From: Raillietiella orientalis
Lineage: Eukaryota
Reading direction: 5' to 3'
Length of the DNA stretch: 64,000 nt
Assembly: GCA_036172245.1 (NCBI GenBank)
Contig: JAYWIR010000004.1
Coordinates: 3,100,001 to 3,164,000, forward strand
In this document: positions 1-64,000 of the stretch, in pieces
Layout of the letters: every line of letters starts with the position of its first letter
How positions within the stretch are numbered: the first letter of the stretch is position 1
Program-made: the position numbers and the translations under genes
The notes under the pieces: generated by a model
The model's input: only the letters and a program-made list of their open reading frames with translations
Databases searched by the model: none
What the model was told of the DNA's origin: nothing

Positions 1-1364
1 AGGAAGTCGAGGTCCTGGTCCAGTAGGGCGATCTAGAGCGCATCGTGATGAGGAGGAGGCTCATCGGCGCCGCGTGGACCTTCGTCCAGCACGATGGGGC
101 TTCTGCCGCACGTTTTCTTATTTATTGTGACGTATAGATGTGCTTGTAGTCCCCTATACTCCACAATAAATAAGAAGGGGAAGAAGCGAGGGTCAGGCAG
201 CCTAGCATCAATCGGCAGTCAGAGGTCGCCTTCAGGCACAGATTTAGGGAGTCTCACGTCTGGCGTTACCTCCGGATGGTCGAGCAGAGGAGCAATGCAC
301 GCAGCATATGGACAGCGGGTCGCTAAGCGTCCGGACGAATCCAGGTGCTCTGGACCTTCGGAGACGGCGAACCGAAAAAATCGCAGCCAGAGGGTAGTTC
401 GTTTCTTTCGAGGGGCCCATGGAATGTAAATTTTTTCTCTTGGCACTCACGCTCCGACGCGAGAGCACCTGGCGTTCTTCCGTCGAGAAGCCCCGCGTTG
501 GGCAGCGCTGTGCGCCGAGCCCATGCTCCCCGTGCCCGGAGATCCGACCGCCGCTCGACCCGGCCATTTTATGGCGCCGGCAGCACCCTCAGGAAGGGGA
601 TCGAAGGAGGCGTTCGGCCTGGGTCGAGTCCACGGCGACGTGTCGACTGGGTGAGGAACGCCACCCCCACAACCGGGGGAAGCGGCGACCGGTCAGCCTC
701 ACTCCATCAAGGAGGAAAACGCAGGGAAAATAGGAGCCGGTGGCTTCCAACCAGCCGTTACCAGGAGACTACATGAGGCTCCTCTCAGGGCTGCCTCTCC
801 AGAGAATCGAGTCGTCGGTGCTCTCGGCGCTTTTTGCACGCGGATAGGGAAGCTCGGAAACGGGATGACGGGAATCCCGATTCGTCTTCTGCTGTCTACG
901 TCTTCCCAGCGTTCTATTTTTATTTTATTTTTTTTGGAGGGGGGAAATTCTCTGAGTAGCACCCAGGAACCACTGCTTCCCTCGTAGGGGGCATCGGAGC
1001 CGCACATGGGGAAGGTCGTGCATTCACTTATTGTGGGCGAGGAGGGATGACTCCCTAATTCCTGAAGAGGACCCTGAAGGGTCCACCCCGATTTCCGGCC
1101 AGTCAGCGGAGCATCCGGCTCCTGAGGCGAGTGACGTCTTGCCCGCGTACCGCCCAAGCGCGGGCCGTCCTCGGCGCAATCATGAAGAAACTCGAAACCC
1201 ACGACGCATCCAGAGTCGGCGCCGATCCTTCCTCACGGGTATTCTAACCCACGGCACTCGTTGCCACGCCTTCGTTCCAGGAAGACGACAAAGGAAGGAG
1301 ACCAAATACAGGAAACTGCCTTCCTCCCTTATAGAGGAGCACCGGCTCTGGCGAGAGTATCAGT

Positions 1365-1585
1365 ACGTGTCTGCGCAAACCAGGAACGCTCTTGGCGCCG
1401 CCGCCGACGGCGGTGACTTCTCCACTCGATCCTGGATCGCACGCTGCAGGAGGAAGGGACACCGCGATCAGTTCGTCGTTCAGGGACTTTTCCTTTTCTG
1501 CGTGTCCAGGAGGTCTGGGAAAGCACAAAAGAAAAGCAAAAAAAAAAGAGGAGGAAAAGAAGGTGAGGGAAAGCGGAAGGAATTT
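1365..1585 (-). repeat. Inverted, diverged copy of the acceptor and 5' part of the fibrinogen-domain relic at ~4220-4440
   Basis: Reverse complement reads ttcccagacctcctggacacgcagaaaaggaaaagtccctg...caccgccgtcggcggcggcgccaagagcgttcctggtttgc. This aligns by eye with the + strand at 4276-4430. Confidence 0.8.
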
Positions 1586-2599
1586 ATGAGCTCGTATTCC
1601 GGTTCCTGAGATCCTGGAAACCCAAGGGCGACGATGTGCTTAGAGAAACTCGAGGTCACCCGCTAAGAACCAGCGAACCACGGAAAAGAGGATTGCTGAG
1701 CTCCAATGTCTAGCACAGCTAGGGGGAGGGGGGGAGCATTTTCTGGGGACATATCTCGGGTCAACAACCTCCAAACATCTAGCAGTCTCAACAATAGGTG
1801 TAGAATTCCAAAACTCCCTTCCTAAACTCCCATCTAACACCCATGAACACCCGATACGTCGCTATGCCGCTGCAATCGAGGCCACGATTTCTAGAACTAG
1901 AAACGCAAGAAATCGTTCCCAGCCCCCCTCCCCCTCACCCGGGGTCTGACCCTCAGCTACGGATGCCGGCGGCGCTGGGCCGAGAGCAGAAGCAGAGGGC
2001 ACTTCGATCGGCTGCTGCTGCGGTAACCATGACCGGGGTTTTCCCCCGGCCCATTTCCTCGACTCTTTAACTTTAACTGGAAGCAGTCAGGCAAGAAACA
2101 CCGAAGTCCTTTTCCTGACCACACTCTGTCCTTGCTACTTAGGGTTTCTCCACCAGGCAAAGATGGGTTTGCGGTAGGTGGAGAGGGGGATCAGGGTGGG
2201 GGAGAGGGGTGGAAGGGGGAGGGGGAGAGCCGGAGTGCCCACAGCGTATCGCTTCGTCCCTGGTCGCTTATTTAGGACTTGCTGCGGTTCTGCATCCCCC
2301 TGGGCTTTCGCAGGGTGTGACGTAGGGCCATGCCTAGGCGTTCGTACCCCTGGCGACGAGTCCCCTTAGTATTCCTGTGGCGAAGAGCGATCCCTTCGAA
2401 GTCCCTTGACGACGGCGCTCCTCCGAATGTAATCTCAGATTTCTCTCCATTGATAACAGGAACTTGACACTTCACGTCTCTTTGCTACCAGTAGTGGTCT
2501 GGACCACCTTTCGCTTCTTTTTCGGGTGCTCCGGTGTGGCGCGCACGCCACGCGGGTGCTCACCGGGTTCTCAGTGGGCTTTCCGTGGCGTCATGACGA

Positions 2600-3260
2600 G
2601 GAGTCCCATCGCCCAGCGTGGAGTCTCTCTCTTCTGGTGGTGCTGCTGCTCTCCGTGTTGGGAGGGGTGACCCTGACCGGGGATACGCGCTCGAAGCCCT
2701 CAAGGGCGATTCCTGGGGGAACCACTGCGTATTCCGGAAGAAGACCTGCAGTAGCCCCCAGTGCTCTTGGGCACCCCACACCCTTCCCTTAAAGTGGCAG
2801 GAGTCGGCGCTGCTGCTGCTGCACTGGGACCTCCTGGGCAACGCTCGCAGGCATCACTGGACACGGGATGGGTGCAGTGAACTCGAACCGTGCCCGGTGC
2901 GGGAAGCGCGAATCCCCCACCTGCTTATGGATTGTGTTGTTGCCCTCCGGCCCCTCTGGGAACTCTGCCGCGATCCCAGGAACCCTCCGGCAGCAATCCC
3001 AGGGACGCTTTATGACCCCTCCTCCTACGCGGCGCACTTCGGCCGGCAGCTTCCCTAGCAGCTCTCTGCTGCCTACGCAGGATCGTCGCTGACTGGAGCG
3101 ACGCAAGAGGAGAACCGTGCAGCAGGGATGCCACGTCCACTTGGCCGTCCGCTTCATGAGGATGGCAACAAGATGGCCCCACCTGAAGCGCGGCATGCAG
3201 CAAGAGCTTGCCTCTGCACCCTCCGAAGGATGCAGAGGACCGTAACGTGATCCCTTCTCG
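2600..3260 (+). mobile_element. Degenerate 3' end (zf-RVT-like region) of an L1/Tx1-type non-LTR retrotransposon
   Basis: ORF 2618-3058 contains LLLLHWDLL..R...C...PC....IPHLLMDC...RPLW, like the LH..L...C..C...E...HLL..C...W pattern of L1/Tx1 ORF2 C-termini. An AT-rich tract follows at ~3270-3320. Confidence 0.5.
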
Positions 3261-4282
3261 CACCCTTCAAAGTATATTTATTTATTTTTATTTTTGTTTC
3301 CTTTTCTTTTTGTTTGTTCCTTTTCCTCTGCTTCTGTAGCGGACCTCACCGATCTGCGTGCCGGCAACTCGGCAGGTTCCTTTGGAAATGGGCGTGGTTG
3401 GACCGCCGGTCCAACCACAGAGATTGTCAATGTTGATTTTTATATGAGATAAACGCCTTGGAGCACCCGGGTGAGAAGTCAAGGGCAGTTCCCGTGACGA
3501 ACCTGCTCCCTGGACTTGGTGTCGCCACCCAATGGCTCTGCGCCTCGAGCCGGTGGTCCCTGGCCATCCAAAGGGGAGGAGGAACTTCGGTCTGCCACGC
3601 AATTCCTCCGAGCCCGATCTTCGCAGGTTGCCGAAGGCGAGAGAACGGGCAGGGAGGGAGAAGGGATAGAGATGGGAGAGATGGGGGTCGGGGTAGAAGC
3701 GATGCCGACATCCCCGGGACCCTCACGGTCACGGCCCTGCGTCCAGGGGGGCGAAAATTTTCTCGGTGCCGTGGCACGACTCGCCTCTCGGGGCACGGAC
3801 CAAGCGAGCTATCGACGCACAGAGGGCGGGCAGGTAGATGCCGCTGCGTGCAGCGGGTCCGTTAGCAGGACGCGCGCGCCGCTCCCTACGCCGAGCAGAG
3901 AAGGGGCGGACGCATCGGGAAGCATCAAATCGAACGCGATGCCGACTGCCCCTTTTCTCTCCCAGCTTTCCCTGGTTCGAGTGCCACGGGGGAGTGCGTG
4001 AGGGTGGCGACGGCGGCAGCTTCCAGCTTGTTCGTGTCTCCAGGAAACCTCCACCTTCCCTCGTGCTCGAGGTGGCAGCTTCAGCAGAGGGAGGAAATTC
4101 GAGGAGCGAGCGAGAGAGTGAGGGACCCGCCGAGGACGGATTGGCGACATTCGATCCGGTCGCAGCAGATCGCCCCAGGCGGTGGTCGGTAAGGAGGGGC
4201 TTCGGAACAGCGCCGAGAGGTTCCTCCCCCTTTCCATCATCCCCTTTTTGTTCTCCTTTTTTTTTGTTTTTTGCTTCCCCAG

Positions 4283-4705
4283 ATCCTCTGGACACGCAGA
4301 AAGGGGAAAGTCCCTGGACGGCGAGCGAACTGCGGCGTCCCCTCCTCTTGCAGCGCACTATCCAGGAGCGAGTGGAGAGGAGCCACCGCCGTCGGCGGCG
4401 GCGGCGGTGCCAAGAGCGTTCCCGGTTTGCACAGAAGCGTTCTGGAACGCCGCCGGATCCGTGGGCGCCTCCCGGGAACTTCGATGGAGAGGACGAGAGC
4501 AATAGAGGCGGAGACATCAGCGTGTGGGGGGGGGAGACGAACGCGGTACAGGAACTGGACCCACTACGCCTGGGAGTTCGGCTCCCCCGCCGGGGAGCAC
4601 TGGATCGGTCTGGAGGCCCTGCACCACCTGACCCGAAGGAGTTTCCCCAACGTCCTCTCGTGGAAGGAACAAGCAGGTTGGGAGTCTCGGTGCCCAGGAT
4701 GTTAA
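4283..4705 (+). pseudogene. Fibrinogen-related domain (FReD; ficolin/tachylectin-5-like) relic exon, frameshifted
   Basis: Follows a polypyrimidine/ttccccag acceptor. Encodes PSSC and, in another frame, RAFPVC, then YRNWTHYAWEFGSPAGEHWIGLEALHHLT, the FReD signature (R.W..Y..GFG...GE.W.GLE.LH.LT). Confidence 0.75.
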
Positions 4706-5749
4706 CCTCCGGGAAGGGCCGCCGGGAGCATGGAAAAGGGTCGGCGAGGTAGCCAGGGAAGACCTTCCCACACGCCTCGAGGATTTTCCCTCCCATCAGG
4801 AGGGAGATGGGCGCGCTCCTACGACCGTGGAGGAATGGCAGGCTGGTAGCTCGGGTCGCTGATCATTTCGAAGCTCCCTCAGGGTGCAGACCAGTGCATG
4901 GCGGCCGGTCATCGGCGAGGAAAAGTCAGGTCACCCGGTCCGCTCACTCCCCATCCGCGACAACAGCTCTTCGTCGAGGCAGGGAGCGATGCTCAGTGCT
5001 CCCACAGGGGAAGGGGGAGCAGATATGCGAAACCGGTGTTTCCTGAGGAAGCGGAGGATGCCGCCGGCTCCCGGGTTGCCAGGCCGGCAGCGCCCTACAG
5101 GAAGAAACGTGCGTTGGAGGTCAAGATTCGACCTCCAGGGGCGTGTGGCCACTCAGCCTCCAGCATCGTCCTGTGGAAAAGACTTCTGGAAACCAGTCGC
5201 CCCCCTTCCTCTCACGTTTTCCTGTAGGCATTCGAGAGATCTCTACATGTGCCCTCACAAGAAAGGAAAGAACCAAGCGAATAAATTTCCTTTCTTTTTC
5301 AATTCCTCCCCCCCCCTCCTTGCCCCAGGGCGCAGGCGTTGCCTCCGTGGCTTTCTTTCTTGCAGGTGCCGAAGAGCCGAGGAGCTTGCTGGTCACGGGG
5401 AGGCGCAAAGACAGATGATTCCAGAAACGGGTCCGGGGACGCGTCTGGGGCTAACTTTCCCTCTCCAGGAAGGAGCACGCTGAATGTTGACCGGGGTGAA
5501 TTCCGGTCCCTGTCTCTCTTCCCCATCCTTCCTCACTCTCTCGTCGGCGAGCCTGCAGACGCAGACCTGGATCTCCGCGAGGTGCAGGTGGCAGATCTGG
5601 GAACAGGAGCGTTCACGGGCGCAGGGCGCCGGGAACAAACTGGAGAGGGGGAGGGCGGGCAGCAACCATCCGCGCCGGTGATAGGCATTCCTACCAAGTG
5701 CTCCTCCGGGCCAGGCCGCGTCCATAAAGACAGGAGAGACGTTGCGTAA

Positions 5750-6150
5750 CCACTGGACGGTTCAGCCTCTAGGAAGACTTCACGAGTCCGCCATCTTCCT
5801 CGTGAGGTGGGAGACGAAATGGCCGAAACCGGGATGCGAAAGACAAGGCAGCCTCATGGCAATCATGTCGAAACCAGCAACAACATCCCATTCTTTCCCC
5901 CCCCCCTCCCCTCCCTCTCCTGTCCCATTGCGACACAGTTCCCCCGAGAGAAGGGAAAGAGTACTCTCCACCCCCGACCCCAATCTTCAAATGGCATTTC
6001 CACCATTTCCGCATTCTTTTTCCCTATTGGTTCCGGTTCTCCATCCATCACTCCAGAGAAGCTGCGACCTGATCTGCTCAGTCGATGGCGCATTCGGTTC
6101 GCACTGCATCCCACGGGGCTGAACGAACGCAGGTACGCGACAGGAAGGGG
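5750..6150 (-). mobile_element. Possible degenerate AP-endonuclease fragment of a non-LTR retrotransposon
   Basis: Minus strand reads NRNQ*GKRMRKWWKCHLKI...YSFPSLGGTVSQWD, similar to the APE motif N..G..L..W....L....TF...G..S.ID. Weak and interrupted. Confidence 0.3.
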
Positions 6151-6499
6151 GCTGAGGTGCGTGGCCCCGAAATGGAGGAGCCGCAGCTTCCTCACTGGAG
6201 ACGCAAAGAACGAAAGCGCGAAAAGAGGAGAGGGGCTCCTGGGCAAGCGCATGGAGGAGTAGAGGGATGGCGCGAGCCGGCCCCGAGGCTAAGAACGTGA
6301 TTCCCGAGGGCCTGCGTTTGCTCTCCCGGTCACAAGGGATGCGGCCACGTGACCGGAAAGAAACGCTCGCGCGTTCCGCTGCGTTCGCGGCAGAATCGAG
6401 CAGCGGCGGCGTAAGGGGAGAGGGGAGGGATGGTGCCGTTCACCGGTCCAGGGGAGGAGGTCCGGAGGGGCAAAGTCAATAAATGAAATCGAATTCTTA

Positions 6500-8150
6500 G
6501 GGGAAGGGAGTCGTCTGGCTACAGTTCTGGTCTGTAGAGCCCATCTCCTACAGAACCTTCAAAAGAAAAGCACGAAAAAGAGAAGATAAGAAACCACACG
6601 AAACGATTTGAGGAGTTCAATGGCGCGAATTCAACGCCTTCTCTTCAAATGAAATATTGGGAAGTTTTCGAGGAAGAATAGGAAGCGTCAACCGAAAAAA
6701 CACAAAGAACTTTCAACGTCCACAGAAGCAAACCGTATTCAGGGAAAACCAAAATAGGTCTGTCGAACAAATCCGAAACACAAAAGCTCTACAGGATTAA
6801 CAGAAGAAGGGTGATAAGAGTAGTTATGGGACAAGCAGAACGAAGATGTGCACCATTGAAGTGCAGAAGAGCACTTTGAGAAGGAGCCTGAGAACAAAAC
6901 TAGCCAAGATATTTGTGAATTCGCATTGCTGGGAAGAACTTCGGAAATACTTCCAATGGAAGCTGCTTCGCTTACGGAAGACGAAGTCTACAGAGTTCTT
7001 AAATGGCTGAAACTCTTCTCCGGGAGAAGATGGAATAACTGGAATAAAGTGGAGAATGGTGGACCCGGAAGGACGACTGATTACCCTCATATTTAACATT
7101 TTAATGAGAGAAAGGAAGGTATCTAAGAAGTTGAAAAATACCAAAACCATCCTACTGAATTCTCAATCGAAATAGAAGATCGGAGACCAATATCGATTGT
7201 CAACAGCATATGCCGTTTGTATGCCAAATGCTTATCTGCAAGACTTGGAGACTGGATCTTAGAGAATGAAATCATATGTCTCCAACAAAAAGACTTTATA
7301 CTTTTCGATGAGTTGTTGGATCAAAACTTTGTGTTGCAAACAAGAATCGACACAGCAAGATGTCATGCTAAGGATCTAGGAATAGTCCTCATAGATCTCC
7401 CTAGTGCATCTGGAAAAATATCACACCAATGGCTGTTCTGTTGCTGTTGCAAACACTGAAGACACTAGGAGTTGGACCTACTATGCTCGACACAATCGAG
7501 CAATTATATACCAACAGTACCACATATTCCAACTACGAAAATTCCAACTACAAATTGGGACCACCAGACTCATTCCATTCACGAGGAGGAGTACAACAAG
7601 GATGTCCCTTGAGTTCGCTCCTCTTCATAATAGCCATTGAACCCATCCTACGAAAAATGAGGAAGGATTTCGAAGACTCAGCAATCATTGCATAAGCAGA
7701 TGGTCTTGCTGTACACAGTGGACTCAGAAGAGAAACTAAGACATCGATTACGCACATTTGTAGAACTCACTCAGCAAGCTGGTCTTTCCATCAACCCGAT
7801 GAAATGCGCCTGTCTCTTACGGAGGCAAAACACCAAAAGGTATAATAAGATCTCTGCGGCTAGAGGTAGGAGGAAAATGTATTCCGAACCTAGAAGTAGA
7901 AACCTATAGAATACTGAAACCTATAGATACTTTGGCAAACTGTTCGCAATTGGCATTTTTAATAGGACTCCGACTAAAGATGAAATTATAGAAAAAGCAG
8001 AAAAGATATTAGAAAGTGGACTGTGGGCATGGCAAAAAGTTGATGATATGAAATTTTTTTTTTATCCAAGTCTTGTCCGAGGCTTGGAACACACCAAAAG
8101 TCCGAGTGGAACAGCATCGACCACGAGATACGCAAGAAAATAAAAAAAGG
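6500..8150 (+). mobile_element. Reverse transcriptase region of an RLE-clade (Utopia/NeSL-like) non-LTR retrotransposon, pseudogenised
   Basis: Motifs lie across several frames: SPGEDGI, RPISIVN, RLYAKCLSARL, IVLIDL, GVQQGCPLSSLLFIIAIEP, IIA*ADGL (degenerate YADD), AGLSINPMKC, YRYFG, SGLWAWQK. There are multiple stops and frameshifts. Confidence 0.9.
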
Positions 8151-8159
8151 TCCTTTTTA

Positions 8160-9200
8160 TTCAATTAGTTGGTGGTATATCTATCTTATCACTGCCGATG
8201 GCTCTGTCTGATCTTCCTGTTATTCCCATGTTATTCCTTATCCGTTTCTTGGCTGACGGCGGATTGGCTAGAGAGGTATTCTGTCTCAGCACTTAGTCCA
8301 TAGGGTCGCTCGCACCGTCCGGTAGGCGCCCCAGTCTGTGCGTCCAGTAGATGTCTCTGCTGGACCTTACGCAGGAGAATACGCCCAGTTTCCTTATCTT
8401 GCTTGCGTTGCTTTCGTAGATTCCTAATGTTTGCATCACGGCTTCGTTCTTGGGATCCCAGGATCCTAGTGCTCCCACGATGAAGACTTGCATGATATCT
8501 GTTCTGCATGCCTGGTTGATCTTATAGATTCGATTTTCGTACTTCTTTTTCTTGACGTGCTTTTGGGAACACATCTTCTATGTTTTCAAACGGACAAGTG
8601 ACTCCCACAATGATCCATTTTCCATACTTTTCGAATACCAGATGAGACCTTAGCGGCGAGTCCACTTCAGGAACCTGTTGGTCCGCAGCTTGCATCCTCC
8701 TACCATTGTGGCGGATGCTTGCAATCTCAGCACGCTTGCATTATGTCTAGCGATGTACGTGGAGGAGTACCTCACACAGTGGTTTATTATGTGTGGCAGC
8801 ATCTCATCCCGAGTGTTACATCTACTGCATAAGCGATCGGCCGGCAGTCTTCTTGGTGCTCCTCTAATTGGTAGGACAGTCTTGCTGCATAGATGAAGAG
8901 ATAATCTGCGAATCTGAGATGGTCACCTGAAGTTAGGAAGTGGCTGGAGTTCTGATGCGGTTCAACGCAGCGCATGGCTTTTCCTTGATCTTTGTGATTT
9001 TCTCCTGGAGAAAGCCACGTCTTCTCGCCACTCCCTCACCTCCCAGCGAGAAGAAACTGCCTAGGTTTGATGCGGCTATCTGATGATGAAGGAATCAGAT
9101 TCAGAAAACAGATATCTGCTTCAAACTATCGACGCCGCCAGATGGCACAGTGAGGCTATTGACCAGGGATACTCTACAGGAGGCAGTATATGAGAAAACC
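8160..9200 (-). mobile_element. C-terminal zinc-knuckle and restriction-like endonuclease region of a Utopia/NeSL-like element, degenerate
   Basis: Minus strand encodes DQGKAMRCV..HQNSSHFLTSGDHLRFADY, CRRC...LPHIINHC...RHN, VTCPFEN, KKYE and FIVGALGSWDPKN. A possible AATAAA lies near 8160. Confidence 0.88.
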
Positions 9201-9218
9201 ATGCAACAACCTCTAGAC

Positions 9219-9340
9219 CATAGGTTCCCAAACTTATTTGGTCTATCGCCCCTTTTTCAGATAGAAAATTGCTCAGCGCCCCTTTGAAAATGTACCTTTA
9301 AGTGAAAAGAAAGATGCAGTGACAAATTTTCGTTATTTCA
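9219..9340. mobile_element. One end of a hAT (Charlie/Buster-like) DNA transposon or MITE
   Basis: Terminus CATAGGTTCCCAAACT directly follows ctctagac, which fits the NTCTAGAN target preference of this group. The other end was not found. Confidence 0.5.
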
Positions 9341-9349
9341 TGTATCCAT

Positions 9350-10960
9350 ATTTCTATCTACATCCTACAACATGGTAATAAAAGAACGGTGGACACGGCC
9401 AAGTACCTGGGAGTCTACATTGGCGACGACTCTGCGTCGAAGCTACTGTGGAAATAAATGCTGGGGAAAACGGCAGAGGAAGCAGCAAGTACACCCGACT
9501 GGGTTTTGACATGAAGCGAAAGGCCAACCTATGGAATGGAGTACTCCTTCCAAAGGTGCTCTTCGGAACGGCCTTCGCCAGGTTGAACAAAGAAAACACC
9601 AGAGAAGCGGAAAAGCTGCAGAGAAAGACATTGTGGGGACACTATCGCCCAAGAGTCCGGCTGAAACAACTGTGTCGTCCCAGGGAAGAAGGCGGCTCCG
9701 GGATGAAGTCGCTTGCACATTCCATGGAAATCATGGATACGCGACACATCCTGGATATCGCTACTCGCTGGGATGACTGGCCGTACGCGGCACACAGGGC
9801 CTACGCGTTGTTGTTGAACAACTCGAAAGGCCTGATGACTGCGCTGCTAGGCCGAACAGGGGAATGGAGAACCATCGACCCCACGTGGACAAGAAAACAA
9901 AGGCTAGTGCGAAAGCACAAGATAAAAATCGTGCCCAAAAGTAGGGAACTCTGGCAGAAGGAGTCCATCCTGGTGATCCCATGGATGCTTACGGTCCCCC
10001 AGGACACGAGAAGCTGGATCCACCAGCGGTCCAGAGTTACCCTACAACGAATCCAGGAGTTCAGAAGAGGAGTATACCCACATCACACTCGTATACTTCG
10101 GTATATAGAGATGATGTTGGGTAGGTTTACCCACAAGACTCGCGAAGTCTGGAAAAACCACAACGACCTCGCATGGTCTAGGGTAACCAAGATGAACCTC
10201 CGAAGAATGATTAAGGATGAAGACCAAGACACCAGTGCCCTCCAAGAAGCCGCCGATCGCTACGGGAGTAACCGTTTTAACCTGTTGGCGATTGGCACGA
10301 CACTCTGGAGGAGTGACCTTCCGCCGGACACCCTGGACGACCTCCTGATGTTCTATCATGGAAGAATCCAGAGCGGGTCCAGGCTCAAGCACTTCACAGG
10401 AAGACGGGAAGATGAAGACTGCACGGCATGTGGAGACATCGATACGAGACTCCACATCTTGACGTGTCCCACTTTGCTACGCGACTGGCTGATCCTGAAA
10501 AGGATCATAGGACAAAACAACAAGTCTGTGATGGAAATCCTCGCCGGGATGTTTCAGGGAGATGGTAATGTTCCCTGTTACAATCCCATGGTGAGGATGA
10601 CCATTGCCCTCTTCATCACCGCCATACTTGTGCAGTGGTGGAATATGAGGAAAGCCAGGAGAACCAGAACCCCCATGGAGATCCTACAAGGACTCATCCG
10701 CAGGGAGATCGGTATCAGGAACTGTAGACGACTCCAAGCCTGGACGTACAGATTCATCCTGAAGAGGATTGAGGACGACGCCCGGGACCAAACATCTGGA
10801 AACCCACCCTGAATGCAGAACTTTGAGTATCCCAAAGGACCTTCAAGTGAAAGTGGTATATTGTGTGAATGGAAATTGTAGTATGAGTGCTTAAAATTGA
10901 AAAATAAATTTACCCCACTCCTTGTGGGACTTGGGGAAAAATGGTAATAAAAGATGCTGT
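9350..10960 (+). mobile_element. 5'-truncated L1/Tx1-like non-LTR retrotransposon; 454-aa ORF2 C-terminal fragment at 9448-10812
   Basis: KYLG just upstream; LCRPREEGGSG (P..EGGLG motif); C..C....T.LH...C zinc-binding motif (CTACGDIDTRLHILTC); AATAAA in the 3' UTR at ~10945. Confidence 0.85.
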
Positions 10961-11399
10961 TGCAAATAAAACATGCTGAAGCTTAAATTATCTATTGAAA
11001 TCGACCATGGTAACATTCGCATCACACACAGAAAATTACGATAACGAAGGATAATATTAAAATAACAATCACGAATAACATGAAAAATAATTCTAATGAG
11101 AAGGATCAACCTGGTGCGTTGCTCTCAATTTGTTAATATTCGGCTCTATATCTGTCAGCTCCATTCTTAAATCACTGCGATTAGTTAGTTGCAGTCGGTT
11201 TCTTTTTTTGTTAACCGATTTGGAACCGCACTGAACCGACGTTCCACTAAATATGATGGAGGAAATGCAATTAAAAACGCTCTTTGTTTATTCTTTCACC
11301 GCTCCCCTCCTTATTTTTATTCAACATCCCCCAATTGCACTTGAGGCTACTATCTCCTCCCTTCCCCGAATCGTTCCAGCGCCTACTAGGGGACGGCGT

Positions 11400-12507
11400 C
11401 GCCTACTTTGGGAAGCACTGTGCTAGACGAACACCTAGGAAGATGGCTGACCGGAGAATTAGATCGATTCTTCAGAGCAAGCGCTGATATAAGTATCTGG
11501 TCGACAGGAAGGCAAGCCTCCAGAAAGATAGGTGCAAAATGGGAATTTGATGGGAGTCTTCCTAGACTGCGTAGTGAGGGAGATAGTATTTGACTCCGCT
11601 ATGAGGAGGAAGGCAGCCTCTACTATCAGAGCTGCCCAGAGTGAGCAATCGTGGAATTCCCTAACGGAAAACCATCCAGACCAGGAGAAAACCATGAAGT
11701 GCGTTGGACTCCATCGAGCTTCTGGATATTTCCTAACATCGGGCGATTACATCAGGTTCACGGATTATAGGTTTACCCATGCGGCAAGACTGAACCTTCT
11801 TCCTATCAGAGGAATGAAACGAAGAAAAGAAGAGGAACCCTCATGCCGTCGATGTGTATCATGGGATGAAACACTACCTTTCAATCATTGCATGAGGCAC
11901 ACTCATCCATGTACACAGCACCATGCGATAGTGCAAAGATTGAAAAATGCAGTCACAATCACCGTAGGGTGGAATGTAATCGCCCACAATCAATGCATAC
12001 CGGTCGTTGGGCCACCACTGAGGACAGACCTCGTTCTTATCGAAAGGAAAGAATAACGACTGTAGAAGTTACGTGCCCTTTCGAAAATGGAGAGCAGGCG
12101 TTCCGGAATGCCACAAGACCACAAAAAGAAAAATATCGGGAAATCGCCTCCCGATAAGCACAAATAGTCTCCAGGTGAAAGTTCATGTCATGATAGTAAG
12201 GTCGCTTGGAACGTGGGATCCCCAAAACGATGGAGTACTCAGAGATTTAGGCATTCCCAGAACTTATTCCAAGAATTTGATGGAACCCATGGTCGCATCC
12301 TGCATCAGTCGCAGCCGGAATCTATCTATACTGGACGCATCGATTGGGTCAAAGGCTGGACGACAGGGTGCACGAATATAATGGAGAAGGGGCCCGGAGC
12401 AGCACTTGAACGGCAGCAGTTCCCAGCTTAGAATGAAGATTGGAAGATGCTGAAGAGCAGCTACCGTCATGTTGAAAGGAATGTGTACCCCTTTTTCAGA
12501 ACACAAA
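11400..12507 (+). mobile_element. 3' portion of a Utopia-type (U2 snRNA-targeting) RLE non-LTR retrotransposon, degenerate
   Basis: Encodes DQEKTMKCV..HRASGYFLTSGDYIRFTDYRFTHAARLNLLP, CRRC..DETLP..HC, LRTDLV, EVTCPFENG, KEKY and SLGTWDPQND. A U2-like sequence follows the 3' end. Confidence 0.88.
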
Positions 12508-12528
12508 TCTGTTCTCATCAGCTTAATA
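12508..12528 (+). ncRNA. U2 snRNA fragment (retrotransposon target remnant, not a full gene)
   Basis: TCTGTTCTCATCAGCTTAATA closely matches the recalled U2 segment TCTGTTCTTATCAG(T/C)TTAATA that follows the branch-recognition sequence GTGTAGTA. Confidence 0.75.
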
Positions 12529-12699
12529 AGTGTTCTTGCGGTGTTTCCTGTGTTCTCAGAGTGTTTTCGTTTTGTTACCTTGTATTAACTTGTGTTCCCT
12601 TTGTGCTGTTTTGAGCAACGCCTGCAATACTCTTGGAAACAGGAAAACAATTGCCTTGCTGCTTCCCGTTGCGTGGAGACAATCTCTCTTCTCCGCTGG

Positions 12700-13720
12700 A
12701 GGAGCTCCGTCGCAAGATAAGCCATCTTGGTGGTGCCGCGGATGCAGCGCAGGGTCCTGACCATAGCCCGAGGCGGAAGCGCATCCCGGGCGAAGAAAAC
12801 GTCTCATGACGCCTCCACAAGAATGCCGTCCGGGCAAGAGGATTCATTCGCAGCATGAAGGAGCAGCACCGCGCAGTCCAGCAGGAGGTGCGGGATGAAC
12901 CGCCCCAACTCACACCTTGGGAAAGCTCCCCTTTCCTTCTCCACTCACCCACCCTCCTGTCAGGTGATGACGGCGCCCTTTGCGCATCCCAAGTCCCCAG
13001 TGCAGAAGAGCACCTTCATCTGTTGGGAAACCCAGAGCTGATAAAGACCCGAGAGAGGCTCCACCAGTTCTTCGTGGAGCAGCTCAGCAGGTCCCGTCCC
13101 GGAGTGGCGGCTACATCCAGCGGGATGCCTTCCTGTCGATTTTCCTTTCTTTCTCTTAGGGAAGACAGAACTCCGCTTTAATCCCTCAGGAGAGAATTCA
13201 TGAATTCTGTCCTCCAGCATTTTAGGCACAGTCGGAACATCGTTTTACGTTGGAAGCTCCTGACAACCCGGAGGTCAGCTGGCAGTTCGATGCGCAAGGA
13301 GAGACGATCGACTGCGGAGGCTGAGCACAACGTGGGCCCTGGGCAACTCTGGCGCCGCACCGGACCGAGGAACAGCTAGGTGAGGGTGCGGAACTCGGAG
13401 GGGAACGAGGTCAGCGCGCGAGGTCAGTTGATGCCGCGATCCCCTCCTACCTTCCGGGATCGACCCTCGACGACAGCGACTGATTATCTTGCACGGGATG
13501 TTCTCCGGAGTTTCGCTGGGGAGGAGTCGGACCTGGTGAATCTGCAAAAAGCAGGGTCGAACCTGGATGGTGAGCCTTGTCCCGGAGAACGCTGGGGAAG
13601 TGTGGAGCGCCAGGAGAAAACGGGCGGCAGGGTGAGTGCTGCGGAGATGGTGGAACCCCGCTCTCCTCTTGTATTCGCGGACTTGAAACACTCGAATCGC
13701 TGATCCTAAGCGGATCCGGA
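12700..13720 (-). mobile_element. Degenerate ORF1 (gag-like) of an L1/Tx1-type element
   Basis: QVRLLPSETPENI resembles the ORF1 motif V..LP.E..D..I. It is followed after a frameshift by IELPADLRV....RLCLKC, a decayed zinc knuckle. Confidence 0.45.
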
Positions 13721-15999
13721 ATGGTGAAGTTCACGTGGTCCCTCTCTCCTCCCCGCACACCACTCTTTTGTTGGAAGGGGATTTCCCGCGTGTCCCTCAT
13801 CTGCCGAGAGACTTCATCCAGCATCCGGTTCCGAAGACCACGTGTGCAGAAGGTTGCCATGCGTTCGCCTGTGTGGCAAGTCCACCGTCTTAGGAAACCC
13901 CGTACGCATGCACATGCGCAGGCATCGAAGACACAACAACACGAATAGGACAACGCAGTCCCTCGTCGATGGTCCTCCTCCCTGCTTCTTCTTTTCCAGC
14001 AGCAAAGAGGCAGGGCAGGCCATCGTCCCTCTGCTCGCTGTGGCATTGGAACTTTTGCCCGCGGGCTCAGAGGAGGGAGGTCCCTAACCCATCGGGGAGC
14101 AAACTCCGCTCGCGGATGGGTCCGAGCCCGGACCTGTTCTCAGGCAGTTGGGGAAGGGGTCGCTTCGACTCCGGGTACTCTGCACATCCAGCAACGGGAC
14201 GAGTCGGGATGAGGGAAGGGGGGGTCAGCACGCCTGTCCCGCCCAAGAGGGGAGGTCTGTCGCCGTTGGTTCGACCAGAAACAAAGTGGACGCCGTCGGT
14301 CCTGTCCATCCCTTGTCCAGTCCTCTGTCTCCCTTTCCCGAATTCCCGATAGTGCCCGCAAGAGGTGGGGATGTTTCCGACTAGGACGAAGGCAGCTTGG
14401 AGCAGCGTGGTCGCATTGACCCGTAGGAGTTGCACCTGCCACTGCGCCCTGAACAGGGAATCGGGGGGGTGGCGACGGACGCAGAAGAAGAGAAACCGCG
14501 GACGCCTGGGGTCCTTCCTCGAGGTTCGCGGGGGACAGGGGTTTGCCAGGAAGGGAAGACTCTGAGGGCGCGCTTCCGGAAGCGAACGGATGCTCGGTTC
14601 AGATCGGCCAACATCGGAGCGGGTGTGACGATCCAGTGGTGGGCGGGATTGACTCCTCCCTACGCGCGGAGATCCCATCATTCTGGAAGCGCCCAAACGC
14701 AGCTCTCGCTGCTGCAGGGCATTTGCACTTGATGACTTGTACAGAGCGTACCTGTTCAGATGCTGGTGGCCGTAAAAAAAAAAAAAAAAAGGGGGATGAT
14801 GGGACAAACAGCAGGGAGGGTCGGTGGAGGGAAGAAGTGCGGAAAGGACTACGAGAACCACGGCGGGGGTCAAGCTGCCACGACGATGGCAGTGCACTTG
14901 GTGGTGGCGAATTCCCGCGAGGCTCCGCAGGAAACACGCAGGTGCACCTCCGCCATGTTTTGTAGATCGGCGAAACCTGGCGGGGCTCCGGAGATCCACA
15001 CCAGCTTGGATCCTCCCCGCCCTGTCTCCAGGGTTTCTTACAAAGGAGCGGAGGGGAGGTGCAAAGCGACAACACCCCACTTGCATCAGAAATCGCTTTT
15101 CTTATCGGAGCCCCCTTCCTCCTCCCTGCTGTAGGGTGGTGGAGCAGCGAGTGTTCCTGTTGCCACGTCTTGGATTAGAACGCGGTCCAAGTGTACCGGG
15201 ACACCCAGGTGCAAATGGCGCAGGGTTCCCCTAAACGGGAGAAACAGCTGACCTGAAAGTGTTTCGATTTGTACTGAAAGAACGTGCTGGTAGAAGAGGG
15301 AAGGGGACGGGGACGGGGGCGGGGGCGGGTGAAGAAGGAACCTTCCCCTTCCCAATCCATCGGCGTCTCGAACGTTCCAAATAAGAACGAAACGCTTCTT
15401 TGCCAACGCGCACCTGCGCGGTACGGCGGGCCAGCGCAAGGAGGCACGACGACGCACACTCTCCCTCCCTTCCCCACCGAGAAACACAAGGGATGGCGTC
15501 ATGTCGCGTCGTGGGGAAGCACCGTGCATCGAGCCGTTTGTCGCTCGCCGAGGAGCGCATGCAAGAGACTCTCTCCCGACTGCCGCCATCTCCTCGTACG
15601 AGGGGGCTCGACGCGAATCGAGTGCCACTGCGCGCCTGCAAGCCAAGGCGAAGAGGAGGAAGAGGGAGGAGGGGATCGCACGCGCGAGAGGTGCGGGATC
15701 AGACACGTCGTTCTCGAGCATCGCAGGCGGCGCAACGGTCTGACGGTGAACCAGGTCAAAAAGACGACGTGGGAAAGACGGGGGGCCTGCCACCAGCCGG
15801 GTGCAACCCCGGTTGAACCCGAAAGCAGGCGCCTCCTGACGGAGGCATCATCCCGGAAGGATTCGGGAACGCAGCACTGTCTTCGGGAAGCGCATAACTT
15901 GGCGGCGGCAGCATCCCGGAAGCTTCGCCGCCGCTAGCATCGTCTCATCGCTAACGTAGGAGAGTTTTCAGGACTTCGCCCAGGGGGAATGCGAAGCGA

Positions 16000-17750
16000 G
16001 TCTCCTCAGGGAGACCACTAATACAGCCGACTCGAGAAGACCTTGGGTCATCGTGCGCAAAAACAAAAACAGCACACGCAGAATGCCCGCTAGTGGCCTG
16101 GCCACTACCTCCAGAGTTCCCACCGGATGAGGCGTGGAGTTCCAGACTTCCGTTTCCCACATCCGTGCGCATATTTCTCCTTCCTTCCCTCCCCCGTCCT
16201 TCCGGATTAGGGATGCGGGCTGCCTCCGAGACCGAAATAGGGAAATGGGATGGAGGAGGCGGGCGCCAATTGCCATGCGGACTTTCCTCCTCGGCTGCGC
16301 CCTCACTCGCCCGTCTTCCGACAGGAAACGGGACTCTGGCACTCCCGTTTCGTGGCTCGCACGAGTCCTCGTCCGAGTGAAGGTAGACGTACGCACGAGG
16401 GGAGGAGGGGGAGAATTTGTGAGGATTTCCCATTATCTCCACGACCGATCGTTTCCCCCTCCATCCCGTCCTCCTGACGACGACTGTCGGTTGCGTCACC
16501 ACGGCTAGAGAGCGACCCAACTGGTGGTTGCGGCGAAGATCCCGGGGTGTGTTTAGTGTTCGAGTCGGTTCGTATCCTTCCTGATCTGATCCTCCCATCG
16601 CCTAGGGAACCGAAGGATCCTCCCATCGCCATTGTTGCTGGATCTCGTGATGCCGAGGGCCTCAAAGGGAAGGTGTCCTGAGATGCATCAGCGACCGCAC
16701 GCAGGATGTGTTCTTTCCTCGGTCCGGAAGCTTTGTGAGAAGGAGGGGTCCATGCCGTCTCGCATCCGAAGCGCTTTCTTGCTTTCTCGTGCGGGCCGAT
16801 CCAAGGTCGAGCCTCTAAATGGTGGTCTTCGCCTCTTTCTGTTCGAACGTCCACCCTTGCCTGCCCACCGTGCTGATGTCGCCGCTGGACCCACCCCATC
16901 CTCCTTCATCCCATCTGGACTCGAATCTTCCGAAGTCTTGATCCTTCGGATGCGCCTGTCTCTCTTCTGAATCCCCGGGCGTCTGCGCAGGCGCGTCTGC
17001 GCTAGTCCGCCCTCGAACGATGGCACCCATGGATGCCCTCACGGTTGCCGCCGGCAGGTCGTGCTGGGCGCGTTTCGTGGGCGAGGTGCCACCCTGGGTC
17101 CCTGCGACGTCTCAGCTCTTGACGCGCTGGTGATTCCTGGAAAGTGAGGACGGAGACCTCCGATCACGTGGTGCGCGGGGTCTGGAAGGCCGGTTTTCTC
17201 CAGGGTGCCCCATCAACCAACTGACCGGGGTGCTCTTCGCTCAAGTGGCTGGGTGGGGCCGAGTCTTCCTCTGTCCGTCTCAGCCGTGTGTCACGTCGTC
17301 AGCGCGAATCGGGAAGGCAAGACTCGGTAGACGGACTCTGGGGACCCTCCCGTCCATCGCCCCGTGGATCTTGCCGGAAGGCATTCCGGAAAGGTGGGCT
17401 TCCAGCGCTACCCACCACAGAGACCCTTTTTCTCTGTTCCCGCGCGTAGATCCAGATCTGCAGCGCGTGCGTTCCTCGAGGACGCGAGCTCCATATCTCC
17501 CCTGGAGAATTGCTCCGCCACACGGAGGAGTTTCCCGAGGCGCGCGCGGCGAATACAGTAGAGAGGTCCAGGTTGTGCCAATCCTCTGCCGGCGCGCTTC
17601 CTCACGCAAGACCCACCGGAGCAGTGGACTGGCGCATCCCTCGGCGCCCCGGAGGGTCGCTTCGCGAGAGGCGCGCTCACGCACGACGATGTCGACTCCA
17701 TTCCACTCCCCACCCTCACCCCTCCCGTTCCCCTGATGCACCTTTCAAGT
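16000..17750 (-). mobile_element. Highly degenerate L1/Tx1-type reverse transcriptase fragment
   Basis: ORF 17280-17741 reads STRGNREKGSL..VALE...IHG......LAFPIRADDVT, matching the order GVRQG.PLS..LE..YADD. A GGSG motif occurs further downstream at ~16110. Confidence 0.45.
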
Positions 17751-20700
17751 CTTCGAGGCGTGGTCCGCCAGAAAGGCGGTGGTTGCTATGGGAGATGGGG
17801 TATCCCCAAGCTTCATGCTGCTCAGACGGACAGGGATGCAGACTCCGCCCCTCATCTCCCCTCCCCTTACCCCGAAGCTCTCCCTCGAGGGGGTCCACAA
17901 GAGAAGGCCGAGCCACGGAACCGGATGGAGCCTCTCCGGCGGAAACGGCCGCCTTTCCTTCGCGTTTCGTTCGCTCGCCGGCCGCATGGCAGCGCCCTCC
18001 GCTCTTCGAAACTCGTGGCGACCCGACAAGCGAACGGACCACCTCCGGTTCCCAGTGCTGCAGGACTCGCTCGCCGTGATGGATAAGCAGGAGCAGAGAG
18101 CGCGACGGAGCGGAGTGGGATGACCGGCGCTGACCAGCGGAGGAAGCAGCGGGAGAGCGGGGGTTTGCTCAGGGAAGCAAAGTGGCAGCGGTCGGCTAAC
18201 AGCGCCTGCTGCTGGCACGACGGGACGGGAGGCAGTCTGCAGGACGCCCTGGTGCCGGGAGGAGGCAGACGCTTCGTGCGGAGGCGTGCACGCCGTGCGG
18301 CGACGCCTTTGTTTGTTTCGTTTTCGAGACAAACGTTCCCGCTCCCCCTGCGTCCCGATCGTTCCCCTGCGGTGCTCCAGCGCTTTCCCTCGCTCGCCAA
18401 CGCGGGCCCTGCGGGCACGTGAGGCTGCTTTGGCTCCCACGTGCTCGTCTGCCGCCTCTGGCTCCCATCGCGCCGTCGCCAGGCGGGCGGAGGGTTCTCC
18501 TGCCTCCACGTGTGCTTCACGGGCGCGGGAGCAGCGGGGAATCCGGTCGCGAAGTAGGGAGGGGGAGGGAAGGAAGGAGGAGTCGGGGATCCACGCCGGA
18601 AAAATCCAACCGCGGTACGAAAGCGGAGATGCCAGCGCCATTTTGGGACGCTTCCCGCTCTGAACATGGCGGGAGAGAGGTGATCGTCGTCGCCGGCGTC
18701 GTCGTCGTCAGTGGCAGGGGAGACAGCCGGGAACCCCTCGCTCTGAGGGACGAGTTAGGATGCTGCCTTCAGGCAGCCGAGCAGCCCCATGGGTGAAGCG
18801 GAAAGGAAGGTGTATTGTGCTTTCCCCAGCGGATCTCCGGGAGCCTTCGAATCGCAACGCCCTTCCAATCAGTTCCCGTTGATACCTCATGCACCCTTCG
18901 CAAAGCACCAACGTTGCCACAATAGGAAGAATCCACGAAAGAAAATGGAAAAGGAAAGAGACGAAGAAAGGAGCATTTGGGAGGCTGCGGACCCGTACCC
19001 CTTTCCCCCTAAAGGCGCTAGCCGCGCCTCCGGAGGTCCCGTCTTAAAACCTGGAGAGTAACTCTGGAACATCGAGCAACTCTGGAAGCTGCGCTTCCGG
19101 GCTCCGTAACGGAGGATCGCGCACGGAAAGGCGCATCCCAGAACGTCTGTTCCTGGTAGTGTGCTCCTTGGGAAGCTCGCGGACTTTGCACATACGGAAT
19201 GAAAGGGGGGGGGGGGGGGGGGGAGCGAAGTGTGGACGACCGTTTTTTGCCTTTGCTCCGCCGGTGGGATGGGACGCAAACGGGACGGGATGAAACAGCG
19301 GATACACACATATTTGTTGTACGGTTCTCCCATTGCTTGATTTTGTAAAACAGGAGGAAAGGCAACGGCAAGCAGAGAAGGAGGATGCGCGCGCATCTTG
19401 GAAGGATGCCACGAGGAGGAGGAGGAGGATCCAAGAGGACCTCCAAAGAATGCGAGGAGGAGGGAAAGTCGGTTTTCGATGGAAGCCTTCCTAGCGCGGT
19501 CCGAATGCCTTCGGAAGATGGAAATGGGAAAGAAGACATTTATTTCACTTGCCTATGACCCTAACCGGCGATGGCCTCTCACGCAGGAGGGGGAGAAGGA
19601 TGTAACTGTGCTTGAAAATCACCGAGCATGGATGCGCGCGATGTGACTCTTCCGGTGCACATCACTGACGAGGGGGAATTCCCCCTCTAAGCATCCCATT
19701 AAGGGAGCAAAAGAACCTGGTGACCCCCCCCCCCCATTCCCTTAAGAAAGCTGCAATCTGCGAAGGGGGAGGTAGCGAGTTCCTCATTTAACGACCGAAA
19801 TGAAGAAAGCGGTTCTCAGGGGCGGCAAGAAACGCCTGGGAATTCCATCCCGAGGTCCTCCAGAGTCGTGTGCGATTCTGGCATCAGCCTCGCGGAGACG
19901 CTCCTCCTCGAAGCTGCGCTTTCGGGGTTCAGGTGTCCTCGGTGCGCCTCGCACGAACAGCCTCTCCGGGCCCTACGCTATTATTCTATTCCAAGTAATT
20001 CTTCAGGATAGGGGGCACCCCGGGATGGGGGTTCACCCTATGAATCCAGGAAGGGCTCGGAGTCCGTTCCTCTCACAACTCCCACCTTGGTTGTCTCCGA
20101 AGGGGACCAGTGTTTATGGACAGCTCCGCGCTTCCCCTGAAGCGGAAGGAACTCGGCATTGCAGTTTTCGCACTGGGCGATCTCATGCAACGCACGAGTC
20201 CACCAGTGGACGAGGGGGAGTGCGGCCCTATACTGTGCCAGGTGCGGGGAATGGGGAATCTTCCCGCACTTGTTGTTGGACTGCGTTGCTTCCTGAGTAT
20301 CCGGTAACACTTCGCTGTGGCCCTCCAACTTCCGATGGACAACGGCAGAGAGGTCTTGCGGTGCCTCTTCTCGCACAACTCGATGTTGCCTGCAGCTTCC
20401 CTCGCAGCTCCGTGCTGCCTTGCCTTAGTGGGATCGTGGAGGCGAGAAGGCGCGCCGAAAGAGGCCAGTCGAACGGTGAGGCCCGCAATCGCCTGCTCCT
20501 TCATGAGGGCGGCAAGATGCCAACAAAAGGAGGAAATTACCGACATCCTCCAGAAGATGCCGAGGACGCCAGGAAGAAATCCGTTCCCTTCCCTTCCCCT
20601 TCCAATATTTTTTTGTGTTTTTTTGTTTTTGTTTACCCCTTTCCCCACTCTTCCCGTGCGGACCTCATCGGGGGAGCTGTTCACAAGAAGCAGCGCCTCC

Positions 20701-23700
20701 GAGGCATCTCCCTTCGCAGTGGTGATGGGAAGCCATTACTAAGAAAGGCATTTTTTTTTTAATATTTCATGACTTTTTTTTGTTAATATTTTTTTTAAAT
20801 AAACGCCCCAGAGTGACCAGGCGGAATAAAAGGTTGGCTGGGTCTGCGGAGTGCATGGCACGGAAGCGGCAGACCTCATAGGGCGATACGAATGCGCGCG
20901 CAAGTGTTCCCAAGGTTTGCTCCAGATCTCCTTACGTCCAGACGCGCCTGCAGTTTCCCTGGCTTTAGTTAGCACACAGTTCTTCAAGATCCGGGCCACC
21001 TTATTCAAATGGGAATCTATGCGTTGTAAGTGAAGAAAATCATCTATGCGATCGTCGAGAGCCCCCTTGCAAGAACTCTTCCGTCTAAAGCAATTCCTCC
21101 GCCTTTAGCCTGCAGATGAACTTTTCAGCAGGCATCTCCTCCGGATGTGTAGGAAAGAGCATGCGAGGTGTCTTCGGGGTGACCCACTCTGATCTCTGAG
21201 GAATTTTCATTCGATATGATTAGGAATCACGATATCTTTAAGTGGGATTCGGATCCTTGGACCGAGGCGTCGCAGAAGGAACGAAAAACCCGACAACGCC
21301 AAAAGAGAATCACTTCTTCCTTGTTAGTTCAGGAATGCCAGTTTGGAGTTTCGATTAATTCTCCGGCTGAAGCTTCCCAAGCGGAGTGTGGTCGCGAAAC
21401 ATCCTGTTCATGGAATCTCGATTGAAAATATTCAGCCTTGTCGTTACAAAATAGGGAAAACGTTATTTTTAACGAAATTTAATACGGTTCCTATCCTATA
21501 CGACCTTTGCTTATTAACAATAAAGAAAACAAGGCGGACCCGAAGGCCTTTATGAAATTTTTTGCCACATATAATGAGAGAACTATTGTAGAACAAAGAA
21601 AACTTTCGATAGAGAACCCTCAGTTTCCGGACCACTCCGTTTTCCAGTAAAACTTACGCAAGCGGTCGTACCACAACACGTGTGCCACAAGACGGCAAGC
21701 ACATGCAATGAGCTCTCCAAAGTTCCCAGTTCTTAGCATCACTAACGGCGAGATGAAACGTACTGTCAAGTGTCGATTCCTCTTTGTAACGTTTTCTGGA
21801 TCAGAAACGACAAAAACGCGTTTTTTTTTTTGTTTTTGTTTAGCAATTTGCATCGATTTCCCCCCCCCCCTCCCCTTTCAAGATTCACCTAATAATAACA
21901 TATGCATGCATTCCGTTCTATCTGCACTCGTGCTGGGAAATGTCATTACACTGTAGCGATCACTCGCGGAATCGCAAGAAGCTGGGCGGTGAAGGGTAAT
22001 TCAGGAACGCGCTCAGGAAGTTCAAGGACACCACGTGTTCCACGAAGTTTAAAAATAATGATTTAAATGTGCACTTCGAAACGACGCCTTTCCAGAAAGC
22101 AGCGCGAGTTAAAGGAACAGGAAAATCGTGCAACGGTAGCCTTCAGAAGCGCTACTGAATGATCTACCCCCACCCCCACCCCCTAAACCAAGGAGAGCGA
22201 GAGGGGGGGGGGGAGAAGGAAATCAACGAAAGCTTCCGTTGCCACAACGTTAGGTAAATATCGGACCCGCGTGAGAAAAAATTCAAAAGCCGGCGCTGTC
22301 GAACCGCAGGAAAAACAAAAAATGCTACCCCTGCAAAAAAAAAAGAAAAAAAAAAAAAAAAAAAAAAAACGCGTTCAACATCCTCGTGCGCAAGCTGAAC
22401 GTCGTGTGGACTGGCAGAATGTCTTCCGAGTTCACTCGCAGGCGGGGGAGGAAGCACTGAAATTCTTTACCACCTTTTCCGTTTGAATGATTTTTGTCAT
22501 GAGGGCATCCAACCGATTTCCGAGTAAGTGAGCTCTGAAGAAATAAACCAGAATAAGGAGGATCCGCGCACGTCTTCTGGCAGAGGGGATAAAAATGTGC
22601 CGAAATCCTCGACGGTGGGACGCGTGCGTTCCAGGGAACGCCCGATTAGCATTTCGGCTTCATCATCATCTCATGCGAACACGAGGTGGTGACGAAACTT
22701 CAAAGGAAAGATTTTTTTTCAAAGAAGGGGCAACGCTGACTAAATAAAAGTGAAATGTTCACACCAGGCCGTTCACACTATGTAAAGTATTTCACATTTT
22801 GAATTTTGGCAATTTTTAAAATGAGGTCCATGAAGAGTTGCGTTAAGATTCACGTTATAAGCACAGAAATACTCTAAACGCATAAAACCCAACTTCACGA
22901 CATTTCAAAAAGTTGTAAACTTCCTCACTTGTCTAACCTCATTCATTCAATTGCTTCTTCTTTTTCTTCCCTTCCAATCAACACGTAGTGGTTACATTTC
23001 TAGAAAGACGAATGACTACATGTTGGTGGAAATCTCACTTGGAAACCGGGATTTTCACGAAAAACCCGTCCACCCGATCGAATGCTGCCAGGACAAAAAA
23101 AAAAAAACTCCGTCTTCACCAACGGGATGTAGCAGATGCACGTTCTGTGATTTACAAAACCGAAATGTGGTGGAAAGGTAAATTGAAGAGCTGGGAAAAC
23201 GTACCGTCAAACTTCGATGTGGTTTTTGTTTAGATAAGCAACGGGAAGAAATTTATTTGCAAGTTACAGACTCATCTTTGTGCTCGGTGTGCAAGTGCGA
23301 GGTGACGACGACATATGTATCGACCTCAACTGTAAATCATTTGGAAAAATTTCTTCAAGCCCCCAAGAAAATTCAGAATAATAATCAACACGAACAAAAA
23401 TGCATCGTTTTTCTATTCTGTATTCGCTCCTTTGGTTTACTGGGCTTTCGCTTGCAAGGAAAAGGTTCCCACGAAAAGGAAGGAACTGAAGTCCTTATTA
23501 GATGAGAGCCCACTCGAGATCGGTGTTTCGCTAATCGCCGAGAGACTGCATCGCACCTTTCAACCATTTTCAAACAGTCAGATAAATACCACGAAACTGA
23601 ATGCTTAAAAACTGGAAACTTTAAAATCGAGAACACTCGACTCTACACAACGCACTTCACCATCCACAGATCAGTCACCTCCACCTCTCGCTCTCGTTTT

Positions 23701-24006
23701 TGGAACTGAACCAGTTTGCATTACGAATGGCTTCCGAAATAACGGGAATCATTTTCATCATCTCATCTATTCGGTTCGAGTGATCGGCCCCACCTTCTCT
23801 GTTTGTTTCGCTCTTCGTTATGCAAATGAAGGCAGTTACGCAGTTGCTGGAGGATCAATCCCGTCCCATTTCCCGCACAAGGGGAACGAATTCCCGTTTG
23901 AGAAAGTAAACTCCACCATTCCGAGGAATGGCGGGGCTTTATTTCAATCGTGACAAATGTGGATATTCGAATGGAAAACCGGGCTGGAAGAAGAAACTCC
24001 GTGTTT

Positions 24007-25167
24007 TCACACTATGTTCCAATGGGCTCCAACACCATAATCGAAGATTTCATTTCGATTCTTCACCCACGAGTTTGGGACTCCAGTATACATGTCCCAA
24101 TCATAGCATGCCCAGGGGTTGATGCTTTGGTTACCCAATCTGAAGGTCTCTTTTCTCATCCGAAAACGGAAGGTGCATACTTCTTCTGATATTTGTCTGC
24201 CTGTCTGAGAGGTTGATTTGGCGTAAACAGATTCTTCTCCATACGCAACAGTTCTGTAGAAAGTCCATCCCTCCAAGAGTTCAGTTTCTGTCGTTAATGC
24301 TTGACTGATCGATCCCATGGCCGATCTTTGCACTCCTGAGACGTCACATTTGTATACACGCGATGCTTTGGAAAGATGACTTGATATCAGATACATTAAT
24401 GAGTGGTTCATTTCGAACGGATGAAGCGATGCCCGAAACGATTGACTGTAAATTCCACACATTTCTAGATTCTGGATTTGCTGTCTGGTAAGATGTAAAG
24501 CACGAAACCAGCCAACCAGATTTCTTGTAGGTAACCCAGGTGCTTTTCCACCTTCAATTTCAGGTCTCAAATTAGCTGGGAGGTTCCAGTCTGCTTCGAA
24601 GTCCTCTCCCGCTGGTGCAGTAGTCCTTTCGTAATCGCGCATTATGCGATAGGCTGCAACTCCAGGCGATGGTAGCGACTCATATAGAACATGACTTTGG
24701 GCGGTTATCTTGCCGAACCACCCCCCAACTCCTCCTTCTTGTGCCACTTCTGGCAACTTGGGGAGTGCCCATGTATATCGCTTTCCAGTGCTGTCTTCAA
24801 CATCTCCAATCGCGCGCATATACACTGCGAGTGGTTCCGGAAGCGATAGTCCGACACTGAAGAATTCTCGGAGTCTTATTTCAGGATCAGTGTCTACTCC
24901 TGAATGCATCCTAAGCATAGATGCTCTCGCCCAATAATGCGCTACTACATAGTAGTAGAACATGGAAAACGACACTGCCCTCTGAAATTGAGGATCTGCT
25001 ACACATAGCTTGAGGTAAACAGTTTGCGATAGATCCGGAAGCCCTTGGATTGTGTTCATAAACTTAGTTTCCCTAGGTCCAATGTTCCTAAGTGCTTCAT
25101 GGTTATCAGCCATGCCGTCACTGCTTCGCCTCGACCTTTCCATCTTCGTTCGCTGAGCACCATCCAT
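24007..25167 (-). CDS. Intronless 386-aa ORF resembling a partiti-like dsRNA virus capsid protein (endogenous viral element)
   Basis: ATG-to-TGA ORF with no stops, visibly more GC-rich than the flank at 25.2 kb. Motifs SMFYYY...YWAR, LPEPLAVYMRAIG, H.LYESLPSPGV, LPTRNLVGW and WAC....P..W..NRN recall capsids of arthropod partiti-like viruses. Recognised from memory. Confidence 0.7.
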   Translation of the reverse strand: MDGAQRTKMERSRRSSDGMADNHEALRNIGPRETKFMNTIQGLPDLSQTVYLKLCVADPQFQRAVSFSMFYYYVVAHYWARASMLRMHSGVDTDPEIRLREFFSVGLSLPEPLAVYMRAIGDVEDSTGKRYTWALPKLPEVAQEGGVGGWFGKITAQSHVLYESLPSPGVAAYRIMRDYERTTAPAGEDFEADWNLPANLRPEIEGGKAPGLPTRNLVGWFRALHLTRQQIQNLEMCGIYSQSFRASLHPFEMNHSLMYLISSHLSKASRVYKCDVSGVQRSAMGSISQALTTETELLEGWTFYRTVAYGEESVYAKSTSQTGRQISEEVCTFRFRMRKETFRLGNQSINPWACYDWDMYTGVPNSWVKNRNEIFDYGVGAHWNIV

Positions 25168-28055
25168 GTCTTTAGCCCTTAAGAGATTAAAAATGCTGGC
25201 AAATCATTTTCAAATTTTCAACATTTAACTATTTATTTATTAAAACAGCAAAGGGGGGGGGGAATTTAGATCACGTCATTTTGAAGAACAAGCAATCATT
25301 TAAGATTTGGTATTTGGTAGACCCTTTTAAGACCTTCAGCTGGCCTTCTAAGCGATATTCTTCATGATTGAAAAACCGAAAAACATCACCTGAATCCGGA
25401 AACCGCAATTATCCGAGTTCTGAAATTGGATTTGTTCCGATTAAGTGGAATGCACTTGATGAAACGTGACTGAACATGTCTCAAAGTGAATGCAAGACAG
25501 CATGACGATTTTCACAAATCACCCATTACCTGTTACGAGTTACAACGAAAATTAAGAGGGCGCATGGGTAATAGTGAAAATCGGGATAACAGACAACTGC
25601 CAATATGAACACAGTAGCGCACATCCACGTGGAAACAATTTCTTTCCATACAGATGAGTCGAAGTTTTCAAAATGATCTGTGTAGTTCTAAAGTGGCATT
25701 ACTTTGCTTGCATTTTCCAAAGCAACAAAAGCCACACTAATTTAATAAAAAGGTAGAAGACTACTTACGCCCTGTTCCTCGCTAGGTAAATGGAATGGGT
25801 AACTCGGTTTCGAGTCAGGAATTTTCGGTAACTAATTTAGAAGAGGTATTTCGCTTGAGGTTACATCGATTTTTAGTAGCAAATAAAGGAACTGAGAATC
25901 TGAAAGATAATTTATAGGACTACGGAAATCAGAATGCGGTACCCACACGCAATTGTGTGTACAACAACCGTGTTGGAACGATTTTAATGTCAACACAAAT
26001 GTGGAAAAAGCATACTGATATGAGGCGACATACAGTTCCCATTACTTTCTGTTTGCTTTGGCTGCTCTTAAGCCTTCAATGCAGGAAGTCGTTTTTCAGT
26101 ATGGTTACATTTTACTTTCGGAACTATTTGTGTGCAGACTTAACGTGTTCTAACTTTATTCTAACGAAGTCATTCCTGATCTCATACTCTAACAAAATCG
26201 ACCCTATTCTAATAAAGAAATCGGTAAACTTGCAAATCTCCAGTGTTGAGATCGTAGAATAAGACCCTCCCTACTCTCCATCACTTCGGAAAACATGAAA
26301 AAAAATACATTCGCAGAAAAACCACAGCAACCAACAGCAACCATCACTTCGTTCTAATTCACTTCATTTTAAAAGTGGACTTTTAAACATTTCTGGCAAC
26401 GAATTAGATGGTTCCTTTTCAGAAGTCAAAAGAAAACGGAAGTTGGAGGAGTGTAAAATATTCTACCTTTACGATTTTTTCTTTAATTTCATTTTGCATT
26501 ATTTAGAAGAAATACTTTAAACATAGAAAACTCAGACATCCAGAAAATACACCTCTTATTAATGCAATTAATGAACTTTGCGATTAGCTGTCTGAAAGAC
26601 TAGAGAAGAATGACTGAAGTAACGTTGTAAGGGAAGAAATTTGCGTTTCGGTAATGGTAAACAAAGATGCTCATAATCAATAAATACATTAGCAGCTATA
26701 TATGATAGACAATTTCAAGGAGATTCAGATTCACATGTTCCAATTATTTGCCAAAACAGATGCAATAAACATGGCTACTGAACTGATAATCACCACCATT
26801 TCCCTTCAAATTTCACGATTCACGTGTTTATTACAAAAAAGAAAAAATTATCACTTATGAATTTAACCTCTCCAAGTTTAGAATGCAGGCCATCGTTTTA
26901 TATTGATGTTTCTCTATGTCTGAATGAATTAAAAAATTATTGTTACTTTCCACATATTGCAGAATAAAAAAAAAATGCATTTTTCCTTTTATTTTTGACT
27001 TAAGACGCATTGCAAAGGGGCATTACAGTATCTTACTTATACTCGAGCTTTTATCTCACCCGAAGAACTTCTCAAGAAATCCTAAAAGTGCTTTCATAGT
27101 TTTCTGTCTATACAGTCCCATAACCTGTATTACATGGCTTACAGAGACTATGATACAGGAGATGCTGAGCACATTGTTGATTTCACCATATTTAAATGTC
27201 ATGTTCTTGCGTAGCCATATACTATATCCTCACAGATGCAACTTTTCTTCCTCCTGTAAAGCGCAATCAATCCTTCCTCTTCAGGCGCGTTTTTTGTTTT
27301 CCTAGGCTTCAATGAGGCAGAATTTCAAAATCAGACTTGCCAATTCGTAAAATGATCGCAAATGTCAAAACGGCAAAATATGAATAAAGAAACCGAGCAA
27401 TTTGAATACCGAGAAACGATAAAGTTAATGAAGCCTTGCTGAAAGCATTTGCTGTTGACTTGTGATGTGCTTCTTACTTGTTAACTCTTTCAGTGCAATC
27501 TGTCAGATTTTAAACTCGGAGCATTTGAAGGGAAGATAACGTACTGCACGAATTCTCAAGACTGTACAAATGAGGATGAGTGCTCGTTTGGAGAAATGTT
27601 TCAGGAGGTTACTATGAAAAAATAGTGAGTTCATGCCAGCTCGGAAATCATGAATTGGTACATTCAGAATTTGGAATCTTGCAAACACCTACAAGAATCC
27701 AACATGCTTACCGCAACCGTCACATTTCTGCGGAAGTTTTGAATCCACCAGACGGTGACTCGGGCGCAATGCACCGCGATTCACATCGTTTTCAAATAGG
27801 CAGCAAATGCTCAGTTCGCGCGTCCTTCAATGTTACAAAAAAAAAAAAGGAAAAAACCGGAAAAACTGATTTGTATGGTTATGATGAACAAATGGAAAGA
27901 AATATTTTTCTGATGTGTTGATGGCAACCTGGATCGGATATCCCTGAAAAAAAAAAAAAAAAAACACTGGTGGTAACTAACACAAAACTGATATTTCTAG
28001 ATTCCTTTTTGTTTGAAATATATTGTTTATGCCGTCTGTTACATGTGACAAATAA

Positions 28056-29082
28056 GTGTTAGCAAAATTAGATGCTGAAATACGTGGCAGAAATGCATCC
28101 AGGATCATAGATGTGAAAGTGTTTCATGAATGTTGTTTAATGTCTGGAGGACTAACCATGGACGAATTATGCAAATGCCGAGATCAGCTACGAAAGGCGC
28201 ACAAAATCTATGTGACAGTAAGTGCTCAAATTAGACAATTCTGTTAGACATTTTCCTTAGCACAGATTGTTACTGCATTACTTACTGGAGGTGAAAGAAG
28301 AAATCAATGAAACATCTTTGCAGCACGAAGAAAGCAGTGAAAATCTCATTGTAGGTACAAAGAAAGTGATTGCTTAAATTATTTCTTTTCCAGAGGTCTT
28401 TAGATTTTTCTAATGTCAAAACATCAAACAAACAAGTTGTTCCCTCTGAGCAGCTTTTGCAACTTTTGCACTGTAAATTAATGTGTGATAATAATCAGAT
28501 GTTGGAGTATGTAACACACAAAAGAATGAATACAAAAGATAATGGACAGATTTTGCTCCAGTTGGTAACCAAACAGAAACATCAGTGGGAAGAACAGCTA
28601 GAAAGAAAATTAGAACAACTGCATCAGCTTCAGAGACTGCTTCAAAAACAGAATGAACTCTTTGAAAAAATACATGTTTTAACCATTCAGCATCAAACGC
28701 TTCAAAAAACTGGCTGGTTACAGGAACAAATTGCTCATGAAGACCATTTAATTATCAAGCAGCAAGTGCTACACTGCAAAGCCAGGTGACCCATTTTTAT
28801 CATATTCTCCACTTTAATCATGCTTTTAGGATTTTACAGCTTGAATGTTTACGTGAAACTTATAGTGAGATAGCATTAGAAGCTTTAAGGAGACTGCGCG
28901 GCAGCCTCTGTACTGCCAAACGAGCTGACAGCCTTAAATTAAAAAGTCTTCGAGAAGAACTAAATGCATATCAGAATCTGGGGCCTGCCATGACTGCATT
29001 GGTCAAGGAATACAATGCACTTCGGAAAAAAATATCTTCAAAGAAATGGGCAGTACAACAATTGCAATCTCAGAAACTATAG
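28056..29082 (+). CDS. HAUS4: HAUS augmin-like complex subunit 4-like. Exons ~28056/28140-28217, 28261-28350, 28394-28785, 28830-29082; true start unresolved
   Basis: Three GT-AG introns of 43, 43 and 44 nt join the frames. The C-terminus LRETYS...LNAYQNLGPAMTALVKEYNALRKKISSKKWAVQQL matches the HAUS4 pattern (DTY...L..Y..LG..F..LV.EY..L......KWAL). Confidence 0.8.
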
Positions 29083-31427
29083 TTTACCCACATCTTTGAA
29101 ATACATTAAAGTACCCTTCCTATCTTTGAAGAGTACAGGATCTGCACGAAAAGAAACTGTCTTGAGAGGCATATGGTTAAAAGCATGAACCAGTAGATTA
29201 ATACAGCTGGAACGGACCATCATATGGTTCTCCTCCACACCAACTTCTTGCTTATTACATGTAGAACACTTGAACCTTTTCCTTGGAGTGACTTTAATAG
29301 GTGGTTTTCCTGTCATATTAGCTATTAAGAAGTTCATGGTGATATCTTCACAGTTATGTTCCTTATCTACCCAATTACGAATAGATGCTGGTAACAACTT
29401 GGTGTAAGCATAATTCCAGAACTGCAGAGTACAATACAATAAATACATAGTGCAGAAACTACCTTGTGATAAAATGCAGCTCCTGTCAGTACCATTGACA
29501 AGTCATTTGTCCAGTTGGAGTTATAATAAAATTGTGATCCTTTCTTTGTATGCACTCTGGATGGAAACCCAACTAGCCTATCAGGATATTCTCTCCATAC
29601 CTACACAGTGGCATTAACAAGTGACCAACATTTAAAATACCTCATAAGCAAATTCCAATTCATCAGCAGTCAACATGCTAATATCATTATCCAGGGACAA
29701 AATAGCCTCTGTCTCAATGTCCTCATATGGGAAAAAACGATTACTTAATTTATTCTCTGCCATATGGATTATCCTGACTGGATGATCCACTTGTGGCCAT
29801 AATGAACCTGGCATCTTACAATTAGCACAACTTTTTGCAAGACTTACTTGGTGGAGGTGGTTTATAAGGATTATTCCATATAACAACAATCCTGTCAAGT
29901 GAGGAAGCTTTGGCAACACTAGAAATAACTTTAAATAAGGAATCAGAATTATCATACACCGAAATCACAGCTGTGAAACCTTGTGTTCGGGAAACACATG
30001 TTGGCATCACAAATGGAGAGGTGCTTGCCTCCTAGAAAAGTGAGACATCCACAAAAAGCTTTGAGAAAGCATCGTTTTTACGAGTTTAGGATCGCTGTTC
30101 CAGCGTAGGATGCCTTGAGCTTGCTCTGGGAATAGGCGATCATTGAGGATTTGTAAGGTAGTTTGGACAATAGCATCAATTGAGCTGAAGTACCGTTTGA
30201 AAATGCGGATAATATTCTTCTTCATTTCTTTTTTTCTGCCAGCACTAATGGCACAGATGTGATTCATTAGCTCTGGAAACTGCTGTCTGCTAAGTTGCAC
30301 TGAGGCTCTAAAGAAGATAATCTTCCTGGGATTGTTCTGTATTTCTTACTGTTTCCAGTCAATAATGTCTTCAAAAGGAAGGACATGCTCGTCTCCTATG
30401 AGAATAGGGATGCAACCTGCATAAAGCACATGATATAGCATGAGATATGTCACACCATTTGGATACAAAATGAGGCAGAATTGAGCTTGCTAGATCTGCA
30501 ATGATAATTATGGGCAGAGATGCAATAATTCCATACCTGCAATATTTTCCAGTAAGAAAACATGCGTGTTCCCATGCAACGCTTATCATAGTCTTTTCCA
30601 GGACAAAAATGTAAAAGCAAAATCTCGTTTTGATGCTTACTGTGGAATGCAGCTATCAACTGAATCCAACTATCAGGAAGATTCATGTCAAAGAAAATAA
30701 TCAACTGATATTCATGAAGATCATGGTGTGCAAGGGCATCTATATTGTTGCTTCCAAGATAGTTGTACACAGGAAGTGACACATCAAAACCATTACGATA
30801 CACTGCAAAAGTTAGGCCACCTCCAGCAAGAATTGCATGCCCAGAAGGCACCGAAAAGTAATTTTTTTTAGGGTTGGGCAAGAAATTAAATAACAGATGA
30901 TTTTCTCCTCCATTCCAGCTACAAAAAAGCCCAGACAACATAAGTGCAAAGGTTTATAAAAGATTCACTCACTGGGGAAGACTTGCTAAAATGTGACTGC
31001 TGATTTCTGTAGGTATGTTACTTTCTTGCAACAAATCTAAACTAGGTACAAGTAAACATGCTTTGGAGGGATTGTCAGTGTACCATGCACTGTTCTTGAT
31101 GGATTCAATAATCTGTATAAACTCATGGGAATACGAGATATTGACTTCTCCAATTAATGGATACACATACACACTCAACTTATGCTGATCATGGTACCGA
31201 CAACGATGTATGTTCAAACAAGAGTAAATAGTGCAATTTGGGTTAGTAGGTGTAAACACAAGGTCTTTAGCTGCAAATGTGGGTGACCCTTTGGATTTAA
31301 AAAAAGGTATGTTTGGACTTCTGGTATACACTTCAAAAACTGTAAATAGGAGGATGCCAGCTATGCCCAGCCCAGCCAGAAGATTCCTCTGGTAAGCTAC
31401 CCAACTCTGGAGAGAAATTCGGCACTT
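29077..31427 (-). CDS. EXT2: Exostosin-2-like glycosyltransferase (GT47+GT64). Exons 31427-30973, 30918-30537, 30489-30350, 30307-30082, 30031-29848, 29807-29641, 29600-29463, 29421-29077; start codon not in the visible exons
   Basis: N-terminal TM segment [16 protein letters not shown]; motifs [102 protein letters not shown]. Seven 40-54 nt GT-AG introns keep the frame. Confidence 0.93.
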
Positions 31428-31450
31428 CTACAAAAGAACAAATCCCAATC

Positions 31451-31456
31451 TTTATT
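31451..31456 (-). promoter_or_regulatory. Putative cyclin K polyadenylation signal AATAAA
   Basis: The only AATAAA in the 87 nt between the cyclin K stop and the first visible EXT2 exon. Confidence 0.55.
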
Positions 31457-31514
31457 TAATCTCTCACTCAGTAAAAAAAAAATGTATTTCAAAACGCACT
31501 ACTAAAAATGAAAG

Positions 31515-33057
31515 TTAAGATATTGGGGGAGGAGGATAAAACTGTTTGATTGGAGGTCCAACTGTAACAGGAGGAGGAGGATACACATGAGGAGGAGGAG
31601 GAGGATAGAAAGACTGCTTTACATTTGTTGGTAGTGGTTGGTTGGGAACTGGAGGAGGAGGATATTGTGTATAAGAACTGAATTGAGGTGGTGGAGGTGG
31701 ATGATGTGGAAGTGGTGCAGGAAAAACTGGTGGGGGTGCTGCTGGAGGGAATGTCTGAGCAGGAGGATACAAAGTAGGTGGGGGTGCAGGTGGAGGATAA
31801 GGATATGGATACTGAGGTAAAGAGGCAGGAGACTCTGTTTTGACTGAGGCAATTTCAGACTTTGTTTTCCCTTCCCCTTCTGCTCCCTTTTTGTTTTCTT
31901 TCCATACATTCTTACTGGATGTAGCTAGTGAAATATAAATCAAGTAGCAGCAGTTATAGATAATTTACCATTTGATGGGGATGAGCATGATGAAGAACTT
32001 TCTGCTTTCACAGGAGTTAAGTAGAGAGGAGGGGAAATCACCTCTCGTGGATGGCTCTGAGTAGTATACAGATCAAGTACCTGGTGACAGATATCTACCA
32101 GACTATTTTTCAGACCTTTTATTTCCCACCTTCCAAGAGATCTAATGATAAGTCATCCACAAACATATCCCACCATCTATTATGCCGAGTGTTCCTCCCC
32201 ACCCAATCTACAATTTCGAATTTTGATAATTTGCTTGCCAGATACATTAAAGCAATAGCTATGATTTCTGGCTCCCATTGCAAGCATAAGGTAGTGCACA
32301 AACTATCGTTGATAAAAGTCCATGCCATTTGAACCATTTTTTCTAGTTTTTTCTTATCACCTTGAAAAAATAGGCATTTCAACTTACAACTACAAAAATA
32401 AAACTCTTAACCTTTTAGAGATTTTGCATATTTTATCAAATAACCATAAGGATGATTAACTTGTAGATCAAACTTAATTGTCTGAAGCAAAACTCTCTCT
32501 AATGTCATCACTTCTTCCTGCAACATTATCATGGCAAACTCATTACATTTGAAACAATGAACCAACTTTTGGATTTCTCCCAAATTGCAAAAATTTATCC
32601 TCATTTAATAATTCATGCGCTACTTGTATTATTTGTTTGCATTTTTTGGGAGTTTCTTCTACCTTTCCTGCTAAAAATAAACAACAACATGCAGTAACCT
32701 AAAACAACATTTCAGATAAATAAAATAGAAGCATACAACTCACATATCTCGGAAAGTCCTTAAATGAATGAAACATGTAGAAGCGATGAAAATATGTGAC
32801 ACCAGTTGCCATGGTATCATATCTTCTACAGCAATTTAGGAAAAATATAAAGATCAAAAATGCATTAGAAAATCTCCCATAATTTTCCAAAGAGCGAACA
32901 AAATTTGATAAAGAAAAGGATACAATCCTAATTTGGTACCACTATCGATGATGAATCTAGCCCCTTCACGTCTATACCTACACTCAGTCTCATAATCAAG
33001 ACCATCTTGATTTGAAGGACTATTTTTTAGTTCCTTTTTATCATAATACCATGACAT
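31515..33057 (-). CDS. CCNK: Cyclin K. Exons 33057-32924, 32825-32744, 32698-32567, 32517-32412, 32360-32130, 32094-31969, 31924-31515
   Basis: Spliced product has [109 protein letters not shown] and a proline-rich tail. Confidence 0.96.
32826..32923 (-). other. U12-type (minor spliceosome) GT-AG intron in cyclin K, 98 nt
   Basis: 5' splice site GTATCCTTTT; branch-like TTTTCCTAAAT just before tgctgtag. Splicing restores [10 protein letters not shown]. Confidence 0.9.
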
Positions 33058-35189
33058 CTTAGTATTAGTTGGGATATATTATTTAACATATAATCAGGGT
33101 AACAGCAACCATTTTCAGGAAACACGTTTCACTTTACATCATTGTTCATTCATGAATACTAAAACGGCTGTCTCTGCAATCATTGACAATTTACAAAAAT
33201 ATGTCCAACACATGAGTAAACTTTACACATGTATAAATTCACAAACACTATGTATTGGCACAAAACTGAATGCATACATAAACTTGATAAATACGCGTAC
33301 GTGGCAAACGAAATATCCATAAATTAACTGATCCCTGAATAATCCTATTGCGTTGGGTTTGAATGATATTGATACATCACACATGCGACAACAATTAGCG
33401 AATCAGCAGATTGCAAATATTCTACATTGGCTAGTACCTTACACAATCTCATGGATTTTGGTATGCTTACTGTTGTGTGAGCGGTTTCGATAATTTTTGC
33501 AACAGATAAAGCACGTTGGCACACGATCCCAATAATGCAGTCCAAGCACACGCCACGTACAAATGCAAGGCAAGGATAAATTGCAACGGTGACACATATC
33601 CACAAGCCAAGTACAAAATGACAAGCATTCGCATGTTGGGAAATAAAGTACTTAGGAAAGTAGTACGAGAGTGTTTCCTGATCATAAATTCGTTGCAACT
33701 GCGAATCGAAGCTTTCAATCTGCTCTTTACGCAAAAAAAAAAAAAAAATCATTTCCATTTTTTCCAAGGTTCCTACACTCGGAATCCATTCCGGAAGCAC
33801 ATTTTCAATAGAACAAAAAGGAAAACGTCCCCCATTTCTTTATTAGCAAAATAAATGTGCATTATACATCGGAGTAGGCAAATAGTAAATTATACTTATA
33901 TTTTTGAGTTAGCTATACAAAGTGAGGAGTAATTTCACTTCTGCGAAACTTTTTCCGTGCTAAAACACTGTAACCCCTCAGATATTTTTTTTCTAGCAGG
34001 AAATGGTTAGCAAATACATTCTGCAATGGATGTAACCTGAAAAACTTTTCGCAAAGAGTTTCGAAATATTTTCGAGGAAAGAAACTGAAAAAATAAATGA
34101 AGTGCACTTCTCCCTAAGATAAACTCGATTTATTGGGGATATGCTAAGAGGAAGGATCTTTCAAATCGATTGCATGAAAAAAACAAAATTACATAATTTA
34201 AATGTCATAAGCAAGTACTACACGGGTCATTTGATCAATTAAATCAATGTCAAAACAAGACTTTGAGTTCTGGCTTCTTGTTTACTTAGAGTATGATCTA
34301 TATATCACGATATTCCATATAACCGGAAAGATTGATACTCGGTCAGCAAATTATCTATCGGTAAAATTTTTTCACATTATGTAAGGATACAATATGAAAA
34401 AAAGGTCCCTATGGCATTGGACTCTGACAGTTCCATCCATAATTTATAATCATTTTCATGTATCTTAATGCATCAGTTTCATCAGTACTATTTCCATACT
34501 TATTCACGAATCGAACCTCTTTTTCTCACCTTCGATAACCTTACATGCATCCACATCATTATATTAACTTTTGCTACATTCAGTTGTATACCTCATTGCA
34601 ACTGCTATAGACAAATGATAAAGGAACAAAGAAACTTAAGGAATCTGTTTATATTGTTTATGATTGTTCTCTCTTTTTATACTGTTTGCAAAATTATATG
34701 ACCAGATGATACATCTTTTGTTTTAAAATATGCTCTTCCATATCTCTTGAAATTTCCTAAAATTTGAAAGTTCAAATTTTCTAGGTACTCTTTATGCCAT
34801 ACCTCACAAAATGGATTATATAAACCTTTTTTCAGTCTACTTATTTGATGCCTATCTTATAATAATAGGACCTAACCAATCAAGACGTTTATTTATTCTA
34901 TAGTTTTATATGGCAAGGCAAAATCTGAGATTTCAAATACCAAATTTGCATCATTCTAGATCAAAGGAACAGTGCGTAAATTCGAAAGATACATCTTGAC
35001 AGAATTATAGGTACTGTTATTCGAAATTTTCTCAGAGGGTTCCTGATTTTTCCAAAAGTTCCAAAATGCCATATTATTTAAGATTCAAATGTAATTCAAA
35101 TGTCTGAATCTGTTATCGTTAAATTGTTTGGTACCTAGGAATGTAGCATTTAAGTAAACACTGTTATCATTAAAATCTTCCCCTCGAAA

Positions 35190-35395
35190 TCACTTTACTG
35201 GTGCTTTTTTTGTCATATTAGCTATTGGAAATTTCATGGCGTTATTTGCATAATTGACTTTGTGAAATGGCAAATTGCTGCTGGCAGCAATTCTGTGCAA
35301 GCACAATTCCCAAACTGCAGAGTACCACACAATGAACATATGTGCCGCAGAAACTACTTTGTGATAAAATGCAGTTCCTGTTATTCCATAGACAA
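35190..35395 (-). pseudogene. Partial duplicate of the EXT2 3' exons including the intervening intron
   Basis: TGTAFYHK|gtagtttctgc...tactctgcag|...MKFPIANMTKKAPVK parallels 29290-29500. It is frameshifted and partly deleted. Confidence 0.85.
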
Positions 35396-38249
35396 GACTG
35401 CTAACAGGATAAATACTTCTATCAAAATTCACAAAACTTCATCCAAATACGAGTCATCAGCATGAAATTGCTTTACTGTTTAACAGTTTCCGTCTCTTAG
35501 CTATATTCCAATTATAGACAGAAAATGGATGAAATACTTAATTTCTAACAAACTAGACAAATTAACTAATCTCAATAATTTTACTTTTTAGTTGGTTTCC
35601 ACAGTCATTATGGCCAAAATGTTCAAAAGATGGAATTCATGTTCCTCATGTTAATCGTTTTTAATACGTCAGAAATGTGTCAGTATTACAAATGGCATAT
35701 GAAGTAGTATTCGGCATTCATCATTCCTGAATTATAAATGAATAACAGAGTCATTAAGATAGAAAAATTAAACTTATAAACTTATTAAATATAATATAGA
35801 TTATATTAATATTTACTAATGTTGGGACTAATAATATCCCACTTTTATATTCAGCTTTAAATGTATCCAGAAAATGACTTTAGAAAATAACTTGATTTTC
35901 CCTACATTCCTCCAATCATGAAATGAACATGTAACATATTCATCTTAAATAAGGAACGAAGGAACCGGTCTAAGAGAAATCGGTCTAACAGGAATGCAAA
36001 AGCCTAACGTCTCTCTCGGTCTAAGGGAAATCGGTAAATCATTAAGGAAATTAAGTCAGGAAGTCAAAAAAGCCAACCATCAACAACAAAGACCATGAGA
36101 ACAACACAAAGTAAAGGCTTCGAGGACTCTTTGAGAACCAAAGGCATCCATCCGTTTTGGCGAAAAAAGGCAGAAATCATATGCTCTTTCTCATTACTGC
36201 TCTCTGAACAAGGACCAAGCACACCACAAAAGGCTGCATAGAAGCTGTACGAATTTTTCTCATCAAGAAGATTACTCAACAACAAAAGAATACAGTAGCA
36301 TAAAATAAAACCACAAGAGCTCAAGAAACTGAATTTTCTGTGCTGCATTTCGTGGAAGCAAGATCAGATGAGGAATGCTTTTCTGTTAAGCAGATTGACA
36401 AAATGAAATTTTGTTGTAAAGTTTATGGTGCTTCTGTGTGCTCAAAAATAACATGATCAGAAAAAATTTGACAAGAAAATAATAAGCTTTGCAAATAACT
36501 TGATTTGCATCTCTCAAGAAATATAAGGAAGGTTGCACAAAATAGTTTGATGAACCAGGTAAAATGTGGTAGCAGACAGAGTAAGCAGCGTACAAGACAT
36601 AGAATCAATATAAAACTTTCAATTTCAACTTTTCCTTGCGAGACAAGAGAAGAAAAAAAACAGAGACCACAGAAATTCCTCTTTGTAATGTTTTGGGTAT
36701 CCCCAAGGTAGTGCTCCTAATGATAGTACCATGGTATTTTTCATCCCATCATGGCTATTTACTGGAAGTATCGGATGTGATTTAGTCTTCCCTGTCCTTT
36801 TCATCCCCTTTACACGCTGCTGATATTTTTCCAGATTTGAATCAAATGTTATTTTTTTTAAAAAAAATCACCAATATTGCCATGCGACAGAAGTTAACGA
36901 ATGTTCTTTTTGTGACTTTTACAGGAAGACAAAAATAATGATTAATTTAATTAAGAGAAGGGCCCGAGATGAGATTCTCTTGTTGCCTGGAGGTTGATGA
37001 GGAGCAAATCATCATATGACATCCAAATGTCTGGAACAATTGTATTCTTTGTGTTCTCATCTAAGAATACGAAAACCGTCATCAGAAATTTCACTAAATC
37101 TTACCTCGCAGTATCCAGAAGGTTTCTCAATAGCAAAAGGTTACCAGGTAAAGATTCAGCTACATGTTGAATCTTACCCAGAGCATAAAAGTTCGTGCCT
37201 AGAATGCAAGTGGCTCTTCCATCCCGCTCACATTCTGGTCCAAGAAACTTAGGACGTTTCGAGAGACGATAATAAAGTACTCTGCGTTTATTGAAGTGAG
37301 CTGTAGCAACTGTACGAGGAAGAACTGGAATAGAAATCCAGCCAATCGACACGGGAGACCTGAGTTGAAATCGGACGTGAGAAAGGAATTTGCAGAATAG
37401 GAAGAGAAAAAAAAATATTTACAGTAGTATAGAAAGTTGGGATCCGTCTCTAAGGGTCTCTGCTATGCAAGCTCTACTAAACTAAAGAAGGAAATCCTGT
37501 ACTGGAACTATTGATGTAGCATTTTCACGAAACGGAAGTAATCTCAGGAAGAACTGAGAGAACCGTTCCAAAGATGCGTCCGTCTGGATCTCTACTGATT
37601 TCCCACCCGCGTATCATCTCAAGCTTTTTGCCTTCTATTTGATTTGATTTACCTGTCACGAGGAAATGAAAAGGATAAGACTGTCGAAATCGAGGAATGA
37701 ACAACGAAGTTGGGATACCACACCCGAAAGTCGCATCCAGTCTCAAGCAAATAGTAAGATTCCTATGAAACACCTGAAAAGATCTGTGGGGATTCCGGCA
37801 TTTCTTTGCAAGGGACGATTTCTCTGTCCCTTGAAGCTCCCATTCACTGAAATCATCTTTCTCGTCAGAAGAGAGGAAGAAAAACTTTCACATCACAGTC
37901 TACGTTCCTTGGACTACGCCATGTTAAAAAGCAATACTGGATTCAGGCAGTCATGGATTCCGACGTCAAGGAGACATTGCCTAGTGTTCGTGAGCAAGAG
38001 CTCTTATTTAGCCTTCTGGACAAACGTGAAGAGCAAACTAATCCTCGGAACTCCGATAAAATCCTCCAAATGATAGGGTACTTCGGAACCAGAATCATGG
38101 GAGTCAATGGCCAGAGGAGATGAACTTTGGAGTAACTGCATTCTTGATTTTCCCAGTCCCCAGAGGGGTAGATAAATTTATTTTCCATTCACACACTACG
38201 TACACATTCGTTCAAATGGGGGAGGGAGGTCACAGAATCACTGTTCGCT

Positions 38250-40300
38250 TCTCCTACTTGGGGTTCACTTTTTTAGCACCGCACTTGGGTTCTGCACTAG
38301 GGGGGACTGGGCGTTCTTGGAGAGTGTCCTCCATCCTTTTCAGGATGTAGAGGTATGTCCAGGCCTGCACTCGTCCACAGTTCCGGATGTCAATCTCCTT
38401 TTGGATAATCCTTTCAGGATTTTCCAAGGAAGATACAACTGCATCGACGGTCCTCATCTTCCACCATCGTATTAGGATGGCGGTGATGAGCAGGGCAACG
38501 TTCAACTGACTATCGGGTTGTAGCGGGGAATTGCATTTTCCTGGAATTGCATTCTTGAAGCTCTGGCTGATTTCCCCTCTTAGGATCGTGAAACTCGAGC
38601 TCAACTCTTAAGCTGCAATCCTGCTGAAAGCACAATGATGAGATAGGTCTCATAAACCTTGAAAACGAATTCTGGAAGATGATGAACATTTTCGAAGTTG
38701 CCAGCTCTTTCAAAGCCAAATGCGCCGTGTCCAAAGATCTCCTTGATTCCCACGTCCTCCTTTGGGCAAATAATTCTAGGGAAAGATTCGAGAAGGAAGA
38801 GGGAGGTGTCCATGGTTGGATCCCTTCAGAACGGAAAGAGAGTTTTGCACCTGAGTTTTGGTTTGGCAGATACGATGGGGGACCAGTTTGTTTGCCAAGC
38901 AAAGCCGTGATTGCAAACCGATCTTGCTATCCCAGGGACAAGGCACGGTGGCCACCTTGGTTATGACGTGTCTATACGAACACTCCCCCACGGCGACAGA
39001 AGGCTCAAGAAAGAAGAGGGCAGATCGTAGATGGCACTCCGCCTTGCCTTGAACGGAGTTTCTCAGACGCAAAACAATAGCCGTGAGTTCCCCAGAACCG
39101 TGGGATCTTGAGAACGACAGTGTTCTCGGGTAAGGACCCCAAGAGAACAATCTCAGAAAGGACATGATCCTCTCAACCTTGCAACATTCAAGTTACACTT
39201 ATGGGAAGCAGGGGTTGGGTCGCTGCTCGGAGTGAGTCCATCCTGTTAGCCAATCTCACCAAAAGAACGGAAGACTAGCTAATCACAACATCCTGAGGAT
39301 CTCATGGAGACAGTGGCCATACCTCAGAGATGGTGAAGCCTGAACAGAGGAGTCTGTTTCATCGAAACCGGTCGCTGTTTCATTCCGACCCTCTTGTGCG
39401 AAGTGCAGTCGTTCGAAAAATGTTCCTCGTATCGGGAGACGCCGCACAAGAGCAGCATCAAAAGAAACACCGAATTTCGTTTCCATCGCTTGGTTGCAGA
39501 AGAACCTCTTCGCAACTGCTTGAAACCTCAATTGATCCGTCACCATCAGAGCGTATCCCTTTGCATCTCTTTTGCCAGGGTACGTGGTTCGCTGGATCTG
39601 ATGAGAATGCGACCCCATGAACACTTGCTAGAAGAGTTCAAGCAGACAATTGCAACTTTGGTGATGTCAAAAAAAAAAAAAAAATGACAGGGGAGGATTC
39701 GCGAATTTCAGAGGGACGAGAGCAAACTGCCTGCTTTGGGTTCCTCCTTGCCACCGTCTCCATGCAACACTGCGCCTTGCTATAGAGCTTCATAAGTAAC
39801 CAATACTCTTTCTTCGTGCAGAAACCTCTGTGCCTCCACCGTGGTCCGAATACCTCAGTTCTGCTTTCTGCGGATCGCGGAATGAGACCGATACCAGAGA
39901 ATAAATAAGTCAGGAAGAACGGAAAGAAGTAAATCGAAATGAAAACGATCTGGACATGTGAACGAACCTCCCATTCCATGGAGACGAGGTTTCACAGCTA
40001 GGAGAGCCGACTTCAGGGGGAAACAGCAATGGGATAGTTACCTGCGCAGGACCAATGGAATTTCATGTTCTAATTTTCCGTTAGAGGAAGGGATCGCATT
40101 TTTGTTGAAAATTCCCGAGTTGGAATGGAGGCAGAGTTTTCCAAGCGAGTTCGAATCGGAACGTCACTTTCCGATCATCGCATGTGGTGATCTCAAACTG
40201 GAGAATAGCTCGGAGTACTTCTCGTTGCTTCCTGCCCTTGTGCTCGTCGACCAACACAGTCAACGTCCCAAGTAAGGCCATTGGTTTATTTCGATCTTCA
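38250..40300 (-). mobile_element. Second, more decayed member of the L1/Tx1-like family seen at 9350-10960
   Basis: ALLITAILIRWWKMR...EIDIRNCGRVQAWTYLYILKRMED matches ALFITAILVQWWNMR...EIGIRNCRRLQAWTYRFILKRIED. An RT-like LMKLYSKA segment occurs near 39780. The 5' limit is approximate. Confidence 0.8.
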
Positions 40301-41492
40301 CCGAAGACTGCCTAGAGGAAATCCAGAGTGCTTCCCGTAAACGTGCGTGACTTTCAAGCGGATGGTGAAAACTGTGATCTTTTTGTGAACAGCGTGGCTT
40401 AGGGAAAACGGTCTTGTGGACTCGAGAATTTGCAACATTGGATTTCCTTCTATTTTATGGGGAGCTGACCCATTAGAAACCTATCCCATTCTGAGATCTA
40501 GCAAGTGTTTGGATAAAGGCTGCGCCAGTATACTGACATGAACTGTTGCACACAATCTGTAACTTGAACCCTGCATAACGTGCTTTTAGAGACTGATCGA
40601 AGAATTCCATCAGATCTGTTTCGCTGAAATCCGGGAAAACGTACTGGAAAAAAAACACACACACATGCCAGCTACTGAAACTATTGAAAAGAGTTTTAGA
40701 AAGTCGCAGTCATATGGAGCACACATGACAAAACGCCTTTCTCTGCATACGGAAACCACTAGGGAAAGCCAGAACTCAGCTCTCATGTGACACCGTTGTC
40801 TCATGACAGAGTTGTCAGAAGGGTTGGAGCTGTGTGAACCAAGGGGAAATAGGGTTAAAAGATGCGTCTTTTCCGAAGGAATCAGAGCAAATCGGTCACC
40901 TTAACGCAATCGCGCCACTACATTCTCAATTTCGTCTTTCCCGTGGAGAAAATGGTCTGCAACCATCGTGAGACTGAATGTTTCCTATTTCGGATGGCTC
41001 ATTTTTATGGGGAGCTGACCACCCATTAGAAACCTATTCCAGTCTGAGATCTAACCGATCTTGTCAGTCAAAGAATCTCAACTTTGGATAACGGCGACTA
41101 ACTCAGTGGTGGCTAAACCACGAGATTAAGTACTTCTAGTCAAGTAAAATGCAGGATCTCGTTCTTTTCAAAAGATAGAGGAAGGCGGAAGCTTGTTTTC
41201 AAATCTCTGTGTTTCCATAGGATGCAAGTGAATTTTTACGTGAATAAATATGAGAAACCTTTTTATTTATTTATTTATTTTGTACTACACCTTTTGCTCA
41301 TTCCAAACTGATGCTCGAGGAAGAACTCCCGGTGCGTGAAAATGTGCGCGACTGAGTGTTGTTAGCATGGCTGTAAAAGAATTCGACGATCTAACTAGTT
41401 GAAGTGAGATTATAGATCAGCAGCGCTCTTGACTCTATTTCAATCAGATACTGACATGATGTGGTGATGCTATTACTAAGATGTCGTCGCAA

Positions 41493-44400
41493 TTAGTGGT
41501 AGAATGAGAGGACATCAGCCCAAGCTGCCACAACGAAGCCTTCAATACCACATTCGTTTGTGCCTCGTCTTATGCGGAAGAAACCGTTTTCACCCCATTC
41601 TCGTCCCCAGGAATTAGCTGCCAGCTGAAAGCAAAGTATGAATGAAGCTTTACAGAAGTGAACAGAAATAATGAAATGATTGTACATCATTAAACATTGA
41701 CAGTTTCAACTTGACTGGATCCCAATTCGTATTCAAAGATATCAAATTTATGAGGAGGAGGTTGGAGCGATCATCTCAGCACGTGATCTTGTAACGCTAT
41801 TTGCGCTAGGAACCAGCAGCAGCGTGTTTGGGGGGCTTCGGTGTGACTTCAGAAATAGCGGTGTTGCAGATAAAGAAAAATGGTCATCTTTTCAAGCGTT
41901 TTCTCTGCCGATCATCCGAAAGCGGGCGCATTTTGCATGTCTGTGTTGTGGAAATGCAGTGTTCCGCGTTCTCGAATCGAATTCCGTAACCCAAACCCAT
42001 GCTGCACTTGGTACCTGAAACAAAATGGCGGCATGAGAGATGACTCCAGCGCATAAACAGGAATACTCCTCGAATATATATATATGTATTCTAAGCAAAA
42101 AGACAGTTTTGACAATGATGAATCTCGAAGTCATGATGAAAGTTTTGCCTAGTTACATCGGATATCAGAGGGATGTTGGCCACGGCCCAATAAGCCGAAT
42201 TCTAACCCATCTTTCAGAGTTCCAAAAGACAAACCACTCAGCTGTGATTGATGCTAAGGATTTCATGCAAATCGAGACACGGGACGAGAATCATCTGTAT
42301 TGCATTCACTTACATTATCGTGTCATCGCAATCAAGAAGCAAAGCGATTTGCTTCGAAGCGAGAAAATGTGATTCTTACACCCAGTCGAAGATTCCTTTT
42401 TTTTCCTGCTTACTTCTCTCCGCATGGACTTTGCTGGGTCTCAAAATAGCTGATTCCCAAGAGTGTGATTGAGGGTCTTGAATGTGCTCTCATGACAGGG
42501 AGGTCTTTGGAATGTGACCAACGCGATCCCTTGCTCTCAAAATAACCAAGTGCTTCTGAACCAGTCATGTTGCATTTCTGTAGGCATTTTGTGACATGAA
42601 TGATAGAAGCTCGATGTAGATTGTAGGTAGGGCTGCATCCTATTGCACGTTGCAAATTCCTTTCTGAATTTTGTGGACAGCGCTTCATACAATAGGAAGA
42701 CACAGCTGTAAGTACTTTTTCGATTTGTGCTTCAATTGATCAGCACATTTGATTTCTGTGCAGATGAAAAGTTTTTTTTTTTTTTTTTTAAAAAAAAGGA
42801 AAGTAGTGTTATATTTATTGAATATTAATAATGGCCGAAGAAAGAAAGAAACACGCGAAAACATCGCTTAATAGAAAGCTAAAACGGAAAACATGCAGCC
42901 TCCTAACTTTAGTGGATTAGTATTCAAATACGTAAATTTCGCGTTCCTCCAGGGTGCTGTCACAGCGGTTGAGGTTCTTCATTGACGACACAAGCCATTA
43001 GGAATGGTTGCTTTTTATCGAATCGTCGTTTGCAAAACTGACTGCTTGCTAACGTGGGAACCGGATATTCGTTCCGCGAGTAGACGAGACACATACAATG
43101 CAACATTTCTCTTGGCGACCACCAACACAATCAGAGGAACCGTTTTCCTGAAGACTTTACGTGCTCAGTTGCCATGTGCTGGCCACTTCGACTTCTCGGC
43201 TCTTTAGTCTGCACCAGAGTTATGATTTTTTTTTTTTCTGAAAATGCAGAATCTTTTGAAAGATGTCGAAGATTCTTCTGTCTGGTTATAGATGATGAAC
43301 AACAGCGTGCAAGGTCTTTTTGACACTACGCAATAGAGATCCCCATGGCAGCAGACGTCTTCATCACTTGAAACACAGCTAAAATAGTCAAGGGAAGTGT
43401 TGTAGTGTTCAATCTTTAAAGAATCGATGGCAAAAGATCGAACTGAAGCAACACGAACAGCTTCCACGTCGAAAAGAACAAGCGTGTTCGTGAACGTTTC
43501 TGTGACTAAGGGTTCTTCTGCCTTGAAGTTAAAGGACAACACCGTCGTTATCAGCATGACATTGCGGACTGCTCCCTCACGCTCCATTCTCAAAACGGGA
43601 GCAAGAGAAATGGGTCCAGACTCGCTCCCTCTGCTTCCTAGCATTCATTCGTAAGCCCTGTTCCCAGACTAGTTCATAGGACTCACAATGTGGCGTTGAA
43701 CTCTTCGATAACTGAGGGGTGCATGAGGTTGTAAAGGAACCCAAAGACAGGTGTTTCTTTCGATATCAATTTCTATCAGACACTCTTTAAAACATGAAAT
43801 ACCCCAAATTGCTATCTTTCAGAATCACTTTCAGAGATCTGGAAACATTCGTATCTTTGAGAATAGGTGCTGGAAGATAGAGATTAGATAAAAGAATCGT
43901 GTATTGACCGTGTTTCATGATACCCGTGCATGAAGTTCAGATCTTCGGAAATGTGCCAAACCCAGGGCTTTACCAGTTCGAGTCTCAGATTGAAATTCCT
44001 CTTCGCAGAAGGGGAAAAATTACAACGTTTCAGCCCCGTCGTCTTCAAACTCAAAGTTCACTTTTCGGAGTTGCAGGTCTTCGCGAATTCGTTCGTTCGT
44101 TCCTGCCCCACATCTCATCTTCGGCGCCCCCCTCACGGTCCCGTTTTCTCTTCCACGGATTTTCGGTTGTCCTCCGCATCTCCGAGCATTTGGGATCGCG
44201 GATTCACACTCGGCGGACGGGATCGTGGGAACCGCTTGCTCAATGAAGAGCTTTCTCGTTACTTCCAGTGGCCTTTTTCAGCAACAGGTTATTGATTGTT
44301 AGTGGTGAGGCAAGCACAAGTGCCAAAGAGAGTGATGCACATGGAAGAGTAGGAGAAAACGTACGATCACGCTTTCCCGCGTCACCGATGCGCTCAGTCC

Positions 44401-47400
44401 GCGATTAGCCAGCGTACACAGCTTTCGCTGTTTTCGTATACGTCCCTTTTCCAGCCAGTGTCTGCCAACAGAACCTGTGCCAAAAGTGCTGTCCTACTTG
44501 GTTAGAAGGAGGATGTCGCGAACCGAAAGAGGCAGCTCCGAGGGGTCGAGAAGCTCTTTAAAAGCTCCCGTGCATCTTCGTTTCCGGATTCCCGATGGAA
44601 TGGGATTTCATCTCGAAGACCCCCGCACAGTCGGGCTACGAGCCCATCGATGACCTGCGCGGGGGTTTCAGGATGGGCGGCCTTAATCGCTTCCCTCGTG
44701 CAGTTCAAGAACCGGATGGTTTCTACGGTCGACTTCAACGGCTCTATGCGGAAGAAAGGAAATCGGAAGCTGTACGAAGGAACGCGCAACTGCAGGAGAC
44801 AGGAACGGAGGTTTCCCAGGCCTCCTCATCCAGGTAACCATGAAGGATTCGGGAAGCTGCGTCCCTTTGGCGGAGAGTCTGCATCACGCGGGATCCAGAC
44901 GAGTGCCTGTGAACGCTGCGAGAGCGGGGCACCCGGCCCTGCTTCCTTGTTCGCTTTTGGGAGCGGGCAGCAGTGATCCTGCTCCTCTCTGTCGCGCACA
45001 CGCGCTCGGATTCCGCCTCTGCCGATGAGGCGGTGCTCCGGGACGCCGCATCGCCACGGCTGGCTCTCCTTGCACTCGATCTAGGGCGGTCGCACCAGCC
45101 TGGTTTCGTGGCAACCTGGACCGTCAGTGACCACTCGTGGCGCCCTGAGGCTCTGTGGCCGCTGGTGCAGCGAGAGCGTCGACCACCATCGCTCGCGAGG
45201 GTTCAGCCGACACGTGCGGCTCCGTGGTAAGCCGCCATCGCGAAAGAGACATCGCCGTACATCTCCCGCATCCCCGGACATCCTGAGATTCCGCAGGTGT
45301 TGAACCCGCTCCATCCTAGGCGGATGTTCTTGAGTACGTAGCAAACCAGGAAAAAGACCCCTTTCATCTCTTCCTCCAAAAAAAAAGCTTTTTAACTCTG
45401 CACACACCACCTGAGGGTGCGTGCAGTAACTCTTCAAGTTATGGGCGGTATCCCGGGAGAGGGTCACCCCGTGGATCCAGGAAAGCTTCTGGAGAAGGGA
45501 GTCGTTCCTCTCATACCTGAGAGGGATATCCCAAGGGAACCCTCCACCCTAATTGTCTCCGAAGGGAGCCCAGAGGTGATCATTTTCTCTCCAGAAGGAA
45601 CCCGGAAACGATCCGGTTGCTGGATTTTCTTCCCTGGAGGGCACCTTACTTGCCAGGGAACTGCTCCTTGCTACTTCCTCCTCCGAAGAGAGTCACTCGA
45701 AGGGACGCTTCCCGATTTCTCTGAAGGGTCCACTCCCCGAAGCTAACAGAGCGCCTCTTCCACACTTTGGAGGAGTATCAGTCCACCGGCTGCATGGTAC
45801 GCGACAGAGGATTCCCCTTCCGAGATGGGCAGATCCATTTGCACATCCGGAGGGGGAGCCCCGAAGGATCCCTTGATTCCTGGATGGACCCCGGAAGGTC
45901 AACGTCCGATCCGGTTTCCGACTTCCACCGGCACCCGAATAGGCCAACCAGCGCTATCTTGAGGGGAGGGACTCGAAACCCACGACGCACCTCCTCCTCC
46001 CCCCCATTCTCCGAGTCGATGCTCCACGGGGGGGTTCGAACCCGCAATGCTTGGTGCCGCGCGCCAAGAGCACCGCAGTCACGCGGCTGCCAACGCAGGC
46101 AAGGTCTAAGATGCAGGAAACCTGGCACCTCCGATGCCGGAGTGAAAGCGAACGATCCTGAAGTTCGGCACTTCTTCGTAGTCTTCGGGGAGGGGGCGCT
46201 GGAGGGCAGGGGCTCGCCCGCTCACCCGTGAGCCGCGCGGCCGAAACCTCTGCCTTCGACCTCGAGAACAGGAGAAACGTTTCCGCGATCCCAGCTGCCA
46301 GTGAAAAAGAGAAACGAAAGAGAAATCAAAAGGACTCGCTGGTACGGAGCGAGTTTCCGCTGACGTCACCAGGTGGAGGGGATCTCTGGAAAGAGCAGCT
46401 CGTGGAGGACAAAAGGGGGCAGCAGAAGCAGCAGCGCGTACGCAGGTGGACGCTGCGAGGGAGTCGCTGGCAGGTGCGGAGGTACGCCCTTGCCTGAGGC
46501 CTCGAGGGACACCGAAAGCCGTCGGGTCATGCGCTCGAGACCTCGCGGCTCGAAACGGTGCCCTGCCGAAGACCTGCACGAAGACAGAAGCAGGGCAACT
46601 AGCTCCTCGTTCGTCCCGGACGGGGTGGCACGCGAAAGCCCCACCGGAAGCCGAGACTGCGGCGACATCAGCAACACTTTTGCTCTCGGAGTGGAATCCG
46701 ACTGTTTTCCTCCACTGTTCCCGGGTGGAGTGCATCTCTAGAGTGGTCCTTGTCGAAGACGGTTGTTCTTGGTTTCGTTTCGAAACGGGAAGCTCCAGAA
46801 AAGATGGCCGAAGCTGGTCACGGGGAACGAGCGCGTTCCAGGATAGAGCTGGCTGTCTTCGACAGAAACGCCATCTCTCTCTCGAGTGGCGCTCCTTCCC
46901 CCTTCTCATCCGAACGAACATCGCAATAGTCGCGCAGCTTCTGGATCGAGGGATTTGGTGGACTGTTGCATGTGAAGAGGAACGATAGACAGCGAAAATT
47001 GGGAGGACCGAATGCTGCGATCAAACATACCAAGAGCATTTAGTGGGAGATCGCGTCCCGTTGAGAAGGAATGGGCCCAAATGATGGAATGAAAAGGAGG
47101 GTGGGGTGGAAGTCGGAAAAAAACTCCCCTCCCGCGCGCATTTCATAGCTCAAAGTTTCTGAGAAAAGCAAAAAAAAAAAAAAGCGAAAGCCCCGAAGAA
47201 ACGCCGAAGCTCCGAGAGTTCCAAGCCAAGCCGATGGAACGAAGAAACAGCACCCGGAATCTTGGAGAAGCATCGCTGCTTATTCGAAAACATGACCCGA
47301 GATCGAGCCTCCGTGATCCCGGAATTTAAGAACGAGATCTCTGACGTTCGTTTGCTACACTGGCACGCTCCGGGTTGCATCCCATTTCATTTTATTTTTC

Positions 47401-50400
47401 CCCTTCCGGATCGTTTCGCCCCAAAAACAGAGATCCCTACTCTTCGTAGATCCTGAACTCTGGTTCTCTGGTTTGGCAGCGCTGCACTGAACGGGTCTAG
47501 GCAGCTCGAACAAGTGTCACATTATGGGAAAATGATGGGCAACCACTTCCCAAGGGGCATTTTATGGTTCCTGTCCTTATGAATAAAAGATCGAACTTGG
47601 ATAAAATATTGAATATTACAAGAGGGGGATCTCGGGAGTCGATGATTTGCGTGGATGAGTTTCCGTGGATTTCCTCCTCAATAAAGCGCAGTTTATAGCC
47701 ATCCGTACGAGGAGGAGCAGTCCCAGGGAAGAGCGCGCAACATCAAGCAAGGTGCTACTGGCTCACATGGAGGATTCCTAGGTGAAAATTGAAATCCGAG
47801 GGATATAATTCACTGTTCTTATTTGCCAAGGGCGAAGCAGGCGGCTCCGGAAAGGGAATAATCAGAAACGGGAAGGGATTGCGATATTGCTCCGCAGGGT
47901 TTTATTACTGCGCAAAATACAAACGCATCACAAAATCGGATTTGAATCAATAAAATTAAAATATTCCAGAAGTCCCGCGCACTCCTGTTTCCTGAAAGAC
48001 CGAGCGTTCCTTACGGCCAAACTATGCTCGGGGGGAAGAGCAAGAACTCTTTACTTCGATCTCACCGAAGAAGAGACAAGAAAGAAGCAAGAGGCGTTCA
48101 GTGTTACCCAAGAAGACCAAGAATCACAGTTTCGCTTTTTCTTCTGTCTTCCATGATGCGAGAACTCGCAGGCAAGATGCGCCGAAAACACCGTTTTCCA
48201 CGGTACACTACGAAAGCAACACCGCGCTGTGCGGCGCATTAATCAATCTCAGCAACATCGGTCAGATCAGAGCAGTCCGCATCATTAAGGATCGTTAAAG
48301 GGCCATCCAATAAACACCGGAAGAACTCGGCTACCGACGGGTGATGGTCCAGGAACACCGAAGTCGCAGTCAAACTACATTGAACTCCTCGCGACAGATA
48401 CAGCTAGAGCTTCGTATTGAGCCGGATGTGCTAATTAGCATGTTTTGGTCAAAATTCTACGGACACAATTCATTGGTAAAAAAAAAAAATGGTCACTTCT
48501 GCGGATTGCAGGCACCGGGTCGTTCTAAAAGATCTTGCATACCTGCGAAACTGCTGCACTTTTAGGTGAAGGGAATTTGAGTGTCACATCGAGTCTGATG
48601 TTTTCTTGATCTTCAGCGCAGAACAACAACAACAAAAAAAAAAAACATAAGTAATTCAATACTGCTCAGTCTTCAATTCAAGGAATCCTTCTGAATTCAC
48701 GTAATCTTCTTCGTCCATACTTCCACACGTGCTCTTCAGGGATACAAAAAAAAGCACCAATGTGTGTACACGTGCATTCCACATACGATGAATTTTCCAA
48801 ACTGCCTGGCTTCGTTATTAAGAAGAAACAACAACAACAACAACAAAAACACATGTACACACACACACACACACACACATCAAAGCAGAAGGCAAACAAG
48901 TTGTCACTAGATCTAACATCACTCATGTCGAATGGAATACAATTCCATAAGGAAAGGCTTCCACCAGAAAAATGCATTGCACAGATGCTTCAAGTCCTCC
49001 GCTGATTCTGGAAAACACCTCTGTAAACGTCGGATGATGGCAAAGCGGTTTTAAAGTCGGTTTCGACACATAAAATTCATATGACGGACTCAATGACATC
49101 ATCAGTCATACGGAAATCCTTAATGGTACACGGCTTAGTAATGAAACTAATAGTTGGATTTCAAAACTAATTGTTAAGAAAACACAAGAACACCTTCGTA
49201 AACACGCATTTATGAATACATTGTGCTTCGTATTTATGCAGCCTCGGTACCTGTGCTTGTACCAGCAACTCCAAACATCTCTTGCTCCTCTTTAAATCTT
49301 TACGTTAACAAGGAAGATCAAAGTTTTTTTTTTTTTTTTTTTTTGCGTCCAAAAAACGCTCTGTGCATGCATTTTGCGACCTGCGTCCATTCAAAGTATC
49401 TATAGTGGGTGTATATTAGGGAACATATAAAAATCACATCTATGGTATATGTTTACATGATTATTCAACTCATTACAAGATAGAAATAGATAGAAAGCGT
49501 CATATGCATCTTACGCTTGTCAATTGACAATTAGGTACAAACTGCATCATACATCAATGGTTAAATTATGTATACTGCATTATGCATTTACTACTCATCG
49601 AGCAATCAATGTGTGCAACACAGATACGTGGAAAACAAAGTGCTGCATATATTTTTAAGGGCATAATATCGTGTACTTATGCACAAGCTATACACTTATA
49701 TGCCCATTTGTGCATATGTCTTGACATCATTTATTGTACATATTATAATTGTTTACATAATAGTGGAAAGATCCTTGCAAGTATGGTTTTTGAGTATTTA
49801 TGGAAATTTTCTTTTTGAATGACCAATGTGCATCCCCATTTGTGAGGATCTCTGTGCACCTAAGAAATCCTCCAGACGATATGAAAGACAGAACACTAGA
49901 CGAGAAACGCAATCCCAACGGTGAACACTAGAAGGAAAACAAGAGCGATAATGTCCTTAAGCCCGTGAATAAAATTCGAGGTTCCACTCATATATATGGC
50001 AGACAGTATTTTACCTAACGTATATACGTACATATACGAATTAAATGTGTGTATTATGTCTGTCATAGACATTAGAATCTCTCTCTGTGTGTGTGCGCGT
50101 GCGCGAACCTGTAAATTGCTTACTTTGTAAATCAAAAATCGCACACGTCAGTCACGCATGTTTGACAAGTCATTCATATATGTGATTCCACATCTAGTTA
50201 TGCGCCTGCGAGAACGAAAATGCACATGCAACATCGATGTGGGTCAAATCATGAAGGCCAACTCGGTTCCTGAATGGTCCTCCCAAGTCATTTCGTTTTT
50301 AGACCTATCGGATCAACACGGACATGAATTCAAAATGGTGGAAATTCTGGTGCTGGATAAGTAGGGAGCTCTCCTGTGAAAGAGCTTAGGATGTTTTAGG

Positions 50401-53400
50401 ATGCTTTTTTTTTTTTTTTTTTAATGCTTGACTGAGGACTCATAGGAAGCCGTGTCATGTGAGCCACGTACTTTCCGTAGGCGTTTCCTTCCCGACTTTC
50501 CAGCCATGCAAATTTTACAGCAAACCTACACCCGACTTTTTTCCTAACTGGATTTTCACTTGGAAATTTTCCCGGTTAATTTGCATGGCCGCAAACTGTT
50601 CGCCCATCCAGTTCCAAAGTATCAAGAGGTTTCCGGTCTTTCGTTTCGTTCGTCTCTTTGCTAACTTGGAGGCTGCGCGGTGCCAAAAGTACGCACGCAA
50701 TGGGGATCTTAAAAGACGCATCCCAAACCATGAAGTGGTACCTGTAATTATTGTACAGTACATCCTATGATCGAGTGAATTGTGTTACGGAAAAAGTAGT
50801 TTCAAGCAGCCTGACCGGAGAAAGTTTCCAAGTCTACACAATTGAAACATTTTATTGACACATTTTTGGAGATGGGATGCGAGGTTATCTACGAATCCAT
50901 GGGGGGAAAAAAGACTACACTAGACTACTCACCCAATACTTTTCGGGTTTGCCATTCAGGAGCTCTTCTCCCCATCCTAGGATTCTGACGGAATGAAAAT
51001 GTGCATCTTTGTCTCCATCGTCCATCACGTATTTGGTGTATATTCCTCCTCGATACGAAAATAGATCTCGATGGACCCTCATGATGGCTGCAAAGAACAT
51101 GAATTTTTTGGATTGCCATGGTTCATTTTTGTTTTTTGTTTTTTTTGCAAATGACTGCATGTGCATTGTCTGTTTTTGATTGATCCAAGAAGATGATTTC
51201 GAAAAAAGAAAAACAAAACAAAATGCAAAGCAACATTCCACGAATCTTTGAGTCATGGAAGCTTTGGCACCGGACTGGGCAATCTAAATTGGAATACGAT
51301 TGCAATAGAATGGAGATGAAACTTCGAAAGTTCTCGATAAGTACTGCAGTTGGTTTGAATTGCTTGCCACCACCATCCGAGGCAAAGTCGCCATCCTCCC
51401 CAAAGTTGCGATTTTGACGGAATCTTAATGATCAACGAACATTGAGACGAAATGCTTATCTAAAAATCATCAGTGGTGATCATAAACCAAACGTAATGTT
51501 CATTCATAGCAACGAGAAACGTTGAAAAATCGTTGCCCTGCAGCTTCAAGGGTAAACTGTGAGAGTTGAAGGCTCTCAAATAGAGAACTTGAGACACAGT
51601 GGAACAGCGTTTCCCAAACTTTTGCTATGACGGAACACTTCACAAATCCTGAAATTTCAACGGGATACCTTGGTCATTTAATAGGGCAGGTAGGTATTAA
51701 GAATGAACAAATTAAGCAAGTAAACATAAGAGTTCAGAGAACAAACCGGACACTGATTCTCAGATTTTAATTATGCAAAACGAAACACATGAAAATAGTA
51801 AGGTGAACTTGAGGGCATTGAAAACATATTGACTTTCATAATCTGTCACGGAACACTTATTGACCTTCCGCGGAACACAGTTTGGGAAACACTGCTTTGA
51901 AGGGATACTCGGAAATAAACAGCATTTCCCTCCGATCCCCGTTGCCTTTCCCCTGAAGATTGGGGTTTCTTTTGGAAACAGTCAAGCGGAAATCCGGAAA
52001 AGCCTTCCCATCGCTTGGAAAACTTTAATTTTGGCATGTTGCATCCGCCTGGACCGTCATCCCAGTGAACAGCTTCAATTCTCTTCTTCTGCAGAGTGCG
52101 TGTGAAGGAGCTGAAGCGACTTCGACAGGAAAGCGAGTCGTTTTCAAACTCGAAAACGGGCATTTCGTCAGAATCGTGGCTTCCTTAAGGAATTTCAGCT
52201 TGAAGCAGAACAGCCTGTGGCTTCTCCACTACCATGGGACTCGTGGTTTCCATGCCAAACGCCACGTAAAGAGACACTTGCGAAGAAGCCCTTCCACCTT
52301 GGGATACCGAGACTGTTCACAAACCCAAGTAGTGAAAAAAATTGGCAAACGCTGGATCATTTGTTTACCTTAGCACCTAGGGATGTCTGGTTTTCAGTTA
52401 TTCTTTTCATTTGGTTTTGTTTCGTGATTCTCCTCCTTGTATTATGAATGCTCACTTGTACTTTGTGATTTTGCCTCTTAGCAGATTGGAGGCCATTCGT
52501 TGCTGCTACTAAACTTTCCAAAATTGCATTTTCATTTGCTCGAGTGTGCACTTTTTCGAGTGTGCACACAAGGCGGTGAATTTGTAAACATCAATTCGAT
52601 TCCAAAAATCGGAACTTTTTGGCAAATAAAAGTCAGGAATTGAGGTCAAGCGTTCTATTCGTTTTTATTTCATTCTACGAAATTCCCTGAATCAACGGAT
52701 CCCGTACCAACTTCATCATGAGTGGAAGAATCTAAATCATGCCTTAAGAGTAATTCTTAAAGAGTTTGTGAGCGGAACCGAACGGTTCCCGAGGAATTTT
52801 TCACAGCAATCAAGTACGTTTTCAAAAATTACCTTGAACCGGTCCAGACTGCATAATCTCGTACTGAATATCATTTTCTTTTTCAGCGATCTTATATGGC
52901 GGCTGGGAAGTATACATTGTCCTTCGATGTTCTTTGACAAATCTGTTTCTGCTACAGTTCGTATCAACCATAGAAGTAAAGCGAGGAAAGCGGCAGCCCT
53001 CAGTTTGCCCAGTCAGTCCGCTAGTATACGAATAGCAATCTTCGTCCACGATGCTATCATCACTGAAACAGTTAGCCCACGCATTCCAAAAAAAAACAAA
53101 AAGTGCGTACCCGAATTTCGTGATGAAACTCCAGGCACGATCGATGTGCCCACCTTGGCAGCCCTTTTGGCCCTGCGTATTGCATGAAAGCAAATGCTGG
53201 GCGGCAAGCTGCACATTCTCTTCTCCCATGGATTGAATCGCCAGGCGATCCGAAGCCACAGCAGTGGTCGACATGGCCCACGAAGAAGCACACCAGCCTT
53301 GATCGTAGACTGGGTGGATGTAGCGCTTCCACTTCTCACGTGAATCAAAGTAGGGAGGGATATCCTGGACTCTATACTTTAGTTGCAACGGAAGCATTCT

Positions 53401-56400
53401 TTTAACCTGGAACGAATCTTTCGTTGCAAAGCAGGGAGAGTAATGGCGAAAGATCTACCGATAATTCCGGCTGAAATGTTCCTGTCTTGTACATGAACCC
53501 GTCTTTCAGTTTTCGACTCCAGAACTGGGAATAGTTGGTAGCTATCCAAGTGGCTTTAGCAGCGTTAACCGCAGAGATCAGTTCTGCATCAATCAGGCAT
53601 AGGTCTTCTTCGCAGATCATCCTCACGCCGGATTCTTGCTCGGTGCATGTGCTGAAGAGAGATGGGTCTTCATCGCACGGGCTCTTGCTTATAGTTCCTC
53701 TATTAACCTCAGATATTCCCAGGGTCCCCGAAAGACTTGACAGCGAGATCATGCGATAATCCCTGGGTAGCCCCGTGAACGGACCGCGCCGCGACCCTCT
53801 TTTCAAACCGAAGCTCTTGCCGCGAATTAGGAAGAAACCCACATCTGCCTTGGTCCTGATTTCACATCGATTACCGGAATTCCATGAGGACGCGTTTCAA
53901 ACAGAACACACGGGCAGAGGCACTCGGGCATTGGGATGTGTGTATGTTTTACCGGATCGCCGAGGTGCGGTTACACATCCTTGTACCTTCCTTCGGAAGA
54001 GGAAGAAGCGTTTGCTACTACGCGACGTGCACGGCTCTCGGCGTTCAGCGGAACCCTGTGGAACGTTCCTTTTGCTTGTTTCTGTTTTCCCCTGGAGGTG
54101 GAACGGTGCTTCAGATGAATCCGATAGAGACGTGCCCGTGTCGTCTCGACCTCGTACCTTCATTTTTTCATTTCGAAGGAAGCACGCAAAGAAGGAATTT
54201 TCGCCGTACATCCGTTCCGATTTGGTTTGAAACAAGCAGATGACTCGAAAGATCAGAATGGAAGAAGTTATACGTTGGCCAGAGATCTCAAAATTGGTTC
54301 CCCCTTTCACCGATGACAGCAGTTTTGAAAACTGAACAACAACCAGCTCGGAAAACGTCGGGAGGAGTAAAAAAATTATTTTAATATTCTAAAAAAAAAC
54401 ATGCGATGTTTTAATGGAAAGTTATGAAGAAGCGACGTAATCTGATGCAATGCGAGTTCATCTGTTGACACACCTAGCGCGAAGTCATTTCCATTCACGA
54501 ATAGGTCTTCTTCTCCCATTCCTGCTAGATCGCTTTACGTGCAGATTTAAGGCTTCTTTGTCCATTTTCGATCAGAGAACAGTAATGACTGATGTACGTA
54601 ATTTCCGTGTGGAACACGTTTAACTGGCTGTTGATATTGGGAAACCGTGGCACGAAACAAATGGGAATAAATATATGGTTGGATTCGTGAGTCACTCTTC
54701 CCATTTGATCAGGCGGGCTGTCGTGTCTTCGAAACTGTCATGCAAAAGTAGGCAATGAAAATTAAAACAGCATTTCTTATTTGAAATACGGGGTCCGGAA
54801 GGCATTTTCAATGCCACATTCCGATGCTCTTCTTTGCTTAACCTGAATTTATCGGAAAAGTCTAACAAAGTTCCGTATCGCCAGCTGCCCATCTGTTTCA
54901 CCCCGCGCAGTCTTCAATTTATAAAATCTCAGGCAGATTCTGATCATCACTTCGTGTGCACGGGCGGAACCCTAAAGTCGAGACTTTTCTCTCCTTGACT
55001 TGAAAAGTCGTTTGGGCGTCCGTTCATCGGTTCACGACCCGGGAACAGCTATTATGAATGCAACAGATCCAGACGCGTCCAAGAGCAACAGATACTTCGG
55101 TTGCGGCTGGGAGTTACTTAAGACCGATGACATAAGATGAGGGAATGGAGCGTTGACTTCGGTTCGAAAGTAGCCATTGAAAACATCCAAGGCTGGAACA
55201 TAGCTTTGGGAAAGCATGATCAGGTGGTGTAGGATGGATTGGTAGCTGTGGACACCTCTACAGAGTTTGTATCCTCTTCCCTTCGGCAGGCGCGTAGTTG
55301 CATTTACAAAGCGAATTTTTCGACGTATGGAGACGGTGAAAAGGCACGTGGAATTTTTACCGCATTTTACTTGGTGGCTAATCTTCAGCGGAAATCATCG
55401 GACTCAATCCTGGGATGATCCCCTGAGACGTGTTCGTGGTGCTCCGCCTTTGAGCTTTGTTAAGTACATCTGTGCACCCCATTTCTCGATAAAAAATTCG
55501 GCCTCTATGCAGCTTGTCTGCCTCACGAAGCTGCGTGTGCTCCTTCGGACGTGCTCTCTGGTGAAGAGAATGATAAGGGAATGCCAGCTTTCTCCATGAC
55601 CTGTTTGTGAAGGCGCTCTCACCTTGAATGCCCATTCTTGAGCAGGGTCACAAGGTCTTGAACTTTGGGATCTTCCCTATCTCTATTTCAAACGCGATGA
55701 GTTCAATACTTTTAGAGTTACGAATATGCAAGAGAAGCCGAAGAAACTGCAAGCAGGCAACACTGACAAGCCTCCAAAGAGAAGAGCCCTTTTTACATTC
55801 TTTTTTTTTTTTTCTTCTTCTTTCGATTCGATTTCCGAAGGTCCTCATTTCTTTACACTTGTGAGGTTCTGGGTGTCAAAAAGCTCATTGACTTCCCTTT
55901 GATCTTCTGTTAAGTAAACATGGGACGAACAGAAATTTCGCTCTCTCTGAACGTTCCGATGTTGAATTCAAAGTCGCTCTCGAGGATCTTTCGTCCCAAA
56001 TCTTGCCCATTGCATCCTCTCTGCGAGCAGGAGTACCAAACACAACGAAACGAGCTGATTCCGGTCTGTGGATCGAATGAGGAAAAAGCAGACGTTCCAG
56101 TGATCCCGGTCGTAGTGTTTTGGCAGAACACTGCATTTTTTTTTTTTTTTGGAAACGTGTTCGTTAGGTGAATTGTTTGAATGTAAAATGTGAATGTCGG
56201 AATCATCAAAGGTATCGTATCGAACGCAGAATCCCACTTTACTGCTGCCCATTTTTTTTCATAGCCCATAGTGCTAATTAACTATAAGAAGCACAGGACT
56301 GTCATAAACACATATATTATACATATTGTATTCGATCATTGATCCGATGGACAAGTTCCGGCTTCAAATGAGTACAGAAAATGATGCGAACTCTATGAAC

Positions 56401-58135
56401 ATTTCAAAATCATAAAAATGTACATAGAGAAGTTCGTGGAGGATTCAGATGCTTAGCTCCTTCGGATCTTGAATTTGGGTTTCACTAAAGAGCCGTGTTA
56501 AGCCAAGGACGCATCGCATTACAAGAAACGGAAATCTCTGCTTCAATACGAATTTCGGGGAAATTCAGCTGCAGTGTTTCAATGTGTCGTCGACACAGAT
56601 GGCTGCAGTTTATTCCTCAATGTGTGTGAAATGGATCATCACGGAGACTCTGTGCTTCCCCTGAATCCTCACAGATCTGTTAGAAACAGATGGTTTGCTT
56701 CATAATAACATTCCATGTTATCAACTTGGTGTTATCAGTAATCAACGCTATTCATATTGGTTCATTTCACACCTGATGGACGTTTCTTGCGAAGAGGGAA
56801 AGGATCCGAACGGAGAGTTTCGCGTAAACTTAATACACCGAAATAGTCGTGGGGTACAGTAAACACATGCCTGCTTAAAAGTTGACAAGATGAAGTTTTT
56901 TTCTTTGACAAAAACACACACACACACAAAAGCGATTGCGGATGGAAAATGATTTGCGGTTCCGTTCTGCAGAAAGTGGTATCTTAGTTTTGCGGAAATG
57001 CATTCGAAATATTCTGCTGAATGGAGGTAATTTCCTACCATTTGTTGCAGTTGTTGCTGTACGTTTCTCCTCGTCCGAAGTACTTGCCTTTGTGATAACA
57101 GCCTGAAAATGAAAAGGGATCAACAAAATCCTCTAAGGGCGGTGGCATCCGCATCAACAAGTCACAAGCGGAAAAAATAAAAAAAAAAAAATTTTCAACC
57201 CCATGTTTTCGAAAGTGTAATCTTCCACCCGCAGTTTCCGCTCGCTAAAATGATCGCAGTGCACAAAGGACACTTTGCATGCCGCGATGACCAGACTGAG
57301 AGAATGAAGAATGTGTAACTTTGATAGAGAAAAAAAAAAAAAAAAAACAACGCACTTCTCCTTGAGCACAGGATCACAAAAACGTGTCCCTTCCTGCTCA
57401 GTCAAATTACGTTTGCATCCATGTAAGCAAATGATTCACGTTTCATGGAAAGGCGACGTTTGGCAAAAGGGATGAAAGTCCCTCTGGCATGAAACAGCGG
57501 AGTGGGATTTGGTACGGCACTTCAACAGAATGGAGCTGCATATTGAAAACAAAATTAAGCTTTCGCTTTCGATCGGTCGGCAAAGCTTCCTCTTGTTTAC
57601 TTGAGCACTCTGTGTACGTGTGATCGTCCTTATCTATTCATTGGTTTCAACGGATAGCTCCCGCCGTTCCCAGCAGTGCGATACGAAAAATTTCTCATCC
57701 GGGAGAAAAATCGCGGAAAGCATCTGCAAGTATTTCAACGACCTGATAAGACTTCTTGATGCTCGTGGGAAGAGAATCGACCCCTAATAACCTCTCGTTC
57801 TGTCGAGGTGGACAAGTAGTCGGAGTGCATTAAAGCATTTTACCTATTACCGGTTTAGGAGCTGGTTTGGGCGGGACGACCCCCTCGCACGCTTCAAAGT
57901 AATCGGGACAGCAGTCACTGGTACTGGTTCTGTTGCAAAATTCGTCACAGTAGCACAAAGTTCCAAGCAAGGGAAACGCACAGTTGTCTAATCTCCCTTT
58001 GCAGCAGGTTGCTTTCCCGAAATAATCGACGCAATAGTTGCCTTCCAATCTGTAAAAATCTGTAGGGATCAACAGCGTTCCTCCAAGCGACACGAGAAAA
58101 ATAATTACAAGCATGGAGGTGGCAGACGAGGACAT
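41493..58135 (-). CDS. TINAGL1: Tubulointerstitial nephritis antigen-like / Swim-like secreted inactive C1A peptidase. Exons 58135-57844, 57102-57039, 53651-53459, 53406-53111, 53062(or 53053)-52833, 51087-50933, 41624-41493
   Basis: Signal peptide; somatomedin-B-like CCKGR.D.C...[11 protein letters not shown]...[33 protein letters not shown] (catalytic Cys replaced by Ser, typical of the family); [43 protein letters not shown]. Splice phases are consistent. Confidence 0.93.
43150..43644 (-). mobile_element. Degenerate Penelope-like reverse transcriptase fragment (intronic)
   Basis: LVLFDVEA...FAIDSL resembles LVSFDV.SLF....AI. In another frame at ~43350, AAMGISIA resembles G.AMG...AP. Confidence 0.45.
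44500..45450 (-). mobile_element. Degenerate Ty3/gypsy-like gag fragment in a GC-rich intronic insert
   Basis: [12 protein letters not shown]...[10 protein letters not shown]....[16 protein letters not shown] resembles the retrotransposon gag motif ESV..F...L.......F..GL...I. LTRs were not identified. Confidence 0.45.
51605..51894. mobile_element. hAT-type MITE, 290 bp
   Basis: TIRs CAGCGTTTCCCAAACT and AGTTTGGGAAACACTG match at 15/16; subterminal cggaacac repeats. The 8-bp TSD is not conserved. Confidence 0.8.
54872..55189 (+). repeat. 318-bp direct duplication, copy 1 (TINAGL1 intron 2)
   Basis: Appears identical by eye to 59524-59841 (tccgtatcgccagctg...gaaaacatcca). Confidence 0.92.
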
Positions 58136-58344
58136 GATCGTTTCTTTGGTTCACTCGTTTTTTTTTTTTTTTTTTTTTTACGATTCACCAAACAGAAGCT
58201 AAGGCATTCTCGCAAGGAAGTCTTTTAGGGGTCTGTAATCTCACTCCAGGATGCCAGCAAATACAGATGCACAGTTTGAAAAGTTAGGTACAACCTCTAA
58301 ACTCACCGTGGCCAGAAATGCTACCTGAGTGGATGCGTCGATAC

Positions 58345-58372
58345 TTTATATAGTTCCAAATTATTGACGTCA
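58345..58372 (-). promoter_or_regulatory. Putative TINAGL1 core promoter: CRE palindrome and TATA box
   Basis: TGACGTCA at 58365-58372 and TATATAAA at 58352-58345 on the minus strand, ~210 nt upstream of the ATG. Confidence 0.55.
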
Positions 58373-59523
58373 GAGACAAGAAGGCCCATTAGTGTATGAG
58401 TACAATTTTACGTTCAGGGGAGTGAGTAAGTAGGTGTTCGGATTCACGAAAAATGAATACACATTTGTGGCTACCGAAAGGCTTTACTGAACAGTGGTAT
58501 TATTCCTCGGATCCTGGTATCAGTGTAGAGAAAGCCTATCTTATCAGCCGGGATAAACAGGAGGAGCGTGGTTTCATCACCAAGAAACTGGGAAACACCA
58601 TGGTTTTCTTTGAAAATTCGAACCAGGCAGAAGGCATTCCGTGCCAGCGCGACACCCACAAACGTACACAGCGTATCGATAAGTTGTAATGAAAACAACA
58701 ACAACAACGAAAAAGGCATTTTCGCGGCAAAGTTTACCTTTTCTGAGCGATTCCATGACTTTTACTGATTTTTGCGGCCTGTGCAGCGATGATTTCTCCA
58801 GAAACGCTTATTTCGAACTCTCGTCAGAGAGCAAACGCTGGGAAGCAAAATGAACAAAAGTGGGAATTCTAAACTTCTCCCCTCCATCGTAACCCGAATT
58901 TTCTTCCTTCCTTTTTTTTTGCGAAGAAGCAAAGTGTGACTCTTATTTGACTGGAACGCTAGTCTGACCCACTGCCTCTACGAAACCCACATTATTTGGA
59001 ATCTGGAGACCACTCTCAGAGGTTCGAAGATAGGTAATGGGCTGTTCATATTGTGGGCACCTGCTCTCATCCCTTTTGCAAACGCACATGGATTTTTATA
59101 AACGAAAAATTCGCTTTTTTATCAAATCAAAGGGCAATTCCCACTTAATCAAACGATTCGCTTAGACAAAGAGGAAACAAGGATCCATGGTTCCCTTTTT
59201 GTTTTAACGGGAACCGTGTAAGAAATGAAAAGTGAAGAAAATCCTCTCCTGGATATTGGGCATCAGGATTTCTAGAATGGTGGAGTTTTATAATGGTTTT
59301 TTGTTTCCGTGCCAACCCTTCCTTCCTGTCGAAGCAAAAGAAATCGTACGTGATGATTCTCTTCGCATGTGATTTTCTCCTTAGAGAATTTATCTCTCTG
59401 GTCGTGCAAATCCTGAGGGAGGAGGATTCAATCGAATCTCGAACTGGAATTATGATCCATGTGATCCAATCTGCTGGCGTTAGAATGCAAAAATTCACCC
59501 TCATGCATTCCCCGAGGAAAATC

Positions 59524-59841
59524 TCCGTATCGCCAGCTGCCCATCTGTTTCACCCCGCGCAGTCTTCAATTTATAAAATCTCAGGCAGATTCTGATCATC
59601 ACTTCGTGTGCACGGGCGGAACCCTAAAGTCGAGACTTTTCTCTCCTTGACTTGAAAAGTCGTTTGGGCGTCCGTTCATCGGTTCACGACCCGGGAACAG
59701 CTATTATGAATGCAACAGATCCAGACGCGTCCAAGAGCAACAGATACTTCGGTTGCGGCTGGGAGTTACTTAAGACCGATGACATAAGATGAGGGAATGG
59801 AGCGTTGACTTCGGTTCGAAAGTAGCCATTGAAAACATCCA
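59524..59841 (+). repeat. 318-bp direct duplication, copy 2 (upstream of TINAGL1)
   Basis: Appears identical by eye to 54872-55189. Confidence 0.92.
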
Positions 59842-61399
59842 TGGCTTAATATAATCGAAAGCATGCTGGGCATTACTTTGAAACCGAAATGATACAAAAC
59901 ACGCACACTGAATAATAGGCAAGCTAAATTTTCCAGTGTACCTTACTGCATCATAGGTTTATTTGCAGACTTTTTTTTAAAACTGAACAAATCTTTCAAC
60001 TTATGATCAGTAAGCTTAATCACCTTTCACTAAGTTAAGTCTAAACGTTCGTGTAAAAACTCTTTGAACTCCTTCTATTGCGTGTTTAGATTGGTTCTTC
60101 ATGATCAAAACTTAGTGTCTGAATGTCCATCTAAATTCTGCTTTACTGAGTCCAGTGGGGGGGGGGAGGGGGGAACACCGTGTACGTGTGCACGTGTATG
60201 TGTGTGTGTGTTTTGAAATGGAATCAGAAAGCAAGTTGGTGCTTAAGTGACTTGTTATCGCTTTACATGTTGTCATCTCTACAAGCAATACAGAGAATTC
60301 CGCAAATACCGTCAATCAGAACAGATGAACGGAAGAGAGATCCTCAACTCAGAAGTATCCATTCCGAGAAGCATACATTTTCTCGGTTAAAAATTATTAG
60401 ACACTTCTATTAACAAAAAATAGAGTCAACTTAAACCGGAAATCATCAAAGGAGACAAACAAAAAGCTTTCTGCTTCTCTTCTCAGCTGCAGAGCAGTCA
60501 GGTCTTAAATCATGAATCAACGATTCACACCATGGTCAACATTGTGTAATCTGATTATAAGGTCTGTACACGCAGGTCTGTAGACGTTCACATACCAATG
60601 CGCAAAAAAATGGAAATACAGATGTACCATCAATAGTCTTGTTTGTCACGGTGGCTGGTAATAACACAGGAGAAAAAATATCATTGCCATCCGATTAACT
60701 GTATTCCTAAACTATTTTTCGGTGAAGTTTCGACCGTAAAAGAAATTCTGCCAAACAGTTCACTGGAAGGTGTTCTGAGATGAAATGTAGGAAACTGTAA
60801 AGATACAAAATTCAAAATAAAATTTCAAAGAATGCATCAAAAGGAATTCCAGGAATTTTTCCTGGTTAATTATCATTTGTTTACTGGGAACTTAAGATAC
60901 CGAATGAATTTGGATCTTTTTTTTTAAATGTTTTATCTTGTATCGGATGTTTGCTATCACTTCAAGGCACATTCTTTCTGATATTGCAAATTCTTTCACT
61001 AGATAAACGGAGAGAGTTGAAAACACATGTTTTACGGCACAACAAATTGCTTGCCTACATACATATTTGAGACCTATATTAAACCACGTAGCAATGAGTA
61101 GATGCGATGAGCACGTGCATTCTTTACGCGGATGAAGCCGAAATGCCCAAAATTTATTTACCGAATCAACGGGCAAACCAGTTAAATGAAGGAGAAAGAG
61201 GGAAAAGAAGTCGTAAATGACGCGATTTGTATGAAAGATATTTCCGGTTCCGTTCCTCCGCTATCCGAAGAAATGTTAAACAGTTCAAGTTTTCATCCAC
61301 CTGATATTTACACGATTTAATGAAGGATAACGAATGTTTTCCGATGCCCGTGAAGGATGAATTCGATTAAGCTGCGTTACGTATGATCTTTGAATTGGA

Positions 61400-62050
61400 T
61401 AACTCGATGCCTCTTTGTAACATCTATTGTCCACTTGATCAGCAGCGAGAGAAGTAGGGAACCTTTTCTTCTTTCACAGGAAGAAAGGCGTGAGGTTTCT
61501 GTTTCTTTTCCGAACGAATTGAGAACCAAGCAAGACTGTCTTGAGCGAGAAGAGCCTGGGTGCGCCGTCGAAGACACGGCATTTCTTCGTCAGCTAACAG
61601 GGATTGAGAGCAGACACGAGATGCGTCACTTGTGGCAACTGTTAGCAGGGCCGGCGGTCGTAGTGGAACTGGGAGACGAATCTGGAAACTAACAGGATAA
61701 GTGCTCTGGCGCAGTGCCGAACCAGCTGATCTGAATGCCACTACCGTGCTTTTGCTGCAAGTGGTACATGGTAGTGTTTGTTGCAGAGAGATATCGGCCG
61801 TTTCTCTTCTCACATGTGCAAGTTTAGTATTAGCAGCTTTTGCAATCCTGGATCTCCCTTGTCTACAATAAATAAGGATTATTTGGGTGGTCCCTTCGAG
61901 GTTTCCCTCTGACTGGGTTGCACGTATCTTCATGTGGCATTACAGTGTTTGAAGAACCTTGTGAGCCCCCATATGAAGGAATCGTCGCGACACTCTGATG
62001 CCCCTAAGGGGGTGAACGGTTCTTGAGTACTTAGAGAACCAAAAAGAGAA
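61400..62050 (-). mobile_element. Possible degenerate LTR-retrotransposon (BEL/Pao-like) integrase N-terminal fragment
   Basis: FLHMGAHKVLQTL...IYCRQ...LP....AFRSAG loosely follows the H..H.G...L..L...C..C...LP...PF...G.D layout. Contains stops. Confidence 0.3.
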
Positions 62051-64000
62051 AGAAAACTGGAAAAAAAAAAAAAAAACTGGAAGGAAGGCAGCGCAAATAG
62101 AAGAATCCAAAAGGATTTCCTTCATCCTAGACCAATAGTAACGATTTCCTCGTGAGGTCGCTACTGGCCATTTAAAAAAAAATAAAAAATAAATAAAGTT
62201 TTTTTAAAAGCTGTGTGGAGCACGCCACCGTTGTTAGGTCTTCATCTGAGGGGGATGCGTTGGCAAGAAAGGTATAAAGTATTCATGAAATGAGAGAAAA
62301 GCAAGGAAACATCAACATTATATTATGCATGGATTTTCCTATATGGTGAGAACAATGACTCCGACGTCTTCCTTGCTACCACATTTTGACTAATAGAAGC
62401 ATACGAAACTAAAGAGTCGCTCGATCACTCAGCAACCTGAATACTTGAGTAAAGGGTGTGCTTCTTTTTTTTTTTTTTTTCCGACAACACTTGGTATGGT
62501 AGGCAGCAACTATGAAACTGCGCCATTAAAGCATGGAGGGCAAATTGCTTTTTCTAATTGCAAGGAAGCAATGAAAACGAGCAATAATAACATTAGTTAT
62601 TTAACAATAATAATTCTCATTGACACACTGCAACGCATGTGTGAAAAACGGAAAACCATGCCTTTGCCAAGTTACTCAGTGATCCGGGTCTGTCCGATGA
62701 CCGTGGAACGTCAATTGGGGTTTGGATGTGAAAAATGTACACTTTAAGTACCATTCAATAAATGCGCACAAGCACGACACGATTTGTATTTGCTAGTTAT
62801 TGTTATAAAGCGTCTTTGCAACAACTTAGTTCCAAGTGGACAGCAGAGATAACAGAGTTCGGATTTAGACCAAAACAAAAAAGTAATTTCACTTGATATT
62901 TTACACGGGGTAGATATATATCCGTGCATCCAAGAAACTGCATCCATCACTCCAGGACAGCGCCTAAAGTATGGAATTGCACTCATCTCTCCCATGTTTA
63001 TGTGCATCCCGTTTTTGTGTACCAATTTTGATAAAACTGCTGTCTTTATTTTTTATACCTTCTTTGTCAAAGAGTCACTGCCCTGACCCTAGGGACTCCA
63101 AGCATGTTGCCCACTTCGATGCAGCCCAATTTTCCGTTTTACTTAATTTAATGAAAATTGAATTTCTGGTTAGTTTAATCAGTTTTGGATTAAACTGGAG
63201 GAAGACAAACTGATCTCGTGTATTGAGAGAAGGAGTATTCCAAAATTACTGTACCAGCTATTGGATTCATCACTCACCTCAAGGCGAAAATAATGGAGAG
63301 AGTGAAGTAAAACGATGGTCAGGATGATTTCTTGACCCTTGTCTTAAAAGGCAAAACCAAATCAAGATCTGAACAGTGATGAAACAGTATTGTAAAATAA
63401 TTAGGTTTCGGGATCTGTGTTTATAATACTACTAAGTTTTTAATCCGTGATAATCAGTGATTAGTCCAAAGGTACTTTTTCTTCTAATTGTACTTCCCGG
63501 ACGCATTGCGAATACGAAACAAATATGCAAATGCAATTCATCCTTTTCTACGAAAGACGTGAGTACCAAAGCACTTTCAAGCAGCAGATTCAATTAGCAA
63601 TTACCAAGAAACAAAACAAATCCTCTTAGATTTCAAGGAAAATATAAATTACGCGGTAGAGGAAAACGGAATTTTTGAACTTCTTTACATCTTACGTCTT
63701 TTACAAAGTGCTAGCATATGGAGTGCTCTAGTCGACAGTAAATTACTTTTCAAATCAACTGATAGGAGTATAGGGAATGGAGAGTATGATTATATAGAGA
63801 GTACGTAAGTATGGAGAGTTGTCTGTATTCACACTCACAAGTCAAATTTGTTTGAAATATTTATGATAAGAATAAAATTTTGCTCTAGGCACAGGAATGG
63901 GGTACCTCGATTCCAGAATGTGCGTCGTCGTCATCGCTTGGAATTACTGCATTTCGAAAACGAGACTGGACCTTACCGATTTCCCACCTTTAGGGAATGG

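Follow-up and report, generated by a model that had tools for sequence, protein, structure and literature searches.

The window, by which is meant the whole stretch of DNA that was analysed, is one contiguous 64-kb sequence containing zero N, and its minus strand carries an ORF that runs from ATG to TGA with zero interruptions within 386 codons. A first-pass annotation had described a 1161-nt stop-free, intronless ORF, which was recovered at exactly 24007-25167 and for which the strand (minus) can now be specified. The stop-to-stop frame to which it belongs (24007-25203, 398 codons) ranks second in length among the 111 frames of at least 120 aa in the whole window, and only two ATG-ORFs of at least 80 aa, the capsid-like ORF among them, occur within 22000-27500. 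The ORF, its parts and its immediate surroundings are as follows.

24007-25167, minus strand: the ORF of the putative EVE, 386 codons and a TGA stop in a single frame, without an intron-like break
24010-25077, minus strand: capsid-homologous core, ORF residues ~31-386, corresponding to positions 70-412/415 of the 442 in the family profile
25078-25167, minus strand: N-terminal 30 codons, including three Met, rich in Arg, Ser and Lys and unalignable to relatives
25204-25206, minus strand: in-frame TGA, 12 codons upstream of the ATG
23938-23943, minus strand: AATAAA hexamer, 63 nt downstream of the stop codon

The GC content falls from 0.48 to 0.33 directly upstream of the ATG (25175-25324), which suggests that the 5' edge of the insert is located near the in-frame TGA. 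The first 30 codons would be either the remnant of a short viral N-terminal arm or flank sequence that has been recruited, and the AATAAA hexamer may possibly serve as a polyadenylation signal.

Pfam scans were applied to all 334 stop-to-stop frames of at least 75 aa in the window, and parts of four host genes were located in this way.

28741-29079, plus strand: last part of HAUS4
29080-31427, minus strand: EXT2 (Exostosin-2), GT64 and GT47 domains
32122-32406, minus strand: cyclin T, C-terminal domain
50918-53454, minus strand: cathepsin, a papain-family protease

The nearest host exons begin 3.5 kb from the ORF, and the ORF and HAUS4 are divergently oriented across the 25.2-28.7 kb stretch; the upstream exons of HAUS4 were not located by Pfam. 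The EXT2 exon shares at most 59% identity with any database protein, with beetles, mosquitoes and an isopod at the top of the list, which makes the host an arthropod with no closely related sequenced species in that database. A segment at 35174-35396, which is 72.5% identical to part of the EXT2 exon (29273-29502) and on the same strand, appears to be a diverged EXT2 duplicate or pseudo-exon ~6 kb away. Elsewhere in the window there are high-GC blocks (54-62%) at 1-6000, 12001-20000 and 44001-48000, the rest having a GC content of 31-49%. These blocks contain many long overlapping frames on both strands, which lack a Pfam match except for a weak one to Fibrinogen_C at 4193-4702. Two segments at 1334-1582 and 4221-4471 are 77% identical in inverted orientation, and a 323-nt direct repeat (54872-55194 and 59524-59846) has copies 4.65 kb apart that are 99.7% identical. 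No Rfam families were found in the window.

Traces of retroelements are also present. There are two sub-threshold RVT_1 fragments at 7127-7692 (plus strand), and a 476-aa frame at 9382-10809 (plus strand) resembles the zf-RVT clusters of non-LTR elements, with an atlas score of 0.95 that is to be taken as a lead only; a fragment of this frame, 72% identical, lies on the other strand at 38326-38530. The retroelement traces found in the window lie 13-17 kb from the capsid ORF. The first-pass annotation had set the ORF between a decayed field of transposable elements and host genes, and of this picture the host genes hold, from a distance of 3.5 kb, but the retroelement traces are not adjacent. 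Searches for repeats and tandem repeats and a self-BLAST gave no TSD, LTR, poly(A) tract, second copy or repeat touching 23000-26500, and the capsid copy is single within the window. It had also been claimed that the window contains no RdRp, and indeed none of the 334 frames of at least 75 aa yielded an RdRp domain in the Pfam scan, so that at this frame length the RdRp segment is absent from the locus, as it should be for an EVE.

The identity of the ORF was established from sequence and from predicted structure. A phmmer scan against 1.84 billion representative proteins recovered 446 relatives of the ORF at E<=1e-3, of which 193 also passed E<=1e-10 and 27 E<=1e-30. Among the full-length relatives P0004 ranks first; it is a protein of 490 aa from a 1538-nt contig, and its residues 112-463 align with residues 36-386 of the ORF at 47% identity; because this homology reaches E 3.4e-104, the ORF lies far beyond what chance could produce. 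The similarity extends to a deposited capsid, since P0129, entered as 'MAG: putative capsid protein [Partitiviridae sp.]', matches the ORF alone at E 1.9e-14 and the family profile at E 1.7e-108. When the source contigs of 30 relatives were looked up, 19 were found to be 1379-1913 nt long and to encode one protein of 415-571 aa, which, to judge from their size, is the layout expected for the capsid segment of a bisegmented partiti-like virus. Another eight proved to be gene models from named insects, on contigs of Mb scale (Parthenolecanium corni, Microctonus aethiopoides, Eretmocerus hayati, Nomia melanderi, Belonocnema kinseyi, Diachasmimorpha longicaudata/Diachasma alloeum, a second D. alloeum gene and Brassicogethes aeneus), and the remaining three came from contigs of 2.8, 6.2 and 34 kb. 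A word-indexed search gave P0002 as the sole match to the ORF, with P0129 appearing as well when the profile was used. The Pfam scan of the ORF returned zero families, a sequence search of the PDB with either the ORF or a 43-sequence profile gave noise only (E ~0.65), an ESM Atlas search with the ORF gave no usable match, and nothing was found among IMG/VR viral contigs with the ORF as a single-protein query.

One deposited label points elsewhere. P0085 (AXA52550.1 / UXD80053.1) was deposited as 'putative RdRp [Linepithema humile partiti-like virus 1]', in conflict with the label of P0129, and the family was therefore tested against the RdRp Pfam families. Not one of the 94 family members, P0085 included, matched an RdRp or transposon family, and the only Pfam matches among them were two single-member noise matches. 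The ORF contains no GDD motif, and against the capsid family profile P0085 reaches 400 bits, a value to be read with the knowledge that P0085 is itself a row in that profile. The RdRp label of P0085 looks like a deposit error. Membership of the ORF protein in a cellular or transposon family, or its origin as a fragment of a partitivirus RdRp, can be practically dismissed, being contradicted already by the Pfam scan of the family and by the comparison of the predicted structure with solved chains described below.

An AlphaFold2 model built on the 94-sequence alignment had a mean pLDDT of 93.6 and a pTM of 0.91; a single-sequence model was useless (pLDDT 33). The core at 24010-25077 was modelled with pLDDT >90 as a partitivirus capsid fold, and uncertainty was confined to the first ~30 residues, in which block means were 52-67. 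In BFVD, a database of predicted viral structures, 46 models matched at E<=1e-3; TM reached 0.89, and the Verdadero virus capsid and Galbut virus Orf1 were among the matches. Of the top 50 BFVD rows 30 are named: 27 carry capsid, coat protein or CP in the name, and three are Galbut virus Orf1 (twice) and one uncharacterised fragment; nearly all of the named matches are thus partitivirus coat proteins. Foldseek against the PDB gave no match at E<=1e-3, but the top five rows were nonetheless partitivirus capsids, and when an aligner independent of Foldseek was used to compare the model with 48,161 solved chains the partitivirus capsid fold was again found. Through the high-confidence model, a clade of insect-virus capsids not represented in Pfam is also tied to the partitivirus capsid fold known from solved structures.

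The assignment of the ORF to a partiti-like capsid, made in the first-pass annotation, is borne out by the 446 sequence relatives, by the P0129 capsid, by the 46 BFVD matches and by the predicted fold. Comparison with viral capsids in both sequence and structure led to partiti-like capsids, and no closer cellular or transposon family was seen. It is highly probable that 24007-25167 is a partiti-like capsid EVE, that is, a non-retroviral element in which the greater part of the capsid gene of a partiti-like dsRNA virus of arthropods is preserved as DNA.

An important consideration is how well the copy has been preserved. Against a family profile made from 93 relatives, with the query left out, the ORF scored 365 bits, the match running over its residues 31-385 and over positions 70-412 of the 442 in the profile. 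Per residue this is 1.03 bits, whereas the 114 proteins covering over 300 positions have a median of 0.83, even though most of them were favoured by having contributed to the profile. The majority residue is present in the ORF at 29 of the 32 columns with conservation of 80% or more (member median 0.90; rank 25 of 69) and at 55 of the 60 with conservation of 60% or more (rank 4 of 69). Given the high profile score and the retention of conserved columns, there is no sign of neutral decay in the ORF.

The ends of the protein give a different impression. After the conserved core the ORF has one residue, whereas all 93 relatives that span the core have 17-109 (median 26), so that it ends at least 16 residues earlier than any of them. 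The stretch preceding the core is 30 residues long, where the relatives have a median of 72 and 11 of the 93 have 30 or fewer. A profile search of the three minus-strand frames over 23401-26200, with X placed at stops, found no capsid remnant beyond the ORF or in a different frame, which is weak evidence and says little because the missing arm and tail are poorly conserved. The gene had been called intact, and this is correct in that the frame is open and undecayed; it is not correct for the protein, which stops one residue past the core and lacks the tail that every one of the 93 relatives has. The ORF does not encode a full-length protein with N-terminal arm and C-terminal tail, and is a capsid-derived gene rather than a complete viral capsid gene.

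It might be asked whether the capsid sequence is in the chromosome at all, or whether the assembly fused host DNA with viral cDNA, or other sequence derived from RNA, of an infected specimen. The junctions are those given by the assembly, the TSD or poly(A) tract that might mark an integration was not seen around the ORF, and the GC content of 46.5% in the ORF exceeds the 37.7% of the upstream flank. Nevertheless, such a chimera is very improbable. At the level of the assembly the ORF is contiguous with host DNA on both sides, in a 64-kb stretch free of N with host exons on one side and a further 24 kb of sequence on the other. To our knowledge dsRNA viruses have no DNA stage, and they are not expected in a DNA assembly. 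Moreover, the copy lacks both ends of the capsid gene when compared with its nearest relative, no RdRp domain occurs in the frames of at least 75 aa, and the same kind of insertion is found on Mb-scale contigs of eight other insects.

The open frame also bears on the age of the insert. Of the 3474 possible point substitutions in the ORF, 185 (5.3%) would create a stop. In a neutral simulation restricted to substitutions (2000 replicates, kappa 2) the probability that the frame was still open was 0.58 at a neutral divergence of 1%, 0.32 at 2%, 0.076 at 5% and 0.006 at 10%, and at 15% or more the frame was open in none of the 2000 replicates; indels would shorten its survival further. Such low neutral survival means that the insert is either young or kept open by selection. 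The alternative posed in the first-pass annotation, a recent insertion or a retained gene, therefore still stands, with the frame undecayed and its neutral survival p=0.08 at 5%. Base composition gives no date for the insert, neither GC3 (42% in the ORF, 29-38% in the neighbouring host exons and 50% in the cathepsin exon) nor CpG setting it apart in time from the host exons.

On balance we lean towards an insert that is young and has not been co-opted as a protein. Its most likely state is that of a fairly young copy, with less than ~5% neutral divergence since integration, in which the frame has not yet been broken. Insect partitiviruses are reportedly transmitted vertically, and retroelement enzymes reverse-transcribe viral RNA into chromosomes. 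On this general knowledge, since no integration signature was found, it is proposed that a partiti-like virus persisted in the arthropod germ line, and that its capsid mRNA (coat protein, dsRNA2) would have been copied to DNA by the reverse transcriptase of a retroelement and joined into the chromosome. A tail shorter than in all 93 relatives is as expected of an arbitrary fragment. Any present effect of the copy is more likely to be exerted through small RNAs than through protein.

Several observations sit less comfortably with a young neutral insert. The frame covers the whole of the homologous region, an ATG stands at the apparent 5' edge and AATAAA follows 63 nt past the stop, a combination that would look like a working gene. 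In addition, the genomes of two wasp genera carry relatives that are still 86% identical to one another, which shows that hosts can keep capsid genes of this family. Confident dating is also hampered by the fact that the nearest relative is only 47% identical. The gene-like frame and the wasp copies also favour a second explanation, in which the capsid copy has become a host gene that yields a protein and whose frame is maintained by purifying selection. This must be regarded as a less probable, though by no means negligible, account of the locus. In its favour are the 386-codon frame with its own ATG, the confident modelling of all structured parts, the retention of conserved sites on a par with viral members (29 of 32 and 55 of 60, the latter the fourth highest of 69) and the unlikelihood of neutral survival (p=0.076 at 5% and 0.006 at 10%, before indels). 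It is further favoured by the eight of 30 relatives that are gene models on insect chromosomes, by the full-length copy shared by two braconid genera and by a plant precedent, ILR2, as far as the partial sources available describe it. Against it are the missing C-terminal tail and the N-terminal arm of 30 residues rather than the median 72, and a young neutral insert explains every observation equally well.

If the gene was co-opted, it might act as a capsid decoy, co-assembling with the capsids of related partiti-like viruses that are passed on vertically and thereby poisoning them, or it might have some other host role. The partitivirus shell is icosahedral, consists of 120 subunits and is built from capsid dimers. 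The more specific proposal that a tail-less shell domain has been kept as a host gene, which dimerises with the capsids of vertically transmitted partiti-like viruses and blocks their assembly, is considered rather unlikely. On this reading insects would have recruited partiti-like capsids repeatedly, the window holding one such case, and a supporting observation for that wider pattern is the conserved braconid copy, with its signal-peptide-like leader, that is common to two genera.

Whether young or retained, the element records a past germ-line infection of an arthropod by a partiti-like virus, and one of a lineage that is barely known, because the nearest sampled relative shares no more than 47% identity. 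EVEs seldom retain a capsid frame that is open and undecayed, which makes this one a good candidate for a simple test of co-option.

The relationships of the ORF were analysed with a quickly computed ML tree of the 69 members that are nearly full length, from which 25 rows that are shorter or partial were excluded. The ORF is sister to P0004 (SH-aLRT 99), with P0005 next (92), and has an end branch of 0.69 compared with 0.44 for P0004. The copies from Microctonus, Eretmocerus, Diachasmimorpha and Brassicogethes fall in four separate parts of the tree, amid sequences from short contigs, a scatter that would fit repeated independent endogenisation.

The insect gene models in the family have a variety of architectures. 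P0027 (Diachasmimorpha longicaudata XP_063973200.1) and P0160 (Diachasma alloeum XP_015113855.1), of 431 and 432 aa, are 86% identical and in both a hydrophobic, signal-peptide-like leader replaces the viral N-terminal arm; the pair has the appearance of a partiti-like capsid that is conserved, domesticated and possibly secreted. In P0059 (Diachasma alloeum XP_015109837.1, 942 aa) the capsid domain, at 563-907, lies behind a long low-complexity region rich in Ser, Thr and Gly, which is probably the source of its annotation as 'nuclear pore complex protein DDB_G0274915'. P0003 (Parthenolecanium corni KAK7580160.1, 1976 aa) contains ~16 tandem repeats of a capsid fragment at a spacing of ~110 aa, matching ORF residues from ~108 to ~265; in this scale insect a piece of the viral gene has multiplied into a chromosomal array. 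P0021 (Nomia melanderi, 817 aa) and P0024 (Belonocnema kinseyi, 719 aa) are RefSeq models with two tandem capsid copies each, the Nomia gene having several annotated isoforms.

Among known systems the closest are viral. Verdadero virus, Galbut virus Orf1, Orestiada partiti-like virus and the ~1.5-kb contigs such as that of P0004 belong to the same sequence family as the ORF, and the capsids of arthropod partiti-like viruses share its predicted fold (BFVD TM 0.72-0.89, E 1e-16 to 5e-34). In contrast to these, the window copy is chromosomal DNA near host genes and not a ~1.5-kb RNA segment, it has no RdRp partner nearby and, compared with P0004, it is without ~76-80 N-terminal and 27 C-terminal residues. 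The solved capsids of Atkinsonella hypoxylon virus (8phh), pepper cryptic virus 1 (7ncr), PsV-F (3es5) and PsV-S (3iym) are only 7-9% identical to the ORF. They gave no sequence match in the PDB search and Foldseek E values of only 0.02-0.5, and the ORF therefore represents a distant clade within the partitivirus capsid fold.

Partiti-like capsid EVEs, some of them open, are known from the black soldier fly, ants and other insects, according to the parts of the published accounts that were available. The PartitiEVEs of the black soldier fly are described in the available portion of one report as capsid-derived, 44.6-54.8% similar to Atrato partiti-like virus 2 and orthologous across three assemblies (PMC9231314). 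For ants, the accessible text of another lists five capsid and four RdRp Partiti-Picobirna EVEs, including the Vollenhovia emeryi EVE10 capsid copy, which is stop-free over 412 of 475 aa (PMC6540820), and in Bombus the corresponding excerpt gives 32 Partitiviridae-like insertions, mostly polymerase-derived (PMC12922265). As these partial sources present them, the Hermetia illucens PartitiEVE and the Vollenhovia emeryi EVE10 are of the same kind as the window copy, being capsid-only insertions of ~1.0-1.4 kb, but they are in other hosts and apparently arose by independent insertion. ILR2 and the other CP-like genes of plants are, in the extracts available, likewise partitivirus coat-protein genes in eukaryotic chromosomes that are annotated as host genes; they differ from the window copy in their alphapartitivirus or betapartitivirus origin and in that function and expression have been documented in plants. 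Capsid-derived partitivirus insertions have thus already been catalogued in both insects and plants, and the copy in the window is a further case.

What the first reader, a model, noticed from the sequence alone, without database searches (positions are those of the whole stretch)
31321..31520. EXT2 has no start codon of its own and begins at a splice acceptor 87 nt behind the cyclin K stop
Seen: on the minus strand the EXT2 frame opens directly after tgttcttttgtag (this TAG is in frame) as [15 protein letters not shown] plus the TM helix. The whole 455-nt exon has no in-frame ATG, and the 87-nt gap after the cyclin K TAA has no minus-strand ATG. The cyclin K AATAAA lies about 22 nt before this acceptor, so 3' cleavage and the acceptor would nearly coincide. 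The rest of EXT2 is intact. Known: coincident poly(A) and trans-splice sites occur in C. elegans SL1-type operons, and flatworm spliced leaders end in an AUG that can initiate translation. Inference: cyclin K and EXT2 are co-transcribed and resolved by mutually exclusive processing. The EXT2 Met would come from an AUG-ending spliced leader, a shared upstream exon or a cyclin K fusion; a non-AUG start is also possible. This is the best candidate for an undescribed system here.
Basis: partly seen in the sequence, partly recalled or inferred. Interest (0 to 1): 0.8.

Follow-up and report, generated by a model that had tools for sequence, protein, structure and literature searches.

The report
EXT2 gene without its own start codon
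An intact animal EXT2 gene opens directly at a splice acceptor just behind the cyclin K gene and has no start codon, so its AUG probably comes from an added leader, as is known in flatworms, but no RNA data could be had to prove it.

Summary
On the minus strand cyclin K ends at TAA 31517-31515. ATTAAATAAA lies at 31460-31451 and a normal-looking acceptor (T-rich tract plus TAG) ends at 31428. The EXT2 frame opens at 31427. Exon 1 (455 nt) has 0 in-frame ATG in 152 codons, and the 93 nt upstream have no ATG. The rest of EXT2 is intact: 678 codons and seven GT-AG introns of 40-54 nt. Its first Met is residue 230. Exon 1 already encodes 14 residues before the membrane anchor; the median is 13 in 125 homologues. 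So essentially only the Met is missing.

Best reading (about 0.45): cyclin K and EXT2 form a two-gene polycistron, and an AUG-ending spliced leader supplies the start in frame. This mechanism is in print for flatworms, and abutting poly(A)/trans-splice sites are known in C. elegans SL1-type and Ciona operons. It is therefore not an undescribed system.

It is unproven. No RNA run was listed, no genome is held, no SL RNA gene lies in the window, and the phylum is unresolved. A cis-spliced upstream ATG exon cannot be excluded.

The parts
31515..33056 (-). Cyclin K coding region. ATG at 33056, 7 exons, 6 introns of about 35-88 nt, TAA at 31517-31515, proline-rich last exon.
   Evidence: ORFs. Sequence read by eye. 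Cyclin-type C-terminal clusters were nearest. The exon borders are my own reading, not a spliced alignment.
31451..31460 (-). Overlapping ATTAAA/AATAAA, the presumed cyclin K poly(A) signal, 23 nt before the first EXT2 base.
   Evidence: the only AATAAA/ATTAAA between the cyclin K stop and window position 30900, just past the end of EXT2 exon 1. Use as a signal is inferred.
31428..31450 (-). 3' splice acceptor: T-rich tract plus TAG (gattgggatttgttcttttgtag). Proposed trans-splice site.
   Evidence: 12 of 20 pyrimidines and 11 T, against 10-14 and 7-11 in the seven EXT2 cis acceptors. Use is inferred.
30973..31427 (-). EXT2 exon 1 (455 nt): [15 protein letters not shown], the membrane anchor and the start of the GT47 domain. 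No in-frame ATG.
   Evidence: Pfam Exostosin_GT47 at E 2e-06 and 27.8 bits, below the 33.4-bit cut-off for this piece alone. Homologues.
31389..31408 (-). Two further phase-0 AG sites inside exon 1 (ctctccag|AGT, AG at 31408-31407; ttaccag|AGG, AG at 31390-31389). They could serve as alternative acceptors and would also be in frame with a leader AUG.
   Evidence: Sequence. In my hand count, 3 of the 6 AG dinucleotides in the first 42 nt are phase 0, which is no more than chance.
29077..31427 (-). Whole EXT2 coding region: 8 exons, 678 codons, introns at 30972-30919, 30536-30490, 30349-30308, 30081-30032, 29847-29808, 29640-29601 and 29462-29422.
   Evidence: tblastn with P0001 and P0043. Gene model scripts.
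28741..29082 (+). Last exon of a HAUS4-like gene that converges on EXT2. Both coding regions end on the same palindrome CTATAG (29077-29082).
   Evidence: Pfam HAUS4 at E 3.4e-19. Sequence.

Best explanation
Cyclin K and EXT2 are transcribed as one polycistronic pre-mRNA from a promoter upstream of cyclin K. Cyclin K mRNA is cleaved and polyadenylated just after ATTAAATAAA (31460-31451). A spliced leader RNA whose exon ends in AUG is trans-spliced onto the acceptor at 31428/31427, or onto one of two phase-0 AGs a few codons further in. The leader's AUG then sits directly in front of codon AAG and starts translation as [22 protein letters not shown], giving an ordinary type II Golgi glycosyltransferase. 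Shown: the anatomy, meaning no ATG, an in-frame acceptor, the poly(A) signal 23 nt before it, an intact gene and a tail of normal length. Inferred: co-transcription, use of the acceptor for trans-splicing, the existence of an AUG-ending leader in this organism, and that the organism is a flatworm or has a flatworm-like leader.
For: (1) Exon 1 has 0 in-frame ATG in 152 codons, the 93 nt before it have none, and the first Met of the model is residue 230. (2) The gene is otherwise intact, with 678 codons, seven GT-AG introns and conserved GT47/GT64 parts, so it is not a decayed copy. (3) Exon 1 gives 14 residues before the hydrophobic anchor. In the 125 of 131 full-length homologues with such an anchor, the median is 13 and the quartiles are 4 and 22. 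So only the Met is missing, which fits an AUG laid exactly on the acceptor. (4) The acceptor equals the gene's seven cis acceptors in pyrimidine and T content. (5) The two genes lie on the same strand, with 87 nt from stop to acceptor. That is within the operon thresholds used in print: 300 bp or less for flatworms (PMC12582326 passage) and under 250 bp for chaetognaths (PMC12460157 passage). Yet the window is gene-poor: only HAUS4, EXT2, cyclin K, a papain-family gene and reverse-transcriptase remnants were recognised in 64 kb. (6) The single poly(A) signal lies 23 nt before the acceptor, as in operons without intercistronic spacer (PMC12582326 passage). (7) Precedent: all reported flatworm leaders end in ATG. 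In S. mansoni the leader AUG is in frame in 28% of trans-spliced transcripts, and more than 40 cDNAs need it (PMC9851317 passage quoting Cheng 2006). (8) Holding the window's EXT2 in one clade with the two flatworm EXT2 sequences is not rejected (p-AU 0.54).
Against: There is no RNA evidence of any kind. The phylum is unknown. The EXT2 tree leaves the window on a long branch (2.35) in an unresolved fork. A clade with a copepod is not rejected either (p-AU 0.69), so the flatworm test says little. The best-matching EXT2 C-terminal parts are arthropod, mollusc and hemichordate at 51-62%, and no flatworm is among the 120 listed. The two flatworm EXT2 proteins in hand are far more divergent, with branches of 4.9 and 5.8. 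No SL-RNA-like gene (ATG|GT followed by an Sm-like site) lies in the window in a plausible place, and Rfam gives nothing, though such genes usually lie elsewhere. The copepod leader-based primers seen in one paper's table end in AAG, not AUG (PMC4664967 table), so outside flatworms the reading needs an unknown kind of leader. In S. mansoni, 45 operon pairs had intercistronic distances of at least 5 bp, with a median of 99 bp. A spacing near zero would be at the short extreme for a flatworm.
Confidence: 0.45

Rival explanations
1. Cis-splicing. A small upstream exon that carries the ATG, alone or with a few codons, is spliced to the acceptor at 31427. That exon belongs either to an EXT2 promoter upstream of cyclin K, with cyclin K nested in the first intron, or to a 5' exon shared with cyclin K.
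For: In the 13.5 kb upstream on the same strand there are 421 ATG-to-GT phase-0 combinations. Six have a GTRAGW donor, for example ATG 34559 to aag|GTGAGA at 34530. 45 combinations lie between the acceptor and window 33100, a stretch that covers cyclin K. One is atg|GTATTA at 33052-33050, four bases after the cyclin K ATG, which would give exactly ATG|AAG TGC. PMC12582326 reports extensive sharing of acceptors between cis- and trans-splicing in flatworms. This reading needs no unknown leader if the animal is not a flatworm.
Against: The candidates are as many as chance would give, and none stands out. The introns would be 1.6-5.8 kb, whereas all 13 introns of the two genes are 35-88 nt. The intron would carry a complete same-strand gene with its poly(A) signal 23 nt before the acceptor. 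The 33052 candidate sits behind an out-of-frame ATG.
Confidence: 0.3
2. There is no AUG. EXT2 starts at a near-cognate codon. Or this copy is a start-less allele or recent pseudogene. Or a base-call error hides an ATG: the first codon AAG and the fourth codon ATT are each one substitution from ATG.
For: AAG and ATT are one step from ATG. The one DNA run that could be laid does not cover 31427, so the base calls could not be checked.
Against: All 678 codons and the 14 splice sites of the seven introns are intact, which argues against decay. In-frame stops (TAG, and TAA 8 codons up) close the frame just upstream, so an unspliced transcript would have to start within the cyclin K 3' end. The ATT has a poor context, C at -3 and T at +4 (my reading). 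Substitution errors in finished assemblies are rare (general knowledge).
Confidence: 0.15
3. A cyclin K-EXT2 fusion. A phase-0 donor of cyclin K is spliced to the EXT2 acceptor, and the cyclin K ATG starts a chimeric protein. Candidate donors are exon 2 at tat|GTGAGT (32744), exon 3 at aaa|GTTGGT, or aca|GTTGGA within the last exon.
For: 2 of the 6 cyclin K donors are phase 0, as is the EXT2 acceptor (my reading; donor 32744 is also listed).
Against: Two of six is what chance gives. A partial cyclin box in front of a Golgi signal anchor has no known counterpart (recalled, not searched). PMC12582326 says such fusions at operon acceptors are very rare and probably harmful.
Confidence: 0.05

Closest known systems
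Flatworm mRNAs that take their initiator Met from the 3'-terminal AUG of the spliced leader (Cheng et al. 2006, J Biol Chem 281:733; seen only as quoted in passages of PMC12582326 and PMC9851317)
   Same: The reading frame begins at a 3' splice acceptor with no AUG of its own, and an AUG laid on the acceptor is in frame and gives a sensible N-terminus.
   Different: It is not shown that this animal is a flatworm or has such a leader. No leader-bearing read was seen.
Operons without intercistronic spacer: C. elegans SL1-type operons and Ciona intestinalis operons (PMC12582326 passage)
   Same: The upstream gene's poly(A) signal lies about 23 nt before the downstream gene's acceptor, so cleavage and trans-splicing would nearly coincide.
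   Different: As I recall, those leaders do not end in AUG and the downstream genes keep their own start codon. The poly(A) site here is inferred, not mapped.
Flatworm polycistrons, e.g. S. mansoni candidate operons (PMC12582326)
   Same: Same-strand gene pair less than 300 bp apart, with an acceptor upstream of the second coding region.
   Different: In S. mansoni the 45 pairs with UTR data had spacers of at least 5 bp, median 99 bp. Here the spacer would be close to zero.
Loci with a shared 5' exon or a nested same-strand gene, such as the cholinergic VAChT/ChAT locus (recalled, not searched)
   Same: Two genes on one strand where the downstream gene's first coding exon is reached by splicing across the upstream gene.
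   Different: No shared exon was identified here, and the two proteins have no functional link.

Membership tests
Downstream gene of an SL-resolved polycistron (operon) | Same strand and short distance to the upstream gene (300 bp or less, or under 250 bp, in the papers read) | tested here: met
   87 nt from the cyclin K TAA to the acceptor. Thresholds come from PMC12582326 and PMC12460157.
Downstream gene of an SL-resolved polycistron (operon) | A 3' splice acceptor upstream of, or at the start of, the downstream coding region | tested here: met
   ttgttcttttgtag|AAG. Its pyrimidine and T content lie within the range of the gene's seven cis acceptors.
Downstream gene of an SL-resolved polycistron (operon) | Reads that carry a common non-genomic leader at that acceptor | not testable with these tools
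   No RNA holder was listed. The single DNA run gives no cover at 31427.
Downstream gene of an SL-resolved polycistron (operon) | SL RNA genes in the genome | not testable with these tools
   No genome is held. Within the window there are no Rfam hits and no plausible ATG|GT plus Sm-like pattern.
Leader-AUG-initiated mRNA of flatworm type | The leader AUG would be in frame, with no stop between it and the frame | tested here: met
   The frame opens at the first base after the AG.
Leader-AUG-initiated mRNA of flatworm type | No usable AUG of the gene's own | tested here: met
   0 of 152 codons of exon 1. The first Met is at residue 230.
Leader-AUG-initiated mRNA of flatworm type | The organism's leader ends in AUG (all known cases are Platyhelminthes) | tested here: inconclusive
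   The EXT2 tree is unresolved. A clade with flatworms is not rejected (p-AU 0.54), but neither is a clade with a copepod (p-AU 0.69).
Exostosin-2 (EXT2; GT47 plus GT64 domains) | Full-length colinear similarity to EXT2 proteins that carry PF03016 and PF09258 | tested here: met
   tblastn with P0001 and P0043 covers the gene. The C-terminal part is 51-62% identical to named exostosin-2 proteins. The highest identity over the whole model is 45%.

The most novel reading that the evidence does not exclude
The animal is not a flatworm, yet it uses a spliced leader (or a dedicated mini-exon) ending in AUG that hands start codons to downstream genes of spacer-less operons. That would be a second, independent origin of leader-supplied initiation. 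It would be coupled here to 3' end formation of the upstream gene, so each pre-mRNA would yield either cyclin K mRNA or translatable EXT2 mRNA.
Probability: 0.12. Interest if true: 0.65.

Novelty: new member of a known kind. Interest (0 to 1): 0.4.

Why it matters
If the reading is right, automatic annotation of this genome will truncate or miss EXT2, and every other gene that relies on a leader AUG. The locus is a clean test case: one acceptor, one poly(A) signal 23 nt before it, and a protein whose N-terminus is easy to check. It would also give a quick way to tell whether this poorly sampled lineage has flatworm-type leaders. As biology it mostly repeats what is known from Schistosoma, unless the animal proves to be outside the flatworms.

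Tried and rejected
- RNA evidence: the look-up of sequencing runs listed no RNA holder, only one DNA run with 0.06 of the words. Laying it gave short low-depth pieces and proline-repeat matches, with nothing at 31427.
- Whole genome: none is held.
- Exact 28-base search of metagenome contigs: no match.
- Earlier findings of this scan: five look-ups, nothing.
- Naming the phylum through proteins:
  - The exon 1 search found 1 hit among 1091 candidates. The library search found 252 hits, none above 48% identity.
  - The HAUS4 search found 0 hits among 803 candidates.
  - The Atlas gave only broad eukaryotic clusters.
  - Cluster look-ups named Macrostomum, Schistosoma, Hydra, Oithona and Rhopilema EXT2, but nothing close to the window.
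Whether a cyclin K-exostosin pair is listed there is therefore unknown. The main text holds neither word.
- One search for papers holding both 'exostosin' and 'spliced leader' found one unrelated paper.
- A reassigned stop codon was rejected, because TAA also closes the frame 8 codons upstream (my reading).
- A 40-nt intron from ctga|GTGAGAG to the acceptor was rejected as a source of a start, because TGA lies in frame right at that donor (my reading).
Full report
WHAT IS THERE

Read on the minus strand, the cyclin K frame ends ...PPPPIS with TAA at 31517-31515. After an 87-nt gap comes the string gattgggatttgttcttttgtag. Directly behind it, at 31427, an open frame begins: [15 protein letters not shown], then a hydrophobic stretch ([18 protein letters not shown]) and the start of an exostosin GT47 domain.

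A script confirmed three points:
- The 152 codons up to the GTGAGT donor at 30972 hold no in-frame ATG.
- The five ATGs of the exon are all out of frame and lie at nt 235-368.
- The 93 nt before the exon hold no ATG on this strand.

The TAG of the acceptor is in frame. By my reading, the TAA inside AATAAA is a second in-frame stop eight codons further up, so a reassigned TAG would not open the frame. AATAAA (31456-31451) overlaps ATTAAA (31460-31455). This is the only such signal between the cyclin K stop and window position 30900, just past the end of EXT2 exon 1. 23 nt lie between it and the first exon base.

THE GENE IS INTACT

- tblastn with two EXT2 homologues (P0001, 702 aa; P0043, 629 aa) covers the gene from 31388/31247 down to 29080.
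- A first gene-model script skipped one exon. The corrected model has 678 codons, no stop, and seven GT-AG introns of 40-54 nt.
- The C-terminal part is 51-62% identical to named exostosin-2 proteins of arthropods, molluscs, hemichordates and jawless vertebrates. Of 385 candidates, 374 passed and 120 were listed.
- The model has 16 Met, the first at residue 230, well inside the GT47 domain. No internal ATG could give an anchored enzyme.

HOW MUCH IS MISSING

I took all fetched proteins of 640-760 aa that start with M (131). I measured the residues before the first 17-residue window with mean Kyte-Doolittle hydropathy of 1.9 or more. 125 of them have such a window, with a median of 13 residues before it and quartiles of 4 and 22. 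The window's exon 1 gives 14. So the exon already encodes a tail of normal length, and little more than the Met itself is missing. With Met added, the tail carries K2, R4 and R15 ahead of the anchor. That fits a type II orientation (positive-inside rule, general knowledge).

THE ACCEPTOR AND ITS SURROUNDINGS

- The 20 bases at -23 to -4 hold 12 pyrimidines and 11 T. The seven cis acceptors of EXT2 hold 10-14 and 7-11. Five of those seven end in TAG, as this one does.
- Two more AGs inside the exon, ctctccag|AGT and ttaccag|AGG, are also phase 0. That is three of the six AG sites in the first 42 nt (my count), which is not beyond chance.
- Cyclin K, read by eye, starts at ATG 33056 and has six introns of about 35-88 nt. 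Its ATG directly follows ...actaag, so an AUG-ending leader there would also be in frame. The odds of that by chance are one in three, and the tract is poor.
- On the other side, a HAUS4-like gene (Pfam E 3.4e-19) converges on EXT2. The two coding regions end on the same palindrome CTATAG.
- The three genes are packed tightly, yet the window is otherwise gene-poor. One search scanned 12 frames and one search scanned 127 more. Besides EXT2 and HAUS4, only a papain-family gene (frames 52822-53454 and 50918-51283) and reverse-transcriptase remnants were recognised.

WHAT COULD NOT BE DONE

- No RNA run was listed, and only one DNA run held 0.06 of the sampled words. Its contigs give no cover at the acceptor.
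- No genome is held.
- An exact 28-mer from exon 1 is absent from the metagenome contigs.
- Rfam finds nothing in the window at gathering scores or at E up to 1.
- A pattern for ATG|GT followed by an Sm-like site hits only three places. Two lie antisense to coding exons and one in sequence with no recognised gene; none is a plausible SL RNA gene.
- Earlier findings of the scan returned nothing.

WHICH ANIMAL

This matters because only flatworm leaders are reported to end in AUG.
- No close relative exists in the protein collections. Exon 1 reaches at most 48% identity among 252 hits. HAUS4 found nothing among 803 candidates.
- I built a tree of 32 rows: the window's model plus 31 proteins picked by hand from the roughly 340 fetched, to spread over phyla. 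The window sits on a long branch (2.35) in an unresolved fork with a copepod, malacostracans and the two flatworms.
- Holding the window in one clade with Macrostomum and Schistosoma is not rejected (p-AU 0.54). Holding it with the copepod Oithona is not rejected either (p-AU 0.69).
- The phylum stays open. Tiny introns beside kb-sized ones in the papain-family gene fit my recollection of flatworm genomes, but that is recall, not a test.

WHAT IS KNOWN

Passages of PMC12582326 state:
- All reported flatworm leaders end in ATG, which can supply a start codon (citing Cheng et al. 2006).
- Candidate operons are same-strand pairs 300 bp or less apart.
- C. elegans SL1-type operons and Ciona operons have no intercistronic spacer.
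- 45 S. mansoni pairs had spacers of at least 5 bp, with a median of 99 bp.

A passage of PMC9851317 quotes Cheng 2006: the leader AUG is in frame in 28% of trans-spliced S. mansoni transcripts, and more than 40 cDNAs need it. I did not see the Cheng paper itself. The copepod leader-based primers in a table of PMC4664967 end in AAG. The chaetognath genome paper (PMC12460157, passages) reports operons under 250 bp apart but gives no leader sequence in what I read.

VERDICT ON MECHANISM

The best reading (0.45) is a two-gene polycistron in which an AUG-ending leader is trans-spliced at 31427 and starts EXT2, while cyclin K is cleaved a few bases upstream. It explains every feature with a mechanism already in print, and the gene's anatomy is what that mechanism predicts.

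The main rival (0.30) is a cis-spliced ATG exon. The 13.5 kb upstream hold 421 phase-0 ATG-to-GT combinations, six with strong donors. 45 lie between the acceptor and window 33100, a stretch that covers cyclin K. Such an exon cannot be excluded, but the number is what chance gives. The introns needed (1.6-5.8 kb, across a whole same-strand gene) are unlike the 13 introns of 35-88 nt seen here.

Non-AUG initiation, a start-less allele or a base error (AAG and ATT are each one step from ATG) gets 0.15. An in-frame cyclin K-EXT2 fusion through a phase-0 donor gets 0.05.

NOVELTY

If confirmed, it is a new member of a known kind, notable only for the near-zero spacer. It would be of real interest only if the animal proves not to be a flatworm.

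Noticed in passing
29077-29082: The convergent HAUS4-like (+) and EXT2 (-) coding regions end on the same palindrome CTATAG. Each reads CTA (Leu) then TAG (stop) on its own strand, so the two overlap by 6 nt and each 3' UTR must run into the other gene.
   Followed up: partly
35174-35396 (-): A 230-nt copy (72.5% identity) of EXT2 29273-29502, spanning the last intron and the exon parts on either side of it. It has the same orientation and lies about 2 kb upstream of the cyclin K start. It is a genomic fragment rather than a processed copy, and its frame is broken.
   Followed up: partly
24010-25203 (-): A 398-codon open frame with no Pfam hit and no PDB sequence match. It could be a mobile-element or virus-derived gene. 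Nothing supports any name.
   Followed up: partly
1-6000, 12001-20000, 44001-48000: Blocks of 54-62% G+C with frames open on all six strands and shared peptide strings in inverted orientation. They sit in a window whose genic part is 31-40% G+C. Probably one GC-rich repeat family.
   Followed up: no
7127-7692 and 9382-10812 (+): Two weak reverse-transcriptase (RVT_1) pieces and a 476-codon frame with no Pfam hit downstream of them. This looks like a decayed non-LTR retrotransposon.
   Followed up: partly
50918-53896 (-): A papain-family (Peptidase_C1) gene whose exons are separated by kb-sized introns, unlike EXT2 and cyclin K. The stretch around the expected catalytic Cys reads GWCASSWA, so the Cys appears replaced. 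As I recall, this is the case in TINAG-like inactive cathepsin B relatives.
   Followed up: partly
29422-33056 (-): 9 of the 13 cis acceptors of EXT2 and cyclin K end in TAG. One ends in AAG and only 3 end in CAG (and my reading). All 13 introns are 35-88 nt.
   Followed up: partly
31969-31971 and 33050-33057 (-): The donor of cyclin K intron 6 is preceded by ATG (aATG|GTAAAT). If joined to the EXT2 acceptor it would be in the EXT2 frame but out of the cyclin K frame. The cyclin K ATG itself directly follows an AG (actaag|ATG).
   Followed up: no
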